In this document: piece by piece, positions 1 through 64,000 of the stretch | Numbering within the stretch: the stretch's first letter is position 1 | Layout: each line of letters begins with the position of its first letter | Assembly: GCA_028279595.1 (NCBI GenBank) | Contig: JANQNK010000019.1 | Span: 33,965 to 97,964 of the forward strand | Direction of reading: 5' to 3' | Length of the DNA stretch: 64,000 nt | DNA from: Thermoplasmatota archaeon | GTDB lineage: Archaea; Thermoplasmatota; JAKEGO01 | Position numbers and translations under genes: made by a program | The notes under the pieces: generated by a model | The model's input: the letters and a program-made list of their open reading frames with translations, nothing else | Databases searched by the model: none | Told to the model about the DNA's origin: nothing

Positions 1-58
1 CCGGGTCTAATCCCGTTTGACCGTAAACGTATTATCGTAAGATACCGTGCATGATTGC

Positions 59-1105
59 ATGAGGACCTTGCTGCTAGCCGTCTGCCTGAGCATTCTCGCA
101 TTATTCATATCCGTTTCAGCGGCCGTCGCCCAGGACACCGTGGAGTGTCCCGAGGGCACTGTCCCGACGATCGACGGGACGCTCGAACCGGGTGAATGGG
201 ACGATGCCGAGAACATCACGATGTCGTTCTCGCTCGAGGACGACTGCACGGCATTCTACAAGTATTCCGGACGTTACCTGTTCGTCGCCTTCCAGTTCGA
301 GGAAGGACACACCACCAACATACCCGATACTCGGGTCCTCCTCGACACGAACAATGATATGGCAGACAGTCCCCAGACCGACGATTTCGAACTCTACATC
401 AATCCCGACAACGGAGGGGCGAGGGAGCGCCGTGGCACGGGGAGCAACTGGGCGGTCGTCGACATCGACAACTGGACCGGCGAGTGGAACGACACCGATT
501 CGGACCGTTGGTCGTCAGAGTATTCCATTTCGTTCTCGAAACTGCAGGGTAATGGTTCGTCCAGCATCCTCGGATTCGGCATAGTTGTCTACGGAAATTA
601 CGGTGAATCCTCGGGATGGCCGAACGGTGCTGACGAGGATGATCCGGGAACCTGGGGCAACATGACGTTCGGCGGGGCCGGTCCCGGTGTTCGCAGTCTC
701 GGATTGCGGGTTCCCACGCTCATCGATGTAGAGGCGGGAAAGGATGCCACAGCCGCTTTCACGGTATCCAACACGGGGTCCGAGACGGAATTGGTCCGTC
801 TCGAAATTGGGGGTGATGTCGTGAGGTGGGCCTCACTGGACATCGATGAGTTCACCATCGAACCCCGGGAGGAGATCATGATCAACATCACGGTCACGGT
901 CCCAGGTGATACGGAGGAGGGTCTGTACTCGATAGATATCACGGCCGAGGCCAGGAGCGGTATCAACAGCACGGCATCGGTCAGGATTGATGTTTCCGCA
1001 TCCGAAGGTGGCGGTGGTGGGAGCGATGACGACACCCCCGGGTTCGACCTGATACTTGTAACGATAGCCCTCGCTGTGGTCGTACTTCTCTACAGGAGAC
1101 GATAG
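59..1105 (+). CDS. Secreted surface protein: DOMON/CBM9-like N-terminal domain, Ig-like (NPCBM-assoc/COG1470-type) domain, PGF-CTERM sorting signal
   Basis: Signal peptide MRTLLLAVCLSILALFISVSAAVA; PTIDG..EPGEW motif; NTGSETE Ig repeat; C-terminus TPGF + hydrophobic helix + RRR. Confidence 0.75.
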   Translation: MRTLLLAVCLSILALFISVSAAVAQDTVECPEGTVPTIDGTLEPGEWDDAENITMSFSLEDDCTAFYKYSGRYLFVAFQFEEGHTTNIPDTRVLLDTNNDMADSPQTDDFELYINPDNGGARERRGTGSNWAVVDIDNWTGEWNDTDSDRWSSEYSISFSKLQGNGSSSILGFGIVVYGNYGESSGWPNGADEDDPGTWGNMTFGGAGPGVRSLGLRVPTLIDVEAGKDATAAFTVSNTGSETELVRLEIGGDVVRWASLDIDEFTIEPREEIMINITVTVPGDTEEGLYSIDITAEARSGINSTASVRIDVSASEGGGGGSDDDTPGFDLILVTIALAVVVLLYRRR

Positions 1106-1112
1106 TCCGGGA

Positions 1113-2048
1113 TCACTCGTGCGGACCGGGGAAGGGGAGCAGTCCCTTCTCCTCGAGTTCCTTCGAGAAACGCTCCTTCTCCAGCAGCGTCTCCCAGCGG
1201 GCGTCCATCTTCCTCTCCCAGTCCTTCAGGAAATCCTCGGGGAGATGCCGGAACCTGCCCTGCATCCTCACGTATGCCATGAAGTCGGTCTTCTGGGGTT
1301 TCTGGTTGATCGTGTAGACGCCGTGGTCGACCTCGAAGAGGGGCCAGAGATGTGTCGAGACCGCCATCTTGGCGAGCTCGATGGTCCTGCTCGGGTCGGA
1401 GCGCCAGCCGGTCGGGCAAGGTGCGTAGACCTGTATGAACTTGGGTCCATGGATCGTCTTGGCCTTCTGGAACTTGCGGATCATGTCCTCGGGATAGGCG
1501 ACCGAAGCGGTGGCGACGTAGGGCGCCTTGTGGGCGACCATTATATCGACCATGTCCTTCTTCTCGTCGGCCTCCCAGAACTGGGTGCTTCCCACGGGAG
1601 TGGTGGTCGTCCAGGCTCCCACCGGCGTCGAGGAGCTCCTCTGAATGCCGGTGTTCATGTACGCCTCGTTGTCGTACATAACGTAGATCACGTTGGTGCC
1701 GCGCTCGACCATGCCGGAAAGTGCCTGGATCCCGATGTCGGCCGTTCCGCCGTCGCCGGCCCAGCCCATGACCTGGACGTCGTCCTTCCCCTGGAAGTCC
1801 AGCGCCGCGCGGATACCTGATATGGATGCACCGGTCACCTCGAAGGCTGTGTAGAGCAACGGGACCTTGAGGTTCTGGTTGGGCCAGACCCCTGGGATCA
1901 CAGCCCAGCAGCATGCCGGGATGCTGACGATGGTGTCCTCGCCCATTGCCTTTAGGGCGTAGCGCATCGCGTGCGCCGCGCCGCAGCCCTGACACGCCAC
2001 GTGCCCGGACCTCATGTGCTCGTCAGTGGGTATCGTGAACCTTCCCAT
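1113..2048 (-). CDS. porB: 2-oxoacid (pyruvate/ketoisovalerate):ferredoxin oxidoreductase beta subunit
   Basis: ACQGCG, TPP-binding GDGGTADIG...YDNEAYMNTG, APCPTGW. Confidence 0.93.
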   Translation of the reverse strand: MGRFTIPTDEHMRSGHVACQGCGAAHAMRYALKAMGEDTIVSIPACCWAVIPGVWPNQNLKVPLLYTAFEVTGASISGIRAALDFQGKDDVQVMGWAGDGGTADIGIQALSGMVERGTNVIYVMYDNEAYMNTGIQRSSSTPVGAWTTTTPVGSTQFWEADEKKDMVDIMVAHKAPYVATASVAYPEDMIRKFQKAKTIHGPKFIQVYAPCPTGWRSDPSRTIELAKMAVSTHLWPLFEVDHGVYTINQKPQKTDFMAYVRMQGRFRHLPEDFLKDWERKMDARWETLLEKERFSKELEEKGLLPFPGPHE

Positions 2049-3232
2049 CAGGCATCACCTCCCGGTCCGACCAGACCATGCCATGTCATCTCCTCGTCGA
2101 GCCCCTCGCGGCTCACCTTGACGAGGTTCTTGTAGACGTCCCTGATGTCCCTCGGTCGGACATCGCGCCCGCCGATGCCGACGAGGTAGTTCTTGAGAAG
2201 AGGTCGCTCCTCCTGTCCGTATAGGGCAGCGAGGATCTCGGTGTAGAACGGTCCGAAGGCCCCGTAGGTGTATGTCCTGTCGATCACTCCGATTGCCTTC
2301 ACACCCTTTGCGAGAGCCCTTACATCGTCCACCGGGAACGGCCTGAACACGCGGACCCTGGCCATGCCGACCTTCTCGCCCTCGTTTCGGAGCTGGTCGA
2401 CGACCTCACGGGTGGTCGAGCTGTTCGTGCCGGAGGCGACGAGGAGGTAGTCAGCGTCCTCGGTCCGGTAGTGCTCCACCAGCCCGCCGTAGGACCTTCC
2501 GAAGGTCTTCTCGAACTCCCTGTCCACCTCGACGATGCGCTCCTTGGCGGTGTCGTAGGCCTTCGCCATGAGGTATCTGAACTCGAGGAAGTTGTCGGGC
2601 ATGACGAGCGATCCGAAGCCGTACGGTTCGTCCACGTCGAGCTTGTATCGCGGTTCGTATGACGGAAGGAACTCGTCGACGAGCTCCTGGTCCGGTATGT
2701 CGACGGGCTCGACCGTATGGGACAGATAGAAGGCGTCCTCGGTGAGCATCGACGGCATGAGGATGTCCGAGGACTCGCTCACCCTGTATGACATGATGGT
2801 GGTGTCGAGGACCTCCTGGTTGTTCTCGCAGTAGATCTGCATCCATCCTGTGTCCCTCTGTGCGATGGAGTCCTGATGGTCCGCCCATATGCTCCACGGG
2901 GGACCCATGGCGCGGTTGATGTTGACCATGACTATCGGGAGCCTGGCGGCAGCTGCCCACATGAGCATCTCGTGCATAAGCGCGAGTCCGTGGGCCGAGC
3001 TGGCCGTGAAGCTCCTCACTCCGGTGTTCTGTGCGGAGATGCACGCGCTCATAGCGGAGTGTTCGCTCTCGACCTTGATGAACTTGCAATCGAGCTCGCC
3101 GTCGGCGATGAAATCGGCGATGTACTCCACGACCGTGGTCTGCGGTGTGATGGGGTAAGCGGCGATGACGCCCGGCCTTGAGAGCTTGGCCCCGTAGGCG
3201 GCGGCGTGGTTACCGGTGATGACCTTCCTCAT
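2048..3232 (-). CDS. porA: 2-oxoacid:ferredoxin oxidoreductase alpha subunit
   Basis: Start MRKVITGNHAAA at 3232 after GGAGGTG RBS; AYPITPQT, VESEHSA, RVFRPFP motifs. Confidence 0.93.
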   Translation of the reverse strand: MRKVITGNHAAAYGAKLSRPGVIAAYPITPQTTVVEYIADFIADGELDCKFIKVESEHSAMSACISAQNTGVRSFTASSAHGLALMHEMLMWAAAARLPIVMVNINRAMGPPWSIWADHQDSIAQRDTGWMQIYCENNQEVLDTTIMSYRVSESSDILMPSMLTEDAFYLSHTVEPVDIPDQELVDEFLPSYEPRYKLDVDEPYGFGSLVMPDNFLEFRYLMAKAYDTAKERIVEVDREFEKTFGRSYGGLVEHYRTEDADYLLVASGTNSSTTREVVDQLRNEGEKVGMARVRVFRPFPVDDVRALAKGVKAIGVIDRTYTYGAFGPFYTEILAALYGQEERPLLKNYLVGIGGRDVRPRDIRDVYKNLVKVSREGLDEEMTWHGLVGPGGDA

Positions 3233-3234
3233 CG

Positions 3235-3507
3235 TCACACCTCCTTCTCCATGTCTATCGCATCCTTCGGGCACTCGTGGGCGCAGATCCCGCATCCCTT
3301 GCAGTATTCGTAGTTGATCTCGGGGAAGGAATCCTCGTCCTCGACGATCACGGAGACGTCGGGACAGAACTTCCAGCAGATGAAGCACTTGATGCACTTC
3401 TCGTTGTCTATGACCGGCTTGAAGGTCCTCCATGACCCGGTCTTGAGCTTCATCTCCTTGTCATATGTTATCGGGGTCGGGGTGAGCTTGTCGAACGGTA
3501 TCGTCAT
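3235..3507 (-). CDS. porD: 2-oxoacid:ferredoxin oxidoreductase delta subunit (2x[4Fe-4S])
   Basis: TGSWRTFKPVID, CIKCFICWKFCP, YCKGCGICAHECP. Confidence 0.93.
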   Translation of the reverse strand: MTIPFDKLTPTPITYDKEMKLKTGSWRTFKPVIDNEKCIKCFICWKFCPDVSVIVEDEDSFPEINYEYCKGCGICAHECPKDAIDMEKEV

Positions 3508-4064
3508 TCGGCCACCTCCATCTCTACCATATCGAAGGCATCCCTGGCCGCCTGGATGTTGGGTTCGACCTTCCTCTTGACCTGGCGCTTGACGGCCTCG
3601 GCCACGGACTCGATGGAGACCACGCCGGTCTTCGCGAAGGCGCCGACCATAGATGTGTTGACTATCGGCGACTCCCTGCTGCCAAGACCGTGTTCGAGAG
3701 CGATACCGGTGCCGTCGACGACGTCGACCGTCGCGCCGAGCTTCTTCTTGTACTCTGCGGCCATGGCAGCGGGCGCGTTGATGAGTATCCTGCCGTCATC
3801 CTTGAGGCCCTCTCCCACATTGATGTACTCCAGCAGTGCGGTGTCGAGGACGATGACGTAGTCAGGCTCGTAGATCATCGATTTGACCCTTATCGGCCTG
3901 TCGTCGACCTTCGTGAACGCCGTCACGGGAGCTCCCCGCCTTTCGACGCCGAAGAACGGGAACGCCTGGACGTCCTTTCCCTCTATGAAGGCCGCTTCGG
4001 CCAGCAGACGGGATGCGATGACCGCACCTTGACCTCCCCTTCCGTGGAACCGTATCTCTATCAC
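3504..4064 (-). CDS. porG: 2-oxoacid:ferredoxin oxidoreductase gamma subunit
   Basis: GTG start; [24 protein letters not shown]. Confidence 0.92.
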
Positions 4065-4293
4065 ATCAAACCCCGTTGACCTATTCGCCCCTGATATTTT
4101 TACCTTTCTGCCATTGTCTGGTCGGTTGAGGATTCTCAAGTTACTTGTGGGACATTTTCCCGAAATCACGACGAGAATGAACGTCTCCGGGAGCTTCCTG
4201 GCCGATCTATCATGTGTGCTGGTCGAAGGCGAAGGTCGTCAGTGTGAACCTTTAAATTGTGTGTCAGGGCTGACCGTTCTTGGTGGAGCGAAG

Positions 4294-5361
4294 ATGAGGA
4301 CAGCACTTTACGACAGACACGTCGGGCTCGGAGCGAAGATGACCGATTTCGGGGGCTGGGAGATGCCGCTCTGGTACAGCAGCATCATCGACGAGCACAT
4401 GGCGGTCCGCAGGGACGCTGGCCTCTTCGACGTCTCCCACATGGGGGACCTGGTCATCTCGGGACCGGATGCGGTGGCGTTCATCGACACGGTCCAGACA
4501 AATCACTTCGGCAAGGTCGAGGTGGGCGGAATGAAGTACTGCCACATCCTCAACGAGGACGGCAACATCATCGACGACACGATAATTACGAGGATAACGG
4601 AGGAGGAGTACCTGATGGTGCCCAACGCGGGGACCACGCCGAAGGTCCTCTCGTGGCTGAGGGAGCATTCCGAAGGCTTCGACGTCTCCATCGAGGACAG
4701 GTCGGAGATGTTCTGCGTGGCATTGCAGGGTCCTAAGGCAGCCGAGGTCTTTGAAGCGGCGGCCGGTGCGGCAGGTGACATGGAGTTCTTCACCATGCGC
4801 CGGATGGCCATAGACGATGTCGACTGCATGGTCGAGGCATCCGGGTACACCGGAGAGCAGGGCTACGAGATCATGGGGCCGCCGGAGGGCGCGGAGGCCG
4901 TCTGGGACGCGTTGATGGAAGCCGGAGCAGGCCACGGGATGAGACCGTGCGGGCTCGGCGCCAGGGACACCCTGAGGCTGGAGAAGTGCTTCCTGCTGTC
5001 CGGTCAGGACTTCGATTCCGACAGGACGCCCCTGGAGACGACCTACGACTTCGTACTCAAGTGGGACCATGACTTCATCGGGAAGGACGCGCTCCTGGCA
5101 CAGCGGGAGTCGGACGATTTCGATCGTTGGACGGCGTTCATGATCGAGGGCAAGGGGGTCCCGCGTCATGGCGACAGGATCCTCAAGAACGGAGATCCGG
5201 TCGGGGTCGTCTCGAGCGGTGGGATGTCACCGATGCTCAAGGTCGGGATCGCTCTTGGTTACGTACCGAAAGACCTGACCGGGACGGGTACCAAGGTGGA
5301 CATCGAGACACGAACAAGGACACTTGACGCGGTGGTCGTCGAGAAACCTTTCATTAAGTGA
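4294..5361 (+). CDS. gcvT: Glycine cleavage system aminomethyltransferase T
   Basis: MRTALYDRH..GA.M.DFGGWEMP, LFDVSHMG, GYTGEQGYE, GLGARDTLRLE. Confidence 0.93.
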   Translation: MRTALYDRHVGLGAKMTDFGGWEMPLWYSSIIDEHMAVRRDAGLFDVSHMGDLVISGPDAVAFIDTVQTNHFGKVEVGGMKYCHILNEDGNIIDDTIITRITEEEYLMVPNAGTTPKVLSWLREHSEGFDVSIEDRSEMFCVALQGPKAAEVFEAAAGAAGDMEFFTMRRMAIDDVDCMVEASGYTGEQGYEIMGPPEGAEAVWDALMEAGAGHGMRPCGLGARDTLRLEKCFLLSGQDFDSDRTPLETTYDFVLKWDHDFIGKDALLAQRESDDFDRWTAFMIEGKGVPRHGDRILKNGDPVGVVSSGGMSPMLKVGIALGYVPKDLTGTGTKVDIETRTRTLDAVVVEKPFIK

Positions 5362-5429
5362 TTCGTAACTAGATGGTTTTCTACCGTCCGTGAAGGCCCT
5401 GGCCGTCGACGACCATGGGAGCTACTTGT

Positions 5430-6482
5430 CTATAGCACCTTTACCTTGTCGCCGACGTAGATGTCGTCCTCTATGCGGACACCGCCGATCCCGGGGATGT
5501 ATACACCGGGTTCGATCGTGAATGTGTTGCCCTTCCTGACGACGTCCTTCTTCGGGCTGGCTATCCGCACCCAGGGTCTCTCGTGGACCTCCAGGCCGAA
5601 GCCGTGTCCGGTGGAGTGGACGAAATATCGGTCGTAGTCCGGCTTGAGCGTCTCCCTGATGGCCGCCTCTATCTCGCAGAACGGAACGCCGACGCCGACC
5701 GTCTCGATGCCTGTCAGCTGGGCCTTCTCGACCGCCGCGTAGATCTTCTTCATCTTCGCCGAGGCATTGGGCATGAGCAGGGTCCTGGATATATCGGAGC
5801 AGTATCCGTTGATGAACACTCCGAAATCGATGATGACCGCGTCGGACTTCCCGATCCTCCTATTCGTGACGTCGTGATGGGAATATGCCGAGTTCTGCTT
5901 CCCGGAGGCCACGATGGTGGTGAAGGACAGAGCCGTACCGCCAGCGGACCTCAATGCATGGTCCAGGTCGACCGCGGCCTGGTTCTCGGTCTTTCCGGGG
6001 ACGATTATCTCGGGGAGCTCCTCGCCCACCTTCTTGGTTATCCTCACGGCCTTCCTGATCTGGGCCATCTCGTACTCGTCCTTGACCTCGCGCATCTCCT
6101 CGACCTTGTCGCTGACCTTGACCTTGACGCCCTTGATGCGATCCTTGGCGTCCATCAGGGCCGTCGTGATGTCATAGTGATCAACCACCTTCTTCAGGAC
6201 CTCTACCGCGGACGCCCCGTCCTTGGGGATCCCATCGTATGGGCCGAATATCTTCAATGTGTCACAGACAGCCTGTTCCCTGGCCCTGAACTCCTCGAGG
6301 GTGGACGTTATGCCGATCGTTCGCCTCGGCGTCACGACCAGGTACGTGAGCATGGCAAAGGTCGGTACGTGGGAGCAGGACAGGTAACGGATGTTACCGG
6401 GTGTCTTGAATATGAACGCGTCCGCTTCCTTCTCCCGCATGTGTGCCCTGACCTGGCGTAACCTATTCCTGTAATCGATCAT
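5430..6482 (-). CDS. Xaa-Pro peptidase, M24 family
   Basis: IDFG..GYCSDISRT, HSTGHGFGLEVHE, TIEPGVY..GVRIEDD. Confidence 0.92.
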   Translation of the reverse strand: MIDYRNRLRQVRAHMREKEADAFIFKTPGNIRYLSCSHVPTFAMLTYLVVTPRRTIGITSTLEEFRAREQAVCDTLKIFGPYDGIPKDGASAVEVLKKVVDHYDITTALMDAKDRIKGVKVKVSDKVEEMREVKDEYEMAQIRKAVRITKKVGEELPEIIVPGKTENQAAVDLDHALRSAGGTALSFTTIVASGKQNSAYSHHDVTNRRIGKSDAVIIDFGVFINGYCSDISRTLLMPNASAKMKKIYAAVEKAQLTGIETVGVGVPFCEIEAAIRETLKPDYDRYFVHSTGHGFGLEVHERPWVRIASPKKDVVRKGNTFTIEPGVYIPGIGGVRIEDDIYVGDKVKVL

Positions 6483-6502
6483 TTGCGATCACCTCTTCGT
6501 GA

Positions 6503-9364
6503 CTATTCCACTAGGTCTACCTCAGTGGTCGCCCCGGTATCGTGCCTGCCATACATAAGCTCATCGTACAGCCTGCCCCGTATGAGGTAGGTGTAGATCG
6601 CCGTCAGATAGAAGAGCGCGGCGAGCACGCAGAGCACGAGCAGGAACTGGATGAGGCCGATGAACACGTAGATCGGCTGGATCGGTATGAAGAACCCGGC
6701 GAAGAGCCCGGCGAGGGTGACCGCGGTCGCCTCGACGAAGGACCTCCCGGACGTCTCGATCGTCGTTCTGATGCCGTCCAGCGTTTCCCCCTCTTCGCGG
6801 AGACGTTCGGTCGTGTGGATAGAGAAATCCACCCCTGCACCCACGACTATGGACCCAAGCATGGCTGTAATGATCGTCAATGGCGTGTTGAAGAGATACA
6901 ACGTCAACGGCAATAGACCTACCACTATCGAGAGCGGAATTACGGTGATGACGGAGTACCGGACGGACCGGAATATGACCATGAGGACTATGAGGACGAA
7001 TACGAGGGACAGGATCATGCTCGTGATCGCGTTCACGAAGATCAGGTCGTTGACGGTGATGCCGATGGCGGCGACACCGGTCAGCTTCGATGTGCTGAGC
7101 CCGGCGGGCACCTCCTTCACTGCGGCGTTGACGCCCTCCACCTTGGACCTCGACTTCTGGACGCTCTCGATGGGCATGTCGATGAAGATGAGCATCTTCG
7201 AGTAGTCCGAGTTGATGAAGAACTCCCTCAGTTCCGGGGAGAGGCTGTCGTAGACCATCTCGATCCAGAACAGGCGGAGGTTGTAAGGCTGCTTGTTCTC
7301 GGGGGATTGCTCGATGAGGTCCCAGTAGGTCATGTTCAGGTACTCGTCCTGCTGGTTGATGTTCGCCAGGCCTGCGACGGAGAGCAAGGCGGGTATGACG
7401 TCGTAATCGTCCTGTGCATCCAGAAGGTTCCTGAGGCGGAGGGTCTTGAAGATATCGACGATGCTGATGGCCCATGTGTCCTTGACCTCGTTTATCCTGT
7501 TCTCGAGGTGCTCGGCGCTCCTCAGTACGTCGTAGTCCTTCATGCTGTACTCGTAATCGTCGCCGATCGCCGGGGCGCCGCGGACGATGACCATCCCGAT
7601 CTCGCCGCCCTTGAATATCTCGGCGTAGTCCTTGTAGGTCACCAGGGACTCCTGGTCCTCCGGTGCGAACGATAGGAAGTCGACGTCGGAGCCGACGCCG
7701 CCGCTGAGCATAATGGACAACGACAGTAGAAGGAGGACGATCCCTCCGGCTAGGATCTTCTTGGTGTGCTTGATGGGTATGGGGGAGATGACCTTGAACT
7801 TGTCACCAAGGGTGTCGCCCCTCTTGTGGTAGTCGAGGAGAAGGACGAGGGGGGGCACGAGGAGCATCGCCATCATGTAGTTGACGATGATCCCGAGGGT
7901 GAGGGTCAGTCCGACGGTCTGCATCGGTAGGATGTTCGTGACCATGAGGGATGCGAAACCGCCCGCGGTGGTTATCGCGGAAAGGAAGACGGCCTTGCCG
8001 GTCGTCCGCACGGCGACCTTTATCCTCTCCTGTTTGTCCTCTATCTGGGACTCCTCCGCGTAACGGTTGGCGATGTAGAGCCCGTAGGCCACACCCAAGG
8101 CTATCAGGATCGGACCTACCGCTATCACCTGCGGTGTGATAGGTAGCTTGGTGATGGCTATGATCGAGAACGTGAGCGCGATGGACACGGAGACCGGTAC
8201 CAGCGCGATGAACAGGATCTTGAGGGTCCTGTGGAAGACGAACAGGGCGACGAGGATGAAAAGGGTCGCTATGATGAGGGCGTTGATCCCCTCACGGACG
8301 GAGCGGTCCTGGACGTCCTTGGTGACCGGAATGGTACCCGTGTCCCTGACCTTGAGCTTCATGTTGGCCGGAACGCGGCCGTTGTAGTCCGCCACCTCGT
8401 TCTGGTAGGAGTCCCTGACCCTTACCGTGATCTCGTCGAAATCGAGGTCCGAGACGAGCCCGATGAGGCAGATCGCGGAGTCCCAGACACCGTCGCCGTT
8501 GGTGTCGAGGACGATGTGGTTGAGGATGCGCTCCTCGACCTGGTTGACCCAGTCATTGACGTCATCCTGGTCCTCTGGAATCTCGTACGAGCCGGACTGG
8601 TTTGCCATGATGTCTATCCAGGTGTCGGCCCAGCCGGTATTGGTCCCGGTGGCCTTCTCGACCTGGTGCTGGAAGGCGTAGAGCGCCTGGGGGGTGCTGC
8701 CGTTGAGCTCGCGGATGATGCTGGCGATCGACAGGACGTATATGACATCATCCTCGGCCCCGCGGTCGCTCTCGACCGTGTTCAGTCCGCGTTCTATGAC
8801 GGTCATCTCCTGGAGGATGCCCACGTCGGTGATGTTGGTGCCTATATTCCTGTCGAAGGCGTTCATGGTCTCGAAGTAGAGCACGAACAGGTCGATGGTC
8901 CAGTTCTCCCTCACCTCGTTCAGGATGTTCGACGTCTCCTCACCTTCTGGTAGGTACACGTCGAAAGCGGCGTTCATGTTGAGATTCAGATAACCAAGCA
9001 TGTTGGGGGGATCCTCGTTCTCGTTCAGCTTCTTGTCCACCGCATCCCACTTGACCAGCGGAACGATGAGGATCGATGTGAGGATGAGTGTGACCATGAG
9101 CGTGGTCTTGGGGTGCTCGATCATCTTGTCGAACAGGTTGTAGAATCCCTCCCGGCTGAACACGATGTCGATGTAACGACCACCGGTCTCGTCCACCTTC
9201 TTCATTGCGGCGGACGCACGGTCCTTTGCGGAACCTGCAGCCTCGGTAGAGCGGTCCACGGACTCGGCGGCCTTTGTCAGGCGCTTGTCGAGCGATCTGT
9301 CGATCGAGTCCTTGAGGCCCTTCAATCGAGAGAGGGCCTTCCCTGAACCTGGCTCTTCAGCCAT
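6503..9364 (-). CDS. RND/MMPL family membrane transporter
   Basis: Duplicated 1+5 TM architecture with large extracellular loops; TTGKAVFLSAITTAGGFASL; GAGVDFSIH. Confidence 0.88.
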   Translation of the reverse strand: MAEEPGSGKALSRLKGLKDSIDRSLDKRLTKAAESVDRSTEAAGSAKDRASAAMKKVDETGGRYIDIVFSREGFYNLFDKMIEHPKTTLMVTLILTSILIVPLVKWDAVDKKLNENEDPPNMLGYLNLNMNAAFDVYLPEGEETSNILNEVRENWTIDLFVLYFETMNAFDRNIGTNITDVGILQEMTVIERGLNTVESDRGAEDDVIYVLSIASIIRELNGSTPQALYAFQHQVEKATGTNTGWADTWIDIMANQSGSYEIPEDQDDVNDWVNQVEERILNHIVLDTNGDGVWDSAICLIGLVSDLDFDEITVRVRDSYQNEVADYNGRVPANMKLKVRDTGTIPVTKDVQDRSVREGINALIIATLFILVALFVFHRTLKILFIALVPVSVSIALTFSIIAITKLPITPQVIAVGPILIALGVAYGLYIANRYAEESQIEDKQERIKVAVRTTGKAVFLSAITTAGGFASLMVTNILPMQTVGLTLTLGIIVNYMMAMLLVPPLVLLLDYHKRGDTLGDKFKVISPIPIKHTKKILAGGIVLLLLSLSIMLSGGVGSDVDFLSFAPEDQESLVTYKDYAEIFKGGEIGMVIVRGAPAIGDDYEYSMKDYDVLRSAEHLENRINEVKDTWAISIVDIFKTLRLRNLLDAQDDYDVIPALLSVAGLANINQQDEYLNMTYWDLIEQSPENKQPYNLRLFWIEMVYDSLSPELREFFINSDYSKMLIFIDMPIESVQKSRSKVEGVNAAVKEVPAGLSTSKLTGVAAIGITVNDLIFVNAITSMILSLVFVLIVLMVIFRSVRYSVITVIPLSIVVGLLPLTLYLFNTPLTIITAMLGSIVVGAGVDFSIHTTERLREEGETLDGIRTTIETSGRSFVEATAVTLAGLFAGFFIPIQPIYVFIGLIQFLLVLCVLAALFYLTAIYTYLIRGRLYDELMYGRHDTGATTEVDLVE

Positions 9365-9414
9365 CCAATCTCCTCATCCGGGGCTATTCCAAGGTATGAT
9401 ATAGGTTTTTCGCA

Positions 9415-9585
9415 TCAGGCGTGGTATTCCGCCCACCTCTCGGCCGTGTACCACATCGGATGCTCCACCCTGTCGTACCTCTCGCAGGCGCCAGCTATGT
9501 TCCCGTTGCAGGTCCCGTCGAGGTATCCCCGGCAGAAACTGCATCGCTCGGAACTCACCGCGCTCCGCTTCATCTTCACCATCAT
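9415..9585 (-). CDS. Small Cys-rich hypothetical protein (56 aa)
   Basis: AGGTGAG RBS before ATGATG; CSFC-x7-C-x7-C; directly downstream of the TrmB gene. Confidence 0.6.
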   Translation of the reverse strand: MMVKMKRSAVSSERCSFCRGYLDGTCNGNIAGACERYDRVEHPMWYTAERWAEYHA

Positions 9586-9599
9586 CTCACCTTTTCGAC

Positions 9600-10370
9600 T
9601 CATCCTTCGCAAGAGTACAGGCTGTCGAACAGTATGTTGTTGAACGTTACCAATGCCTGGTTCTCCGTGACAATGCCGACCATGTCAGCTCCGGTCCCCG
9701 AGGTGTCCAGACCACCGACGTAGACCTGTCGGCCGTCGATAATAAGCAGTCCCGCGTTCGGGACGTTCTGGATGCTCGCTTCCAGGAAGTCCACCGCCTC
9801 CTGCGGGACTAGTTCTGGCGGCAGGATCGCCTTGACATCGAGACCTGCCTTCTTCGACTCCACAAGGAGGTCCGTGATCTTCTCGACGATCGACTGGGGA
9901 ACGACCGTCGCCACGACCTTCACCTCGTGTTCCGCCGTCTTGATCATCTCCTCGATCCGCTTGAAGGCCTCCAGTCCACGGACTACGGTGATCTCGGACA
10001 TCTTGACAGGGATGTTGTTGTAGACCGGTTTCAGGGCACCGACGGCCGTCTTGTAGGCCTTCGAGACCGCCTTCCGCCTGAGGTCGAGGACCTTCTCCGG
10101 GTCCACGGGTGCGAACATGCGAGGCGCTTCCGAGACCTTCTTGACCCATCCCTTGGACATCAGTCGGTCGAAGATCCCGTAGACCTTCGTCCTCGAAAAA
10201 CTGAGGTATTGACTGATGTCTCCGACCGTGGAAACGCCCTTGGTCAGGAGGAGCCTGTAGACGTCGGCCTCCTCCCGTTCCAGTCCCATGTCCTCGAGGG
10301 CATGGAGCACCTCTTCGGTCCCCGTCTCCTCGGTCTCGCCGTCCGGTTCCTTGGGCTCGTCAGGGTTCAC
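9600..10370 (-). CDS. TrmB family transcriptional regulator
   Basis: LEDMGL..EEADVY..LL, SRTKVYGIFDRLMSKGWV wHTH, C-terminal PLD-like effector domain (LLIIDGRQV); GTG start about 25 nt after TTTATATA. Confidence 0.85.
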   Translation of the reverse strand: MNPDEPKEPDGETEETGTEEVLHALEDMGLEREEADVYRLLLTKGVSTVGDISQYLSFSRTKVYGIFDRLMSKGWVKKVSEAPRMFAPVDPEKVLDLRRKAVSKAYKTAVGALKPVYNNIPVKMSEITVVRGLEAFKRIEEMIKTAEHEVKVVATVVPQSIVEKITDLLVESKKAGLDVKAILPPELVPQEAVDFLEASIQNVPNAGLLIIDGRQVYVGGLDTSGTGADMVGIVTENQALVTFNNILFDSLYSCEG

Positions 10371-10558
10371 CAGTCCGTCCTTACGGCCTGAGGGTATATA
10401 AACGTTCTCTAAAAAAGAAACAGTAATAACAATGGGGTGCATTTATACTGACTGGACAAAACGTCTGCAATCGACGAAATTATGCCGAAAAATCGAAAAA
10501 ACGAGATTCAAATGTATCAAAATCACATGAAGGATTTTGACATTATATCTATCGGCAT

Positions 10559-10727
10559 GTGGGCCCGCTGAGACCCGGGCGCTTAAGACCTCATTGATCT
10601 AGAATTCTAACGCACGGGTAAGGCGGGGCTACGATTGTCAGAGTGCAAGAATTAGAGTGGGCTTGCCGAGACCGGACGCTTAAGACCTCATTGATCTCCC
10701 GTTATAACGTCCGGGCTAGATGGCCCG
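10559..10727. repeat. Two type-A hairpin units derived from the tRNA-Pro 3' end (10559-10632, 10657-10727)
   Basis: Both start GTGGGCYYGCYGAGA like the tRNA-Pro 3' end and share CGCTTAAGACCTCATTGATCT; flanking stems differ but remain paired. Confidence 0.75.
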
Positions 10728-10736
10728 TAGGGTCAT

Positions 10737-11003
10737 CGAGATTCGACCTAGATGAAGCTCCGCTTCATCAGGGTTTGTGAATGGTCGACATATCGAATAC
10801 AGCATTCACAAACACTCTGTTGAAGAGCGACTTCTTATCAAGGCGGGCCCGTCGCTAATTAATTAATTAGGAGTGGGCCCGCCGAGATTCGACCTGGATG
10901 AAGCGGAGCTTCATCAGGGTTCGTGAATGATCGAGAATTCAATTACTTCATTCACAAACACTCTGTTGGAGAGCGAGTTCTTATCAACGCGGGCCCATCG
11001 CTA
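10737..11003. repeat. Two ~120-130 nt type-B structured units adjacent to the tRNA-Pro 3' end (10737-10857, 10873-11003)
   Basis: Direct repeats: CGAGATTCGACCT-GATGAAGCnnnGCTTCATC-GTTYGTGAATG...CATTCACAAAC-ACTCT..AGAG-TTCTTATC-GCGGGCCC. Confidence 0.85.
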
Positions 11004-11019
11004 ACTCATTGATTCTGAG

Positions 11020-11134
11020 TGGGCCCGCGGAGATTCGAACTCCGGTATCCAGCTGTCCGTTTCATCGGAGGGAAGCGGCTCCCCTCTCTACGAACCCCGA
11101 GCTGGGAGGATGGACCAAGCTACCCTACGGGCCC
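11020..11134 (-). tRNA. tRNA-Pro with ~40-nt intron (anticodon GGG or CGG, ambiguous)
   Basis: GGGCCCG/CGGGCCC-A acceptor, CCAGC/GCTGG anticodon stem, CGGAG-TTCGAAT-CTCCG T arm; TATA box at about 11159-11167. Confidence 0.85.
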
Positions 11135-11347
11135 TTGTAATCAGTGGATACCTTTTCGATATATAAACTCGATGTCATGGTCCCATCCTCCAGCTCCCAC
11201 AAGCGCGATATTGTGTTTTGATGTGGCGGAGAAATTGCGACGATTGGTGGAACGAATATCAAGTGACGAGATCGGTCGACTGCCTGATGAATTTATGTCT
11301 AGAGGTCGGCCACGCGTCGACGGAGTACCGGTCGAATGGTTTGGAAA

Positions 11348-12454
11348 TCAGATCAGGAGTTCCCCATCCTTGATCACGGTCTCCCTGTCGCCATCCTCGT
11401 AGAGGAGGACGACCGTGGGCTCCTTGACAAGGCCGTCAAGATGTGTCAGCGCCTTGGCGTCCTCGTCGTAGTTGGAGCCGAGGGCGAAGTGGCAGGTCCG
11501 GAACACCTTCTCGTCCTCGAGCATGTTCCCGACGATCTCGGCTGCAGGGTTGAGACCGATGCCGAACTCTCCGATGCTGTACGTGTTCTTCGAATACGAC
11601 TCGGCGTCGGATGCCGAGATCTTGCCATCTTCCACGAACTGGAAAGGGAGCTTGGATGAGCGTTTCAGCGCAGCGTCCAGCAGCGTGGCTTCGAAGCCGC
11701 CGGCGATGTCGTAGGCGTAGCCATCCTTGACGTGTACGACGATGGGCTCCTCGGGAATGACCTCGCCTTCGGGTAGGGACATGACTCCGTCGAAGGCTAT
11801 CACGCCCTCCGACGTCCCGAGCTCTGGTGAAACGAACGTCTCACCTGCCGGAAGGTTCCCTCCAGTGCCGGGATCCCTGAAGTCACCATCGTCGGACTTG
11901 CCCTTCCTTCCGTTCAGTCCCACGGACAGGTCGGTGCCTCCCGGCGCGGTGATGTGGGCGGACACTCCTTTGTCTATCCGGCCCTTCAGTGTGGAGCTCC
12001 TTCGACGAAGCTCGTCGTAATCGATGGGGACGGTCTTGACGAACATCTCCGTCGTTACGCCTGGTGACCAGAACGACCTGGATATCTTCTCTCCGAGAAG
12101 GTAGGTGAAGATGTGGTCATATGTCTTCTCACCGGTCATGTACGGGGTCTTGAGTGCCTCCCTGTCCTTGCCGATCTTCTCGTGACTGATCGAGAGGATG
12201 ATGTCTGGCTCGGTCTTGAGAGCGGCGATCACGGCCGGCTCCGCGAAATCCAGCTGACCCTTCACCTTCTGGTAGACGAGGATCGGGGCACCGTCCAGGT
12301 CCATGCTCGCATCGAAGAGAGCCTCGGAAATGGCCTTTACGTTCTCCCTGGGATTGGTGACGATGAGTACAGATTCATCCTCCTTGAGCCCCATGACCTC
12401 GGACATGGCCACGTCTGCGGCCTTCCTTAGTTCGCCGTCAGCGCCGAACATCAT
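11348..12454 (-). CDS. Aminopeptidase, M29 (aminopeptidase T/leucyl) family
   Basis: [38 protein letters not shown]. Confidence 0.88.
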
Positions 12455-12461
12455 ATCACAC

Positions 12462-14531
12462 TCACACGAAGAACGGCAGGAACACGAGCGCGACAATGCT
12501 CATCAGTTTGATCAGGATGTTCAGGCTCGGCCCGGCAGTGTCCTTGAGGGGGTCGCCGACCGTGTCACCGACAACGGCGGCCTTGTGGGCATCGGAGCCC
12601 TTTCCACCCAGGTTCCCGGCCTCGACGTACTTCTTGGCGTTGTCCCAGGCGCCCCCCGCGTTGGACATGAATATTGCAAGGAGCAGGCCCGATACGAGGG
12701 ATCCTGCCAGGAATCCTCCGAGCGCCTCGAGGCTCCAGTAACCGATGGCAAGCGGCATGACGATGACGATTATCGTTGGCAGGACCATCTCGCGGAGCGA
12801 GGACTTCGTCGCGATGGCGACGCAGCGCTCGGTGTCCGGCTTCGCCTTGCCCTCCATCAGGCCCGGGATCTCCCGGAACTGGCGCCTGACCTCGTCCACG
12901 ATGGACATGGCGGCCTTTCCGACGGAGTTCATGGCCATGGCGGAGAAGATGAACGGCATCAGTGCGCCGAGGAACAGACCGACGGTCACGTTCGCCTCGG
13001 CGAGGTCGATGTGATCTATCCCGGATACGGACTGGAAGGTGGAATACAGGGCGAGGGCCGCGAGAGCAGCCGAGCCGATCGCGAAACCCTTGCCTATCGC
13101 GGCGGTTGTGTTGCCGACCGCGTCGAGCTCCTCGGTCCGCTGGCGAGCGACCTTTCCGCGTCCTGCCATCTCCGCGATCCCTTGTGCATTGTCCGCCACT
13201 GGCCCGTAGGTGTCGATGGCCAGTGTGACCCCAAGAGTAGAGAGCATGCCCATGGCCGCGAGAGCGATGCCGTAGAGGCCAGCGACCTCGAAGGAGATCA
13301 GGATGGCGATGCAGATCACGACCACCGGAATGGCCGTGCTGAGCAGTCCCACGGCAAAACCGGAGATGATGACTGTACCGGCCCCTGTCGTGGCCGACTT
13401 GGCGATATGCTTCGTCGGCGATCTCTCCTCCGATGTGAAGTAATCGGTGGAGAATCCGATGGCCATTCCGGCCAGGAGACCGGCCATGAGAGCGATGTAG
13501 AGCTCGCTGACGAACTCGCCTATGTACATGGTGATCACTGGGATGGAGAGGAGCCCCATCATGATGGCGCCGACGACGGTCCCGCTGAGAAGGGCGGTCC
13601 TCGGGCTCTTACCGCCCTTTAGACCGTAGACTGCGAGTATTCCGACGATCGATGATAGGATCCCGACCGATGTCAAGAGCAGGGGAAGGATCATCGCCTG
13701 GTCGCCGGTGATGGAGACGTCCCCCATGAGCCTGACAAGCATGTCGTCGTCCTCGGGAGTGAAGGGCTGTCTGGCCTTGACCACGGCCATTGCAGCGCCT
13801 AGCGCCATGGCGGCGATGATGGCATCGACGTAGGATTCGAAGAGGTCGGCTCCCATACCGGCCACGTCGCCCACGTTGTCGCCGACGTTGTCAGCGATGC
13901 CAGCCGGGTTCCGGGGATCGTCCTCGGGTATGCCGGCCTCGATCTTGCCGACGAGGTCGGCGCCGACATCGGCTGCTTTCGTGTAGATGCCTCCACCGAG
14001 GCGGGCGAAAAGGGCGATGGAACTCGCTCCGAAGCCGAAGGCATAGAGCGCCTCGATATGGGATTCGCCTACCAGAAGGAACATCGTCGCGACGCCCAGC
14101 AGACCGAGACCCGATACGGTCAGGCCCATTATGGCCCCGCTCGAGAAGGCGGTCTGAAGGCCGTGCATCAGGGACCTCTCGGCGGCGTATGTGGTCTTCC
14201 CATTCGCCATGGTCGCCACGCGCATGCCGATGTTCCCGGCGAGGGCCGAGAGGAGCGCGCCCATGCCGAAGGCGATCCACGAATACTGTTCGATCTTCCC
14301 GTAGTGCGTCTCGCCGATCATCAGGATCATCATTATGACGACCACGAAGATTATCAGCACCTCGTATTCCTTGTTCAGAAACGTCACTGCGCCCTTCTGG
14401 ATCTCCTTGCTGATCTCCTGGATCTTCTTGGGTCCGGAAGACCTGCCGGCCAGCCAGATGGCTATGGTAACAGCACCTATTATGGCCAGAAGTCCAGTCA
14501 TTATGGCGAGGTAGATCAGGTTCACGTCCAT
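12462..14531 (-). CDS. hppA: Membrane-bound ion-translocating pyrophosphatase (K+-dependent type)
   Basis: [51 protein letters not shown]. Confidence 0.95.
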
Positions 14532-14546
14532 TTTGTCACCTCAAAG

Positions 14547-14637
14547 TGCCGGGGGCGGGGTTCGAACCCGCGACCTTCGGATGCCTCAGGCGGAATCCCT
14601 ATGAGTCCGACGCTCCGCCAGGCTGAGCCACCCCGGC
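14547..14637 (-). tRNA. tRNA-Met(CAT), elongator type, 17-nt intron at 37/38 (14583-14599)
   Basis: Cloverleaf; TCGGA-CT-CAT-A^intron^A-TCCGA; BHB with CTCA/TGAG central helix. Confidence 0.92.
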
Positions 14638-14719
14638 ACGCCCGATACATCGACGTTCAACATATAAGATTAGCGGTTGAACATGATTTTTTATACTAGC
14701 CTGGACGTCCTGTGGACAG

Positions 14720-15802
14720 ATGCCCGAGCTCCGCTGGAAGAACATGAAGATCGCCCACGGAAAGCCCCCGATGGGATGCGTCCAATGCGAGAAGGGAGCG
14801 AAGATGGTACTGCTCGCGACCGGCCTCTGCGACGTCGGTTGTTGGTACTGTCCCTTGTCGGCGAGGAAGCTCGGGAACGACGTCGCTTTCGCCAACGAAC
14901 TCCAGGTCGAACCCGAAGACAAGGACTCCATCATCAGGGAGGCAAGGATGGTCGACGCTCTGGGGACCGGCATCACAGGAGGAGACCCTGCTGTGGTGCT
15001 CGACAGGACCGTCGATTACATCTCGACCCTGAAGTCAGGGTTCGGGGACTCCCATCACGTTCATCTATACACGGGAACTCCGCTCGGTCCGGCTCAGCTC
15101 GACAAGCTGAGCGAAGCGGGATTGGACGAGGTCAGGTTCCATCCCAAACCCGCAGGCTGGAAGGACCTGCCCGAACCTCACAGAAGGGCTGCATCCGATG
15201 CGATGGACCGGGGTATCGTCACCGGCTTCGAGATACCGGCCATTCCCGGGACTAAGAAGGACATCCTTGCGTTGGTGGACACTCTCGAGGCCATGGAGGT
15301 AGCGTTCATCAACCTCAATGAACTGGAGTACTCGGAGACGAACTGGGACGCCATGCAGGAGAGGGAGCACACTTGGCGGACCGACACCTCGAACGCCATC
15401 AGGGGCAGCGAGAAGGTCGCGGTCCAGGTCGTCACCTTCGCACACGACGCAGACCTCAACATGACCGTCCATTTCTGCAGTTCCGCCTACAAGGACGGCG
15501 TTCAGCTCAGGAACCGGCTCAGAAGGAGGGCGAAGAACGTCGCCTGCGCAAGGGACGTTATCACAACCGACGGCACGATCATGAAGGGGATCGTCGAGAC
15601 CAACGACCCCGAGAAGGTCATGAAGAACATCGTGGAACTGTTCGAGGTGCCGAAGGAAATGGTCGGAGTGAACGAGGGAAGGGTCGAGATCGCGCCCTGG
15701 ATACTCGAGGAGATAGCCTCCAGGATCGAGGAGAAGGCGTTCATCATCGAGGTCTACCCGACCGAGGACAGGCTCGAGGTCGAAAGGGCCCCATTGAACT
15801 GA
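14720..15802 (+). CDS. Archaeal radical SAM protein (COG2108-like)
   Basis: GCVQCEKGAK, TGLCDVGCWYCPLS, ITGGDP, HLYT, DEVRFH, FINLNELE. Confidence 0.85.
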   Translation: MPELRWKNMKIAHGKPPMGCVQCEKGAKMVLLATGLCDVGCWYCPLSARKLGNDVAFANELQVEPEDKDSIIREARMVDALGTGITGGDPAVVLDRTVDYISTLKSGFGDSHHVHLYTGTPLGPAQLDKLSEAGLDEVRFHPKPAGWKDLPEPHRRAASDAMDRGIVTGFEIPAIPGTKKDILALVDTLEAMEVAFINLNELEYSETNWDAMQEREHTWRTDTSNAIRGSEKVAVQVVTFAHDADLNMTVHFCSSAYKDGVQLRNRLRRRAKNVACARDVITTDGTIMKGIVETNDPEKVMKNIVELFEVPKEMVGVNEGRVEIAPWILEEIASRIEEKAFIIEVYPTEDRLEVERAPLN

Positions 15803-15873
15803 ATCAATCAATACTGGGGGGCTAGTTCGTCATCTCAAAGCAAAGGTGGCCTCTAACGTGCTTATTTTCACGT

Positions 15874-16926
15874 TTAAAGCAGGTCCCAGCGGCCTTTCAG
15901 GTTCTCGGCGACCTCGTCGAGCATCTTTTCGTTCTCTTCGTGGACCAGTTCACCGGGGAACCTCGGATGTCCCTCGTAGGCGCCTTCATCGAAGGGCACC
16001 GTCAGGTCGATTCCGGTAGCACCCGACCATATCTGAAGCCATCCCGGGACGGCATGGTCCCCGTACCCCGAGATCGGCAGGTCGACCAGGGGGGCATCGA
16101 CCCCCTTTGCCATCTCCCGAATGGCTCCGCCCATCCATCGGAACCCCGTCATGGACATGCCGAGCGCGGTCAGCTGGTCCCTGTAATGGGGGTCAGCACC
16201 GCCGTTCCTGATCATCATGTCCGGATCGAACTGCTCGACGATGGGCCGAACGGCCCGTTCGAAGGCCATCTCATAGTCCTGGTCCCTCGAGAAGGGGAAC
16301 ATCGGTATGTTCACCGTGAATCCTGTACCATCGCCGTCGCCGGTCTCGTGGGCGAAGCCCCTTCCGGGATACAGCGTCCTTGGATGCTGGTGCAGGGAGA
16401 GGAAGAGCACGTCCATCGAACGGTAGAAGATGTCCATGGTACCGTTGCCCTGGTGGGCGTCTGTGTCGATGATCATGACCTTCCTGGCCCCAGATCCGAG
16501 AGCGTGGTCCGCAGCGACTGCAACGTCGTTGTAGATGCAGAAGCCCTCCCCGTAATCGACGCCGGCGTGATGGAATCCGCCCGTGCACAGAACGACGTCC
16601 TCACCGCCCAATGCGAGGTCGACCGCCTTCACCGCGCCACCGACGACTGCCTTGGCCGCATCGGGCGTCCCCGGTGCCACCCACGTGTCCATCGACAGGT
16701 GGCCCGACCTCTTCTCGAGACGCAGGACCTTCTCGATGTAGTCAGGGGAATGGACGGCAAGCAGCAGATCGTCAGAGGCCGGTTCCGAGGCCACGACGTC
16801 GATCGATCCATCGTCGATATGAGGCTGCAGGTACTCCCTGAGGTCGCTCACGTTCGCCGCCCTGAACGGGTGCTTCCCGAAATCGTAATTGGCCATTCCT
16901 GGATTGTAGACGAAGGGGACCGGCAT
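15874..16926 (-). CDS. Histone deacetylase/AcuC family protein
   Basis: VHSPDYI, GGFHHA, GFCIYND, DTDAHQGNG, SLHQ, YPG.G, GADPH, SGY. Confidence 0.92.
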   Translation of the reverse strand: MPVPFVYNPGMANYDFGKHPFRAANVSDLREYLQPHIDDGSIDVVASEPASDDLLLAVHSPDYIEKVLRLEKRSGHLSMDTWVAPGTPDAAKAVVGGAVKAVDLALGGEDVVLCTGGFHHAGVDYGEGFCIYNDVAVAADHALGSGARKVMIIDTDAHQGNGTMDIFYRSMDVLFLSLHQHPRTLYPGRGFAHETGDGDGTGFTVNIPMFPFSRDQDYEMAFERAVRPIVEQFDPDMMIRNGGADPHYRDQLTALGMSMTGFRWMGGAIREMAKGVDAPLVDLPISGYGDHAVPGWLQIWSGATGIDLTVPFDEGAYEGHPRFPGELVHEENEKMLDEVAENLKGRWDLL

Positions 16927-17003
16927 ATCCGGATATCGTCATCCACGAATTAATACCTTCGATTCCGTGGTCAACGCTCACGCTTGACCGGAGAATGAAA
17001 TTG

Positions 17004-17040
17004 AAAAAAAAGGGGGGTCGGCGGGGGGTTCCCCGCCGTT
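17004..17040 (-). terminator. GC hairpin plus oligo-T terminator of the giant surface protein gene
   Basis: CGGCGGGG/CCCCGCCG stem followed by a T8 run on the minus strand. Confidence 0.65.
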
Positions 17041-17056
17041 CTTTCCGTGTTCGCAC

Positions 17057-20000
17057 CTACTGCTTCAGGCGCAGGGTCGCGGCACACTTCTCGCACTTGA
17101 TCTCCAGCGGGCGCTTCGGATCCTTCACGTCGATTATGTTGCCGCACTTCGGACACTTCACCTTCACCGGCTTGGCTCCTGCTGGCGGGGCTGCTGCAGC
17201 TCCGGCCGCCGCTCCTGCTGCTGCCGCGGGGGCCGCTCCGGGTGCCGGAGGCGCTCCGGGCTTCGGAGGTTCGCCGGGCTTCCCGGGAGCCGCTGGCGGG
17301 GCGCCAGGTGTTCCGGGTGCCGGGGGCGCGCCGGGCTTCGCCGCGTCCTTCGCGGGCTCCTTGGCGGCCTCCTTCGGTTGGTCCTTCTTACGCCTGCCGC
17401 CGAAGAGCAGCATGCCGATCAGTATACCGAGTATCAGACCGCCCGCGAGCGATCCGCCGACGTACATCATCAGGTCTCCCGATGCGAGCTCGTCCGTCTT
17501 CTCGTCGAAGGTGTAGTCCTTCTTCACGTTGATCTCGATCGGCTGGGCGCCGGTGGTCTGGATCCGGATGCTCTGCTTGCCGTCCCCGACATTGTCCCAA
17601 TCGAAGGTCAGGTCCTCGAACCTGTCCGCACCGAGCTCCTCGATCGTGAAGGTGTCCTTGACGGTGCTGCCGATGAGGAACTTGACCTCCAGGTCCGCTA
17701 TCGGACCGGAGCCGTTGTTCCACACACGGACCTCGACGACCACATCGTCACCCTTCTCGACCGAACTCGGGCTCGTGTCGAGCTTGATGTCGTGCTTCGA
17801 GATGCGGATGTCGGCCGCGAGGACCGTGACCACGAAGGTCTCGGTCTGGGAAGTTCCGCCCTCGGAGGAGGACACGCGGATCTGGAAGGAGAGTGTACCC
17901 TCCCTCGCATCCTCGTCGGCCGTCAGCTCCATCTCGACGACCTCCTCACCATCAGGATCGATCTGGAACGTTGCCGGATCTCCCTTGTTCGCGAAGTCGA
18001 CGTCCAGGTCAGCGGACATTCCCAGCGTCTGCAGCTTGAAGGTGTCCTCGAAGTTACCCTCGTTGTGGATGGTTATCGGCACCTCGACGAGGTCCTGCTT
18101 GTCGAGTCCGGTCGGATCTATCTCGGCGGTGGTGATGTCGATGGTCAACTCGAACCCTGCCACCTTCTCCACCTCGAGGGTCACGTTCTGCCAGACCCTC
18201 GCCTGGGTGTCGCCCGGACCGCCGCCCTTTGACTCTATGGCGATCATGTAGGAGTACTTGCCCTCCTCCGCGTCGACAGGTATCGTACCGACGTCGAACT
18301 CGAGGAACACCGTGCCGGGCGTTCCCGTCTCCATGTCCTCGATGGTCAGCGAGGTCCCGGTTCCGGAGATATCCTCGTACTTGAGGCTCACCCAGCTCGT
18401 GTCACCGGGTATCAGGTTCGAGTCCTCGAGGTCGGGTGTCTCGAACACGCGGATCTCGATGTTGTCCGGGTCGTCGCCGGTGTTCTCCACGTCGAACTGT
18501 AGTGTCACGTTGTGGTCGTCCTGCTCGGGGCTCACCTTTGCGGAGGATGTCGAGAACGCCACCGAGATGGAGTACGACTTCTCCTCGACCTCGGTTCTGT
18601 AGTCGATGTCGATCCTCTCGTTGGAGTCGATGCTGGACGTTATCTGGATCTTCTCCGCGAACTCGTCGATCTCCTTGTCCTGGATGTCGTCCTTGTCCCC
18701 GGTGATGATGTAGTCGACGAGCTCCTCGCCTCCCACCTTGATGGGCACGTTGATCGACTTGCCCTTCTTCTCGACGCCCTGGGAGTCGATCCACAAGAGG
18801 TTTCCGTACTTCAGGTTCTCATCATCGGTCAGCCTTACCTTGGCGATGTCCACCTTGTTCCCGTAGTTCGATATCTTGAACGTGTAGGTGGTGTTACCAC
18901 CAGGTTCCACGGTCGTGTCGTCATCGAGGCGCTCCTCCTCGAGGTCCGCCTTGGTGTCGATGCCGACGGTCACTGTGAACATTTCCTCCTGGGTGTCGTC
19001 CTCTTGAGACTCGACGGTCACCTCGATGTCATAGTCGCCTGCCGGTACACGCCAGAGCTCGTTCTTCGTGTCGTCGATGTCCATCAGGATGTTGACGGTC
19101 AGCTTGGCCTGGTCGTCGATCATTCCGCTGACATCGAAGCTGTGGCTGATATCGAGGAAGCTGTTGTTGGTGTTGTAGCTCACGGAGTACTTGTCCTCGG
19201 AGATACCGGTGTTCCTCACGGTGATGTCGAAGTCTACGTCCTCATCCTCCTTGGGATCGGTGATCGTCTGCTTGAGCTGCGCCGGAAGGTCCAGCTCGAA
19301 CCTGTAGACGTCGATGACCGTGGCGGTTATCTTGTCGTCAGCGTCTCCGAACGGGAACGTCGAGCCGTCCTCAGCGACGAGAGAGAACTCGAAGGTGATC
19401 TCGTTGTCGTCGTCGGCGTCGAACTCGTCGAGGACCTCGTCGATGTCAGGGGTTATCTGCAGCTTCACGGTGACCTCGGTGTCATGGTTTATGTTGATGT
19501 CCTGGAGGCTGGAACCGGATTCCGCACCTCTCGCGAACACATACCAGTCGTTCGTCGGGGTCACCTTCGATGCGGAGATGTCGAACGTGTCGTCGCCGTT
19601 GCCCTTGTTGATCACGTTGATCTCGAACTCGGTCATCTCCTCGACCTTCACATCCTTCTCGTTCTGGTCGATGTTCAGGTCCAGGTTGTAGAACTGCTCG
19701 ACCGTGAAGTCGAAGTTGATGGTCTCGACGACGGTGGTGTTCCCGTTCGACAGGACGTCGACGATGAGCCTTGGCGTACCGGCCTCGATGTCCTTTGGCT
19801 GGCCCGTCCTGCTCATCGTGATCGTCACGTCGACCTGACCCGTCCTGTTGGATATCTTCGCTCCGGAGTATCCGGTGGTGGCGAACGATACCTTGCCCGG
19901 GAACGGGTTGGAGACCACGTCGACGGTGTATGCATCGTCCCTCGTTCCAGTGTTCTTTATTCGGAAGTTGAAATCGATCTCGTCCGTGCCCTCGTCGGGG

Positions 20001-23000
20001 TCGGGGTTCCAGTTGATGTTCACGTCGAGCGGCTGGAGCTCGAAGTCGATGGAGAACTCCTCTATGTTGAAGTTCAGGATGAAGGTCCGGACGACGTCGT
20101 TGTCGCCACGGGATGTCACTTCGATCTCGACCTCGTAGGAGCCGGTCTGGATGTCGTTGTCGTTCGCCGGCAGTGTCACCCTCACGTCGATCTCCTCCGA
20201 CTCGCCCGGCTGGACCTTCTGGCCGCCGTAGTCGATGGATACCTGCATCTTCTGAGGGCTCGAGAGCTTGAGGATGGTGTATGTATCCTCCCTCGTACCT
20301 TCGTTCTGTATCTCGAAGGCCAGTTCCGCCTCGTCGGCCGAGTTGGCATCGACGTCTATGTTGTCCTGTGTCTCGACGATCTCGAAGTCGAAGACGGCCT
20401 TGAACTCGACGGTCAGGTTGATGTAGTCCTCCTTGTCCTCGTCCTCGAGCGAGTATCCCTTGATCTGTATCCTGTCGCTCGCGAGGGTGTCATCGCCGTA
20501 CAGGTCCTCGATGGTGTCCCTGTTCGGTATCCTCACGGTCACGTTGACCGTGTGGGTGACACTCGCGTTCTCGAGGATGATGTCGATCTCATCGACGTTC
20601 TGCGTGTTCTTGTAGCTGAAGTAGGTGTAGGATGCGAGCTTACCATCGGACACGAGCAGGTGGACGGTGTCCTCGCCGTTGCCCTTGTTCTCCACGTTGA
20701 TCTGGAAGGTCAGGTTCTTCTCGAACCGGCCCGTCTTGGTATCGGCGGGTGACTGTAGGTCCAGGTCGTACAGTGTGTTCACCTTGACGGTGAAGTTGAA
20801 GTCCTCGGAGAGATCGGAGTCGCCCTGCGACCTGACGCGGAGCACCATGATGTACTCGAGGGACTCTGCGTCGTCCGGTACGTCGATGTCGATCTCGAAG
20901 GTCTGGAACGTTCCCTCGTTGACGGTGATCTGGTTCGCCATGCCGATGGTCCATTCGTCGCCGCCCTCGTTCAGAACGATCTGCAGGCCGTAGGTGTCAT
21001 CGTCGTTCCCCTCGTTCTCGAGGGTGATCTCGAATGTGACGTTGTCGCCCGCGTCGACCTCCTTCCTCTCGTCGCCGGTCACCCGGAACTTGTAGAACTG
21101 GTCGACGTCGATGTTGAGCTCGATCGAGTCGGTCTTCGTCTCGTCGCCTATCGACTGTACGGTCATGTTGATGTAGTGGGGTCCTGTCTCGATGTTCTCG
21201 CCGGATATCTTCTCCGGGACCGGAATTGTCAGGTAGACAAGGACAAGCTGTTCTGGATCGAGCGGCCCGATCTCCGTCAGGATGGTCCTGTTAATGTCGT
21301 CGTCGTCGAGATCGAACACGTCGGTGGAATTGCCCTCGAAGGACCATCCCGCCATCTCGTCAGTGAGCTCGAACGAGTAGGTGTCCTCGGCGTCCCCGGT
21401 GTTCTTGACACGAACGGTGAAGGTCACCGAGGTTCCCGGGTCTCCGACGATGGATGTGGTGAACGAATTGATCTCGACATCGAAGGTCTCGTCAATGACG
21501 ATGGTCAGGTTCATCACCCTGTGGCCGTCATCGTGCGAGACGTTCAGCTCGACGTAGTAGGTTCCGGGGTCCTCATCCTCGGGAACCTCGACCCAGACGT
21601 ATGCGAAGTCCTCCTCCTCGGGATCGAGGGTCATCGAGGACAGGGTCTGACCGCCTCCGTCTGCCTGGCTTCTGATGGACGCCCAATCCTGTTCCGTCCC
21701 CTGCTTAGCCAGGGAGAACACGTCGTTGCCGTTGCCTTCGTTCGATACCTTCACGACGAAGTCGAACTTGTCGCCCGGTTCGACATCCTGGGAAGGCCCG
21801 CTCGTGAAGAGCTCGACCTCGTGGAACTGGTCGACGTTCACTTCGATCACATCTGATGCGATGTCATTTCCCTTTCCATCGGATTCGAACTCGATGTCGA
21901 TGAAGTAATCGCCTTCCGCTGCGTCATCCATGTCGTTCGGCAATGTGATGTTGATGCCGAGGATCTCGTTCTCCTCGGGATCGAGCCTGACGCGGGAATC
22001 GTTCGCATCGAAGAAGCTGACGTCCCAGTTGGTCGGTATGTCGCCGAACGTCACGTTGAACGTGTCGGTGTGCGTTCCCTTGTTCGTGATCACTATGGAA
22101 TAGTTGATCATCTCACCCGGAAGGCCGGACTTCGGATTGATCTGGCCGATCTGGACCTCGTACTGGGGCTTGATCGACACGGTGAACATGACCGTATCGG
22201 TGACTGTAGGCTCCTTCTGACACGTCACCTTGAGGCCGATCTCGAAGTAGCCGTCGTTCTGGATCGTCGGGTTGATGTCCTCCCACTCGGGGAGCGTGAT
22301 GTTCAGGAAGGCGATCTTGTCGTCTCCCGCCTTGATGTTCGGGGAGACCGGTTCGTGCGTGGCCCACGACCTGCCCTGTCCGGTCTTGTTGACCCAGAAC
22401 CTGCTGTCGCCGGTCCCGATGTTGCTGATCTGGAGCTCGAAGTAGACCGTCTGCTCGGGCTCTACCTCGTCCCACACGTCGGAGCTTGTCAGGAAGAGCT
22501 CGTAGACCGGCTCGATCACGATGGTGAAGGTTATCTCCTTCACGATGTCGTCGGTGTCATCGTAGGCGGTCCCGTTCTCGGATGTGGCCTGGTATGTGAT
22601 GTTGAACGCTCCCAGGTCGATGTCCTCCTTCTCGGGGAGGTCCACCCTTATCGTCGACCTGTTGACCATGCCGGCTGTGATCGAGTGGGTGGTGTTGATC
22701 AGTGTGACAGTGGCCTCGGTCGGAAGCTCGCTGCTGACCTCCTCCATCTCGATCGAGTCAGGTCCAGTGCCCTTGTTCTCCACATTGATGTAGAAGTAGA
22801 CCGTGTTCTCGGGCTTGGAGCTGACCTGCTCGACAGGGGTCGTGAGTCCGATGTCGTAGAGCTGGTCCACGACGACGGTAACACCGGCCGTGTTATGGAA
22901 CACGCTGTTTCCCGGTCCGGTCGTCGCGTTGAAGTTGATCGCATAGGTATCCTCTGCCGCATCGTCCGGGGGTGTCACTGTGAGGGTCAGGTTCACATTG

Positions 23001-25291
23001 GAGTTCGCATCGATCTCGGGGTTGCCCTGACTGAACTCGTAGGTCCAATCGACGGCCGGGTTCGAGATCTCGATCTTGATGTTGTCCTCTCCGTTCCCTT
23101 CGTTGTGCAGCCGTACCGTGAATGTGATCGCCTCACCTGGATCGGCGTGCTGGCTGTCGACACCAGGGATCGTCACCTTGCAGTCGAACACCTGGTTCAC
23201 GTTGATGCTGACGTCGTAGGTATCGGTCGTCAGAAGGGTCGCCTTCGATATCGCCTCGACCGTTACCGCGTAGGTGTCGTCGAGCGCGTCCTCGCCGATC
23301 TCGATCTCGAGGACTATTATCGTCTCTTCGGCCTCATCGAGCACGATGGAGGACGGAGTGAAGGTGTAGAAGTCCCATCCGGTGGGTCTGACCGCATCGA
23401 ACTCGACGGTCGCCCTGTCGTTCCCGATGTTCTTGACCTGAAGGTCCACGTACACGGTGCCTTCGGGGTCGAGGTCGGATGTGGTCGCATTGATCGTTCC
23501 GGTCATGATGTCGAAGTCATAGTACTGGTCGACAGTGACCGTGAAGACCAAGGGGGCGGAATAACTGCTGTCGCCCATCTGGGCCCGAACCGTCCACTGG
23601 TAGTCGCCTGCGGTGTACTCGACCGGTACCTTAACCGAGAACTGGATCTCGGCCGATTCGTCCGGGTCCAACTCGATGCTGGTCGGGCTGAAGGTTATCG
23701 AGCCCCAGCCGGTGGAATCCTCGTCGACGTATTCGAACGTAAAGGTATCCTGCCTGTTACCATCATTGGTGATGGTGAAGTTGAATCCGATCACCTTCGC
23801 CTGGTTCTGGATGTCCACTGCCTTGTTCGCCTCACCGTAGGTCCCTATCTCGACTCCGTAGTCCTGATCGACCTCGACAGCTAGGGCGAGCGGGATCGAT
23901 GATACCGACTCGTCACCAGTGGATGTCGCGTTGCAATACACGTTGTGGGGTCCATAGGACGCATCCTCGTGCACGTAAACACGCAGGGTGAGGGTGTCCT
24001 GCGAGTTTCCTGCGACCGTGAGGGTGGCCGACGGATCGAAGTTGAATCCCCAATCCTCGGGTACTTGGGCGAGCATGCTGAACGTGTCCTCGCCGTTCCC
24101 GTCGTTCACCACTGTAATGGTGGCGTTGCCCCATTCGCCTGGCATGATCTTTCCAGAAGGAGCGGTACCTTCGAGATGCACGTCGAATATCTGGTCCACC
24201 TCGGTGGATAGGACGATCGAGGTATTGGTGCCCTTTCCAACCTCCGGCACGATCACGACTGTCGTGTCGATCGTGGTATCCGCGAGTGCATCGTCGTCAG
24301 GCTGGACCTTGACGTTGATCACCCTTTCGTCGCTCTCGTCCAGGGTGAACGACGACGGGTTGATCGAAAAGGTCCATGGTGAGATGTCCTCGACGATGGT
24401 GACATCGAAGTCGACCCTTACATTCCCGGAATTGTTGAATGTGAGGTTGTACTCGATCCACTCGTTGGGAAGGCCGTTCTTCGCCGCATCGTCCACCGTG
24501 ATGGAATATGTGTAATCCTCGTTCACGGTGATGTTGATCTGTGCGGTCTCGGAGTCGCTGCCCTGAACCGATTCAGCGTTGAATATCAACGAATACTTCT
24601 TGGCCGTCGCGTACCGGCCGATCGTAACCTGGACAGGTACTGGCTTCGACGCTCCGGCTGCCAGCGAGTGGAGCTCGCCGAATGTGGTCGTAAGGTCTCC
24701 CGGGGTCTGGGTCAGGTTGATCTGGATCTGATCGTCACCGTTCCCGTAGTTGAAGATCCTCAGATTGAAGGAGACATCTTCCGATACGTTCCCGAACCTG
24801 CTGTCCGATCCGATGACGACGATGTCGACATCGTCCTCGAAGAGGATGTCGGTCCTGAAGTATATCGGAGCCTCCTCTGTACCATTAGTATTTGTTATGG
24901 TCACGTAAGTCTCCTCGTAATCACCGACCTCTGCGTCAGCAGGGGCTGTGATCTTCACGGAGGTGTACTTCCAACCGGAGTTGGTCACGTGCCAGCTGGA
25001 TACACCGCCGACGAACTCGTTGGACCAATCCGTGGTCGGAGTGCTGAGTGAAAGACTGATATCCGTCTCATATGGAGACGAACCGTCCTTCGTCAATCGC
25101 ACACCCACCTGGTATGTCACCGACTTGTTGGCTTCGACTTCCTTGTTGGCGCTGTCGACCGACGTAGCGTCGTTATCGACGTCAGCAACAGCGTTCCCGG
25201 TGGTCATCATCAGGAACACGAATCCAACAACTAACAATCCTGCGAGCACCAAGAGTGCTCGTGTTCTCCCGTTTTTCTGGGCAAACATCAA
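17057..25291 (-). CDS. Giant acidic cell-surface protein: ~20 COG1470/NPCBM-assoc Ig-like repeats, CARDB domain, TM helix, Pro/Ala linker, C-terminal Zn ribbon
   Basis: Signal peptide; recurrent N-x-G-[NT]-x2-D every ~110 aa; TM YVGGSLAGGLILGILIGMLLF; CPKC...CEKC. Confidence 0.85.
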   Translation of the reverse strand: MMFAQKNGRTRALLVLAGLLVVGFVFLMMTTGNAVADVDNDATSVDSANKEVEANKSVTYQVGVRLTKDGSSPYETDISLSLSTPTTDWSNEFVGGVSSWHVTNSGWKYTSVKITAPADAEVGDYEETYVTITNTNGTEEAPIYFRTDILFEDDVDIVVIGSDSRFGNVSEDVSFNLRIFNYGNGDDQIQINLTQTPGDLTTTFGELHSLAAGASKPVPVQVTIGRYATAKKYSLIFNAESVQGSDSETAQINITVNEDYTYSITVDDAAKNGLPNEWIEYNLTFNNSGNVRVDFDVTIVEDISPWTFSINPSSFTLDESDERVINVKVQPDDDALADTTIDTTVVIVPEVGKGTNTSIVLSTEVDQIFDVHLEGTAPSGKIMPGEWGNATITVVNDGNGEDTFSMLAQVPEDWGFNFDPSATLTVAGNSQDTLTLRVYVHEDASYGPHNVYCNATSTGDESVSSIPLALAVEVDQDYGVEIGTYGEANKAVDIQNQAKVIGFNFTITNDGNRQDTFTFEYVDEDSTGWGSITFSPTSIELDPDESAEIQFSVKVPVEYTAGDYQWTVRAQMGDSSYSAPLVFTVTVDQYYDFDIMTGTINATTSDLDPEGTVYVDLQVKNIGNDRATVEFDAVRPTGWDFYTFTPSSIVLDEAEETIIVLEIEIGEDALDDTYAVTVEAISKATLLTTDTYDVSINVNQVFDCKVTIPGVDSQHADPGEAITFTVRLHNEGNGEDNIKIEISNPAVDWTYEFSQGNPEIDANSNVNLTLTVTPPDDAAEDTYAINFNATTGPGNSVFHNTAGVTVVVDQLYDIGLTTPVEQVSSKPENTVYFYINVENKGTGPDSIEMEEVSSELPTEATVTLINTTHSITAGMVNRSTIRVDLPEKEDIDLGAFNITYQATSENGTAYDDTDDIVKEITFTIVIEPVYELFLTSSDVWDEVEPEQTVYFELQISNIGTGDSRFWVNKTGQGRSWATHEPVSPNIKAGDDKIAFLNITLPEWEDINPTIQNDGYFEIGLKVTCQKEPTVTDTVMFTVSIKPQYEVQIGQINPKSGLPGEMINYSIVITNKGTHTDTFNVTFGDIPTNWDVSFFDANDSRVRLDPEENEILGINITLPNDMDDAAEGDYFIDIEFESDGKGNDIASDVIEVNVDQFHEVELFTSGPSQDVEPGDKFDFVVKVSNEGNGNDVFSLAKQGTEQDWASIRSQADGGGQTLSSMTLDPEEEDFAYVWVEVPEDEDPGTYYVELNVSHDDGHRVMNLTIVIDETFDVEINSFTTSIVGDPGTSVTFTVRVKNTGDAEDTYSFELTDEMAGWSFEGNSTDVFDLDDDDINRTILTEIGPLDPEQLVLVYLTIPVPEKISGENIETGPHYINMTVQSIGDETKTDSIELNIDVDQFYKFRVTGDERKEVDAGDNVTFEITLENEGNDDDTYGLQIVLNEGGDEWTIGMANQITVNEGTFQTFEIDIDVPDDAESLEYIMVLRVRSQGDSDLSEDFNFTVKVNTLYDLDLQSPADTKTGRFEKNLTFQINVENKGNGEDTVHLLVSDGKLASYTYFSYKNTQNVDEIDIILENASVTHTVNVTVRIPNRDTIEDLYGDDTLASDRIQIKGYSLEDEDKEDYINLTVEFKAVFDFEIVETQDNIDVDANSADEAELAFEIQNEGTREDTYTILKLSSPQKMQVSIDYGGQKVQPGESEEIDVRVTLPANDNDIQTGSYEVEIEVTSRGDNDVVRTFILNFNIEEFSIDFELQPLDVNINWNPDPDEGTDEIDFNFRIKNTGTRDDAYTVDVVSNPFPGKVSFATTGYSGAKISNRTGQVDVTITMSRTGQPKDIEAGTPRLIVDVLSNGNTTVVETINFDFTVEQFYNLDLNIDQNEKDVKVEEMTEFEINVINKGNGDDTFDISASKVTPTNDWYVFARGAESGSSLQDININHDTEVTVKLQITPDIDEVLDEFDADDDNEITFEFSLVAEDGSTFPFGDADDKITATVIDVYRFELDLPAQLKQTITDPKEDEDVDFDITVRNTGISEDKYSVSYNTNNSFLDISHSFDVSGMIDDQAKLTVNILMDIDDTKNELWRVPAGDYDIEVTVESQEDDTQEEMFTVTVGIDTKADLEEERLDDDTTVEPGGNTTYTFKISNYGNKVDIAKVRLTDDENLKYGNLLWIDSQGVEKKGKSINVPIKVGGEELVDYIITGDKDDIQDKEIDEFAEKIQITSSIDSNERIDIDYRTEVEEKSYSISVAFSTSSAKVSPEQDDHNVTLQFDVENTGDDPDNIEIRVFETPDLEDSNLIPGDTSWVSLKYEDISGTGTSLTIEDMETGTPGTVFLEFDVGTIPVDAEEGKYSYMIAIESKGGGPGDTQARVWQNVTLEVEKVAGFELTIDITTAEIDPTGLDKQDLVEVPITIHNEGNFEDTFKLQTLGMSADLDVDFANKGDPATFQIDPDGEEVVEMELTADEDAREGTLSFQIRVSSSEGGTSQTETFVVTVLAADIRISKHDIKLDTSPSSVEKGDDVVVEVRVWNNGSGPIADLEVKFLIGSTVKDTFTIEELGADRFEDLTFDWDNVGDGKQSIRIQTTGAQPIEINVKKDYTFDEKTDELASGDLMMYVGGSLAGGLILGILIGMLLFGGRRKKDQPKEAAKEPAKDAAKPGAPPAPGTPGAPPAAPGKPGEPPKPGAPPAPGAAPAAAAGAAAGAAAAPPAGAKPVKVKCPKCGNIIDVKDPKRPLEIKCEKCAATLRLKQ

Positions 25292-25322
25292 TATCCCTCA
25301 GCCCTCAACTAAATACACACCG

Positions 25323-25353
25323 AATATAAACGTTGTGGTTAACATGTCACAAC
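25323..25353 (-). promoter_or_regulatory. TATA box and adjacent inverted repeat GTTGTG-N10-CACAAC upstream of the giant surface protein gene
   Basis: TTTATATT about 35 nt upstream of the start; 6-bp inverted repeat at 25332-25353. Confidence 0.45.
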
Positions 25354-25588
25354 AATTTAAAGTTCTAATTAAATAATTAAAGAATTAATTATGAATAGAT
25401 TGGTTAATAACCTTTATATTATTTTACTATTTTTTTATATTTCTCTTAATTTTCCACGATTTTAGGCGATTTTCGGGGTTGAAATCGGCCCGATTTCGGG
25501 CCCTTTTTCGGATGTCTGTCTACCCCCAAGGTGTTGTGGTGTTTCTGAATAAGAGACAGATGTCCGTTAATTGACGAATTCCAAGCCG

Positions 25589-26491
25589 CTAGAAGGAGAT
25601 CTTTCCGCCCTTTTTGAGCTCTTCGAGGGTCTTGTCCTCCACTTTTTCGAGCTCCTTCTTGTCCGTGAGGGCCTTGTCGACCGCCTTCGCCTGGTCCTTT
25701 ATGACCTTGCGGGCCTGCTGTCTCTCGTCGCGGTCCTCCTTCTTGAGCGAGAGCACCTTCGAGCGCATCTCGAGGGCCTTCTGATGCTGGGCATCGGCCT
25801 TCTTCTTGACCTCGATGAACTCGGCGTGCTTCTTGTTGGCCTCGATTATGAGATAGCTGACGGAATTGTAGATCTCGACGACCTGCTCGTGGAACGTCTG
25901 GGAGTCCTGGTAGTACTGGACCACGTAGGTGTGCTCCTCGTCGGCCTTCTTGAAGAGGTCGTCTATGGAGGCGTTCAGGGAATCGAGGTCCTCTATGATG
26001 CTCTCCTGGTCCACGAGGTTCTTCTGCATCTCGATGTACTGGTGCATCTTGTCCCTGATCTTGTCTATGAGGTCCTTCTCGGCGGACAGGGACATGGGTA
26101 CGGTCTGCTGCTTGAGCTCCAGGGACTTGATCTCGGCGTCCAGTACCTGGACGTCCTTCGGGAGCGCCCTGTTGAGGTTCTTGTTCCTCTCCCGCTTCTC
26201 CTCGATCATGGACCTGGCCTTTGACTGGTACTCGTTCCTGCGCTTCTTGTGCTCGCGCATCTTGCGGACGAGTGCGTCCCTCTCGGCCTTCAGCTTGTCA
26301 ACGCCCGCCAGTGCGTTCTTCCTCTCCTCGTTGAGGGCGTCCCTCTCCTCCCGGAGGAGCCTGGCATCGGCGTTCAGCTCGTTCCGACGGTCGATAATGG
26401 ACTGGTGGACCTTCTCGGCGCTCTGTATGGCCTTGCGCCTCTGCTGACCCTTGTCGTCCTCGGCGTCCTTCTCGCGTTTCCGTCGTGGCAC
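25589..26491 (-). CDS. Archaeal coiled-coil protein (COG1340-like)
   Basis: R-D/N-ELN heptad repeats, LELKQQTVPMSL..EKDLI, terminal LKKGGKISF; GTG start after a TATA-like box. Confidence 0.78.
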   Translation of the reverse strand: MPRRKREKDAEDDKGQQRRKAIQSAEKVHQSIIDRRNELNADARLLREERDALNEERKNALAGVDKLKAERDALVRKMREHKKRRNEYQSKARSMIEEKRERNKNLNRALPKDVQVLDAEIKSLELKQQTVPMSLSAEKDLIDKIRDKMHQYIEMQKNLVDQESIIEDLDSLNASIDDLFKKADEEHTYVVQYYQDSQTFHEQVVEIYNSVSYLIIEANKKHAEFIEVKKKADAQHQKALEMRSKVLSLKKEDRDERQQARKVIKDQAKAVDKALTDKKELEKVEDKTLEELKKGGKISF

Positions 26492-26525
26492 GGGCCGAGA
26501 CAAGAACTCTATCCATAAAAACGTT

Positions 26526-26722
26526 TGGCTGGAGGGATCGGACATACCCGAGGAGCTGTCGTTACATATCGGACGGGTGCGCTCACGGGATTCATATGCG
26601 GGGCGCTGTGCCAGGAACTGAGGGCCCTGGCGCGCGCCCCGCACGAGTGGTACCGTGGCCTCCCCCCCGTTCGGACGGACGTTGTCGACCCAAGAGGGGA
26701 CGAACCGACGGATTTCAGGCCA
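26526..26722 (+). ncRNA. Candidate ~200-nt rod-like structured element (ncRNA or MITE-like)
   Basis: Nested stems GCCAGG/CCTGGC, TGCGGGGCGC/GCGCCCCGCA, TCACGG/CCGTGG, TCGGACGGG/CCCGTTCGG, GTCG/CGAC, TCGG/CCGA, GGCTGGAG/TTTCAGGCC. Confidence 0.45.
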
Positions 26723-26758
26723 AAAACGTTTATATCGTAGCCCACGTTAGACGGAGGG

Positions 26759-27441
26759 ATGAGCGCAGTAGAGGATGCGTTGGAGGCGCTGAAGAGGGGC
26801 GAGTTCGTGCTCGTCTTCGATGCGCCCGACAGGGAGGGCGAGACCGATCTGATAAAGGCGGCCATACACACGCAGCCAGAGGACATATCCAGGATGCGGA
26901 ACGACGGCGGCGGCCTCATATTCATGATGGTCGGCCACGAGACCTCCGAGAAGCTGGGGCTTCCCTTCCTTTCGGACCTCTTCTATCGAGAGGGCGGGCG
27001 TTATCCGGTCCTCAAGGAACTGATACCGAACGACATCCCCTACGACACGAAATCGTCGTTCTCGGTGCCTATCAACCACAGGAAGACGTTCACGGGCATC
27101 ACAGACGTAGATCGCTCCCTCACCGTACGCAGGTTCGGCGAGATGGCCGACGAGATACCAGACCTCACCCCAGCGAAGGCCCAGAGGGTCTTCGGCCAGG
27201 AGTTCCGCGCTCCGGGGCACGTGGCGATCTGCAGAGCGTCCGAGCATCCCCTCAGGGACCGGTTCGGACATACAGAACTGGGTGTCGCACTCATGATCAT
27301 GGCTGGATTCACTCCCGTGGCCGTAGGCTGCGAGATGATGACCGAGGGAAAGGCCCTTCCGCCGGAGGAGGCAAGGAAGTACGGCGAGGAGAACGGGCTC
27401 ATGTTCCTCGAGGGCAAGGAAGTTCTGGGGGCCTGGAGAGA

Positions 27442-27454
<13 letters not shown>
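26759..27454 (+). CDS. ribB: 3,4-dihydroxy-2-butanone-4-phosphate synthase
   Basis: DREGETD, SSFS..INHRKTFTGITDVDR, FRAPGHV, GHTE, CEM. Confidence 0.93.
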
Positions 27455-28370
<916 letters not shown>

Positions 28371-28379
28371 GGTGATGAG

Positions 28380-28790
28380 ATGAAACTGGCGTTCGTCATA
28401 TCCGAGTTCAACTATGACGTCACGATGATGATGCTGGAGCGGGCGAGGGAGCACGCTACGTTCCTGGGAGCCGAGGTCAGCCACGAGGTGACCGTTCCCG
28501 GGGTCTTCGACATGCCCCTGGCCATCAAGGCGCTCCTGGAAAGGAACGACGTCGATGCCGTCGTGACCCTGGGCGCTGTCATCGAGGGAGAGACCGAGCA
28601 CGATGATATCGTGATCGGCCATGCCTCGCGCAAGATCGCCGATCTGGCTACACAGTTCGGGAAACCAGTGACCCTCGGGATCACCGGACCCGGAATGAGC
28701 AGGCTCCAGGCGGAGGCGAGGATCGAACGCGCAAAAACGGCCGTCGAGGGCGCCGTCAAGATGCTCAAGAGGCTCGACAGCATCGAGTGA
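28380..28790 (+). CDS. ribH: 6,7-dimethyl-8-ribityllumazine synthase
   Basis: SEFN, VPGVFDMP, LGAVIEGETEH, KPVTLGI. Confidence 0.93.
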   Translation: MKLAFVISEFNYDVTMMMLERAREHATFLGAEVSHEVTVPGVFDMPLAIKALLERNDVDAVVTLGAVIEGETEHDDIVIGHASRKIADLATQFGKPVTLGITGPGMSRLQAEARIERAKTAVEGAVKMLKRLDSIE

Positions 28791-28867
28791 GCATATCTGT
28801 AGATCCATATCCGGCAGCGAAGCTGCCATGTTTTGAATGAGATCGTTCTGGACCCAAGGGACCTAGC

Positions 28868-29527
28868 CTAATGCCCGGTATCCAGGTCGCCGGCGAAGAT
28901 GACCTCGACCTTCTCAATGTCCCATAGGCGGTCGAGACGCTCGTGGATCTCCTCGTTGATGTTCTCCGCGAACGGGTGGTCGGCGTCGAGGCCGACGGTG
29001 ACCGTTATCTCTCCATCCTTGACTCCGACACCGGTCACGAGGTTCATCTTTACGATGTCCAGACCGGTTATCGGGTTCATCACATGGGTGAGCCTCGAAA
29101 GGACCACCTCGGACGTCGTCTCGATGAGTTCCTCTGGCGGTATGAGCCCGTGCGTCTCCTCGTAGGTCCTGATCGCCTCGCGAAGCGTCTCGACGGCCAG
29201 CACCGAGCAGTGCGCCTTCACCGATGGCAATCCGCCGAGCTCGTCCGAGGCCGACTTCCAGTCTATCTCCTTCGCCTCGTCGAGGGTCTTCCCCTTGGCC
29301 ATCTCCGTGATTATGGAACCGGTCGCGATGTTCGAGGCGCAACCGTACGACTCGAAGGAGATGTCCTCGATGACCAGAGTGTCCGGGTCGACCTTCAGAT
29401 AGAGGGTCACCATGTCACCGCACGCTGGACTCCCTTCGGTAGCCTTCGCGTCGGCCTCGTCCAGGCAGCCCACGTTCTGGGGGTTCTTGAAGTGCTCCAT
29501 CAGCTTGTCTGTATACTTCAGGACCAT
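28868..29527 (-). CDS. IscU/NifU-N Fe-S scaffold fused to a DUF59 (SufT/MIP18-like) domain
   Basis: EHFKNPQNVG, ACGD, YGCAS, KAHCS; C-terminal L..V.NP..GLDIV.MNLV. Confidence 0.85.
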   Translation of the reverse strand: MVLKYTDKLMEHFKNPQNVGCLDEADAKATEGSPACGDMVTLYLKVDPDTLVIEDISFESYGCASNIATGSIITEMAKGKTLDEAKEIDWKSASDELGGLPSVKAHCSVLAVETLREAIRTYEETHGLIPPEELIETTSEVVLSRLTHVMNPITGLDIVKMNLVTGVGVKDGEITVTVGLDADHPFAENINEEIHERLDRLWDIEKVEVIFAGDLDTGH

Positions 29528-29637
29528 GGGCGTCGATTCCCAGACCCCTTTATTAATGTTGGTCCTATAAAGTTGACAAGACGTTATGTCCAGAGCCTGC
29601 GCTGTACTTAGGATACTAGTTTCGGTGGACCATGCGA

Positions 29638-30957
29638 TCATTCTACGAATACGATGGTCGAATCGGTGCTGGCGTACAGCCCTGAGCCGTCGTCGTCTGG
29701 ATCGGCGATGGACACATACACGATGAAGTCGCTTCCGCGGTCCTCGTATTCGTAATCATTGTCCGCGTTCTCGCCGTAGTCAAAACGCTCGTTATCGCTC
29801 TCCTGCTCCGGGAAGGTCCAGACTATATCGGCATCGTCCTTGTCGGTGCTGGTGTCGATGTCGCCCTTGTTCTCGTCCATGTAGTGGACCTCGAAATAGA
29901 CGGTGTCCTCACCCGCGAAGGGCGGGTTCGCCGTCTGGTTTGGTCCAGCGTCCACGAGTGGTCTCGCGTTGTAGTATGTCTCCGGCAGTTCGATGTCGAC
30001 CTCGTGGATGTCAGAGGATTCGATGACGGGATTGTGTATTGTGGCCTCGACGGTGAAGTTCCCTGGACTGTTGTAGTCGAGCTGGAACGGGTAATAGTAA
30101 CCCCGGAAGACGTTGTCCTGCCATATCCACTCGAGGATGTCCACACCCGTATCGCTATCGAGGAGGGTCGTGCCATCGTACAGTCTGATGTCGATCATCG
30201 TCCCCGGGAGTATGTCCGAGACCGGTTCTTCCTCCTCTCCGAAGATTAGTGTTCCAAAGACGCCGTATTCAGGCACCTCTGTGTCGGTGTAGTCCCATTT
30301 TCCATAGTCCACGGTCCATCGGGCCTCGACATTGGAGAGCTCACCGGTGAATGCGAGTGCGTTGCAGAAGTAATACGTCGTCGCGCTCTTCCCTTCCGCG
30401 GTCACTACGACCTTGTAGGAGCCCGGTTCGTCCAGGAACTCATCGTACGGGATGACCTTGGAACCTTGATCGTTGCTCATGGATATCGAGCCGCGGTAGG
30501 TGGTCTCGGACGTATCCTCGTATGTGATCTTGATGTTGGCGGACCCGCTGAAGCTGGAGTCGCCCAGGCTTTCTGTGACGACGAAGACCTCGAGGCCGAC
30601 GTCGGTGGCGTTCCAGGCGGTCTCCTGGGCGTTGATGCGTACCGCATCGACGCCGCTCTCGCCGTACATGAAGTATATCATGGACGCGGCGATGAGTACC
30701 ACGACGATACCGACCACGAAAAGGAGCATGAAGAGCTTCGATCCCATTATCTTGCCGATGAAACCCGTCTTCTCAGCAGGGGGTGGAGCAGCCGGTGCCT
30801 CGACGGGCGCCTCCGCAGGTGCTTCCGCGGGAGCCTCTGCCGCTGGCGGGGCCTCCTGGACGGGGGCTGCAGCCTCCTCCTCTCCGGCTATGCTTATGGC
30901 TGGCTCTTGCTGTGTCTCAGAACCGGGCATCGATGGCCCGCCGATAGGGACCTCCAT
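29638..30957 (-). CDS. Single-pass membrane protein with N-terminal Pro/Ala-rich tail and acidic extracellular region ending in a PKD-like domain
   Basis: APAEAP repeats, TM LFMLLFVVGIVVVLIAASMIYF, NARPLVDAGPNQT. Confidence 0.7.
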   Translation of the reverse strand: MEVPIGGPSMPGSETQQEPAISIAGEEEAAAPVQEAPPAAEAPAEAPAEAPVEAPAAPPPAEKTGFIGKIMGSKLFMLLFVVGIVVVLIAASMIYFMYGESGVDAVRINAQETAWNATDVGLEVFVVTESLGDSSFSGSANIKITYEDTSETTYRGSISMSNDQGSKVIPYDEFLDEPGSYKVVVTAEGKSATTYYFCNALAFTGELSNVEARWTVDYGKWDYTDTEVPEYGVFGTLIFGEEEEPVSDILPGTMIDIRLYDGTTLLDSDTGVDILEWIWQDNVFRGYYYPFQLDYNSPGNFTVEATIHNPVIESSDIHEVDIELPETYYNARPLVDAGPNQTANPPFAGEDTVYFEVHYMDENKGDIDTSTDKDDADIVWTFPEQESDNERFDYGENADNDYEYEDRGSDFIVYVSIADPDDDGSGLYASTDSTIVFVE

Positions 30958-30970
30958 GGGACCACCTTCG

Positions 30971-31879
30971 TCAGAGATCCTCCATACGCCGATTGCTGAA
31001 TACCAGCATGGCAACGGCAATGCCAGATACCATGATCAGCGGATCGTAGGCTGGCAGGTAGACACCCTTCTGTCTCACGTAAAGCGAGTACATCATGAAG
31101 ACCTCGGCGTCCGGGTTGGAGAGCCTGCTCTTGTCGGAGTAGACCTTGACGTTTACTGGGGAGACCTTGTTCTTCCAGAGTGTCCAGTCCTGCGGGCTGG
31201 TCAGCTGGATCTTGAACGGGCGAACGCCCTTCTCCTCGATGGTCTGCTTCGGGACCGTCGGTATGGTCCATCCCTCGTCTGAAAGTGACTTCTGGTTGGT
31301 GATCTCGATGACGAAATCGTCCTCGTCGTTCCCCATGTTCCATATCTTCATGCTGAACGTCAGGTCGTCGCCCGGGTTGATCTCGGTGAGCGGGTTGTCC
31401 GACTCGAGGATCAGCTTGAAGTACTGGTCGATGAACACGATCATGGATGTCGAGTCGACGTCACCGACGAGACCCTCAGCACCGGTCCACGATCCACCGA
31501 CCACGACATTCTGCGAGACCTTGTGACTGGTCCCGGGTGGTGCGCGAACGGTGATGGAGAACGGTTTCGAGCTCGTTCCCGCGGGGAAGGTCATACTTGA
31601 CGGGGTAATTGCAGCGCCCCATCCACCTGCAGAGATGGTCAGGGCGACCGTGACCTGCGTCTGGCTTCCCGAATCGCATGAGATTGTCCCTGTATTCTTG
31701 ACGATGCCATTGCCGGAACCGCCAGGAGTGACGTCAGCATTCTTGCTGGAATCGTCGAATGCCGCGGACACCACCGGTATGATGGTACCCTGTCCTTCCG
31801 CTTCCTGTGGGATCGCGATTATCGCAACGGCGGCCACGAGGACAACGAGCATGAGCGCAATGCAGATTCTTCTCATCAA
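30971..31879 (-). CDS. Secreted surface protein, choice-of-anchor T-like domain plus Ig domain, PGF-CTERM-like tail
   Basis: Signal peptide, ADVTPG, NMGNDEDDF, tail LPAYDP + TM + RR. Confidence 0.65.
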   Translation of the reverse strand: MMRRICIALMLVVLVAAVAIIAIPQEAEGQGTIIPVVSAAFDDSSKNADVTPGGSGNGIVKNTGTISCDSGSQTQVTVALTISAGGWGAAITPSSMTFPAGTSSKPFSITVRAPPGTSHKVSQNVVVGGSWTGAEGLVGDVDSTSMIVFIDQYFKLILESDNPLTEINPGDDLTFSMKIWNMGNDEDDFVIEITNQKSLSDEGWTIPTVPKQTIEEKGVRPFKIQLTSPQDWTLWKNKVSPVNVKVYSDKSRLSNPDAEVFMMYSLYVRQKGVYLPAYDPLIMVSGIAVAMLVFSNRRMEDL

Positions 31880-32109
31880 TCACACCTCTCTAATCAGCCC
31901 TAAATCCTGAACAGTATAAATCCTTTTTGCTCATGTTTTGACGGTCGACCGACCTGTCCGAGCCCCCGGATCGATACATGCCAGCCACCCTAACCAGGAA
32001 GCCCTATATAACCTTATTCGGACATCCGTCGATTTGGGTCCCCTAGGGGAGGTCCGACCATCGAAAAAGTTAAATCGGGGTAGCGAATGTTTGCGGCGAG
32101 GGAAGCAAA

Positions 32110-32301
32110 ATGGCGTACAACATCGAGATCAACGGAGACGAATGCATCAGCTGCGGTGTCTGCGAGGCCACCTGCCCCGAGGTGTTCAAGATGGATGACA
32201 GCGGAAAGTCCATACCGCTCCAGCCCATCCTGGAGGACCTCGGCTGCGCTCAGGAAGCTGCGGACAGTTGCCCCACCCAGTGCATCATAATCACTGAGTG
32301 A
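32110..32301 (+). CDS. Single-cluster ferredoxin
   Basis: CISCGVCEATCPEVF...CPTQCI. Confidence 0.9.
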   Translation: MAYNIEINGDECISCGVCEATCPEVFKMDDSGKSIPLQPILEDLGCAQEAADSCPTQCIIITE

Positions 32302-32320
32302 TCCCAACGGGATGCTCTGA

Positions 32321-33565
32321 ATGAGCGACGTTCGTCGCATCAGCGCACGCTGGATACTCGATTCCAGAGGCAACCCTACCGTCGAGGTCGACATTTCGAC
32401 CGATGACGGGATTTTCGTGGGTGTGGTCCCGTCGGGAGCATCCACAGGGTCCAAGGAGGCCCTCGAACTGCGCGACGGAGGCAGCGCCTTCCACGGCCGC
32501 GGGGTGTCCAAGGCCATCGACAACATCAAGGATGTCATAGCTCCGCGTATACTCGGGATGGACTGCACGGACCAACGTTCCGTAGATGATGCGCTCCTCG
32601 AACTGGACCCTTCCCCCATGAAGGATGGATTGGGGGCCAACGCCCTCCTTGCCGTGTCCCTCGCCTCCGCCCGGGCCGGAGCCGCTTCGAAGGGCATACC
32701 GCTTTACGAACACCTGCATCCTGGACCCCACAGGATGCCCGTTCCCTTCATGAACGTCATCAACGGAGGTGCGCACGCCGGCAACGACCTGGACATTCAG
32801 GAATACATGCTTGCACCCACAGGGTTCGATACTTACAGCGAGGCCGTCCAGGCCGGCTCCGAGGTCTATCACGCCCTCAAGACCATGCTCAAGGAGACCT
32901 ACGGGAAGGACGCCATCAACGTCGGCGACGAAGGCGGTTTCGCTCCGCCGATCTCGCAACCGGAGTGCCCGCTCGAACTCGTCCTCGAAGCCGCCGAGGA
33001 GATGGGCTATGGTGGAAAGATATCCCTCGCTATCGACGCAGCAGCGAGCGAGTTCGCTGACGGGGAGGACTACATCATCGCGGGCAAGCGGAAGAGCTCC
33101 GGCGACATGATAGACCTTTACAAGGAGCTCACCGGGACGTTCCCCCTCATTTCCCTCGAGGACCCGTTCTCCGAGGACGACTGGGACGCATTCATCTCGC
33201 TGACGGCGGAACTCGGTTCGAAGGTCCGGATCATCGGCGATGACATCTTCGTGTCGAATCCAAGGATACTGAAGGAGGGCATCGAAAGGAAGGCCGCGAA
33301 CGCCGTCCTCCTGAAGGTGAACCAGATCGGAACGGTCACAGAGGCGCTCGACGCCGTGGACATGGCCTACGGTTCAGACTTCGGGGTCATGGTATCGCAC
33401 AGGTCCGGCGAGACCAGCGACGACTTCATCGGCGACCTGGCCGTTTCCATCGGCTCCGGCATGATCAAGTCCGGCGCCCCAGCGCGGGGCGAGAGGACAT
33501 CGAAGTACAACCGGATGCTCCGCATCGAGGAGGTCGGAGGGATCCCGTACGGTCTTCGAGAGTGA
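32321..33565 (+). CDS. eno: Enolase
   Basis: ILDSRGNPTVE, VPSGASTG, GDEGGF, LLKVNQIG, SHRSGET. Confidence 0.96.
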   Translation: MSDVRRISARWILDSRGNPTVEVDISTDDGIFVGVVPSGASTGSKEALELRDGGSAFHGRGVSKAIDNIKDVIAPRILGMDCTDQRSVDDALLELDPSPMKDGLGANALLAVSLASARAGAASKGIPLYEHLHPGPHRMPVPFMNVINGGAHAGNDLDIQEYMLAPTGFDTYSEAVQAGSEVYHALKTMLKETYGKDAINVGDEGGFAPPISQPECPLELVLEAAEEMGYGGKISLAIDAAASEFADGEDYIIAGKRKSSGDMIDLYKELTGTFPLISLEDPFSEDDWDAFISLTAELGSKVRIIGDDIFVSNPRILKEGIERKAANAVLLKVNQIGTVTEALDAVDMAYGSDFGVMVSHRSGETSDDFIGDLAVSIGSGMIKSGAPARGERTSKYNRMLRIEEVGGIPYGLRE

Positions 33566-33658
33566 AGATATCTCACCGAAATCGATGTTTGCCAGACAAT
33601 GAGAAGCCGTTACGGGTAAAATTATATAATCGAACATATTCGAGAATACTAGATAGAT

Positions 33659-36388
33659 ATGAGACAGTTCAACGTGTTCGGTGCACTTGTCGTGGGCTTC
33701 GTAAAGGTCACGACGAAGAGCCCGATCTTCACTATTCTACTGATCTCGGCCATAACATTCATGCTGGCCATGCAGGCGGCGAGGATGAACGAGCAGATCT
33801 CGTCCGACCTCGACATCTACCTCCCGCAGGGAAGGGAGGAGAGCAGGATAATGAAGGAGATCGCCAAGGAGTGGGCGACGAACGTCGAGATCATCTTCAT
33901 CGAGACCGACAATGCGTTCTATCCGGAGATCTACAACACGAAGGAATACAATATCACTGCCAAACGCGTTCTCGACGAGATATCGTTCGTGGAAGGGGAC
34001 GAGTTCTGGGGCGGACTCAACTGGGACCGAACTGACAGAGGAAAGAAGGACGACATCGCATACTCGTTGAGCATCTCCATCATGATAAAGGAAATAAATT
34101 CAACGGGCCCGAGGATGGCGAACGTCCTCGAGGAGCAGATGGCGGACGAGGTCGCCGACCTCCTCGGCGTCGACGCGGTGAATATAACCCACGCGGATGA
34201 CGAGCAGCTCAAGAACGGAGGCCATTACTCCATCCCTGACGATCAGCAGCAGATAGACCAGATAATCTCTCAGATCCCGAAGAACGTCCTCGATTCGTTC
34301 GTGGCGGACACCACGGATGATGGGATCTGGGACACAGCGTTCATCATGTTCGGCGTCGTCGACGACGTGGAGGACGAGGAGCTCCTGGACCGGGTCGACA
34401 GCATGATAGACGCGAGGCCCACCCGTTACACGAAGATGTCCCACACGGGGATCATCCCGATCATGATCGAGGTCACCGACGAGGCCATGGAACAGATCAT
34501 GATGACAATGCCCTTCGCACTCCTTTTCACCATCGGCGTCATCATCTTCTTCCACAGGAGTACCAAGATCCTTCTGATAGCAGGTCTACCCCTGCTCTAC
34601 ACGCTCATCTGGACGTTCGGTATAATCGTCCTCATGGACGTCATGGTGTCGCCCATCATAGTGGCAGCTATACCCATGTTGATAGGACTCTCCGTCGACT
34701 ACGGGCTCCACCTTGCCAACCGTATCGCCGAATTCCAAAGGGAGGAGCACGAGGAGGTCCACAAGGCCATCTCCGACTCCCTTAGGACGACAGGGAAGGC
34801 CATTTTCCTGTCGGCAGCGACCACGATAATCGGATTCGCTGCGTTATTCACATCGGATCTTCAGCCCATAGCCATGATGGGTGTCGCTCTCGTCGTCGGC
34901 ATCACCAGCGCGTTCCTGCTGACGATAATCATGATCCCCAACCTGGTCATCCTGACGAAGTACAGGAAGAAACCCCTCGGGGGATGGAAGAAGTTCTCGA
35001 CATACCCCGTGAGGTTCCGTTGGCCAGTCGTCATCGCGGTGCTGCTCGTGACCATGATCTCGTGGACCCAGATCGAGACCATGACGGAGGTGTCCGGTGA
35101 AAGGCCCAAGGAAAGGGACACCGGTCTGGAGTCCATCACGACCATCAGGAAGTTCTCCAACCTCTGGTCCTCGGGGCAGTCGGCACTCCTGCTTATCGAG
35201 GGGGATTCGCCAGGCCAACTGAACAACACCCCGTTACTGGACAGTATAGAGAAATTGGAGAACGGTCAGTCCGACCAGCCCATAAGGGACCCCAATGATA
35301 ACGGGATCAATGACATCTATCTGAAGAACGATCCCGATGTTCGTGTCTCAGCACTAAGTATCGTTGACGTTTTCAAATCAGTCTCGTTGAACATCTCATG
35401 GCAGACCACCTCGGGCCTGATCAACGAATCCCTGATCCCCGAGCCTCTACAACCCATATGGGAGCAGATCTCCAGCATCATCGGCAACAATACCGACGAT
35501 TTCTACTGGTCGGTCACATACTGGGAGTTCATCCACTGGCTCCCCGAGGAGGGGGACTCGCGAGAACGCGCGATCCGCTACTTCTACAGATCGCTCACGG
35601 AGGAGCTCAGGGCGATGCTCATGAGCGAGAACTACGACAAGACCCTGATGATCGTCAACTTCCCATACCTCGGGGTGGGGATCTCGGAACAGATCATCGA
35701 TTCGATCAATGACAGGGTGAGCTACCACAACAGGAACAGCTTCAAACGGGGCCATTCCTCGAAGGCCACCGGGATCACGGCCCTCGTCATCATCGGGAAC
35801 CAGGCCGTGATGGAGAGCCAGATCGAGACGATACGGCTTTCATTGATCTTCGTCTTCATCGCACTAACGATAATCTTCTTCTCTCCGAGGGTGGCGGCAT
35901 TCACCATGGTGCCTATCCTCATCGTGGTAGCGTGGCAGCCGATAACCATGGCTTCCGTGGCATCCTTTACCGGAGGTGCCAGCTTGAACATGATGACTGC
36001 CATGATCGGTTCCATCATAATCGGAACGGGGATCGATTACGCCGTCCACATCTCCGAACGTATCAGGGAGGAGGGTGAGACGATCCAGGGCGTCATGAGG
36101 GCGACCGAGCACACCGGCCAGACCATCGCCGAGGCAACGTTCACCACGGTCGCGGGACTCTCCGGCGGACTGATGGTCACATGGTTCAGGGGTTTCTTCT
36201 TCATCGTCATCGCGCTGCTTCTCTATGCTATGTTCGCGGGACTGGTCCTTCTTCCAGCGGTCTATGCCATCTGGATCAAGCACCAGGAGAAGAAGTACCG
36301 CAGGTTCCTTGACCCAGGCGTCGACCCGAACGCGGTCGTCGAACCGATAGACGTCGAGGTTGTCGAGGCAGAGGTCCTAGAGTACTAG
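33659..36388 (+). CDS. RND/MMPL family membrane transporter
   Basis: GLSVDYGLH and GTGIDYAVH; TGKAIFLSAATTIIGF; duplicated TM halves. Confidence 0.88.
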   Translation: MRQFNVFGALVVGFVKVTTKSPIFTILLISAITFMLAMQAARMNEQISSDLDIYLPQGREESRIMKEIAKEWATNVEIIFIETDNAFYPEIYNTKEYNITAKRVLDEISFVEGDEFWGGLNWDRTDRGKKDDIAYSLSISIMIKEINSTGPRMANVLEEQMADEVADLLGVDAVNITHADDEQLKNGGHYSIPDDQQQIDQIISQIPKNVLDSFVADTTDDGIWDTAFIMFGVVDDVEDEELLDRVDSMIDARPTRYTKMSHTGIIPIMIEVTDEAMEQIMMTMPFALLFTIGVIIFFHRSTKILLIAGLPLLYTLIWTFGIIVLMDVMVSPIIVAAIPMLIGLSVDYGLHLANRIAEFQREEHEEVHKAISDSLRTTGKAIFLSAATTIIGFAALFTSDLQPIAMMGVALVVGITSAFLLTIIMIPNLVILTKYRKKPLGGWKKFSTYPVRFRWPVVIAVLLVTMISWTQIETMTEVSGERPKERDTGLESITTIRKFSNLWSSGQSALLLIEGDSPGQLNNTPLLDSIEKLENGQSDQPIRDPNDNGINDIYLKNDPDVRVSALSIVDVFKSVSLNISWQTTSGLINESLIPEPLQPIWEQISSIIGNNTDDFYWSVTYWEFIHWLPEEGDSRERAIRYFYRSLTEELRAMLMSENYDKTLMIVNFPYLGVGISEQIIDSINDRVSYHNRNSFKRGHSSKATGITALVIIGNQAVMESQIETIRLSLIFVFIALTIIFFSPRVAAFTMVPILIVVAWQPITMASVASFTGGASLNMMTAMIGSIIIGTGIDYAVHISERIREEGETIQGVMRATEHTGQTIAEATFTTVAGLSGGLMVTWFRGFFFIVIALLLYAMFAGLVLLPAVYAIWIKHQEKKYRRFLDPGVDPNAVVEPIDVEVVEAEVLEY

Positions 36389-37356
36389 GTCCACTTCTTC
36401 CAGGTGGTCTGCCATGTATTGCCAATTCTGAGGAACGGCCTCGCCGATTCCGCCACGCCGAGCATCCTCATCTCCCTCCACGACGACGGGGTATATTCGG
36501 ATGATACGATCCTGTCGGCGGTCATCGGTCCGATGCCGGGCACCTGCATCAGCTCCTCGGCGGTCGCCTCGAGAGGGTCGATCGGACCCGTGAGCTCCTC
36601 GTGGGCGACGATCAATTTCGGGTCCTTACGGAGCAGGTTGTCATCCTCACCGAAGGCGGCATCAAGCTTCCTCATCGTCCATCCGTAGATCCGCATAAGT
36701 GCGTCGGCCCTGTACAGCATGCCAGCCCTATGCGGGGATGGACCTTCCTTCGGCAGGTCCCTGTGGCCCACAGGTCTGTATGGAGAATAGTAGACTCGTC
36801 GGAGATCGAGGTTCCTGTACTCCCATTCGGCGGTCTTCAGCGCTTCCGAGTCCGTCTCGCCCAGCCCGACGATCATCTGCGTCGTCTGTCCGGAGCGCAG
36901 GGAATCGACGATGTCGCGTATCCAGAACTGACGGCCGATGATGTCGTTGCCCATGTCTTTGGTGCTGGCCAGGCTGGAGAGTCACTCGGAGCTGACGGTC
37001 TCGATGTTGATGCTCATCCTGTCCGCATAATGAGAGGCGACCTTCACGAGGTCGCGGGAGACCCCGGGAAGGACCTTGAAATGAAGGTAGTTGTTGAAAC
37101 CGCGCTCCCTGAGGAGGCGGGCGGTCCTCAACATGCCGAGTGTGACCTCGTCCGGGTCCTCGGTCACTCCGGAGGACAGGAAGATCCCCTTTTCCGGATC
37201 GGCGCGGAGCAGCGAGTCGGCAAGGCTTTCTGGGGTATGTTCGCATCCTTTCCCTCGAACGATACTGTACTTGCAATCATGAATGCACTTCGAATCGAAC
37301 ATGACCTTCCTGACGGAAAGGTTCGGAGCGTCCACCTCGACCGCCGAGATGTCCAC
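36385..37356 (-). pseudogene. Putative DNA modification/repair radical SAM-HhH protein (TIGR03916-like) interrupted by an in-frame TGA
   Basis: ORFs 36982-37356 and 36385-36954 are in the same frame, separated only by TGA at 36982-36984; GIFLSSGV, YLHFKVLPG, GQTTQMIVG, RVYYS, VPGIG; CxxxCxxS. Confidence 0.78.
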
Positions 37357-37360
37357 CGTC

Positions 37361-37462
37361 TCACCCGCACGTGGCGTAGCCGCAAGCCATGCACATGCAG
37401 CACCCTTCGATGTGCGTCATCATCGAGAGGCAGTAGGGGCATTGTACCAGGGACCTCATCAT
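37361..37462 (-). CDS. 33-aa stand-alone Zn-ribbon microprotein
   Basis: GAGGTGAG RBS; MMRSLVQCPYCLSMMTHIEGCCMCMACGYATCG. Confidence 0.65.
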   Translation of the reverse strand: MMRSLVQCPYCLSMMTHIEGCCMCMACGYATCG

Positions 37463-37659
37463 CTCACCTCTTCCACATCCGGGGTCCCACTCATATACCC
37501 GAATCGAGGGGGTGGATGAAAGTGTCTGCTCGATAAACCGAAGATCCTGAGACGCGTTGATGACCGTCCATTCCGTCATCGAGCGTGTAGGCCAGGCCCC
37601 TTTCGATCATTCAAACCGCCCTCCGACGGATTATTATATCGTCAGGAGATTCTGCACGC

Positions 37660-38811
37660 GTGAGGATAGGACAGTTCTGCATAAGGTACCCCCCCGCGAT
37701 GGGGGGCGCCGAGACGCACGTCCACGAGATCTCCAGCAGGTTCCGGAAGCGGGGCCACGAGGTCAAGGTGTTCACCACCGACCTCGACACCGAGTTCCCG
37801 TTCAAGAAGCTGGAGGACTCCCGCGATCCGGACTGGGTGGTGCGCAGGAAAGCCTACAATCCATTCCCGTTCCATTACGTCGTCGCTCCGGGTATGGTGA
37901 AGGACGTGGGTGCGGACCTCGACATCGTCCACGCTCATTCATACGGCTATTTCCAGACCAATCTGTCGTCATTCGTCGCGGGCATGAAGGATGTCCCGCT
38001 CGTCATCAGTCCCCACTACCACCCGCCGTGGACCATGATCGGGGGTTCGGGAAGGATGGCCGCGAGGAAGGTGTTCGATCGATACGCCGCTCCGTTCCTG
38101 CTTTCGAGAGCGGATGTGATCGTGAACGTCTCCCACGCCGAAAGGAGACAGATGGATGGCATCGTTCCGAAGGGTGTGAAGCGTGTCGTCATCCCGAACG
38201 GGATCGACCTTACAGCCTTCTCCCCGATCCCGGACGGGAAGGCGTTCCGGGAGACCTACGGGATCGAGGGGCCGATGCTCCTCTATACGGGAAGACTTGC
38301 CCAGAACAAGCGCCTGGAACATGTCATCGAGACCCTGCCGACGATCCTGAAGGAGTTCCCGGACCTGACCTTCGTCGCCGTCGGAACCGACAACGGGATG
38401 CTCGAGCCGTGGACGAAGCTGGCCAAAACGACCGGCGTCCTGGACAGGGTCAAGTTCATCGACTTCGTACCCTACGACGTCCTCGTAGACTCGTACGGCG
38501 CGGCGGACGTCTACGTCCTGCCCTCGGATTACGAGGCCTTCGGGATCGTCCTTCTCGAGGCGATGGCGGCGAAATGCCCGACGGTGGTCAGTAAGGTCGG
38601 CGGAGTGACCGACGTCGTCGATGACGGCAGGACCGGTTACCTGTACGAGTACGCGAACGTCGAGATGCTCGCCGAGAAGGTGCTCGCCCTCCTCGCCGAC
38701 GGCGATCTCAGAAGGGAGATGGGCGAGAACGGACGGTGCAGGGTGGAGGAGAACTTCACATGGGACAGGGTCGTCGACATGCTCCTCGAGCTCTACGGAA
38801 AATTGGTCTAG
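37660..38811 (+). CDS. Glycosyltransferase family 4
   Basis: PPAMGGAE, DIVHAH, IPNGID, GRL...KR, EAFGIVLLEAMA. Confidence 0.92.
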   Translation: MRIGQFCIRYPPAMGGAETHVHEISSRFRKRGHEVKVFTTDLDTEFPFKKLEDSRDPDWVVRRKAYNPFPFHYVVAPGMVKDVGADLDIVHAHSYGYFQTNLSSFVAGMKDVPLVISPHYHPPWTMIGGSGRMAARKVFDRYAAPFLLSRADVIVNVSHAERRQMDGIVPKGVKRVVIPNGIDLTAFSPIPDGKAFRETYGIEGPMLLYTGRLAQNKRLEHVIETLPTILKEFPDLTFVAVGTDNGMLEPWTKLAKTTGVLDRVKFIDFVPYDVLVDSYGAADVYVLPSDYEAFGIVLLEAMAAKCPTVVSKVGGVTDVVDDGRTGYLYEYANVEMLAEKVLALLADGDLRREMGENGRCRVEENFTWDRVVDMLLELYGKLV

Positions 38812-38922
38812 CGCTACGGACCCTCATGATCCCCCGGCCCGAGTGTGACGGATTATCAGGAACATGCCCGATTCCTCGCAAAAACTATATAATCAGTCAG
38901 ATTTAGTATCGTTCACCTCAAG

Positions 38923-41124
38923 GTGGCGAAAATGGAGGGCTCACAGACACCGGATGCTTTGAAAGAACTAGGGAACACCCTCTTCAAGAAGAGGAAGTAC
39001 GTCGAGGCCCTGAGGGCATACGACGAGGCCCTGGCCATCGACACGGACTACATGCCGGTCATCTACAACAAGGCCATGACACTGCTCAAGCTCGACCTTG
39101 CGGACGAGGCCATGATAACCGTAAAGAAGGGACTCTCGCTCGAACCCAAGAACGACCGGCTCATCAACCTTCGGAAGAAGGCCGAGAAGGCCATCGGGAA
39201 GAACAAGACCCCCGAATACTACAAGGACAGGGGGAACGAGTTCTTCAAGGTCAAGAGGTACGAGGAGGCGATCTCGGCCTACGACAAGTCCATACAGATA
39301 AAGGCCGACTTCGTCCCCGCCCTGGTGAACAAGGCCAAGGCCCTCGAGAAGCTCGAACGCCTGGACGAGGCCTACGAGCTCATCAAGCATTCTGCGACCC
39401 TGGCACCGACCGATCAACACATCATCAAGGCGAAGAAGGTCATCGAGGCGAACCTCGGGAAGAGGGACCTCAAGACAAGGGAGCCCGAGGACGAGGTGGC
39501 TGTGGGGATGAAGCACCTCGCCGACAACCTGTTCATGAGGGAGCAGCTGCTCCAGGCCATCGCCAAGTACGATGTCGCACTTGGCCGCACCCCGGATTAC
39601 ACGTCCGCGTGGTTCAACAAGGGTCAGACCCTCAGGAAGCTAAAGAACTACATCGAGGCGCAAGAGTGCTTCGAGAAGGCAAGGGAGCTGGCCCCGGACA
39701 ATCCGATCATAGGCCAGGCCCTCGAGTCGGTCTCCACGGAGATCGGTGAGGCGAAGAGCATCGAGGCGAGCATGATGGAGAGCGAGAAGGTCTACGAGGA
39801 CGCTCTCTCGAAGATAGACCAGATGCTCGAGAGGACCAAGGACATCGACAAGGACTACGACAAGATCATGGGGATGGTCCACGAGGCAGAAGGGGTCATC
39901 GAGTCTGGCTCAAAGTACGCTGACATGGACAAGCCCAGGAAGATGGTCAAGGCCGCCCTGAAGATGCTGGCCGACGATAACTACCCGAAGGCCGAGGCCT
40001 TCGCCAAGGGCGCGAAGAAGAAGGCCGCGAAGCTCTCGAAGGAGGGCAAGGAGAAGTACGAGCTCGCTACGAAGGAGATCGAGTACGTCGAGAAGACCGT
40101 CAGGGAGATGCTCGACGCTGGCGTCGGCATCCCGCAGGTGAGGTCCCTTCAGGACCAGGCGGAGGAGGAGGTGTTCAGGAAGAACTTCGACACCGCCCTC
40201 GAGCTTGCGAAGAAGGCACACAAGATGGCGCTGGACGAGGCGGAGAAGGCGCTCGTCATCCTGAAGACGACCGACAAGGAGTACTCGCAGGCCTCCCAGA
40301 GGATGGCGGAGGCCGAGAAGGCGATCGAGGACGCGTCCGGGCTCGGCATAGGCGAGGACGTCAAGGAGATGTACGACCACGCCAAGAAGGCCTTCGACGA
40401 GGGCGACTACATCAGCGCCGAGGTCTACGCGAAGATGGCCATAGAGCGGACCGTCGAGGTCGTGGAGGATGTCAGGTCCGGGTACGAGGGCGTCGAGGCC
40501 GAGATGCGCAAGGTCGAGGACCTCATGGAGGAGGTCGCCGACGCGGGCGTCGACCTATCACAGTCACGGACTGCCCTGGACAGGGCCCAGTCCTTCCTTG
40601 ATTCAGGCGACCTGGATGAGGCGAGCAAGTATGCTCGACTCGCATACACGGCAACCATGAAGATAGTCGAGGAGACCCTCAACGACATAAAGATCGAAGG
40701 CGGTGCATACAAGGACACCATCGCCGTCATCAAGGCCACCGAGAAGACGCTCAAGGCAGCCAACGAGGTCGGGGACGTCTCCGAGCTGGAGGAGGCCCTG
40801 CAGGAGGCCTACGCCCAGCTGGACGACGACAACTACTTCAAGGCGATGAACATCGCCACCGAGATCATGGACGCAGCCGAGGGATACACTGAGGAACGGC
40901 GCGAGCTCAAGGAGGACGCCCAGAGGAGGATGGCTGCCGTCGTCACCGCCCTTGACAGGTTCAAGGGCCAGGGGGTCGACATGTCGGGATCCGAAGCGGT
41001 CCTGGACACAGCCCGCTCGAATATCGACTCCAAGATGTACGAAGAGGCCATCGAGCTCATCGAGGAGGCGAACGATACCGCGAAGCGGGCCGCTGAGAAG
41101 TCCCTCAGGTCGTCGATGAAGTAG
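38923..41124 (+). CDS. TPR-repeat protein with long C-terminal helical repeats
   Basis: Three TPR clusters (GN.LF..KYxEA..YD.A), then repeated A...GDY..A helical hairpins. Confidence 0.8.
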   Translation: MAKMEGSQTPDALKELGNTLFKKRKYVEALRAYDEALAIDTDYMPVIYNKAMTLLKLDLADEAMITVKKGLSLEPKNDRLINLRKKAEKAIGKNKTPEYYKDRGNEFFKVKRYEEAISAYDKSIQIKADFVPALVNKAKALEKLERLDEAYELIKHSATLAPTDQHIIKAKKVIEANLGKRDLKTREPEDEVAVGMKHLADNLFMREQLLQAIAKYDVALGRTPDYTSAWFNKGQTLRKLKNYIEAQECFEKARELAPDNPIIGQALESVSTEIGEAKSIEASMMESEKVYEDALSKIDQMLERTKDIDKDYDKIMGMVHEAEGVIESGSKYADMDKPRKMVKAALKMLADDNYPKAEAFAKGAKKKAAKLSKEGKEKYELATKEIEYVEKTVREMLDAGVGIPQVRSLQDQAEEEVFRKNFDTALELAKKAHKMALDEAEKALVILKTTDKEYSQASQRMAEAEKAIEDASGLGIGEDVKEMYDHAKKAFDEGDYISAEVYAKMAIERTVEVVEDVRSGYEGVEAEMRKVEDLMEEVADAGVDLSQSRTALDRAQSFLDSGDLDEASKYARLAYTATMKIVEETLNDIKIEGGAYKDTIAVIKATEKTLKAANEVGDVSELEEALQEAYAQLDDDNYFKAMNIATEIMDAAEGYTEERRELKEDAQRRMAAVVTALDRFKGQGVDMSGSEAVLDTARSNIDSKMYEEAIELIEEANDTAKRAAEKSLRSSMK

Positions 41125-41181
41125 GATCGGCCCATCCGTCCCTCACAATATTGTTATATCCACGGAACCGTTCGTGTCCCA

Positions 41182-42933
41182 ATGCTGTACGGACAGATCG
41201 TCGATGCCTACGTCGAGGTCCAGGAGACCACCAAGCGCCTCGAGATGACGGCCCGTCTGGCACAGCTGTTCTCGGAGACCCCGACGGACCAGCTTCGGAT
41301 GGTCGTCTACCTGACCCAGGGGAGGGTCCACCCGCCATTCCTCGGCGGCGAGCTAGGACTGGCCGAGAAGCTGGTGGTGAAGGCCATCGCCCTCGGGACG
41401 GGGCATTCGGTCGACGAGGTCCAGGAATTGATGTACGACACCGGAGACCTCGGTACAGCATGCGAATCCTTCCTCGAGAGGAAGGTCCAGATGGCCCTCT
41501 TCACCGAGGAGCTCACCGTCGAGAAGGTCCATGGGAACTTCGTCAAGGTGGTCGAGGCGACAGGGTCCTCGTCCCAGGACCTCAAGATGAAGCTCGTGGC
41601 CGACCTCCTGCACAGCGCCTCGCCAGTCGAGGGACGATACATCGTGCGGACCATCCTCGGCAGGTTGAGACTGGGCGTCGGGGACATGACGATCATCGAT
41701 GCGCTGGGCTCAGCCTACGAGGTAGAGAGGGAGCCGCTGGAGAGGGCGTACAACCTCCATCCGGACCTCGGAGAGATCGCCGTTGCGATAGCCGAACAGG
41801 GCGCGGACGGGCTCGATGGGTTCTCAATAACAGCGGGGATACCGGTACACTGCATGCTCGCCGAACGCCTCCCTTCGATCGGGGACATCCTCGAGAGGAC
41901 CGGAGGCACCGCCGCCCTGGAATACAAGTACGACGGACTCCGGGTGCAGGCACACATATTGCTCGACGGGTCGGTGGAGCTCTTCTCAAGACAGCTGGAG
42001 CGGATCACGGACCAGTATCCGGACGTCGTCGCCGCTCTGAAGGAGGCGGAACCAGCGGCCGGCACGATCGTGGAAGGTGAATGTGTACCCATAGTTCCCG
42101 AGACCGGGGAGATGCTGCCGTTCCAGGTCGTTTCCCGCCGCCGTGGACGCAAGCATGGGCTAGAGAAGGCCATGACCGACATTCCTGTCTCAATAGTGCT
42201 GTTCGACTGTCTCCTCGCGGGGGGGGAGGACGTCACGCTGAAGCCATACCCGGAACGCCGGAAGGTCCTGGAGGGCGTCCTGAAGACTGTCGACGGCGTG
42301 CAGTTCGCCGAGTACCTGATCACGTCAGACCCCGACGAGGGCGAGCGGTTCTTCTCGGAATCGATAGAGAGGGGCAGCGAGGGAATAGTGGCGAAATCCG
42401 TGGCCGAGGATTCGATATACAGGGCGGGCTCCCGGGGATTCCTGTGGATCAAGTACAAGCGCGATTACAGGATGGAACTGACGGACACACTCGACCTGGT
42501 ACCGGTCGGCGCGTACCGGGGACGGGGGAAGCGCTCGGGAGTCTACGGTGCGCTGTTGATGGCGTCCTACGACAGGCAGGGCGACTCCTTCGAGACCGTC
42601 TGCAAGTTGGGCACCGGATTCGACGACGACACCCTGGCCGAGATGGTCGGGATGCTCGATGGGATCAAGCTGGAGGGCAAACACCCCCGGGTCTCTTCAC
42701 GATTGGATGCAGACATCTGGCTTGAGCCCAAGCTCGTCATGGAGGTTGCCGGAGCCGAGATCACCCACAGCCCGGTACACACATGCGCCCTCGACAGGTT
42801 GAAGGAGGGTGCCGGACTGGCCGTGAGGTTCCCGAGGTTCCTGGGAAACTGGCGCGACGACAAGTCCCCGGAGGACGCAACCTCCACGGACGAGGTCGTC
42901 TCGATGTACGAGCGCCAGGTCAAGACGTCTTGA
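41182..42933 (+). CDS. lig: ATP-dependent DNA ligase
   Basis: EYKYDGLRVQAH, EGIVAK, WIKYKRDY, VRFPRF. Confidence 0.96.
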   Translation: MLYGQIVDAYVEVQETTKRLEMTARLAQLFSETPTDQLRMVVYLTQGRVHPPFLGGELGLAEKLVVKAIALGTGHSVDEVQELMYDTGDLGTACESFLERKVQMALFTEELTVEKVHGNFVKVVEATGSSSQDLKMKLVADLLHSASPVEGRYIVRTILGRLRLGVGDMTIIDALGSAYEVEREPLERAYNLHPDLGEIAVAIAEQGADGLDGFSITAGIPVHCMLAERLPSIGDILERTGGTAALEYKYDGLRVQAHILLDGSVELFSRQLERITDQYPDVVAALKEAEPAAGTIVEGECVPIVPETGEMLPFQVVSRRRGRKHGLEKAMTDIPVSIVLFDCLLAGGEDVTLKPYPERRKVLEGVLKTVDGVQFAEYLITSDPDEGERFFSESIERGSEGIVAKSVAEDSIYRAGSRGFLWIKYKRDYRMELTDTLDLVPVGAYRGRGKRSGVYGALLMASYDRQGDSFETVCKLGTGFDDDTLAEMVGMLDGIKLEGKHPRVSSRLDADIWLEPKLVMEVAGAEITHSPVHTCALDRLKEGAGLAVRFPRFLGNWRDDKSPEDATSTDEVVSMYERQVKTS

Positions 42934-43065
42934 CCATGCATTCCTGGATTAACGACCGTTCTTTGGATATTGATTCGGTGAGACGCGTCGAAGGCTCCCG
43001 CCAGGGCGCCTTCGAGCGCGTTCTTCGAGGCTTCGAAAGAAAGAGGACCGATCATTGACAAGTGG

Positions 43066-43803
43066 TCAGTCCGTGACCATATCCTCTATGGCCATCACCA
43101 GATCGATCACCTCGTCCACGGACATCTCATCGACCCGGCATCCGGGAACGGGAAGGAGCGCGTCGACCACGTCCTTCTCGAGACCGAAGGTCTTCGCTAC
43201 CGTGGTCGAGAGGCGTTTCCTACGCTGCGAGAATACCGCTGCCAGGAATCTGTCAAGGAATACCTCGTCGGGGTGCTCCTCGAGCTCTCGAGGCGTAATG
43301 CCGACGAGTGCGGAATCTACCTTGGGGACCGGTTTGAAGGCGTTCCGGGGAACGACCTCCAGGAGTGTGCACTCGGCGCGGACAGCGGCATTTATGGTCA
43401 GTCTGGATATCCCGCGCCCGTACTCCGCGCAGAGCCTCTCGGCGAACTCCCTCTGGTACATGATGACACCGGAATCGAACTCCATTTCCAGCAATCGGAA
43501 CGTTATCTCCGATGAGATGTAGTAGGGTATGTTGGCGACGACCTTGTCGAAATCGGGGAGCTCGACATTGCGTGCGTCGCCGATGATGACATCGACGGAA
43601 GGGAATTCCCTGCCGATCGCACCTGCGAGCTTCTCATCGAGTTCCACCGCGACGACCTTCCGAGCGGTCTCCGCAAGGACACGGGTCAGGACTCCGGTGC
43701 CCGGACCTATCTCGAGAACCGTATCTTCACTGCCGATATCGGCGAACTCGACCTGGCGCAGGGCAATTTCCCCGTCGACGAGGAAATGCTGGCCCAGCCT
43801 CAA
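43066..43803 (-). CDS. rsmA: 16S rRNA m6,2A dimethyltransferase
   Basis: LGQHFL, LEIGPGTG, ANIPYYISS, F.PVPKVDS. Confidence 0.95.
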   Translation of the reverse strand: MRLGQHFLVDGEIALRQVEFADIGSEDTVLEIGPGTGVLTRVLAETARKVVAVELDEKLAGAIGREFPSVDVIIGDARNVELPDFDKVVANIPYYISSEITFRLLEMEFDSGVIMYQREFAERLCAEYGRGISRLTINAAVRAECTLLEVVPRNAFKPVPKVDSALVGITPRELEEHPDEVFLDRFLAAVFSQRRKRLSTTVAKTFGLEKDVVDALLPVPGCRVDEMSVDEVIDLVMAIEDMVTD

Positions 43804-46800
43804 GGTTCATCCCTTCTCCGAACGTTGTAGAGCATCGAGAGGACCATCGCCAGCAACAACGGCGCATAGACCGGGAGGCCGCCCGAGGAGTCGGAATTGG
43901 CCTTCTTGTTGACCACCAGCTCGCCCGTGCCCCTGTTCGGATTTCCCGGGATCTCGTCGCCGCCGTAGGTGAAATTGACTATGAACTCGTACGTATCACC
44001 TTCGGGCGGAGCGAGCACAAACTTGACCCATGCCGTCTCCAGCGGTTGGAGGTCCCCCCTCCAGATGGACTCGGTATCGTGGTATATGTCCGGTCCTCCG
44101 TCGATGGAGTAATACAGATGTACGTTCACGCTCTGGGTCGTGTAGTTGCCGACGTTCTGGATACCGCCGTACACGGTGATGTTGTAGCCTTCGATGAACG
44201 CACTCCTGTCGGTGTTCACCTCTGATACGAGCAGATCTGTCCGCCGGATGAATCCAACGAGGTCGATGTCGTCGTCCCGGGCGTCGTTGAGGGTGCTGTT
44301 GACATCGGTGAACGATTCGATGGTGACCGCTATCGGGTACTCCTTGCCGGTGTCACTCCATCCGGAACTGACGTTCGCGGATGCGTTCGGGATCCTTACC
44401 CACAGGGAAAGGGTCAGGTTCTCACCGGGGTCCAGACTGGCGATGGTCGATCTGAGGTCGTCCGAGGCCTGCTCCCAGGAGATGTTCCAGTCGCCGGGAC
44501 CCGTGGCGTTGACCCAGTAATCGTCGGACGAGGCGCCGATGTTGGTGAACGTGATGTCGTAGTCCCTCCGGTACGTGTGTTCCGCATTGTCCCTGAATAT
44601 CGTCCTGTTCGTGGTGCACTGATCGTCAACGATCGTCAACCTGTAGGTCCATCCGGCAACACAGACGATGTTGCTGGAGTTGTAGAGCTGTGGAATGGTC
44701 ACGTCGGCGTAGCCAACGTACCCGATCCCGCCGACGATCAGGTCGTCCACGATCGAGACGGTGCTGCTGGAGATCCAGTGCCAGTCCAGACCGTTCCATC
44801 TGGCGATCCCGATGATGCCGTCGGTCTGCATCTGTATGAGGCCGATCTCGTACTGGGTGAAATAGATCCTGACCGTCATGTTCGGGTTGGCCGTGGTGTC
44901 GTTCACTCCTACGTCAAGGTAGTGGAATGTGGTGTAGTTCCGGTTCGGATCGGGATCGATCGGGTTCGTGGGATACCTCATCACAGAGCCCCAGATCGGG
45001 GATGTCTGGTCGGTCGTGACCGTTGCGCCCCATGTCGTCTGCAACCCGGCATCGACCACCGTGGTGCCGACGTCGAGAGCACGCACGAACGGGTCGGAAC
45101 TCCCGTTCGGTGAGCGGAATATCGAGGAATCGCGCAGTCTGGTGTTGTTGACGTGGTCCCTCGCACGCCAGAGGATGCTGTGCCATCCGGTGCCGTTCAG
45201 GACAGCGCTCGACAGGTTGTAGAGTCCCTCAGAGCCCTCGAACCAAGTCGTCCAGGCACCGCCGTCAACCGAGACGTCGACCCTGTGCAGGGTCGTGAGG
45301 TCGTCGTCGACGTCGGTCTGAAGATCGACCTCCCATGGAGAGCCGTATGAGATGAGCGGATCGTTGTCGAGTAGGATGTCACCGTCGGCGTAGTTCTGGA
45401 GGATGATGGTCGGCGATGTGTCGTCGAGCTGGTAGGTCTGCGTGAAACTGTCGGTGTTCCCTACGAGGTCGTGGAGGTAGATGCTCAATTCTCCATCGAC
45501 CCCCTGGGTGCTGGATGAGTCGAACATGTAACTGTCGTTCCACTTCGTCGCAGAGACATTGAGGGGCTGTGTGGCAGCCGGTGATCCGGCGAGATTTGCC
45601 TCCTGGGTGAAGACGAGCATGGACAGTCCGATATTGTCCACGGCCGTCCCGTAGAAGTCGGCCGCCTCGGTCCCGGGCATATCGTCACCGAAGTACAGGA
45701 TGTTCATGCTGTCGACGTAGAGGTACGATGAGTTCTCTGACATCCAGGTGTCGAGGTCCGGCGCCTCGTTGTCGAGCATCGTGTTGACTACAGCCGAATT
45801 CCAGTTGCCGACGTTGTCATAGACGAATATCGTGATCGCTCCGGATGACTCGCCCATGTCGATGGTGTAGGGGAGGTCCCACTCGGAGTCGGAATAGTCG
45901 GAGTCGGAAGGCGTGTCGCCGAACGCGTTCGAGCCGACCGCCTGGTCCCGGCCGCTTCCGGCCTCGTCATCCTGTACGAGGAACGTGAAGGTGTCGCTCA
46001 TCACCTGATCGTTGCTGTAGATGAGCGTGCCATTGAAATGGATATGGCTCGAGGCCTCGGTGACGTTGATCGAGACCACATTGGGCGCGGTCGCGTCGAA
46101 CATGATCGAGTAGGTGTCGCTGGCAGGGTTCCCGACGTTGTCCTCGATGGTGACCGTGATGTTGATCTGGCAGGACCCATCGTCGTCGAGGTTCGTGACT
46201 ATCTCGTATCCGTCGACGCCGCAGGCGATCCCGAGCTGGTCGTAGAGGTCGACGCTGGCGTCCCAGTCCAGTGTCCCCGTTCCTATGCCTGCTCCCGCGT
46301 CGGAGTTCGTCCAGGTGACGTTGAGACCCGCCCCCAGACCCGAGGGCTCCCACCACCTGAAGAGGGGACCGAGATGGTCCGGGAGGTCCGCGATCGCGAG
46401 GTTGTTCACGAACGGTGAGTCGTCATCGATCCTGACGGTGAGGTTGTAGTAGGCCGAGTTGTTCTGGGCGTCGTCAACGGTGAACTGGATCGTCCCGTTG
46501 TATACCTCGGCAGAGTCGATCGTGTAGAGCATGTCCCACTGCCGGTCGGAGTAATCGTTGTCCGTGGGCGTATTCCCGAAGGCCGTTGCGCCGGAGCAGT
46601 CCTTTCCCAGGGCGCCCTGCTTGTTGTCCCTGAGAAGGACTGTGAAGTCGTCGCTCATGGCCTGGTCGCTGCTGTAGTGCAGCGTCTTGGACGCGTTATC
46701 GAAGAATATGTTGTCGGAGGACTCGCTGACGCCGGTGACCCAGAGTGCGAAGTCCTCGTAACCTGTGGTGCCTACGGTGGAGGTCCAGTCGTTCGAGCCG

Positions 46801-47192
46801 TCGAGGTCCGTTATGACAGTGAAGTCCTCACCGTAATCGAGCTGTATCTTCGTGTACGGCCCCGAGGGGACCGTGGTATTGTATATCGTGAACCGTGCGG
46901 TGTAGTATCCGTCGTTGGGGGTGTTGTCTCCTGCCCCACCGTTGTCCCGGAGGGTCAATGAGTAGTTTCCTCCGCTCTCGTCTATGACGAAATACGTGAC
47001 CGTTCCCCCGACCGATGTACCGTCCGAGGCGTTGATGTAGACCGTCTCACCGTCGTTGTAGTCGGGCGCGACAGGCCCCTCGCCCGAGAACTTGTGGAAC
47101 TCGATCGTGTCCACGGCGCCCTGCGTCGTCGGGACGACCAAGAACAAAGCTACAACCATGAAAAGCATTGAACCGTACCCTATCCACCGCAT
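43800..47192 (-). CDS. Large secreted surface glycoprotein with internal duplication, Ig-like/CARDB domains and a C-terminal TM anchor
   Basis: Signal peptide; LRDNG..GD...NDGYYT; duplicated YS.DQ.MSD.F..AFG.TP.D.DYSD..WD..YTID; tail LPVY + TM + RRR. Confidence 0.78.
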   Translation of the reverse strand: MRWIGYGSMLFMVVALFLVVPTTQGAVDTIEFHKFSGEGPVAPDYNDGETVYINASDGTSVGGTVTYFVIDESGGNYSLTLRDNGGAGDNTPNDGYYTARFTIYNTTVPSGPYTKIQLDYGEDFTVITDLDGSNDWTSTVGTTGYEDFALWVTGVSESSDNIFFDNASKTLHYSSDQAMSDDFTVLLRDNKQGALGKDCSGATAFGNTPTDNDYSDRQWDMLYTIDSAEVYNGTIQFTVDDAQNNSAYYNLTVRIDDDSPFVNNLAIADLPDHLGPLFRWWEPSGLGAGLNVTWTNSDAGAGIGTGTLDWDASVDLYDQLGIACGVDGYEIVTNLDDDGSCQINITVTIEDNVGNPASDTYSIMFDATAPNVVSINVTEASSHIHFNGTLIYSNDQVMSDTFTFLVQDDEAGSGRDQAVGSNAFGDTPSDSDYSDSEWDLPYTIDMGESSGAITIFVYDNVGNWNSAVVNTMLDNEAPDLDTWMSENSSYLYVDSMNILYFGDDMPGTEAADFYGTAVDNIGLSMLVFTQEANLAGSPAATQPLNVSATKWNDSYMFDSSSTQGVDGELSIYLHDLVGNTDSFTQTYQLDDTSPTIILQNYADGDILLDNDPLISYGSPWEVDLQTDVDDDLTTLHRVDVSVDGGAWTTWFEGSEGLYNLSSAVLNGTGWHSILWRARDHVNNTRLRDSSIFRSPNGSSDPFVRALDVGTTVVDAGLQTTWGATVTTDQTSPIWGSVMRYPTNPIDPDPNRNYTTFHYLDVGVNDTTANPNMTVRIYFTQYEIGLIQMQTDGIIGIARWNGLDWHWISSSTVSIVDDLIVGGIGYVGYADVTIPQLYNSSNIVCVAGWTYRLTIVDDQCTTNRTIFRDNAEHTYRRDYDITFTNIGASSDDYWVNATGPGDWNISWEQASDDLRSTIASLDPGENLTLSLWVRIPNASANVSSGWSDTGKEYPIAVTIESFTDVNSTLNDARDDDIDLVGFIRRTDLLVSEVNTDRSAFIEGYNITVYGGIQNVGNYTTQSVNVHLYYSIDGGPDIYHDTESIWRGDLQPLETAWVKFVLAPPEGDTYEFIVNFTYGGDEIPGNPNRGTGELVVNKKANSDSSGGLPVYAPLLLAMVLSMLYNVRRRDEP

Positions 47193-47408
47193 CTTTCACA
47201 CCCACCGTGCTGTTCCCCCTTGAATTGTCATTACGATATATAAATGCTTAACACGGTTACCACCGGGAACGATTATGGTGTATCAACCCCGAAAACACCG
47301 CCTATCGGGGCGTTTTTACCGGTCCATCGATCGCGATCCATTCCACGCCAGTACTTCGAAATGTGATATCTTTATAAGGATATGGGATGATTCGGATTCG
47401 GTGACGGT

Positions 47409-47984
47409 ATGGAAGGACCTCCGAAGGATGACGTAAAGGATGCTCCAAAGGAACCGCCGAGGGAACCTCCAAGGGACGAGGCCAAGGACCCGCCGCGGGA
47501 TGACAGACCTCCACGAGAGGAGGAGTACAAGGATACCGATAGATACAGGCACGACAGGGACAGCGAGTCCTGGGGCCGCGATGACGGTTACAGAAGGGAC
47601 AAGTACGACCGACCTCCCCAGAGAAGAGCGGAACCGATGGACCTGGGGGAGATCTTCACTTTCGACATGATCTCGAAGATGGTCGTCGCCGGTATCGTTC
47701 TGTTCTTCATCGGAGCTATAATCGCCTCAGCCTCTGTCAACACGGATTTCGGAGCCAGCACGAGCAAGCGCGAGGATGCCATGAACATGTTCAAGGCGGG
47801 GATAATCATCATGGAGATAGGGATGCTCTCTGCCGCGACCGCGCTCCTTGCTGGAGGGCTCCTCAACAAGGAGTTCGACCAGGGAATCCGGGAGAAGATG
47901 ATCTGGGTATCGGCTATCTTGATGATCGGGACCATACTGCTGGTCCTGTTCGGCCCGATGTCGATAATCGGTGTCTTCTTCTAG
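47409..47984 (+). CDS. Membrane protein, charged Pro/Arg/Asp-rich N-terminus plus 3 TM
   Basis: Low-complexity N-terminus, three hydrophobic segments. Confidence 0.7.
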   Translation: MEGPPKDDVKDAPKEPPREPPRDEAKDPPRDDRPPREEEYKDTDRYRHDRDSESWGRDDGYRRDKYDRPPQRRAEPMDLGEIFTFDMISKMVVAGIVLFFIGAIIASASVNTDFGASTSKREDAMNMFKAGIIIMEIGMLSAATALLAGGLLNKEFDQGIREKMIWVSAILMIGTILLVLFGPMSIIGVFF

Positions 47985-48084
47985 TGCTGGATGGATGAAG
48001 AGTGAGAAGCCTATTGGTCAGCGGAAGCTCTGAATGGTATACCGATCGCTGAATAATATCGGTTGATATCCCTCGAATCGAACA

Positions 48085-49095
48085 CTAGTACCTTCCAACG
48101 GTAGCATCCACGGTGTATTCGTAGATGATCCCGCCAGCGATCCTTACATGGAGGTCGACGTTCCCGTCCAATTCGACGACGACGGACCAGTTTCCGCTCT
48201 CGCTCGCTATCGTTCCCAGGACGGTCTTGTCGGTGTCCGGATCGATGTCCTCAGAGGCCTGGGTCGACGATGTCCGGTCCCTCAGCAGGAGGAACCCGTC
48301 ACCATTGGACCCGCTCTCGATGTCGAAGTGGTAGACAAGCACATCCCAAGAGCCATACCGCGGATGGCCGTCCTCGTCCACGAGGAAACTGTCGTCGACA
48401 TCGACGACGGGCGAACCCGATGTTGAATGATAATCGGAATCGAAGAGGTCCCGGGCGCGATAGAAGTAGGTGTCTCCGGTGAATCCTGTCCCGAAGGATG
48501 ATAGCGTCATCGTGACCAGTGGAGCGTTCAAGGGGTCGGAGAGTTCCAGCCATCGGATCCATTTCGCCTTCGAATCGTAGTAGTAATCAAGATGGTAGCC
48601 GTCGGGGTTCTCTGCTTGGATCTTGAATACCACCGACTTAGAGCCGAACTTCGAATCCTCGAAACGGTCGGTGACGCGGGCCTCCCAGCCATCATGGCCC
48701 ATGAAATCGAACTGCCATTCCTTCCCCTTCTTCAGGGGGAACTGGAAGACGAACTGCTCCTCCCCGTTCTCGTAGACCGCCATGCCGTCCTTGGTCACGC
48801 GGCCGAGCATTGGATCGAGGTTCAGGACGGCATGGAGCTGTGCGTCATCCTCGTTGGCCGCTCCCAGCAGGTAATTGTTGTCGGAGTCCTCGCCGGAGAC
48901 GACTATACGCGTGATCACCTCGTCGAAGTCAGGTCCGTTGAACGTGTAGAGCCAGTATCTGCCGACCTCCCAGGTCGGTCTACCAACGCTATCGTCGTCA
49001 TCGTCGCTCGAACCGCCGAAGTCGCTGCAGCCTGCAAGAACCATCGCGAGGACGAGAACGAGCACGGTCGACTTGAACAAGGCAGCCATCGTCAC
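48085..49095 (-). CDS. Putative lipoprotein
   Basis: Lipobox LAGC; PTWEVG.YW.Y, FQFPLKKGKEW. Confidence 0.72.
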   Translation of the reverse strand: MTMAALFKSTVLVLVLAMVLAGCSDFGGSSDDDDDSVGRPTWEVGRYWLYTFNGPDFDEVITRIVVSGEDSDNNYLLGAANEDDAQLHAVLNLDPMLGRVTKDGMAVYENGEEQFVFQFPLKKGKEWQFDFMGHDGWEARVTDRFEDSKFGSKSVVFKIQAENPDGYHLDYYYDSKAKWIRWLELSDPLNAPLVTMTLSSFGTGFTGDTYFYRARDLFDSDYHSTSGSPVVDVDDSFLVDEDGHPRYGSWDVLVYHFDIESGSNGDGFLLLRDRTSSTQASEDIDPDTDKTVLGTIASESGNWSVVVELDGNVDLHVRIAGGIIYEYTVDATVGRY

Positions 49096-49140
49096 TGCTA
49101 TGGCGCAGTGAGATAATACTTTTTCGCTCCCCTTCCACGA

Positions 49141-51411
49141 TCATCCGGTCGAGAGGAGCTCGCTCAGGTCCAGGATGTCGATGAATCCCCGCTTTTCAGC
49201 GTAGTACATGATCTGGCCCGATACGGCATCGACGACGACCGTCATAGTCCGCTCCGAGTTCATCGCGAAGACGGTATATTCAGTGACCTCGCCACTTGCT
49301 CCAGAGAGGGGCATAGGATAGACCGCTAGGATGCCCTGGCCCACGGTCGCGTTCTCGAAGGAGAAGTCATCGGACCCGCTCTCGAAGAGCTCGGGGTGGA
49401 CATGCTGGTATCCGTCGTAGTCGCCCAGCAGGTACATCCTGTGGACACATGTTTCGAAGGCGAAAACAGGTGGGACGTCATCGAGGGACTGGCTGAGTTC
49501 CACGTCCTCGTCTATGGCACCTTCGCTGTCATCAGTGACGCCGTCCTGGTTGCTTACCTCGATGTTGTAGAACTCGTCGGAGCCCCCCTCGCCGAAGGTC
49601 ATATTCCATACCTTATCCTTTCCAGTATGATTGTAAAGTGACAGGACATTGTACGCATCGGGATGGTTCGTCATATACTCTCTGAAATCGGAGTCCTGTG
49701 CCCAGGCGTCGTCGTAGGCGTCCTCGACCTGCCATATGTTCCCGCCGTGCTCTCTGAACCCATGATCGCCCTCCTTGTCGGGATCGACCAATGGCGCCAT
49801 CATGCTGTAGGACGCCACAGCGGTCCAGTTGTCAGGATCGTGCTTGTCCCATACATCTGTGTTCAATGATGTAATGAAATCACTCTCATCATCCGGAAGG
49901 TCCGTGGTCCCGACGGTGAAATCAGTCATCTTCTTGGTGTTCTCCGTGGTGGTGCTGGTCCCGTCGTCGCTCTGTGTGGTGTGTTTGAAGTACGTTCTGA
50001 CAGGATACGGATTCTCGTCCGCAAGCCAGTACTTGATGATCGGTGGGTCGTCCACGTCCTCGCCGTCGATGCTGACGATATTGATATCGAACTCGATGCA
50101 CGGGATGTATCCGATCTCCTCGACCTTGACGGCCTTGATGTCGACGGCTAGCCAATCGATCTCGACGGACCCGACGGTGATGTCGCCGTGGCTGGCGACG
50201 TCCAGGGTCTCGCCCTCGCCGATGTCGGACACATGGAGTGTGTTGTCCTCGGCCTGGACATGGGGGTATCCGACCATCTTGCCAGTGATGTGCTTCTCCT
50301 CCTGGATTATATCGCCAGCGGTAATGTCCCCGTCGGTGACATGAAGCTCCATCTTGATCGCCCGGTCCAGCGGAGCATAGATCCATGTGAAGGTCTTTCC
50401 ATTGATCGAACCCGTGATGGGCTGGTCTCCGTTGTTCTCTGTCTCGGCATAGGAACCGTCGTCCAGTTGCATCTCGAAGAGGGTGCGACGCTCGTAAACG
50501 GTATGGTTCTTGAGGAATCCGTCCTCGACGGGATCGGACTCCCCGTCGACGAATGCATCCACCGTTCCGCTGTAGGTAAGGTAGATGACCTTGACGGTAT
50601 CGTCGATCTGTACGATATCGCTCTGTTCGATCGTGAATAGCCCATCATTGTTCTGGATGGTCACATCGCCCTTGAGCGTGTAGCTGGCCCTGTCGCCGAT
50701 CATCTCCGGTTCCGGTGTGACGAGCAGCGGTTTCACGGTGATGATGATCTCGGCGGTGTCATCCGCACCCATCTCGTCCTTGACGGTGACCGTGATGGTC
50801 CGGTCCTGGGTGCTGGCAGTGTGTTTGATCTTGAAGTATCCCCTGAGCCAGGAGTGACCGTCCCCGCCGCCGCGCTCCTCCTTGCCGAGCTTCACGAACT
50901 CCTCATCAGGGTAGTCCCAGTCGTAGATCTTGATCCTGCCGTCGGGATCCGTACTGTTCCGTGCGGAGATCAGGATGACCTGGCCGTCGGTGGGGTCCGT
51001 GACGCTGCAATCTATGACCGCCTCAGGAGACTCGTTGCCCATCGGTACAAATAGGAGCGCTCCTACGACGATCGCAGCGATAAGCAATACGACCATCGAT
51101 TTCCCGTTCTTCGTGTGGAGGTAGGCGATCAATCCACCGTTCCCGCCGGAGCCTGCCTTCGCTGGCTGAGTACCGGTCGGTGTTCCCGCTGCCGCTCCCG
51201 CTGTAGGTCCGGCCGCTGCCGGTGGCGGGGCCGCCGCCTTGCCAACGGGCGCCGTCTCCTTCGCTGGCTCGGGTTTCGCGGGCTCCGGGGCCTTGGTCTC
51301 GGCCTTCTGCGCAATGCCGTTGTCGTTGTTCGAGAGGTCTATGGTGACCTCCTCGTCATGGAGGTCTATGACCTCCTCGTCACCGGCCGAGATCTTCAGG
51401 GGCGGGGCCAT
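49141..51411 (-). CDS. Single-pass membrane protein with Pro/Ala-rich N-terminus, PKD domain and PepSY-like C-terminus
   Basis: TM, NESP.A, STDPDGRI..YDWD, VTVKDEMG; terminal VVVDAVSGQI. Confidence 0.72.
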   Translation of the reverse strand: MAPPLKISAGDEEVIDLHDEEVTIDLSNNDNGIAQKAETKAPEPAKPEPAKETAPVGKAAAPPPAAAGPTAGAAAGTPTGTQPAKAGSGGNGGLIAYLHTKNGKSMVVLLIAAIVVGALLFVPMGNESPEAVIDCSVTDPTDGQVILISARNSTDPDGRIKIYDWDYPDEEFVKLGKEERGGGDGHSWLRGYFKIKHTASTQDRTITVTVKDEMGADDTAEIIITVKPLLVTPEPEMIGDRASYTLKGDVTIQNNDGLFTIEQSDIVQIDDTVKVIYLTYSGTVDAFVDGESDPVEDGFLKNHTVYERRTLFEMQLDDGSYAETENNGDQPITGSINGKTFTWIYAPLDRAIKMELHVTDGDITAGDIIQEEKHITGKMVGYPHVQAEDNTLHVSDIGEGETLDVASHGDITVGSVEIDWLAVDIKAVKVEEIGYIPCIEFDINIVSIDGEDVDDPPIIKYWLADENPYPVRTYFKHTTQSDDGTSTTTENTKKMTDFTVGTTDLPDDESDFITSLNTDVWDKHDPDNWTAVASYSMMAPLVDPDKEGDHGFREHGGNIWQVEDAYDDAWAQDSDFREYMTNHPDAYNVLSLYNHTGKDKVWNMTFGEGGSDEFYNIEVSNQDGVTDDSEGAIDEDVELSQSLDDVPPVFAFETCVHRMYLLGDYDGYQHVHPELFESGSDDFSFENATVGQGILAVYPMPLSGASGEVTEYTVFAMNSERTMTVVVDAVSGQIMYYAEKRGFIDILDLSELLSTG

Positions 51412-51531
51412 GCGCCCACTTACGGACTGGGCCTATTTAATGATTGTGAAAAATCGTTCCTGATTTACCATGTACCCAGTGCGCTGAAAGTCGCGAAAAC
51501 ATGCCTTTCGATGCCATTTGGAGAGATCGCC

Positions 51532-52413
51532 CTAATCCTCGTCCTCGGCTATCGATATCCTCACTCCCGCGGTCGGTGATGGCGGGGGCGGTGGTGGAGG
51601 GGGTCTGAGAACGGGCGGACCCTCGTATACCTCGACCTCCTCGACGACTACGTCCTCATCGGCGAGCTCGACGACCTCGGCATAGGTCATCCTCTTGCGC
51701 GCCCGCAGGTTGTAGTCCTCTGCGTCCCCGTCGAGGGCGTTGATCATGTGGTACATCGATTCCAGGGCTTCCTCGGTCTTTCGCTTCTTCTTCTGGATCA
51801 TCGTCTTGCGGTAGCGGACGGCGTGAGGCTCGGCCCGGTTCAGGCGATCCCATTTCCTCGTCAGGGCCCTGGCCTTCTCGTGGTGCTCCCTGATCTCGGG
51901 CGGCTTCTCGAGGAGCCAGATCGCCTTGCTGAGACGGTCCCGCTCACCCCTCAGGTTCCTGAGCTTCGCGCCGAGGAGCTTGGTCGGTTCGGTATCGTAC
52001 TTCTTCGAGACCTTCACGATGGCCTTGTCCAGGCCAGCCACCTTGCCGACCAGCTCCCTGTGGACAGGCAGGTCCTCCTTGTTCATCGGGGGCGGCGGGA
52101 CACCCGGAGCCTCGGGGCCGCCGAGGAAGGGATACCCGCCCCGGTAGTAACCGATCATGAAGAAGAGGCCCGAGAAACCGAGAAGGCTCAGGGCCATGTT
52201 CGCCGCCGTAAGGGGCTTTCCGGGCGCGAGGGCCAGGAAGATGTAGATGACTCCCGATAGCATCAGCGAGAAGATGCAGGCCAGCATTATCCGCATGGGC
52301 CACTCGTCGTATGCGTCGACCTCGTTCTTTCCCGGGAACAGGGCCTGTACCACCGTGAACCCGGGGAGGAAGAATATCAGGACGATCGTCGGGATGACGA
52401 GGAGCTCCTCCAT
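51532..52413 (-). CDS. DUF1616-like membrane protein with coiled coil and polyproline tail
   Basis: FFLPGF..V.ALFP, 3 TM, C-terminal PPPPPPPP. Confidence 0.65.
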   Translation of the reverse strand: MEELLVIPTIVLIFFLPGFTVVQALFPGKNEVDAYDEWPMRIMLACIFSLMLSGVIYIFLALAPGKPLTAANMALSLLGFSGLFFMIGYYRGGYPFLGGPEAPGVPPPPMNKEDLPVHRELVGKVAGLDKAIVKVSKKYDTEPTKLLGAKLRNLRGERDRLSKAIWLLEKPPEIREHHEKARALTRKWDRLNRAEPHAVRYRKTMIQKKKRKTEEALESMYHMINALDGDAEDYNLRARKRMTYAEVVELADEDVVVEEVEVYEGPPVLRPPPPPPPPSPTAGVRISIAEDED

Positions 52414-52416
52414 GCC

Positions 52417-52926
52417 TCATCGACCTCCGCCGAACAGCGATGGAAGGTAGATGAGATAGGTCCCGTCCTTCTGGATCACTATGGGGCTCTTCCTGAGAAG
52501 GCTCTCGAGGTCGATCTCGTAGACGCCGGATTCGACGATCCTGATCACCTCCGGGGTCTTCTTGGGAGTCTTGACCTTCCTTCTAGGGACCTTGCGCTCG
52601 AAGGACTCGTCGCCCCTCCGCTTCAGCTCGTCCACGGCCGTGTACCCCGACCTGATCTCCTCGGGTCGGACGGCGACCCATCCCTCACCCGATGGGAGGT
52701 CGTCCGATTCCGGAGCCGGTTCGAGGACGGAATTGTCGGTCAGGACCTTCTTCACGAGCTCGCGCATCTCCTCCTCGCTGGAACGCCTCATCTGGGAGAG
52801 GTCGCCATCCGAGAGGGGTGCCTGGGTGAAGAAGAACTTCGTGCCTCCGCATGAGGGACAGCCCTTGAGGATCTCCCTGCTCCCTTCGGGGAACACGGAC
52901 CCGCACTGGAGACACTGATGTGGCAT
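52417..52926 (-). CDS. Zn-ribbon protein COG3364/DUF2072 (OapC-like)
   Basis: MPHQCLQCG..F.EGS.EILKGCPSCGG.KF; GVYEIDL..L; DGTY.I.L. Confidence 0.85.
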   Translation of the reverse strand: MPHQCLQCGSVFPEGSREILKGCPSCGGTKFFFTQAPLSDGDLSQMRRSSEEEMRELVKKVLTDNSVLEPAPESDDLPSGEGWVAVRPEEIRSGYTAVDELKRRGDESFERKVPRRKVKTPKKTPEVIRIVESGVYEIDLESLLRKSPIVIQKDGTYLIYLPSLFGGGR

Positions 52927-52986
52927 ATCTGGAAATCCCCTTCAACTACATTAATTTATCATCCGTTCGGTCGCTCGGGGCGGCGG

Positions 52987-53265
52987 TCAGTGGGTTATCT
53001 CGAATGAACTGAAACCGCCCGACGGCTCCCGCCACTCGACGTTGAACAGTATGACCTGGGCCCTCGGGATGGATGTCCGGCAGTACGTGACGATCTCCTT
53101 GATCGTGGTCTCCTCTCCCTCGAAGAGTGCCTCGACATGACCATCTGGCATGTTCCTGACCCATCCTGTGAGGCCGAGGCGTTTCGCCTCCCTCTCGGTG
53201 TGCATCCTGAAGTACACTCCCTGCACGGTGCCGTGGAACTTGACGAGAGCAGCCCGGTCCGCCAT
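52987..53265 (-). CDS. acyP: Acylphosphatase
   Basis: GTVQGVYFR, GWVRN.PDG.VE. Confidence 0.92.
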   Translation of the reverse strand: MADRAALVKFHGTVQGVYFRMHTEREAKRLGLTGWVRNMPDGHVEALFEGEETTIKEIVTYCRTSIPRAQVILFNVEWREPSGGFSSFEITH

Positions 53266-53350
53266 ATCGATCCCCGTTCCGGATGGGTCCCGGATTATTT
53301 AAGGCTGATTCGGGAGACAGATTTTTATCCCGGACGCACATTGCCGGACG

Positions 53351-54094
53351 ATGCAGGACATCTTGAAGAAGGTTAGGTCGGGCGAGATCGACATCGAGGA
53401 GGCCGAGGCCGCGCTCAAGCGGAGGATCCTCAGGGTGGGCGACTGCGGGAGACTGGACATCGAGAGGGACGGTCGGACCGGAATACCCGAGGTGGTCATC
53501 GCCGAGGGGAAGGACCCAAAACACACCGAGGAACTGGTCAGGAGCCTCTACGAGGAGACAGGGTTCGCCATGGTCACCAGGCTCGACCCGAAGGAGGCCC
53601 AGGACCTCATGGAGAGCGTCCCGATCGAGTACCACGACGACGCGCGGATAGGCGTCATCGGCAGCAGGGAGCCCTGCAGCGGAACGGTCGGTGTCCTGAC
53701 GGCAGGGACCTCGGACATTCCCGTGGCGGAGGAGGTCAAGGTAGTGGCGGAGTCGCTTGGATGCTCGACGATGACCGCCTACGACGTCGGCGTCGCAGGT
53801 ATACACCGGGTGACGGAGGCCCTCGAGGAGATGTCGGGGAAGGTCGACGTACTCGTCGTCGCGGCCGGCAGGGAGGGGGCACTCGCGTCGGTGGTCGCGG
53901 GACTGATGGACGTCCCGGTGATCGGTGTCCCCGTGTCGACGGGGTACGGTGCCGGCGGATCGGGGGAGTCCGCGCTCCTTTCGATGCTCCAGTCCTGTTC
54001 GCCGATAGTGACGGTGAACATCGATGCCGGAGTGATCGCGGGAATGATGGCGTACAAGATCGCCAGGCTCGCCGGGGACGGCAGTTCGACATAA
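53351..54094 (+). CDS. larB: Nickel-pincer cofactor biosynthesis protein LarB (PurE-like)
   Basis: RTGIPEVV..EGK, AGTSDIPVAEE, DVGVAGIHR, AGREGAL, PVSTGYG, VNID. Confidence 0.9.
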   Translation: MQDILKKVRSGEIDIEEAEAALKRRILRVGDCGRLDIERDGRTGIPEVVIAEGKDPKHTEELVRSLYEETGFAMVTRLDPKEAQDLMESVPIEYHDDARIGVIGSREPCSGTVGVLTAGTSDIPVAEEVKVVAESLGCSTMTAYDVGVAGIHRVTEALEEMSGKVDVLVVAAGREGALASVVAGLMDVPVIGVPVSTGYGAGGSGESALLSMLQSCSPIVTVNIDAGVIAGMMAYKIARLAGDGSST

Positions 54095-54134
54095 CGATAA
54101 AATACCTGTAAGAGATGGAACAGGGAGGGCTAGG

Positions 54135-54914
54135 ATGGAACTCTACCGATCGATAGAACGGATACGCGAAACGAAGCCGTTGGTGCATCACCTGACCAAC
54201 TGGGTGACGATCTACGACTGCGCACAGATAACGAGGTCGGTCGGAGCGCTGCCGGTAATGGCGCACTCGAGACAGGACGCTGTCGAGATGGTCGGGATCG
54301 CGTCCGCACTCGTCCTCAACATAGGCACCCTGGACGACGAACTCGTCGACACGATGGTGCTAGTGGCAGAACGCGCGAAGGAACTGGGCACTCCCGTCGT
54401 CATGGACCCCGTCGGGGCGGGCGCGACCACTCCGAGGACGGAGGCTGCAAGACGTCTCCTCGACACCGGAGCGATAACCGTCATCAAGGGGAATGCTGGC
54501 GAGATCACGACCCTCGCAGGAGGGATCGCCGAGGTCCGCGGCGTGGAGTCGATGGCGGCCGAGGGCGCCGACTCCGCCGCAAAGATGCTCGCGAAGGAGG
54601 GGCACGTCGTCGCGATGACCGGTGCGGTGGACCACGTCACAGATGGCGAAAGGACGGCTCTCATCTCCAACGGCCACTCGCTGATGGGCGAGGTCGTTGG
54701 CACTGGATGCATGTCCGCCAGCGTGATCGGGGCGTTCATCGCTGTCGACCCCGACCCGTTCGAGGGAACGGTCAATGCTCTGGCATCATACGGTATCTCA
54801 GGGGAGAAAGGGGCAGAGGGTTCGCCGGCCCCGCTCGATTTCAAATCGAGGCTGATCGACGGGATGGCCTCGCTATCAAGGTCCGACATCGACATGATGA
54901 AGGTGGAGCGATGA
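54135..54914 (+). CDS. thiM: Hydroxyethylthiazole kinase
   Basis: PLVHHLTNWV, LVLNIGTL, MDPVGAGAT, IKGNAGEI, VGTGC. Confidence 0.94.
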   Translation: MELYRSIERIRETKPLVHHLTNWVTIYDCAQITRSVGALPVMAHSRQDAVEMVGIASALVLNIGTLDDELVDTMVLVAERAKELGTPVVMDPVGAGATTPRTEAARRLLDTGAITVIKGNAGEITTLAGGIAEVRGVESMAAEGADSAAKMLAKEGHVVAMTGAVDHVTDGERTALISNGHSLMGEVVGTGCMSASVIGAFIAVDPDPFEGTVNALASYGISGEKGAEGSPAPLDFKSRLIDGMASLSRSDIDMMKVER

Positions 54915-55525
54915 TCGGTGGCTACTACTTCATCACCGACCACGGACTATCCGAAAAGGGAATAATCAACGATGTCGAGGAGGCGATCGGCGGAGGCGCC
55001 CGGGTCGTCCAGTATCGCAACAAGTCGGGGACCTCGAGGACCCTGTACGAGGAGGCGTTGGCCCTCAGAAAGTTCTGCGCCGACTCCGACGTGCCGTTCA
55101 TCGTCAATGACAGACTGGACATCGCAATGGCGGTCGAGGCGGACGGTATCCACATCGGTCCCAAGGACATACCGATGTTCGCGATCAGGGACTCATACGA
55201 TGGGATCATCGGCAGGACCTGCTCCACGGTCGACGACGCGAAGCGTTACGCGGCCGAGGGAGCCGACTACCTGGGCGTGAGCCCGATATACTCCACGACG
55301 ACGAAGGACGACGCCGGGACGGCGGTCGGACCCGGGTTCATAACCGAGGTCCGGGGATCTGTCGACCTACCGTTGATCGCGATCGGGGGGATCACACTTG
55401 AGGACGTGCACGAGGTCATGTGGGCGGGCGCCGACGGCCTTTGCGCGATCTCCGCCACGGCGGGTAAGGATGTCAGATCGAAGGTCGCAGCCTTCGCAGA
55501 GGCGATAGGGAGGAAGAAGGAATGA
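54911..55525 (+). CDS. thiE: Thiamine-phosphate synthase
   Basis: VQYRNK, FIVNDRLD, DGIHIG, TTTK, AIGGI. Confidence 0.93.
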   Translation: MIGGYYFITDHGLSEKGIINDVEEAIGGGARVVQYRNKSGTSRTLYEEALALRKFCADSDVPFIVNDRLDIAMAVEADGIHIGPKDIPMFAIRDSYDGIIGRTCSTVDDAKRYAAEGADYLGVSPIYSTTTKDDAGTAVGPGFITEVRGSVDLPLIAIGGITLEDVHEVMWAGADGLCAISATAGKDVRSKVAAFAEAIGRKKE

Positions 55526-56778
55526 CCCAGCTGGATGCCGCGAGGAGAGGAGAGATCACCGACGAGATGGCATACACTGCCAGGGAGGAGGGCGTTGAGC
55601 CGGAGTTCATCCGGAGGTCCATCGCCGAAGGCCGTATGGTCATCCCGGCCAACGTGAGGCACGACTGGATCAAGCCCGTGGCCATCGGCCCGGGGATCAC
55701 CACGAAGATCAACTCGAACATAGGTACTTCCGTCTACGAGGTGGACATCGACAGGGAACTGGAGAAGCTCAGGGTATCGAGGAAGCATGGCGCCGACGCG
55801 CTCATGGACCTCAGCACAGCAGGTGACCTGAACGAGATAAGACGGGTCCTCCTGAAGGAATGGGACCTGACCTTCGGAACGGTCCCGATATATCAGGCCA
55901 TGGCCGACGCCGAGGAGGTCCACGATGTGACCGGAGAGACCATGTTGAAGGCCGTCGAGGACCATGCGAAACAGGGCGTAGATTTCGTTACGGTACACTG
56001 CGGCGTAACGAGGGATGTCACCCCCCTCGTCAAGAAGCGGGAGATCGCCGTCGTTTCACGTGGCGGGGCTTTCCTTCTCTCCTGGATGATGGCCCACGAC
56101 GAGGAGAACCCGCTCTACACCGGGTTCGACAGCATACTGGACATCGCCCACGAGTACGACGTCACCCTGAGCCTTGGGGACGGCTTACGGCCTGGAGGCA
56201 TCCCTGACAACACGGACGAGGCGCAGGTCCACGAGCTCCGGACCCTGGGAGAGCTCACCCTCCGGGCCCGGGAGGCCGGGGTCCAGGTCATGATAGAGGG
56301 CCCGGGACACATACCGCTCAACCGGGTGGAGGAGAACGTCAGGCTCCAGAAGGAGGTCTGCCACGGAGCGCCGTTCTACGTCCTCGGACCTCTTGTCACC
56401 GACATCAGTCCAGGTTACGATCACATTACCGCATCCATCGGTGCGGCGATAGCGGGGGCGGCCGGAGCCGACTTCCTCTGCTACGTCACACCGGCGGAGC
56501 ACCTCAAACTGCCCGACGTCGACGACGTCGCCGAGGGCGTCGTGGCCCTGAAGATAGCAGCTCACGCCGCTGACCTGGCCAAGGGCGTTCCGGGGGCGTT
56601 CGAGAAGGACCTCGCGATGACGAGGGCCCGGTGCAAGCTCGACTGGGAGACCCAGATGAGCCTGGCCATCGACCCCGACAAGGCGAGAAGGTACCGGGCG
56701 GAGAGCAAGATCGATTCGGAGGAGTGCACGATGTGCGGACCCTTCTGCTCGATCAAGATGTTCGGTGGTTCCGAATGA
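55522..56778 (+). CDS. thiC: Phosphomethylpyrimidine synthase
   Basis: KINSNIGTS, MDLST, GTVPIY, SRGG, EGPGH, CYVTPAEHL, CTMCG.FC. Confidence 0.95.
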   Translation: MTQLDAARRGEITDEMAYTAREEGVEPEFIRRSIAEGRMVIPANVRHDWIKPVAIGPGITTKINSNIGTSVYEVDIDRELEKLRVSRKHGADALMDLSTAGDLNEIRRVLLKEWDLTFGTVPIYQAMADAEEVHDVTGETMLKAVEDHAKQGVDFVTVHCGVTRDVTPLVKKREIAVVSRGGAFLLSWMMAHDEENPLYTGFDSILDIAHEYDVTLSLGDGLRPGGIPDNTDEAQVHELRTLGELTLRAREAGVQVMIEGPGHIPLNRVEENVRLQKEVCHGAPFYVLGPLVTDISPGYDHITASIGAAIAGAAGADFLCYVTPAEHLKLPDVDDVAEGVVALKIAAHAADLAKGVPGAFEKDLAMTRARCKLDWETQMSLAIDPDKARRYRAESKIDSEECTMCGPFCSIKMFGGSE

Positions 56779-57716
56779 GGATATCCGAGATAGGCGAGTT
56801 CGGCCTCATCGAGAGGCTCGTGAGGCCGCCCAAGAGGGAGTCGCTCATCGTCGGTATCGGCGACGACGCAGCGGTGATGGGCATGACCGGGAATGCCGTG
56901 CTGACCACGGACATGCTCGTGGAAGGGGACCACTTCCGGACGGAGTGGTCGACGCCCAGGCAGATCGGGAGGAAGGCCATGGCGTCCAACGTCTCGGACA
57001 TCGCCGCGATGGGCGGGACCCCGGAGTTCGCGTTCATTTCAATAGCTCTGAGAGAAGGGATCGAGGTCGAGTTCATGGACGACCTCTATGCGGGCATGCA
57101 TGACGTCGCCGACGAGTACGGCATCGACATTGCGGGCGGTGACACGACGCATGGCAGCGTAATGGTCATCAACATCGTGATCGTAGGAAGCATCGAGACG
57201 CCGGTCCTCCGGTCGGGAGCATCGCCCGGGGAACTGATCTGCGTCACAGGACCGCTTGGCGGTTCGAAGGCGGGTCTGGAACTGCTCCTGGCAGGCAAGG
57301 ACGGTCCGACAGGGGCGGTCGCCAAACATCTCGACCCTGGCTGCAGGATGGACATTTCATCGGATATCGCCGCGGTCGCGAACTCGATGATCGACGTCTC
57401 CGACGGACTGGCGTCCGAGGTCAATCACATCTGCGACATGAGCAGCGTCGGAGCCGAGGTCATCGCTGAATGGATACCTCTATCCGCATCGACACGCGAG
57501 GCCGGGGAGGTTCTCGACCAGGACCCGGTCGGCTGGGCCCTGAACGGAGGAGAGGACTTCGAACTGGTCTTCACGATCCATCCTGACAGGCTCAAGGAAG
57601 TGGAGGACAGGTGCACCGTCGTCGGACGGACGCTCCCATCCGATGAGGGAAGGACCCTCGTCGTCGACGGGAACAGATTACCGTTGACCGGCGGCTACGA
57701 CCACTTCAACGAGTGA
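56775..57716 (+). CDS. thiL: Thiamine-monophosphate kinase
   Basis: GEFGLI, GIGDDAA, NVSDIAAMGG, GGDT, DVSDGL, GGEDFEL. Confidence 0.94.
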   Translation: MRISEIGEFGLIERLVRPPKRESLIVGIGDDAAVMGMTGNAVLTTDMLVEGDHFRTEWSTPRQIGRKAMASNVSDIAAMGGTPEFAFISIALREGIEVEFMDDLYAGMHDVADEYGIDIAGGDTTHGSVMVINIVIVGSIETPVLRSGASPGELICVTGPLGGSKAGLELLLAGKDGPTGAVAKHLDPGCRMDISSDIAAVANSMIDVSDGLASEVNHICDMSSVGAEVIAEWIPLSASTREAGEVLDQDPVGWALNGGEDFELVFTIHPDRLKEVEDRCTVVGRTLPSDEGRTLVVDGNRLPLTGGYDHFNE

Positions 57717-58220
57717 TCATTTCTCCCCGAGAACTGGGCGCACCATTTCCAGGACGGCCTCGGGGTCGTCGACCGAGATATAGAATGTCTGTACCTTGAC
57801 GGGGAACCCGTGCATGTAGGCCCTGACCGGTCCCTTGGTCTGGATGGCGACGATGCTCTTCCTTGAGGTTATCGCGGCTATGGTCTTCCTCGGAGCGAAA
57901 TGGACGCCGTACCTGAGGTATATCGGCATCTTCCCGACGAACATCTCGGCCGACTCCAGCTTTTCGAGGGGAATGTCCACCCGCAGGAGGAGGCCGAGCC
58001 TGACCCTCAGGTGACCGCCTTCCGAGGATATTCCGCCCCATATCGGCGAAAGCCCGGAGACGACGGTCTCCATGGCCAGTAATCCCGCTAACAGAAGTAT
58101 CCATTCGACCCCGATCTCTCCGGAAAGGAACAACGCCAGGGTCACCATTGCGGTCGTGAAGACGAGAAGTACGGTCAGTGCATAGAACAATCCCTTCGGA
58201 TAGCTCACCGGGTCTCCCAT
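57717..58220 (-). CDS. Hypothetical membrane protein (2 TM plus PH-like domain)
   Basis: Two hydrophobic segments; terminal ISVDDPE motif typical of bacterial PH-like domains. Confidence 0.6.
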   Translation of the reverse strand: MGDPVSYPKGLFYALTVLLVFTTAMVTLALFLSGEIGVEWILLLAGLLAMETVVSGLSPIWGGISSEGGHLRVRLGLLLRVDIPLEKLESAEMFVGKMPIYLRYGVHFAPRKTIAAITSRKSIVAIQTKGPVRAYMHGFPVKVQTFYISVDDPEAVLEMVRPVLGEK

Positions 58221-59506
58221 TTCTCCAGCTCCAGGACGAGGGAGAGCGTCGATCCGCGCTGGATCTCCTCCCTGAGACGGTTCTCCCGCTCTAGGACGTC
58301 GAGGGCCCTGTTGGCCATCTCGACCGCCTTCTCCTTCGGTACTACGATGACGCCGGTCTCGTCGCCGATCACCCAGTCACCGGGCTTGACGGTCGCGCCG
58401 CCGCACTTGATCGTGGTGCCTATCTCGCCGTGTCCCTTCGGATCTCCGGCAACGGGGTTAAGGTTGCGCGCGAACACCGGGAACTCCATGTCGAGTATGT
58501 CCGGGATGTCCCGGGCCGCGCCATCGATGACGACGCCCTCGATGCCCTTCTGCTTCGAGCTCCAGGATGCCAGTTCGCCCCAGATCGCCACTGAGCCGCC
58601 CTGGGCGTCTATCACTATGACGTCGCCCGGTCCGGCGTGATCGATGGCCTCCACGGGCTTGGCCCAGTCCCCGTCTATCGTCCTGACGGTGACCGCCCGG
58701 CCGACCATCTTCGTCCCCCTCTTCACGTGAGGGAGGATCCCGACCATCCCTCCTGACTTCTGCATCGCGTCGGCGATGTTCGGCGTGGATACCTTCCTGA
58801 AGGCGTCGATGACGCTCGATTGATCGTAACGCTTGAAGAGTTCGGTCGGAACGGCGGTCCCTCCGAGAGAGTCGATGACGGCCTTCGTGGCTCCCGTGAC
58901 GTCCTTGGACTTCGTTATGGCGCCGCCGACGATCACTATGTCCGCCCCGGCCTTGGCCGCCTCTGCCGCGCTCTCCGAGTTCAGCCCGCCCGCTACCGCG
59001 ATGGTCGACCTCGATACGTCCCTCAACGCCTTCAGACCCTCGTACGGCGACATGCCCTTCATCTGCTGGTCGATGCCGACGTGGTACGACAGGCCCTCGA
59101 CGCCCAAGGATTCCAGCTGCTTGACACGGGTGGGGATGTCCTCGACCCCGATGAGGTCGACGAAGATGCGGACGCCGAACCTGTCGGCGGTCTTCAGTGA
59201 TTCGGATATGGTTGCGTCGTCCGCGGTCCCGAGAATGACGACCGCGTTCGCTCCCGCGCGGGCCGCGATCTCGACGTCGAGGAAGCCGACGTCAACGGTC
59301 TTCATGTCGGCTACGATGTATGTCTCCGGGAACTCCTGCCTCAGACGGCGTATCGACATCATGCCCTCGCTCTTGATCAGCGGTGTACCGGCCTCGAGCC
59401 AAACGGGACCTCCCTCTACGGCCTCCTTGGCTATCTGGACGGCCCTGTCGAGCTGTATGAGATCTAGCGCGACCTGAAGCACTGGCTTGCTATCTTCTTC
59501 AGTCAT
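58205..59506 (-). CDS. hxlA: 3-hexulose-6-phosphate synthase fused to an RraA/MenG-like domain
   Basis: LQVALD, EAGTPLIKSEG, ADMKTVD, HVGID; C-terminal STPNIADA, WGELA, DGAARD, PGDWVIGD. Confidence 0.88.
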   Translation of the reverse strand: MTEEDSKPVLQVALDLIQLDRAVQIAKEAVEGGPVWLEAGTPLIKSEGMMSIRRLRQEFPETYIVADMKTVDVGFLDVEIAARAGANAVVILGTADDATISESLKTADRFGVRIFVDLIGVEDIPTRVKQLESLGVEGLSYHVGIDQQMKGMSPYEGLKALRDVSRSTIAVAGGLNSESAAEAAKAGADIVIVGGAITKSKDVTGATKAVIDSLGGTAVPTELFKRYDQSSVIDAFRKVSTPNIADAMQKSGGMVGILPHVKRGTKMVGRAVTVRTIDGDWAKPVEAIDHAGPGDVIVIDAQGGSVAIWGELASWSSKQKGIEGVVIDGAARDIPDILDMEFPVFARNLNPVAGDPKGHGEIGTTIKCGGATVKPGDWVIGDETGVIVVPKEKAVEMANRALDVLERENRLREEIQRGSTLSLVLELEKWETR

Positions 59507-59984
59507 TCGATGCCTCCGGATCGTCGTTGCAGGAACCTGGACAGGGGTCCATGACACCCTCGCGGTGGTACTTCTTGAAGTTCTCCAGCCACTTAGGGTT
59601 CTCACGGGTCCTCATGAAATCAACGAAGCTCGCCAGGAGCTCCATTGTCTCGGGCCTGGCCACGTGCTCGATCTTGCACGCCTCGTCGTCGGCGGTCTCG
59701 GGGTCCATCCCGAGTATCTCGAAGAACTCCTGAAGGACCTCGTGGCGCTTGAGCAATGTCTCGGCGACCTCCATGCCCCTGTCGGTGAGGGTCATCCCGC
59801 TGTTGGGCTCGTAGTTGACGAAGCCGTCCGCCGACAGACGCCGCGCCATCTGGGTGGTGGCTGCCTGGGTGACCTCCATGCGAACGGCCACGTCGGATAC
59901 CTTGGCGTAGCCCTTCTCCTTAACGACAGCGTGTATGGCCTCGAGGTATTCCTCGTACCGGGTCCCTACCATCGGTCCGTCCAT
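59499..59984 (-). CDS. DtxR/MntR family metal-dependent transcriptional regulator
   Basis: EEYLEAI, HTH, LT..G...A...RH, ACKIEH. Confidence 0.9.
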   Translation of the reverse strand: MDGPMVGTRYEEYLEAIHAVVKEKGYAKVSDVAVRMEVTQAATTQMARRLSADGFVNYEPNSGMTLTDRGMEVAETLLKRHEVLQEFFEILGMDPETADDEACKIEHVARPETMELLASFVDFMRTRENPKWLENFKKYHREGVMDPCPGSCNDDPEASND

Positions 59985-60074
59985 TCCCCTCGCGGTTAAA
60001 ACCTTTTTGTATAACATGGTTCAGGACATCGGGTGTGGTAATCCATTTATTCCGAATTGCGTTATGTATCGACA

Positions 60075-60806
60075 ATGGGTATCAAGCGGGTGGACCGCAA
60101 GGTCCGTGATCTCATGAGGAGACGGTATTATGCCTTCGATATCCTGGTGATCGGTGTCCTATTGGGACCGATACTAGTTATTGGCGGAATGATCGCAGGT
60201 GTGCCTGGAGTGTGCCTTACATATATCGTCCTGTTACCACTATTTGTCATCTTTTTCTCGATCATCATGATGCCCGATGAACAGATTGAATTGCGGGCCA
60301 GAAGGAAAGGGTGGTGCATTGAGAGCCTATCGTTGGTTCCTGATAGGGAGTTCAATCTCCTCCTGATCTCACTTTCAGGATTGTTTCTGACACTCGTTTA
60401 CCTTTCAAAGGCCTTCGGTGGACCCGCAAGCGACTGGTTCTGGAGTCCGGCACGAATGTTATTCTGTTCGCTTATGGCATTACCTCTGGTCCTTTGGAGT
60501 GTCATCAGACATATCGATAAGGATGAACTGTATCTCAGCAGATGCATTGGCCTCCCTCTGGAAGAACTTGAGGAGTCAGCGCAAAAGATCTTGAAAGATC
60601 ATGATATCGAATTCGAGGTTCTCCCACCCTATTCGTTCGACAATCTTGTCAAGTACAGACTCTCGAATCTCCTGGAAATCAGGTATCGTGTGGGAAAGCA
60701 GATCATCTATATTGGCCCATTGATGAGTTACAATCGGAAGGACGCATATAAATTGGCAGAGACATTCGACAACGATCTCATCTCAGGATTAAATAGGAAG
60801 AAATGA
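60075..60806 (+). CDS. Hypothetical membrane protein (4 TM), AT-richer than flanks
   Basis: Open frame with four hydrophobic segments; frequent A/T third positions. Confidence 0.6.
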   Translation: MGIKRVDRKVRDLMRRRYYAFDILVIGVLLGPILVIGGMIAGVPGVCLTYIVLLPLFVIFFSIIMMPDEQIELRARRKGWCIESLSLVPDREFNLLLISLSGLFLTLVYLSKAFGGPASDWFWSPARMLFCSLMALPLVLWSVIRHIDKDELYLSRCIGLPLEELEESAQKILKDHDIEFEVLPPYSFDNLVKYRLSNLLEIRYRVGKQIIYIGPLMSYNRKDAYKLAETFDNDLISGLNRKK

Positions 60807-60827
60807 TATGGGTGACCGGGACCCGCC

Positions 60828-61676
60828 ATGAAGCTCGGAATATCGATGGACGTATACAGGAAGACCTGCGACCCGGTCGAAGCCGTCAACAGACTGGCGG
60901 ACATCGGGTTCGAGCGGCTTGATTTCAATCTATCCGACTACGTCTCCAGGGAGTCCCCGCTCGCGGGGGACGGATGGCTTGAATGGCTGGACGGCATCGC
61001 GGATGCTGTCAGGGATAGGAGAATGAAGGTTAGCCAGGTCCACGCACCCATCTACCGGGCCCTGGGCGAGCACGACAGGGACGACCATCTCGACCTCATG
61101 ACCGAGAGGATGTTCCATGCCTGCGAGATGATGCGGATACCCTACGCCGTATTCCATCCGAGGTTCCGTCGAGAGGGTGTGCTCCTCAAGAACGCCGTCG
61201 AGACCAGGAAGTGGAACGTCGACTGGCTCAGGGTATGGGCCGACAGGGCGGGGGAGTCGAACGTCTCCATAGCCATCGAGAACCTCTTCGACTTCTGGGA
61301 CGGTCCGGCCTACTGCACCAACTCGCGAACGATAGTCGATCTGATAGAGGGGATCGATCGCGACAACGTCTTCGTCTGCCTGGATACGGGACACGCATGG
61401 ATCTCGGGGAACGAACCCTCCGAGTTCGCCAGGGAACTGGGACCGAGATTGAAGGTCCTTCACATACACGACAACCTCGGGAAGGGCGACCAGCACGTGG
61501 CTCCCTTCGTCGGCACCATCGACTGGCCCAATTTCGTGAGGACACTGAAGGCGATCGAATACGCTGGCGTCTTCTCCCTCGAGATACATCATTACGCTCA
61601 GAGGATGCCGCCGGCGATGATAGACGATGCCGTTCGCTTGGCCCACAGGATAGGAACACACCTGGTCGAGATGTGA
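60828..61676 (+). CDS. Sugar phosphate isomerase/epimerase (AP endonuclease 2 TIM barrel)
   Basis: VHAP, VFHP, IAIEN, CLDTGHA, LHIHDN.G..DQH, GTIDW, SLE. Confidence 0.88.
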   Translation: MKLGISMDVYRKTCDPVEAVNRLADIGFERLDFNLSDYVSRESPLAGDGWLEWLDGIADAVRDRRMKVSQVHAPIYRALGEHDRDDHLDLMTERMFHACEMMRIPYAVFHPRFRREGVLLKNAVETRKWNVDWLRVWADRAGESNVSIAIENLFDFWDGPAYCTNSRTIVDLIEGIDRDNVFVCLDTGHAWISGNEPSEFARELGPRLKVLHIHDNLGKGDQHVAPFVGTIDWPNFVRTLKAIEYAGVFSLEIHHYAQRMPPAMIDDAVRLAHRIGTHLVEM

Positions 61677-61688
61677 CGCGCGACCGGA

Positions 61689-62429
61689 TCACTTGTTGAT
61701 CGGCCTCAGGACGTAAACTGCGAATCCGAGATATTCCCGGCCGTACTCGAGGTACAGGTCCTGGTTCTTCCTCATCCAATCGATGACCTGCTGTCTGTCG
61801 GGATGATCCGGATTGTGGTCGAGCCAATGGTTGAGACCGCGCCAGTTGTTCGATTCGTAATTATCCCAGCCCTGCTCGCTAGAGCGTATCATGTACTCCA
61901 GGTCGAACCCTTCCTCGCGTGCGATCCTAAGTATCCCCATCTCGTTCGTGAAGCCCGGATTCTCGTTCAGGTACTCCTCGGGAACTGGTTCCTTCCTCCA
62001 GTACGGCTCACCAACGATGAGCTTGCCTCCGGGTTTGAGGGCGTCAATCATGCCTTGGAGGGTGTTCCGGAACCCGCCCCATATGAAGGATGCGCCGATA
62101 CACATGGCATGATCGTAGGAGTTGGGTTCGAACTCGAACTCCTTTCCATCACCCTTCACTATCTCGATGCGGTCGGAGAGACCCTCCCTTTCGAGGATCT
62201 CGCGGGCGCGGCGGACGGATTGGTCCCGGACGTCGACCCCGGTCCCTGTGACCCCGTATGCCTTCGACCAAACGGCAAGGAACTTGCCACAGCCGCAGCC
62301 GAAATCGATCAATCTGTCGTCCTCGTCAAGCGCGAGGACCTCGCCCAGCTTGATCACCTGATCTATGGTAAGTGGATTGATTATCTCCATGAACGGTTCG
62401 CAAAGGTCATATATCTTCATCTCTTCCAT
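61689..62429 (-). CDS. Class I SAM-dependent methyltransferase
   Basis: LIDFGCGCG, GVD, CIGASFIWGG, LKPGGKL.VGE. Confidence 0.9.
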   Translation of the reverse strand: MEEMKIYDLCEPFMEIINPLTIDQVIKLGEVLALDEDDRLIDFGCGCGKFLAVWSKAYGVTGTGVDVRDQSVRRAREILEREGLSDRIEIVKGDGKEFEFEPNSYDHAMCIGASFIWGGFRNTLQGMIDALKPGGKLIVGEPYWRKEPVPEEYLNENPGFTNEMGILRIAREEGFDLEYMIRSSEQGWDNYESNNWRGLNHWLDHNPDHPDRQQVIDWMRKNQDLYLEYGREYLGFAVYVLRPINK

Positions 62430-62480
62430 GGTATCACTCGGGTAACATCGGACAATGTCTCATAAGCGTTTTGGATTTTA

Positions 62481-62755
62481 TGGGGGGAGGGACCAGGGAT
62501 TCCACAAGTCGGATACGATATGGAATCTCTGGGCTAGTCGATTCCCGCGGTAAGGGAATCGACGTCTGCAAGAGTCTTCGAGCACTACCACCTGGGTACA
62601 GACTCGAATTGACGAGAAGGTGGTGGTGCGGGGGAAGGGCTCGACTTCAATGATGCTTCGCATCATTTCGGTTCGGAAACATATTGAATGATGTTGGGAA
62701 TCAGTTTCCGAACACCCTACGCTAGGGCTAGGGTTCTTATCCACCCGACGCACCA
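62481..62755. repeat. Structured units adjacent to the tRNA-Leu 3' end (type-B unit 62624-62755; type-A-like hairpins 62481-62563)
   Basis: 62624 TGGTGCGGGGGAAGGG duplicates the tRNA-Leu 3' end; same hairpin order and TTCTTATC motif as the tRNA-Pro units. Confidence 0.75.
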
Positions 62756-62786
62756 TTCCTCCAAGTACTCATTAATTAAAACGGAA

Positions 62787-62874
62787 TGGTGCGGGGGAAG
62801 GGATTCGAACCCCCGAACCACTAAAGGACGGGATCTTAAGTCCCGCGCCGTTGGCCAGGCTTGGCTACCCCCGC
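62787..62874 (-). tRNA. tRNA-Leu(TAA), CCA encoded
   Basis: GCGGGGG/CCCCCGC-ACCA, CGGGA-CT-TAA-GA-TCCCG, long variable arm, TTCGAAT T loop. Confidence 0.95.
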
Positions 62875-63128
62875 ACTCACGTTGATATGAGGTACGTGAT
62901 ATTAACGATTGCGGAACGACATGTAAGGCCAACAGCGAACGTCATTACAGTATTCGTTCAAACTAGAAATGGAGAATTCATCGACGGGAGAAGCGGATCG
63001 ATCTTTCCTGACGACGCTCAGGGGACCGATCATCGTGATCTGGCCTGAAGTGTCGCCTGGGTCCCGGGTGGCCTCACCCGAGCGAAACTTATTATAACGA
63101 CTAAATTATAAAAAGAGTGGGTGCAAGA

Positions 63129-63617
63129 ATGTACGATGAGGACATACCGATGGACGTCGGAGTGCCGCCAGAACCGGACGATGACATGGTGCGGCCGATG
63201 AGGAGGCAGCGGAATCCCTACTACCGTCCGCATCCGATGAGGCCGAGGTCGGCACCAGGACTGTCGAGGTCAGGTATCGCCGCGCTCGTCGCGATCGGGA
63301 TCATGATCTTCTTCGTCGGAATGATAATCAGTAACCTCTGGCTCTTCCACGAGGAACCGGACGAGAGCGATTACGGTTACTACGAGGATGATCAGTACGA
63401 GAACGACGTCCAGGCCTACAGGATCGCAGTGAGGAACACGCTGGCCTTCGGACGGCTCGTCGCGGGTACGGGGCTCGTCCTCGCAGGCGGTGCATTGTTC
63501 CTTGGTGGGGTCAATGGCAAGGATATTCCCATCAAGATACGAAGGACGATGATAAACGGCGGTTCCCTGATGGTCGCCGCGGCCATTATCTCGATGATGA
63601 TGTTCACGCCTTTCTAG
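63129..63617 (+). CDS. Membrane protein, Pro/Arg-rich N-terminus plus 3 TM (likely paralog of 47409-47984)
   Basis: Same topology; shared GI..FF.G.II and AL..GG...K....IR..MI patterns. Confidence 0.65.
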   Translation: MYDEDIPMDVGVPPEPDDDMVRPMRRQRNPYYRPHPMRPRSAPGLSRSGIAALVAIGIMIFFVGMIISNLWLFHEEPDESDYGYYEDDQYENDVQAYRIAVRNTLAFGRLVAGTGLVLAGGALFLGGVNGKDIPIKIRRTMINGGSLMVAAAIISMMMFTPF

Positions 63618-63621
63618 GGAC

Positions 63622-64000
63622 TCACCAGGAGCGCGGAAGCTCTATCCAGAAACGACTCCCCACCCCGGGTTCCGACTCCACTCCGACGTTGCCGTCCATT
63701 CTCGACACTGCGGCTGATACAATGGCCAGACCGATCCCCGTGCCGGGGAATGCCCTGCCTCCGTTGAGGCGCTCGAACGGTTCGAAGACCCTGGGAGCGT
63801 GGTCGGCGCTTATCCCGATGCCGTTGTCCTCCACCCAGATCCTGACGTGACCGTCGATCCTCTCTGCGCGGACGCTGACCTTCGGGTTCTTCTCGGGATC
63901 CACGAACTTGAGCGCGTTCGAAAGAAGGTTCGACATGACCATGACGAGGGTCGGATGGCTGCCCCTGACGATGGGCATCACCGGATCGATGGTGACCACG
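63622..64000 (-). CDS. Sensor histidine kinase, C-terminal HATPase domain (partial, runs off the window)
   Basis: NLLSNALKF, VEDNGIGI, FEPF, GTGIGLAI, G.GSRF. Confidence 0.9.
   Translation of the reverse strand, partial: VVTIDPVMPIVRGSHPTLVMVMSNLLSNALKFVDPEKNPKVSVRAERIDGHVRIWVEDNGIGISADHAPRVFEPFERLNGGRAFPGTGIGLAIVSAAVSRMDGNVGVESEPGVGSRFWIELPRSW

What the first reader, a model, noticed from the sequence alone, without database searches (positions are those of the whole stretch)
10737..11003. tRNA-anchored structured element family (type B) shared by two different tRNA loci: candidate undescribed system
Seen: two units 3' of tRNA-Pro (10737-10857, 10873-11003) and one unit 52 kb away 3' of tRNA-Leu (62624-62755) share this order on the + strand: copy of the host tRNA 3' end; TCGAC; hairpin 1 (GATGAAGC-nnn-GCTTCATC or AATGATGC-TTC-GCATCATT); hairpin 2 (GTTTGTGAATG/CATTCACAAAC or GTTCGGAAAC/GTTTCCGAAC); hairpin 3 (CTCT/AGAG or CCCT/AGGG, a compensatory change); invariant TTCTTATC; closing arm. 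Stems differ in sequence between loci but stay paired. The closing helix matches the host tRNA: TGGGCCCGC/GCGGGCCCA at Pro (complete in the 10873 unit, 5' arm degenerate in the 10737 unit) and TGGTGCG/CGCACCA at Leu. On the tRNA-sense strand a complete unit therefore starts and ends like its tRNA and forms a multi-arm junction. Inference: a structure-conserved family, either a non-autonomous element that inserts at tRNA 3' ends and regenerates the site, or co-transcribed tRNA-mimic ncRNAs. No integrase or transposase is encoded in the window, so any enzyme would act in trans. I do not recognise it as a named family.
Basis: partly seen in the sequence, partly recalled or inferred. Interest (0 to 1): 0.9.

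Follow-up and report, generated by a model that had tools for sequence, protein, structure and literature searches.

The report
Four-way hairpin cassettes behind archaeal tRNAs
In several groups of uncultured archaea, many tRNA genes are followed by stacks of tiny gene-less DNA cassettes that copy the tRNA's tail in both directions and fold into a cross shape, which points to an undescribed way of docking DNA onto tRNA genes.

Summary
The three units are real. They belong to a family of 140-170-nt non-coding cassettes. This genome has 16, all behind tRNA 3' ends, and five Thermoplasmatota families carry them. Rfam has no match.

On the tRNA-sense strand each unit is an antisense copy of the host T-arm, then a sense copy split at T54|T55 by two hairpins. 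It folds into a gap-free four-way junction (70 of 83 units).

The two 'invariant' motifs are T-loop remnants, and the closing arm is antisense to the tail, so this is not a tRNA mimic. Hairpin cargo follows lineage, not tRNA isotype. Some arrays hold another tRNA's tail, and copy number varies.

DNA-type loops and very few G-T pairs favour folded single-stranded DNA. A companion class folds on the opposite strand and joins at the mirror position, 59|60.

Best reading: integron/CTX-like cassettes docked at the T-loop by an enzyme acting in trans. The enzyme is unidentified; RT, Cas1, Y1 and GIY-YIG were not found in this genome. The nearest described kind is the E. coli tRNA-linked repeats. This scan noted the same or similar elements before, on other contigs of this genome and in DPANN, haloarchaea and CPR bacteria.

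The parts
11020..11134 (-). Host tRNA-Pro(GGG) with a 40-nt intron at 11055-11094; anchor of the Pro array
   Evidence: orthologue with intron in G002
10998..11019 (-). AT-rich spacer of the proximal B cassette
10975..10997 (-). Antisense arm of the proximal B cassette (degenerate reverse complement of host positions 51-73); 5' strand of P0 and start of P1
   Evidence: in register with the reverse complement of the host tail
10960..10978 (-). P1 hairpin (4 bp, 11-nt loop); stem follows the host T stem
10919..10959 (-).
10893..10918 (-).
10874..10892 (-). Direct copy of host tRNA positions 55-73 (18 of 19 identical)
10738..10873 (-). Second B cassette: spacer 10852-10873, antisense arm from 10851, P1 10814-10832, P2 10773-10813, P3 10747-10772, tail copy 55-63 only (10738-10746)
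   Evidence: CM hit 115 bits as a training sequence
10658..10737 (-). Companion module of the 60-class, which as a class folds on the opposite strand: short hairpin 10719-10737, long hairpin 10672-10715, degenerate tail copy from position 60 at 10658-10671
   Evidence: this unit alone folds weakly; the same composite is at tRNA-Thr(CGT)
10560..10657 (-). Distal companion (type A) cassette: spacer, antisense arm, long hairpin 10574-10618, terminal tail copy from position 60 at 10560-10573
62787..62874 (-). Host tRNA-Leu(TAA) with encoded CCA
62624..62786 (-). B cassette at Leu: spacer, antisense arm from about 62759, P1 62714-62734, P2 62671-62713, P3 62645-62670, tail copy 62624-62644 (one base short in the T loop)
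62481..62623 (-). Companion three-hairpin cassette of the 60-class (hairpins at about 62583-62623, 62537-62563 and 62493-62533) ending in a decayed tail copy from position 60
   Evidence: same type at other Gly and Leu loci

Best explanation
These are tiny non-autonomous DNA cassettes that pile up, newest first, behind tRNA genes. Their working form is folded single-stranded DNA.

SHOWN: each cassette runs from the T loop through the tRNA tail, a spacer, an antisense T-arm and three hairpins. The folded sense strand rebuilds the T-arm as a duplex whose top strand is opened at 54|55 by a flush four-way junction, with a bulged base 2-3 bp into P3. Cargo is shared across tRNA isotypes. Internal tail copies are sometimes foreign, while the last one is the host's own. 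A sister class has the opposite strand polarity and joins at 59|60, the mirror position about the T-loop centre.

INFERRED: a small single-stranded circle folds its two tail copies into an att-like duplex. It is joined to the T loop of a tRNA gene, or of an existing tail copy, by one strand exchange on either strand, and replication completes the job, as for attC cassettes and CTX phage. Arrays then grow by further insertion or slippage. The arms are re-matched to the host by selection plus hairpin-templated repair or gene conversion.

Odds by step: DNA-level mobile or accreting element about 0.8; folded ssDNA as substrate about 0.65; a tyrosine recombinase (XerA or a T-loop island integrase) as the enzyme about 0.35.
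For: 16 of 16 strong CM hits in the genome lie behind a tRNA end or a displaced one; the same holds in 5 families and for the 38 archaeal pattern hits among 185,579 genomes. Covariation: 92% paired, 28 of 31 pairs change on both sides, against 31-50% paired when slid. Flush junction in 70 of 83; the P3 closing pair, which the search pattern did not impose, holds in 72 of 83 against 11 expected; bulge on the 3' strand in 54, on the 5' strand in 0. Cargo identity across genomes is 0.471 for the same isotype and 0.474 for different ones, with near-identical cargo at Ala/Leu/Ser (0.87-0.90) and Leu/His (0.89). Foreign tail plus trailer (55 of 56 identical to the Gly(GCC) array) inside the Gly(TCC) array of G019; Leu-like tail in this genome's Arg(TCG) array. 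Copy number 2 against 4 at one locus, and decayed distal units. DNA signature: GNA triloops 37 on the sense strand against 5 antisense; two-base cCNNGg tips; G-T in 3 of 680 P2 pairs against 18 of 492 in host tRNA stems (loop motifs PMC3201870). Opposite polarity of the 60-class: loop motif 31:8 against 4:23, mismatch types also reversed. One gene-bearing cassette ends in the same hairpins (L172). Island integrases in this genome have right-hand repeats that start inside the T loop.
Against: No enzyme is linked to the arrays, and the island integrase family does not track the carriers. No circle or excised form was seen (contigs of one run only). The 5-nt offset between 54|55 and 59|60 is shorter than the usual 6-8-bp overlap of tyrosine recombinases (own knowledge), and P1 (3-6 bp) is too short to bind a recombinase monomer. 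A circle carrying a foreign tail would break a tRNA of another isotype unless repaired. The sense-strand bias of type B also fits an RNA. Double-sided covariation can arise from palindrome repair without selection. Sequences are related, so the p-values overstate, and the pattern search imposed P0 and the P1 loop length on part of the set.
Confidence: 0.6

Rival explanations
1. Co-transcribed RNA devices in the pre-tRNA trailer (processing, termination or decoy). The antisense arm would switch between pairing with the tRNA tail and with the downstream copy; repeats would spread by duplication and conversion.
For: Type B is always co-oriented and 15-60 nt behind the tRNA; its stable loops and purine mismatches lie on the transcribed strand; perfect four-way junctions occur in RNA (own knowledge); three E. 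coli TLRs are processed small RNAs (PMC8144298).
Against: G-U nearly absent; triloops with C-G closure and variable two-base loops are DNA-stable motifs; the 60-class folds on the non-transcribed strand; orthologous tRNAs differ freely in having units (Leu(TAA) has them here and none in G001); units remain after being pushed 5-15 kb away by islands.
Confidence: 0.15
2. No dedicated enzyme: template switching at the T-arm palindrome makes sense-antisense-sense triplications, palindrome repair perfects the stems, and ectopic gene conversion spreads hairpin cargo among tRNA loci.
For: The sense-antisense-sense layout is what two template switches give (own knowledge); trailers are co-duplicated locally; double-sided changes without wobble intermediates; the loop is flipped between the two Pro units; no candidate enzyme co-occurs.
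Against: Does not explain base-exact junctions at 54|55 and 59|60, the flush junction kept with C-G or T-A closing pairs and through a one-base shift in a subtype, the one-sided bulge, fixed unit lengths (about 168 nt for different cassette types), or the two motif copies with class-specific polarity.
Confidence: 0.12
3. Elements inserted by a staggered-cut or target-primed enzyme (unknown transposase, Cas1-like, HUH or RT supplied by visiting mobile elements) that duplicates host positions 55-73 or 60-73 as a target-site duplication, with the antisense arm acting as a guide.
For: Spacer and hairpins are shared across isotypes while the repeat is host-specific and ends near position 73-74; a casposase targets a tRNA-Pro 3' end in a relative (PMC5137440).
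Against: No terminal inverted repeats; the casposon duplication overlaps the tRNA by only 5 bp; foreign tails travel with their trailers; RT not found in f1, f2, f9, f18, Cas1 not found in 8 of 11 carriers, Y1 and GIY-YIG not found here. The genomes are 73-97% complete.
Confidence: 0.13

Closest known systems
E. coli tRNA-linked repeats (TLRs; Rudd 1999, described in PMC8144298)
   Same: Short non-coding units, 1-5 per locus, directly behind tRNA genes, each ending in 18-19 bp identical to the upstream tRNA 3' end; function unknown.
   Different: In the text read, TLRs are not described as having an antisense T-arm, a four-way junction, cross-isotype cargo exchange or two polarities. No sequence comparison with TLRs was run; these units are archaeal.
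Integron attC cassettes (PMC5027507)
   Same: Structure conserved without sequence; folded single strand with extrahelical base and branched end; polar arrays; similar size; an occasional gene passenger.
   Different: No IntI or attI next to the arrays; RYYYAAC consensus not met; the site is a host tRNA T-arm; nearly all cassettes are gene-less; both polarities are common.
CTX phage and IMEX integration by host XerCD (PMC4792948)
   Same: An enzyme-less element folds two inverted copies of the chromosomal target into an att-like duplex.
   Different: The target is a tRNA T loop at more than 10 isotypes, not dif; 150 nt rather than a phage genome; four-way junction and bulge present.
tRNA-integrating islands with tyrosine integrases (PMC8371274; T-loop class from own knowledge)
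   Same: Direct repeat from the T loop to the tRNA end; tandem accretion; such islands sit in the same genome and push the cassettes away.
   Different: No integrase gene, two orders of magnitude smaller, host-matched antisense arm; the islands lack the cassette loop motif at their ends.
CGTC-tagged REPs (PMC3733652) and casposons (PMC5137440)
   Same: A CGTC-like unpaired motif and no dedicated transposase (REPs); tRNA T-arm targeting in Thermoplasmatota (casposon).
   Different: The motif lies inside loops, units are 140-170 nt and confined to tRNAs; no terminal inverted repeats, polymerase or Cas1, and a different duplicated segment.

Membership tests
Any Rfam 15 family | Match at gathering score | tested here: not met
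   Only tRNA hits in the window and in 11 loci; E-value mode gave nothing below 0.6
tRNA-linked repeats (TLR) | 18-19 bp identical to the 3' end of the upstream tRNA, in tandem units at tRNA loci | tested here: met
   Mean repeat identity to own host 0.92 against 0.66 to other hosts
tRNA-linked repeats (TLR) | Sequence homology to the enterobacterial TLR families | not tested
   No search against E. coli TLRs was run
Integron attC cassette | R box with RYYYAAC / GTTRRRY core | tested here: not met
   The arm ends in AAC but the upstream bases are T-loop complement
Integron attC cassette | Folded single strand with extrahelical base and strand asymmetry | tested here: met
   3' bulge 54 of 83, 5' bulge 0; strand-biased loops and mismatches
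Integron attC cassette | Linked IntI and attI platform | tested here: not met
   No tyrosine recombinase in the window; three island integrases score 43-47 bits against an IntI cut-off of 265
Integron attC cassette | Recombination of the folded strand with replicative resolution | not testable with these tools
   Needs biochemistry
IMEX (CTX-type) | Folded att mimicking dif, used by Xer | tested here: not met
   The folded duplex mimics the tRNA T-arm; a XerA-like gene is present but untested
Casposon or MITE | Terminal inverted repeats inside a target duplication; cognate transposase | tested here: not met
   Cassette ends are not inverted repeats of each other; Cas1 not found in 8 of 11 carriers
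REP/REPIN, IS200/IS605 derivatives | Terminal tetranucleotide tag, genome-wide dispersal, Y1 transposase | tested here: not met
   Hits confined to tRNA ends; no PF01797 here; motif internal
Retron or RT-linked ncRNA | Linked or co-occurring reverse transcriptase | tested here: not met
   None in G000 or in f1, f2, f9, f18; RT loci of two carriers have no tRNA nearby
tRNA mimic ncRNA | Acceptor stem with free discriminator/CCA and intact T loop | tested here: not met
   The antisense arm pairs over the discriminator/CCA and with the T loop
tRNA mimic ncRNA | Expressed, processed RNA | not testable with these tools
   No RNA holder listed
Hammerhead, hairpin or HDV-like (theta) ribozymes | Conserved catalytic core nucleotides | tested here: not met
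   No Rfam hit; CTGATGA occurs in a few units only and lies inside P3; few invariant columns

The most novel reading that the evidence does not exclude
A widespread, undescribed cassette system in which tRNA genes act as the integron platform. Gene-less or gene-bearing single-stranded circles fold into a Holliday-junction mimic with a host-programmed T-arm, and one trans-acting enzyme inserts them on either strand of the T loop, and in mirror form at the D arm.
Probability: 0.35. Interest if true: 0.9.

Novelty: new variant of a known kind. Interest (0 to 1): 0.72.

Why it matters
tRNA genes are the main landing sites for foreign DNA in prokaryotes, yet repeats ending in a tRNA tail (known in E. 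coli since 1978) have no known origin or function. Here such repeats show base-exact junctions, a conserved four-way fold, exchange between tRNA isotypes and two mirror-image polarities. That turns a curiosity into a precise biochemical test: which enzyme acts at 54|55 and 59|60? If the DNA model holds, it would add a natural case of folded single-strand recombination beside integrons and CTX-type elements, and a structure-guided route into an almost universal target.

Tried and rejected
Rfam at gathering and E-value thresholds: nothing. Viral contigs, phage and plasmid collections: no match. The two bacterial pattern hits are minus-strand tRNA genes. An unanchored junction parser was too permissive (36% of shuffles passed) and was replaced by an anchored test. 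RT, Cas1, Y1, GIY-YIG and the island-integrase family do not track the carriers; small GIY-YIG genes in other families are not near tRNAs. No RNA holder listed; the one DNA run gives contigs only and showed no variant or circle. Ribozyme readings were dropped for lack of a conserved core. The idea that reverse transcription adds CCA at the junction was looked at by eye only and was not decisive. Ten literature searches found no description of this family.

Full report
OBSERVATION. They lie 3' of tRNA-Pro(GGG) (11020-11134, minus strand, 40-nt intron) and tRNA-Leu(TAA) (62787-62874). They fold much better than shuffles, and the source run confirms the Pro array base for base. Aligning each unit to its host shows what the motifs are. 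On the tRNA-sense strand the 5' arm is a degenerate reverse complement of host positions of about 51-76, and the 3' arm is a direct copy from position 55 on. The TCGAC motif and the 'invariant' 8-mer are therefore T-loop remnants, hairpin 3 is the T-stem half of the antisense arm, and the unit is not a tRNA mimic.

EXTENT. The window is part of a 2.29-Mb, 86%-complete genome from a small Thermoplasmatota class, apparently from a coral metagenome. A covariance model built on 9 units finds 16 units at 38 bits or more; 7 were not in training. All 16 lie behind a tRNA 3' end, one of them pushed about 5 kb away by an island. Counting companion types by eye, about 25 of 43 tRNA genes carry modules. 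Among 151 genomes of the phylum, strong hits occur in five families, directly behind and co-oriented with tRNAs wherever the contig allows a check. A pattern scan of 185,579 species gave 40 loci: 38 Thermoplasmatota, all at tRNAs or displaced ends, and 2 chance matches to reverse-strand bacterial tRNAs. Nothing was found in viral contigs, phages or plasmids, or in Rfam.

ANATOMY. The fold has four helices. P0 pairs the antisense arm with the tail copy; P1 closes the antisense T stem; P2 is a long hairpin; P3 is a short one. Pairing is 92%, with two-sided changes at 28 of 31 pairs, against 31-50% for slid registers (the alignment was fitted to the model). In an anchored test, all four junction pairs are Watson-Crick with no unpaired base in 70 of 83 units. 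The P3 closing pair, not imposed by the search pattern, holds in 72 of 83 against 11 when slid, as C-G in some lineages and T-A in others. A subtype shifts the whole junction by one base and stays flush. P3 has a single bulged base 2-3 bp from the junction, on its 3' strand in 54 units and never on the 5' strand. In effect the T-arm bottom strand is continuous and the top strand is opened at T54|T55 by a 61-95-nt two-hairpin insert.

DNA OR RNA. Type B folds on the sense strand: GNA triloops 37 sense against 5 antisense, and purine-purine mismatches 33 against 1 pyrimidine counterpart. Its loops are the extra-stable DNA types cGNAg and cCNNGg (PMC3201870), and G-T pairs are rare (3 of 680, against 18 of 492 in host tRNA stems). 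The register was chosen to maximise Watson-Crick pairs, so this is somewhat biased; the model-based count was 10 of 922. Companion cassettes, including those at 10560-10737 and 62481-62623, repeat the tail from position 60 (30 cases, against 56 from position 55 in a set enriched for B). They show the opposite polarity: the loop motif TRACG is sense 31 to antisense 8 in B but 4 to 23 in the 60-class, and the mismatch types reverse too. A class that folds on the non-transcribed strand is hard to explain as RNA. Positions 54|55 on the top strand and 59|60 on the bottom strand are mirror images about T-loop position 57.

MOBILITY. Cargo follows lineage, not isotype. The T-loop purine of the repeat matches the host in 61 of 64 (the three misses are mis-assigned hosts), and that of the antisense arm in 49 of 64, mostly failing in this family, where the arm is degenerate. 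In G019 the Gly(TCC) array contains the Gly(GCC) tail and trailer (55 of 56 identical) and ends in its own tail; this genome's Arg(TCG) array has a Leu-like internal tail. Orthologous loci differ between genera, copy number differs (2 against 4 at Arg(GCG)), distal units are decayed, and different cassette types share a period near 160-170 nt in some lineages. One metagenomic array holds a 198-aa AT-rich gene in a cassette ending in the same hairpins as its gene-less neighbour.

ENZYME. Not identified. This genome has a XerA-like gene and six tyrosine integrases on tRNA islands; for three islands the right-hand repeat was found and starts at positions 56-59. It has no detectable RT, Y1, Cas1 or GIY-YIG. 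None of the RT, Cas1, GIY-YIG or island-integrase families tracks the carriers, and all the genomes are incomplete.

MECHANISM. The best-supported reading is a non-autonomous cassette whose folded single strand rebuilds the target and is joined to the T loop by one strand exchange, then resolved by replication, as in attC and CTX phage (PMC5027507, PMC4792948). The architecture, polarity and movement between loci are shown; the circle, the exchange and the enzyme are inferred. Difficulties are the 5-nt offset, the short P1, and the need to repair a tRNA after a foreign tail is inserted. Rivals are an RNA trailer device, enzyme-free template switching with gene conversion, and a duplication-making transposase or RT.

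COMPARISON AND NOVELTY. It meets the one defining feature of E. coli tRNA-linked repeats, whose function is unknown (PMC8144298). It probably works like attC or CTX sites but fails their membership tests, and those of casposons, CGTC REPs and retrons. I found no paper describing it. Earlier notes of this scan describe the same family on other contigs of this genome and similar elements in DPANN, haloarchaea and CPR bacteria; I treat them as leads only. Verdict: real, a new variant of a known but unexplained kind, with about one chance in three of being a distinct cassette system.

Noticed in passing
G000 C5:36210-36346 (L020), C1 upstream of 146140 (L002), C4 upstream of tRNA-Tyr and tRNA-Asp, C14 upstream of tRNA-Leu(TAG): Mirror-image modules upstream of tRNAs: a copy of the first 10-26 nt of the tRNA, hairpins, and often an antisense copy of the 5' end. 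At Arg(CCT) the copy stops in the D loop and the unit is tandem, suggesting the D arm is also a target.
   Followed up: partly
G000 C18:348830-348960 (Val), C19:33140-33265 (Glu); G002 tRNA-Pro (L022): A third four-helix type with a fully paired antisense T loop, a GNA-capped P1 and the junction near 58|59.
   Followed up: partly
window 11094-11101: tRNA-Pro(GGG) reads C at position 33 instead of the usual U, also in G002; ARAGORN misreads the gene.
   Followed up: no
G000 C18:304200-304900 (L015) and C18:97497-97543 (L127): Orphan cassettes with no tRNA gene next to them, possibly displaced by rearrangement.
   Followed up: partly
G000 C7:7418-21947, C9:44275-54475, C19:187891-196579, C14:112277-117600, C1 and C5 near tRNA-Leu: Six integrase-bearing islands in tRNA genes; in four the hairpin cassettes sit beyond the far end, so the islands arrived later.
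   Followed up: partly
L172:190-786: A 198-aa AT-rich protein with an N-terminal membrane segment and only weak Pfam hits, carried in a 60-class cassette behind tRNA-Ser(GCT).
   Followed up: partly
G001 contigs C65, C140, C161, C124, C92, C74, C182; G000 C1 end and C15 end: Assemblies often break inside these arrays, so they are under-counted in metagenome-assembled genomes.
   Followed up: no
G001 loci L041, L044, L048, L054, L058: Another hairpin family with T-rich/A-rich arms follows tRNAs in G001 and appears upstream of tRNA-Lys(CTT) in G000.
   Followed up: no
G107 C186:1935-2060 (L093, L126): A GC-rich, differently built tail-repeat array behind tRNA-Arg(TCT) in family f8, weakly hit by the model.
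   Followed up: no
G000 C14:114636-114719: A Leu-type tRNA body with a CGC anticodon inside the Arg(TCG) island (also noted by e1-5614706).
   Followed up: no
window 17057-25291 (minus strand): A 2744-aa ORF, not examined.
   Followed up: no

Follow-up and report, generated by a model that had tools for sequence, protein, structure and literature searches.

tRNA genes are classic landing sites for mobile DNA, and to our knowledge what has been described at them consists either of large integrase-bearing islands or of the unexplained tRNA-linked repeats of Escherichia coli. The latter (TLRs; Egan and Landy 1978, Rudd 1999) are short gene-less units, often in tandem, that lie directly behind tRNA or rRNA genes and close with an 18- to 19-bp copy of the upstream gene's 3' end. 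Their function is largely unknown; three that lie behind 5S rRNA are processed small RNAs in which the repeated 3' end guides cleavage (PMC8144298). These repeats are the closest known class to the family of archaeal modules described here: placement behind the gene and a terminal copy of its 3' end, 12 to 24 bp in the archaeal modules, are common to both. Compared by description, the two differ in that PMC8144298 reports neither a mirror copy nor a shared four-way hairpin core, and in that the TLR host is bacterial. What is new here is the combination of tiny conserved cassettes, arms tailored in both orientations to each tRNA, and signs that tRNA 3' ends, including the encoded CCA, have been overwritten.

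The window that we analyzed is a 64,000-nt stretch of contig JANQNK010000019.1 of an uncultured Thermoplasmatota archaeon, whose genome assembly (the source genome, G000) is 2.29 Mb and 86% complete. Features are collected in Table 1. Reading the minus strand 3' of tRNA-Leu(UAA), a 31-nt AT-rich spacer is followed by a 132-nt unit (62755 down to 62624) that starts with TGGTGCG, continues through three hairpins and ends with the last 16 nt of the tRNA. A first-pass annotation of the window had described this unit as a copy of an element, type B, that is also present at tRNA-Pro, with both outer arms matched to the host tRNA. Its sequence claims hold: the 16-nt identity is exact (62624-62639 = 62787-62802; chance expectation of ∼7e-8 for an exact 16-mer within 300 nt), TTCTTATC is present at 62734-62741 and in both tRNA-Pro copies, and CGCACCA at 62749-62755 is perfectly complementary to the final 7 nt of the right arm, ACCA included. 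The shared three-hairpin core was likewise recovered by a covariance model, R1, built from 12 copies, which scored 96.4 bits (E 3e-26) at Leu and 102.5 bits for the Pro copies.

Table 1. Coordinates of the tRNA-Leu(UAA) array and of related loci (window positions unless a contig of the source genome is named)
Feature	Position	Strand	Evidence
tRNA-Leu(UAA) gene with encoded CCA	62787-62874	-	ARAGORN, Rfam RF00005, alignment of Leu tRNAs
Palindrome left half	62783-62812	-	partner of 62731-62759 in minimum-energy fold of 62624-62812
23-nt AT-rich loop (spacer)	62760-62782	-	conserved between Leu(UAA) and Leu(UAG) copies
Mirror arm, decayed inverted copy of 30-nt tRNA tail	62731-62759	-	minimum-energy fold
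Hairpin 1	62714-62734	-	fold, covariation
Hairpin 2, long stem with GTTYG start, CRAAC end and variable loop	62671-62713	-	compensatory changes in 9 of 10 pairs
Hairpin 3, C-GAA-G triloop	62642-62670	-	compensatory changes in 10 of 11 pairs
Right arm, exact 16-nt direct copy of tRNA-Leu 3' end including CCA	62624-62639	-	
Outer module, type C (separate family)	62470-62623	-	aligned with four other type-C copies
Two type-B copies behind intron-bearing tRNA-Pro(GGG)	10727-11018	-	R1 covariance model
tRNA-Leu genes with common 16-nt tail	C1:11674-11760, C5:30656-30743, C14:117647-117733 (all G000), window 62787-62874		

Taken alone, the 132-nt unit adopts a four-way junction, in which 7 bp between its two arms form the closing stem (z = -6.3 with DNA and -5.3 with RNA parameters; none of 200 shuffles was equally stable). 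When the unit was refolded together with the last 26 nt of the tRNA, a different partner emerged for the left arm. With the tRNA gene tail and its four trailer bases the mirror arm forms 11 perfect bp (62749-62759 with 62783-62793), versus 7 bp with the right arm, and in the minimum-energy fold ∼24 bp join mirror arm and tRNA tail, leaving the right arm free. The tRNA-side half of this palindrome comprises the T-stem 5' strand, the T-loop, the T-stem 3' strand, the acceptor 3' strand, ACCA and the four trailer bases (TTCC). In the mirror arm the outer 11 nt, CGCACCA among them, are perfect, while the inner part contains TTCTTATC, a decayed mirror of the T-loop whose changes are common to the Pro and Leu(UAA) copies. 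Thus, the fold-back geometry that had been proposed is real, but the best partner is the tRNA gene's own tail rather than the unit's right arm; the pairing with ACCA is real as well, and reflects nothing beyond the copying of a genome-encoded CCA. The preference extends across the family. Among 18 units, the upstream tail copy gave the longer match to the mirror arm in nine, an equal match in nine and a shorter one in none, and in the Pro array the mirror arms carry the single-base variant of their left neighbor, not that of their own right arm. The fit to the upstream tail indicates that the natural module is a tail–loop–mirror hairpin, then the core, then the displaced tail. Spacer motifs such as TTTCAT and ATTRGAG recur in the spacers at other tRNAs, and the hairpin-1 stem tracks the host T-stem across the family (ACTC/GAGT at Pro, ACCC/GGGT elsewhere).

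The right arm is identical to the host tRNA over 12 to 24 nt, and in nearly all copies it starts at the same place, the second T of the T-loop, following host variants of this sequence (TCGAAT, TCAAAT, TCGATT). Such a constant start is a sign of a defined cut or crossover. Between the left arm and its own host the match spans 8 to 10 nt, compared with a median of 4 nt across the remaining 44 tRNAs, and the host came out best in 10 of the 13 correctly windowed copies. Such host specificity implies that the mirror arm was templated or selected, as had been surmised from the Leu copy. The view that plain att-site duplication would account for the direct arm only is also supported. A second arm that tracks tRNA identity is therefore a property of the family overall, although a few copies deviate; right arms are decayed or foreign in some distal or composite copies (Pro unit 2, Thr, Ser-GGA unit 2 and Lys-UUU). 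In G021, a low-GC genome, the left arm mirrors the T-loop, T stem and acceptor strand almost in full, and in the source genome it consists of a perfect outer segment and a decayed inner one. Where the tRNA gene encodes no CCA, both arms end 1 to 2 genomic bases past the discriminator and never contain a CCA complement. Since trailer bases, not CCA, are copied at these genes, the template must have been genomic DNA and not mature tRNA, which also excludes a retro origin with the mirror arm as a primer-binding site. Nor does the left arm copy the 5' acceptor strand of the tRNA, as it runs on into T-stem, discriminator and CCA complement.

Searches with BLAST and R1 located 16 to 17 type-B copies in the source genome, all directly 3' of tRNA genes, on the tRNA strand and in a single orientation. 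Their hosts are Leu-UAA, Leu-UAG, Pro-GGG (two), Lys-CUU (two), Cys (two), Gly-GCC, Gly-UCC, Arg-UCU, Thr-CGU, Ser-GCU, Ser-GGA and Lys-UUU. Of two additional copies, one lies at a contig end and the other is separated by 5 kb from tRNA-Arg(UCG), where it stands at the distal end of an integrase element. Module types A, C and D have the same layout as type B, the units being ∼100 to 160 nt long and gene-less, and mini-modules stand behind at least 18 of the 45 tRNA genes (about 40%). In a genome-wide control, a copy of the last 12 nt of the tRNA (at most one mismatch) was found within 300 nt downstream of 14 of the 45 tRNAs and upstream of none, and a mirror copy within 80 nt downstream of 10 and upstream of 1. 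Five arrays combine types B and C (Leu-UAA, Leu-UAG, Gly-GCC, Arg-UCG and Arg-GCG of a second genome, G001), and in each type B lies between the tRNA and type C. The tRNA-Pro(GGG) gene of the window (about 11019-11134, minus strand) has a 38-nt intron; it was missed by default ARAGORN and by the Rfam gathering search and was found only with long introns allowed. The second Pro unit (window 10700-10745) and the Thr unit (L002:about 250-290) have a B-A composite in common, the internal junction of which, a short palindrome, has no match among the tRNA tails of the source genome and may be a relic from a previous host.

Among 41 genomes of the phylum, tRNA-linked copies in the same orientation were also present in G001 (the MAG Thermoplasmata archaeon PMV_4.75, 73% complete), G002, G009 and G021, and the other 36 gave no family match. 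All three genomes searched from the class of the source genome (G000, G001 and G002) are positive; G021 and G009 belong to other classes of Thermoplasmatota. One JGI metagenome contig bears a B-A-A-A module array with Arg(UCU)-like tail copies at its end, the tRNA lying past the contig end, and a strict scan of the collections for the hairpin-3 motif matched only G001 contigs and one metagenome contig. Core identity between loci of the source genome is only 45 to 70%, the tandem Pro copies alone reaching 84%. By eye, the G001 cores at His, Arg(UCU) and Pro are far more alike than any cross-tRNA pair of the source genome, despite their differing arms, a similarity that indicates spread or homogenization across tRNA loci. 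The family is apparently undescribed: our literature search found no archaeal account of such modules, Rfam matched only true tRNAs (the window at the gathering threshold, 12 unit-holding loci at E up to 1), and a mechanical 92-aa ORF across modules had no Pfam match. Copies stand exactly at contig ends in G001 (C92, C182, C74 and C121) and in the source genome (ends of C1 and C15), so module repeats apparently break MAG assemblies at tRNA loci. The modules thus both confuse tRNA annotation and break assemblies.

We next consider the fold. Over 29 copies, standard pairs fill 94.9% of the cells and 20 of 25 pairs show compensatory changes. Compensated cells number 128 against 30 expected, a count reached by none of 500 shuffles, and in slid controls pairing drops to between 32 and 48%. 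The covariation means that the hairpins are under constraint. The paired cells divide into 654 Watson-Crick, 13 G-T, 4 A-C and 32 other (93% Watson-Crick, 1.8% G-U), and sense and antisense strands fold with energies of -50.3 and -51.0 kcal/mol, respectively, with no asymmetry (Wilcoxon P = 0.69). The 13 G-T versus 4 A-C mismatches on the tRNA strand amount to a slight excess, which leans weakly toward a strand-specific folded form. About 20 of the 29 copies carry a GNA triloop (C-GNA-G) in hairpin 3, and this triloop is characteristic of DNA mini-hairpins of very high stability. The tandem Pro copies (10746-10774 and 10892-10920) differ by an exact inversion of the hairpin-3 loop, TCC versus GGA, with the stem unchanged; this is a DNA-level hairpin flip.

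The Leu genes bear a trace of what such modules may do to their hosts. Four of the five tRNA-Leu genes of the source genome end in the same 16 nt, the encoded CCA included, even though their T-stem 5' strands differ, a comparison of T stems that rests on a hand-checked Leu set. In tRNA-Leu(UAA) the T stem reads GGGGG / CCCTT, and its two G-U pairs are there because of the common tail. The Leu(UAA) gene of G001 has a perfectly paired T stem, no CCA and no module. The outer type-C module of the window, which has its own mirror arm and two hairpins, still holds an older version of the tail: its truncated right arm retains CCCTC, the T-stem version that is also found in G001 tRNA-Leu(UAA). This pattern of tails, with the older copy outside, is what would be expected if incoming elements bring the tRNA a replacement 3' end and displace the previous one outward, and as read from these sequences it suggests that tRNA 3' ends have been overwritten by inserted elements. 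No filled and empty alleles with matching flanks were found; Leu(UAA) is module-free in G001 and G021, but the flanking genes differ, and the exact insertion borders are therefore unreadable. The decayed right end of the type-C module reaches the likely promoter of a methyltransferase gene (61689-62429).

The source genome encodes seven tyrosine recombinases, six of them directly behind tRNA genes. Four integrase elements are bounded by direct repeats, at Pro-UGG (14.5 kb), Ala (10.2 kb), Arg-UCG (5.3 kb) and Trp (8.7 kb). The repeats of the Pro, Ala and Trp elements start in the T-loop, and that of the Arg-UCG element is the right arm of a type-A/C mini-module. All four elements are positioned between the tRNA and older mini-module arrays, which implies entry at the tRNA-proximal position of a pre-existing array. 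The same T-loop-to-3'-end site thus serves modules and integrase elements alike. No integrase was found beside the Leu or Pro arrays, none of the G001 contigs yielded a tyrosine recombinase (73% completeness), and across the 41 genomes tRNA-adjacent tyrosine integrases and modules did not co-occur. Serine recombinases (PF00239, PF07508) were not found in G000, G001 or G002. Two integrase elements, ∼90% identical by eye, lie directly behind tRNA-Leu(GAG) and tRNA-Leu(CAA) (C1:about 10100-11673 and C5:about 29100-30655), and for neither could the far end be located within 40 kb or the contig. A TIR-domain protein (L041:1427-2098, plus strand; C7:8726-9397) adjoins the integrase of the 14.5-kb tRNA-Pro(UGG) element and is possible defense cargo.

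We tentatively favor, while holding it short of probable, the reading that the Leu(UAA) unit is a non-autonomous, gene-less cassette that docks by a hairpin-forming attachment region at the T-loop-to-3'-end site of tRNA genes, the site that resident tyrosine-integrase elements also use. Such a cassette would consist of the AT-rich loop, the mirror of the tail, two or three conserved hairpins and a direct tail copy starting inside the T-loop, and tail, loop and mirror could join in one long hairpin or cruciform. Cassettes would pile up with the newest adjoining the tRNA, each entering one bringing the new 3' end of the tRNA and displacing the old one outward. They would be moved in trans by a site-specific recombinase, for which the resident tyrosine integrases are the only candidates detected. 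The architecture, the matching of arms to hosts, the fixed T-loop junction, the covariation, the order of stacking and the use of one site by modules and integrase elements are observed; the enzyme, the single- or double-stranded state of its substrate and the way in which arms come to match a new tRNA are parts of this model that we infer. Arguing for docking are the tRNA-only placement in one orientation, the fixed T-loop start, integrase elements at the same site, the overwritten 3' ends, the fit of the mirror arm to the upstream copy, the alike cores of G001, and stems that are almost purely Watson-Crick, fold equally well on both strands and carry the GNA triloop in hairpin 3. Arguing against it, no recombinase is linked to the cassettes, the integrase elements lack the mirror arm, alleles filled and empty within the same flanks did not appear, and the weak G-T over A-C excess leans toward a strand-specific fold. 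The low core identity between loci gives no sign of recent movement in the source genome. A T-loop crossover, moreover, needs a cassette that already bears the right tail, which leaves the colonization of a new tRNA unexplained, and the constant position of type B inside type C could mean that the two form a composite or functional unit instead of having accreted freely.

Known mobile systems resemble the modules in part. The att duplications of tyrosine-integrase elements, and CIMEs, which are cis-mobilizable remnants lacking an integrase, show the same T-loop-to-3'-end direct repeat, tandem stacking and element-borne tRNA 3' end, and integrase-bearing elements use the same site in the source genome. 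Unlike these systems, the modules are ∼100 to 160 nt and gene-less, with a conserved covarying core instead of random remnants, and they carry a host-matched mirror arm that is absent from the resident integrase elements. Integron attC sites and the attP of CTX phage act in folded form. The modules are like them in that an imperfect palindrome, once folded, would rebuild a double-stranded site, and like integrons in that small cassettes are stacked at one fixed primary site, newest first; they differ in having no link to an IntI-type or Xer recombinase and no conserved core or inverse-core sites, and in arms that vary by tRNA. By analogy with attC and attP, the palindromic attachment region may act folded, perhaps through single-strand chemistry. 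We consider it unlikely, if worth stating, that the modules form an undescribed class of folded-DNA docking cassettes in which the mirror arm, within one strand or a cruciform, rebuilds the double strand of the target tail and both arms are re-templated at each tRNA, making the cassette self-retargeting; if so, it would be an archaeal, tRNA-anchored counterpart of integron cassettes or of CTX-type hairpin integration. If the cassettes are mobile, how two arms come to match a new target is a puzzle, and the answer might offer a natural design for programmable site-specific docking.

Several other explanations bear on the same data. An RNA-level element, co-transcribed with the tRNA or transcribed from the AT-rich spacer and serving either as a small RNA with a defined structure or in processing or termination, would make sense of the strong covariation, of the constant placement on the tRNA strand and of the slight surplus of G-T (13 versus 4), and its tail copy would recruit the tRNA 3'-end machinery, for which processed E. 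coli tRNA-linked repeats are a precedent (PMC8144298). It would define a new class of tRNA-linked archaeal RNA. G-U pairs, however, make up just 1.8% of the paired cells, both strands fold equally well, Rfam holds no match, and the arms copy DNA trailer bases; a mirror arm in the transcript would compete with the tRNA's own folding, and hairpin-3 loops can flip (TCC versus GGA in the Pro copies). We regard this reading as somewhat unlikely. The arms themselves might instead be the footprint of fold-back repair, in which hairpin-primed synthesis mends breaks made at the attachment site of the tRNA: a 3' end would snap back on a short palindrome and copy the tail backward, yielding the mirror arm. 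The short loop directly before that arm, the trailer bases within it, and its better pairing with the upstream copy, as far as the T-stem 5' strand, all agree with such a route. But repair of this kind cannot make conserved, covarying hairpins common to several genomes and classes, nor does it account for the conservation of spacer motifs or for the fixed point in the T-loop at which the right arm is joined. As a full account it is decidedly unlikely, and at best it explains how arms are templated within the docking model.

The first-pass annotation had also pointed to an RNase P/RNase Z-type substrate, that is, a tRNA-like gene or minihelix cut by these enzymes and CCA-tailed. The arms can indeed close a 7-bp stem on a four-way junction, and the right arm is a tRNA 3' end. 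The units nevertheless go uncalled by ARAGORN and by the tRNA covariance model RF00005 (E up to 1, 12 loci); the closing stem pairs through discriminator and CCA, leaving no unpaired 3' tail; there is half a T-loop only, with no T-stem 5' strand and hence no T-arm; the alternative pairing with the tRNA gene tail is more stable; and the stems, 93% Watson-Crick with 1.8% G-U, fold equally well on either strand. As the units are not tRNA-like, we consider such a substrate very improbable, and that part of the proposal is not supported. The palindromic, hairpin-rich architecture might further suggest repeats moved by a REP-type (RAYT or IS200-like) transposase, or miniature derivatives of casposons, which target tRNA 3' ends. 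REP, BIME or REPIN repeats and MITEs are, like the modules, short, non-coding, hairpin-forming and multicopy, but those repeats are dispersed between genes with fixed ends and are often near-identical, whereas the modules are all tRNA-anchored, have host-specific ends and 45 to 70% identical cores, and never lie scattered among ordinary genes. Unlike REPINs, they come with no RAYT-type gene that we could find, and Y1 transposases (PF01797) were not found in G000, G001, G009 or G021 (73 to 94% complete), with one in G002. Unlike MITEs, they have no fixed terminal inverted repeats or short fixed target duplication. Casposon target duplications are 14 to 15 bp, as against module repeats of 12 to 24 nt, and no Cas1 (PF01867) was found in the five genomes searched. 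We hold an origin of this kind to be extremely improbable.

Elsewhere in the window, the minus strand at 17400-31400 contains a very long one-frame region of diverged repeats in an about 48-nt register, which suggests a giant repeat-domain surface protein.
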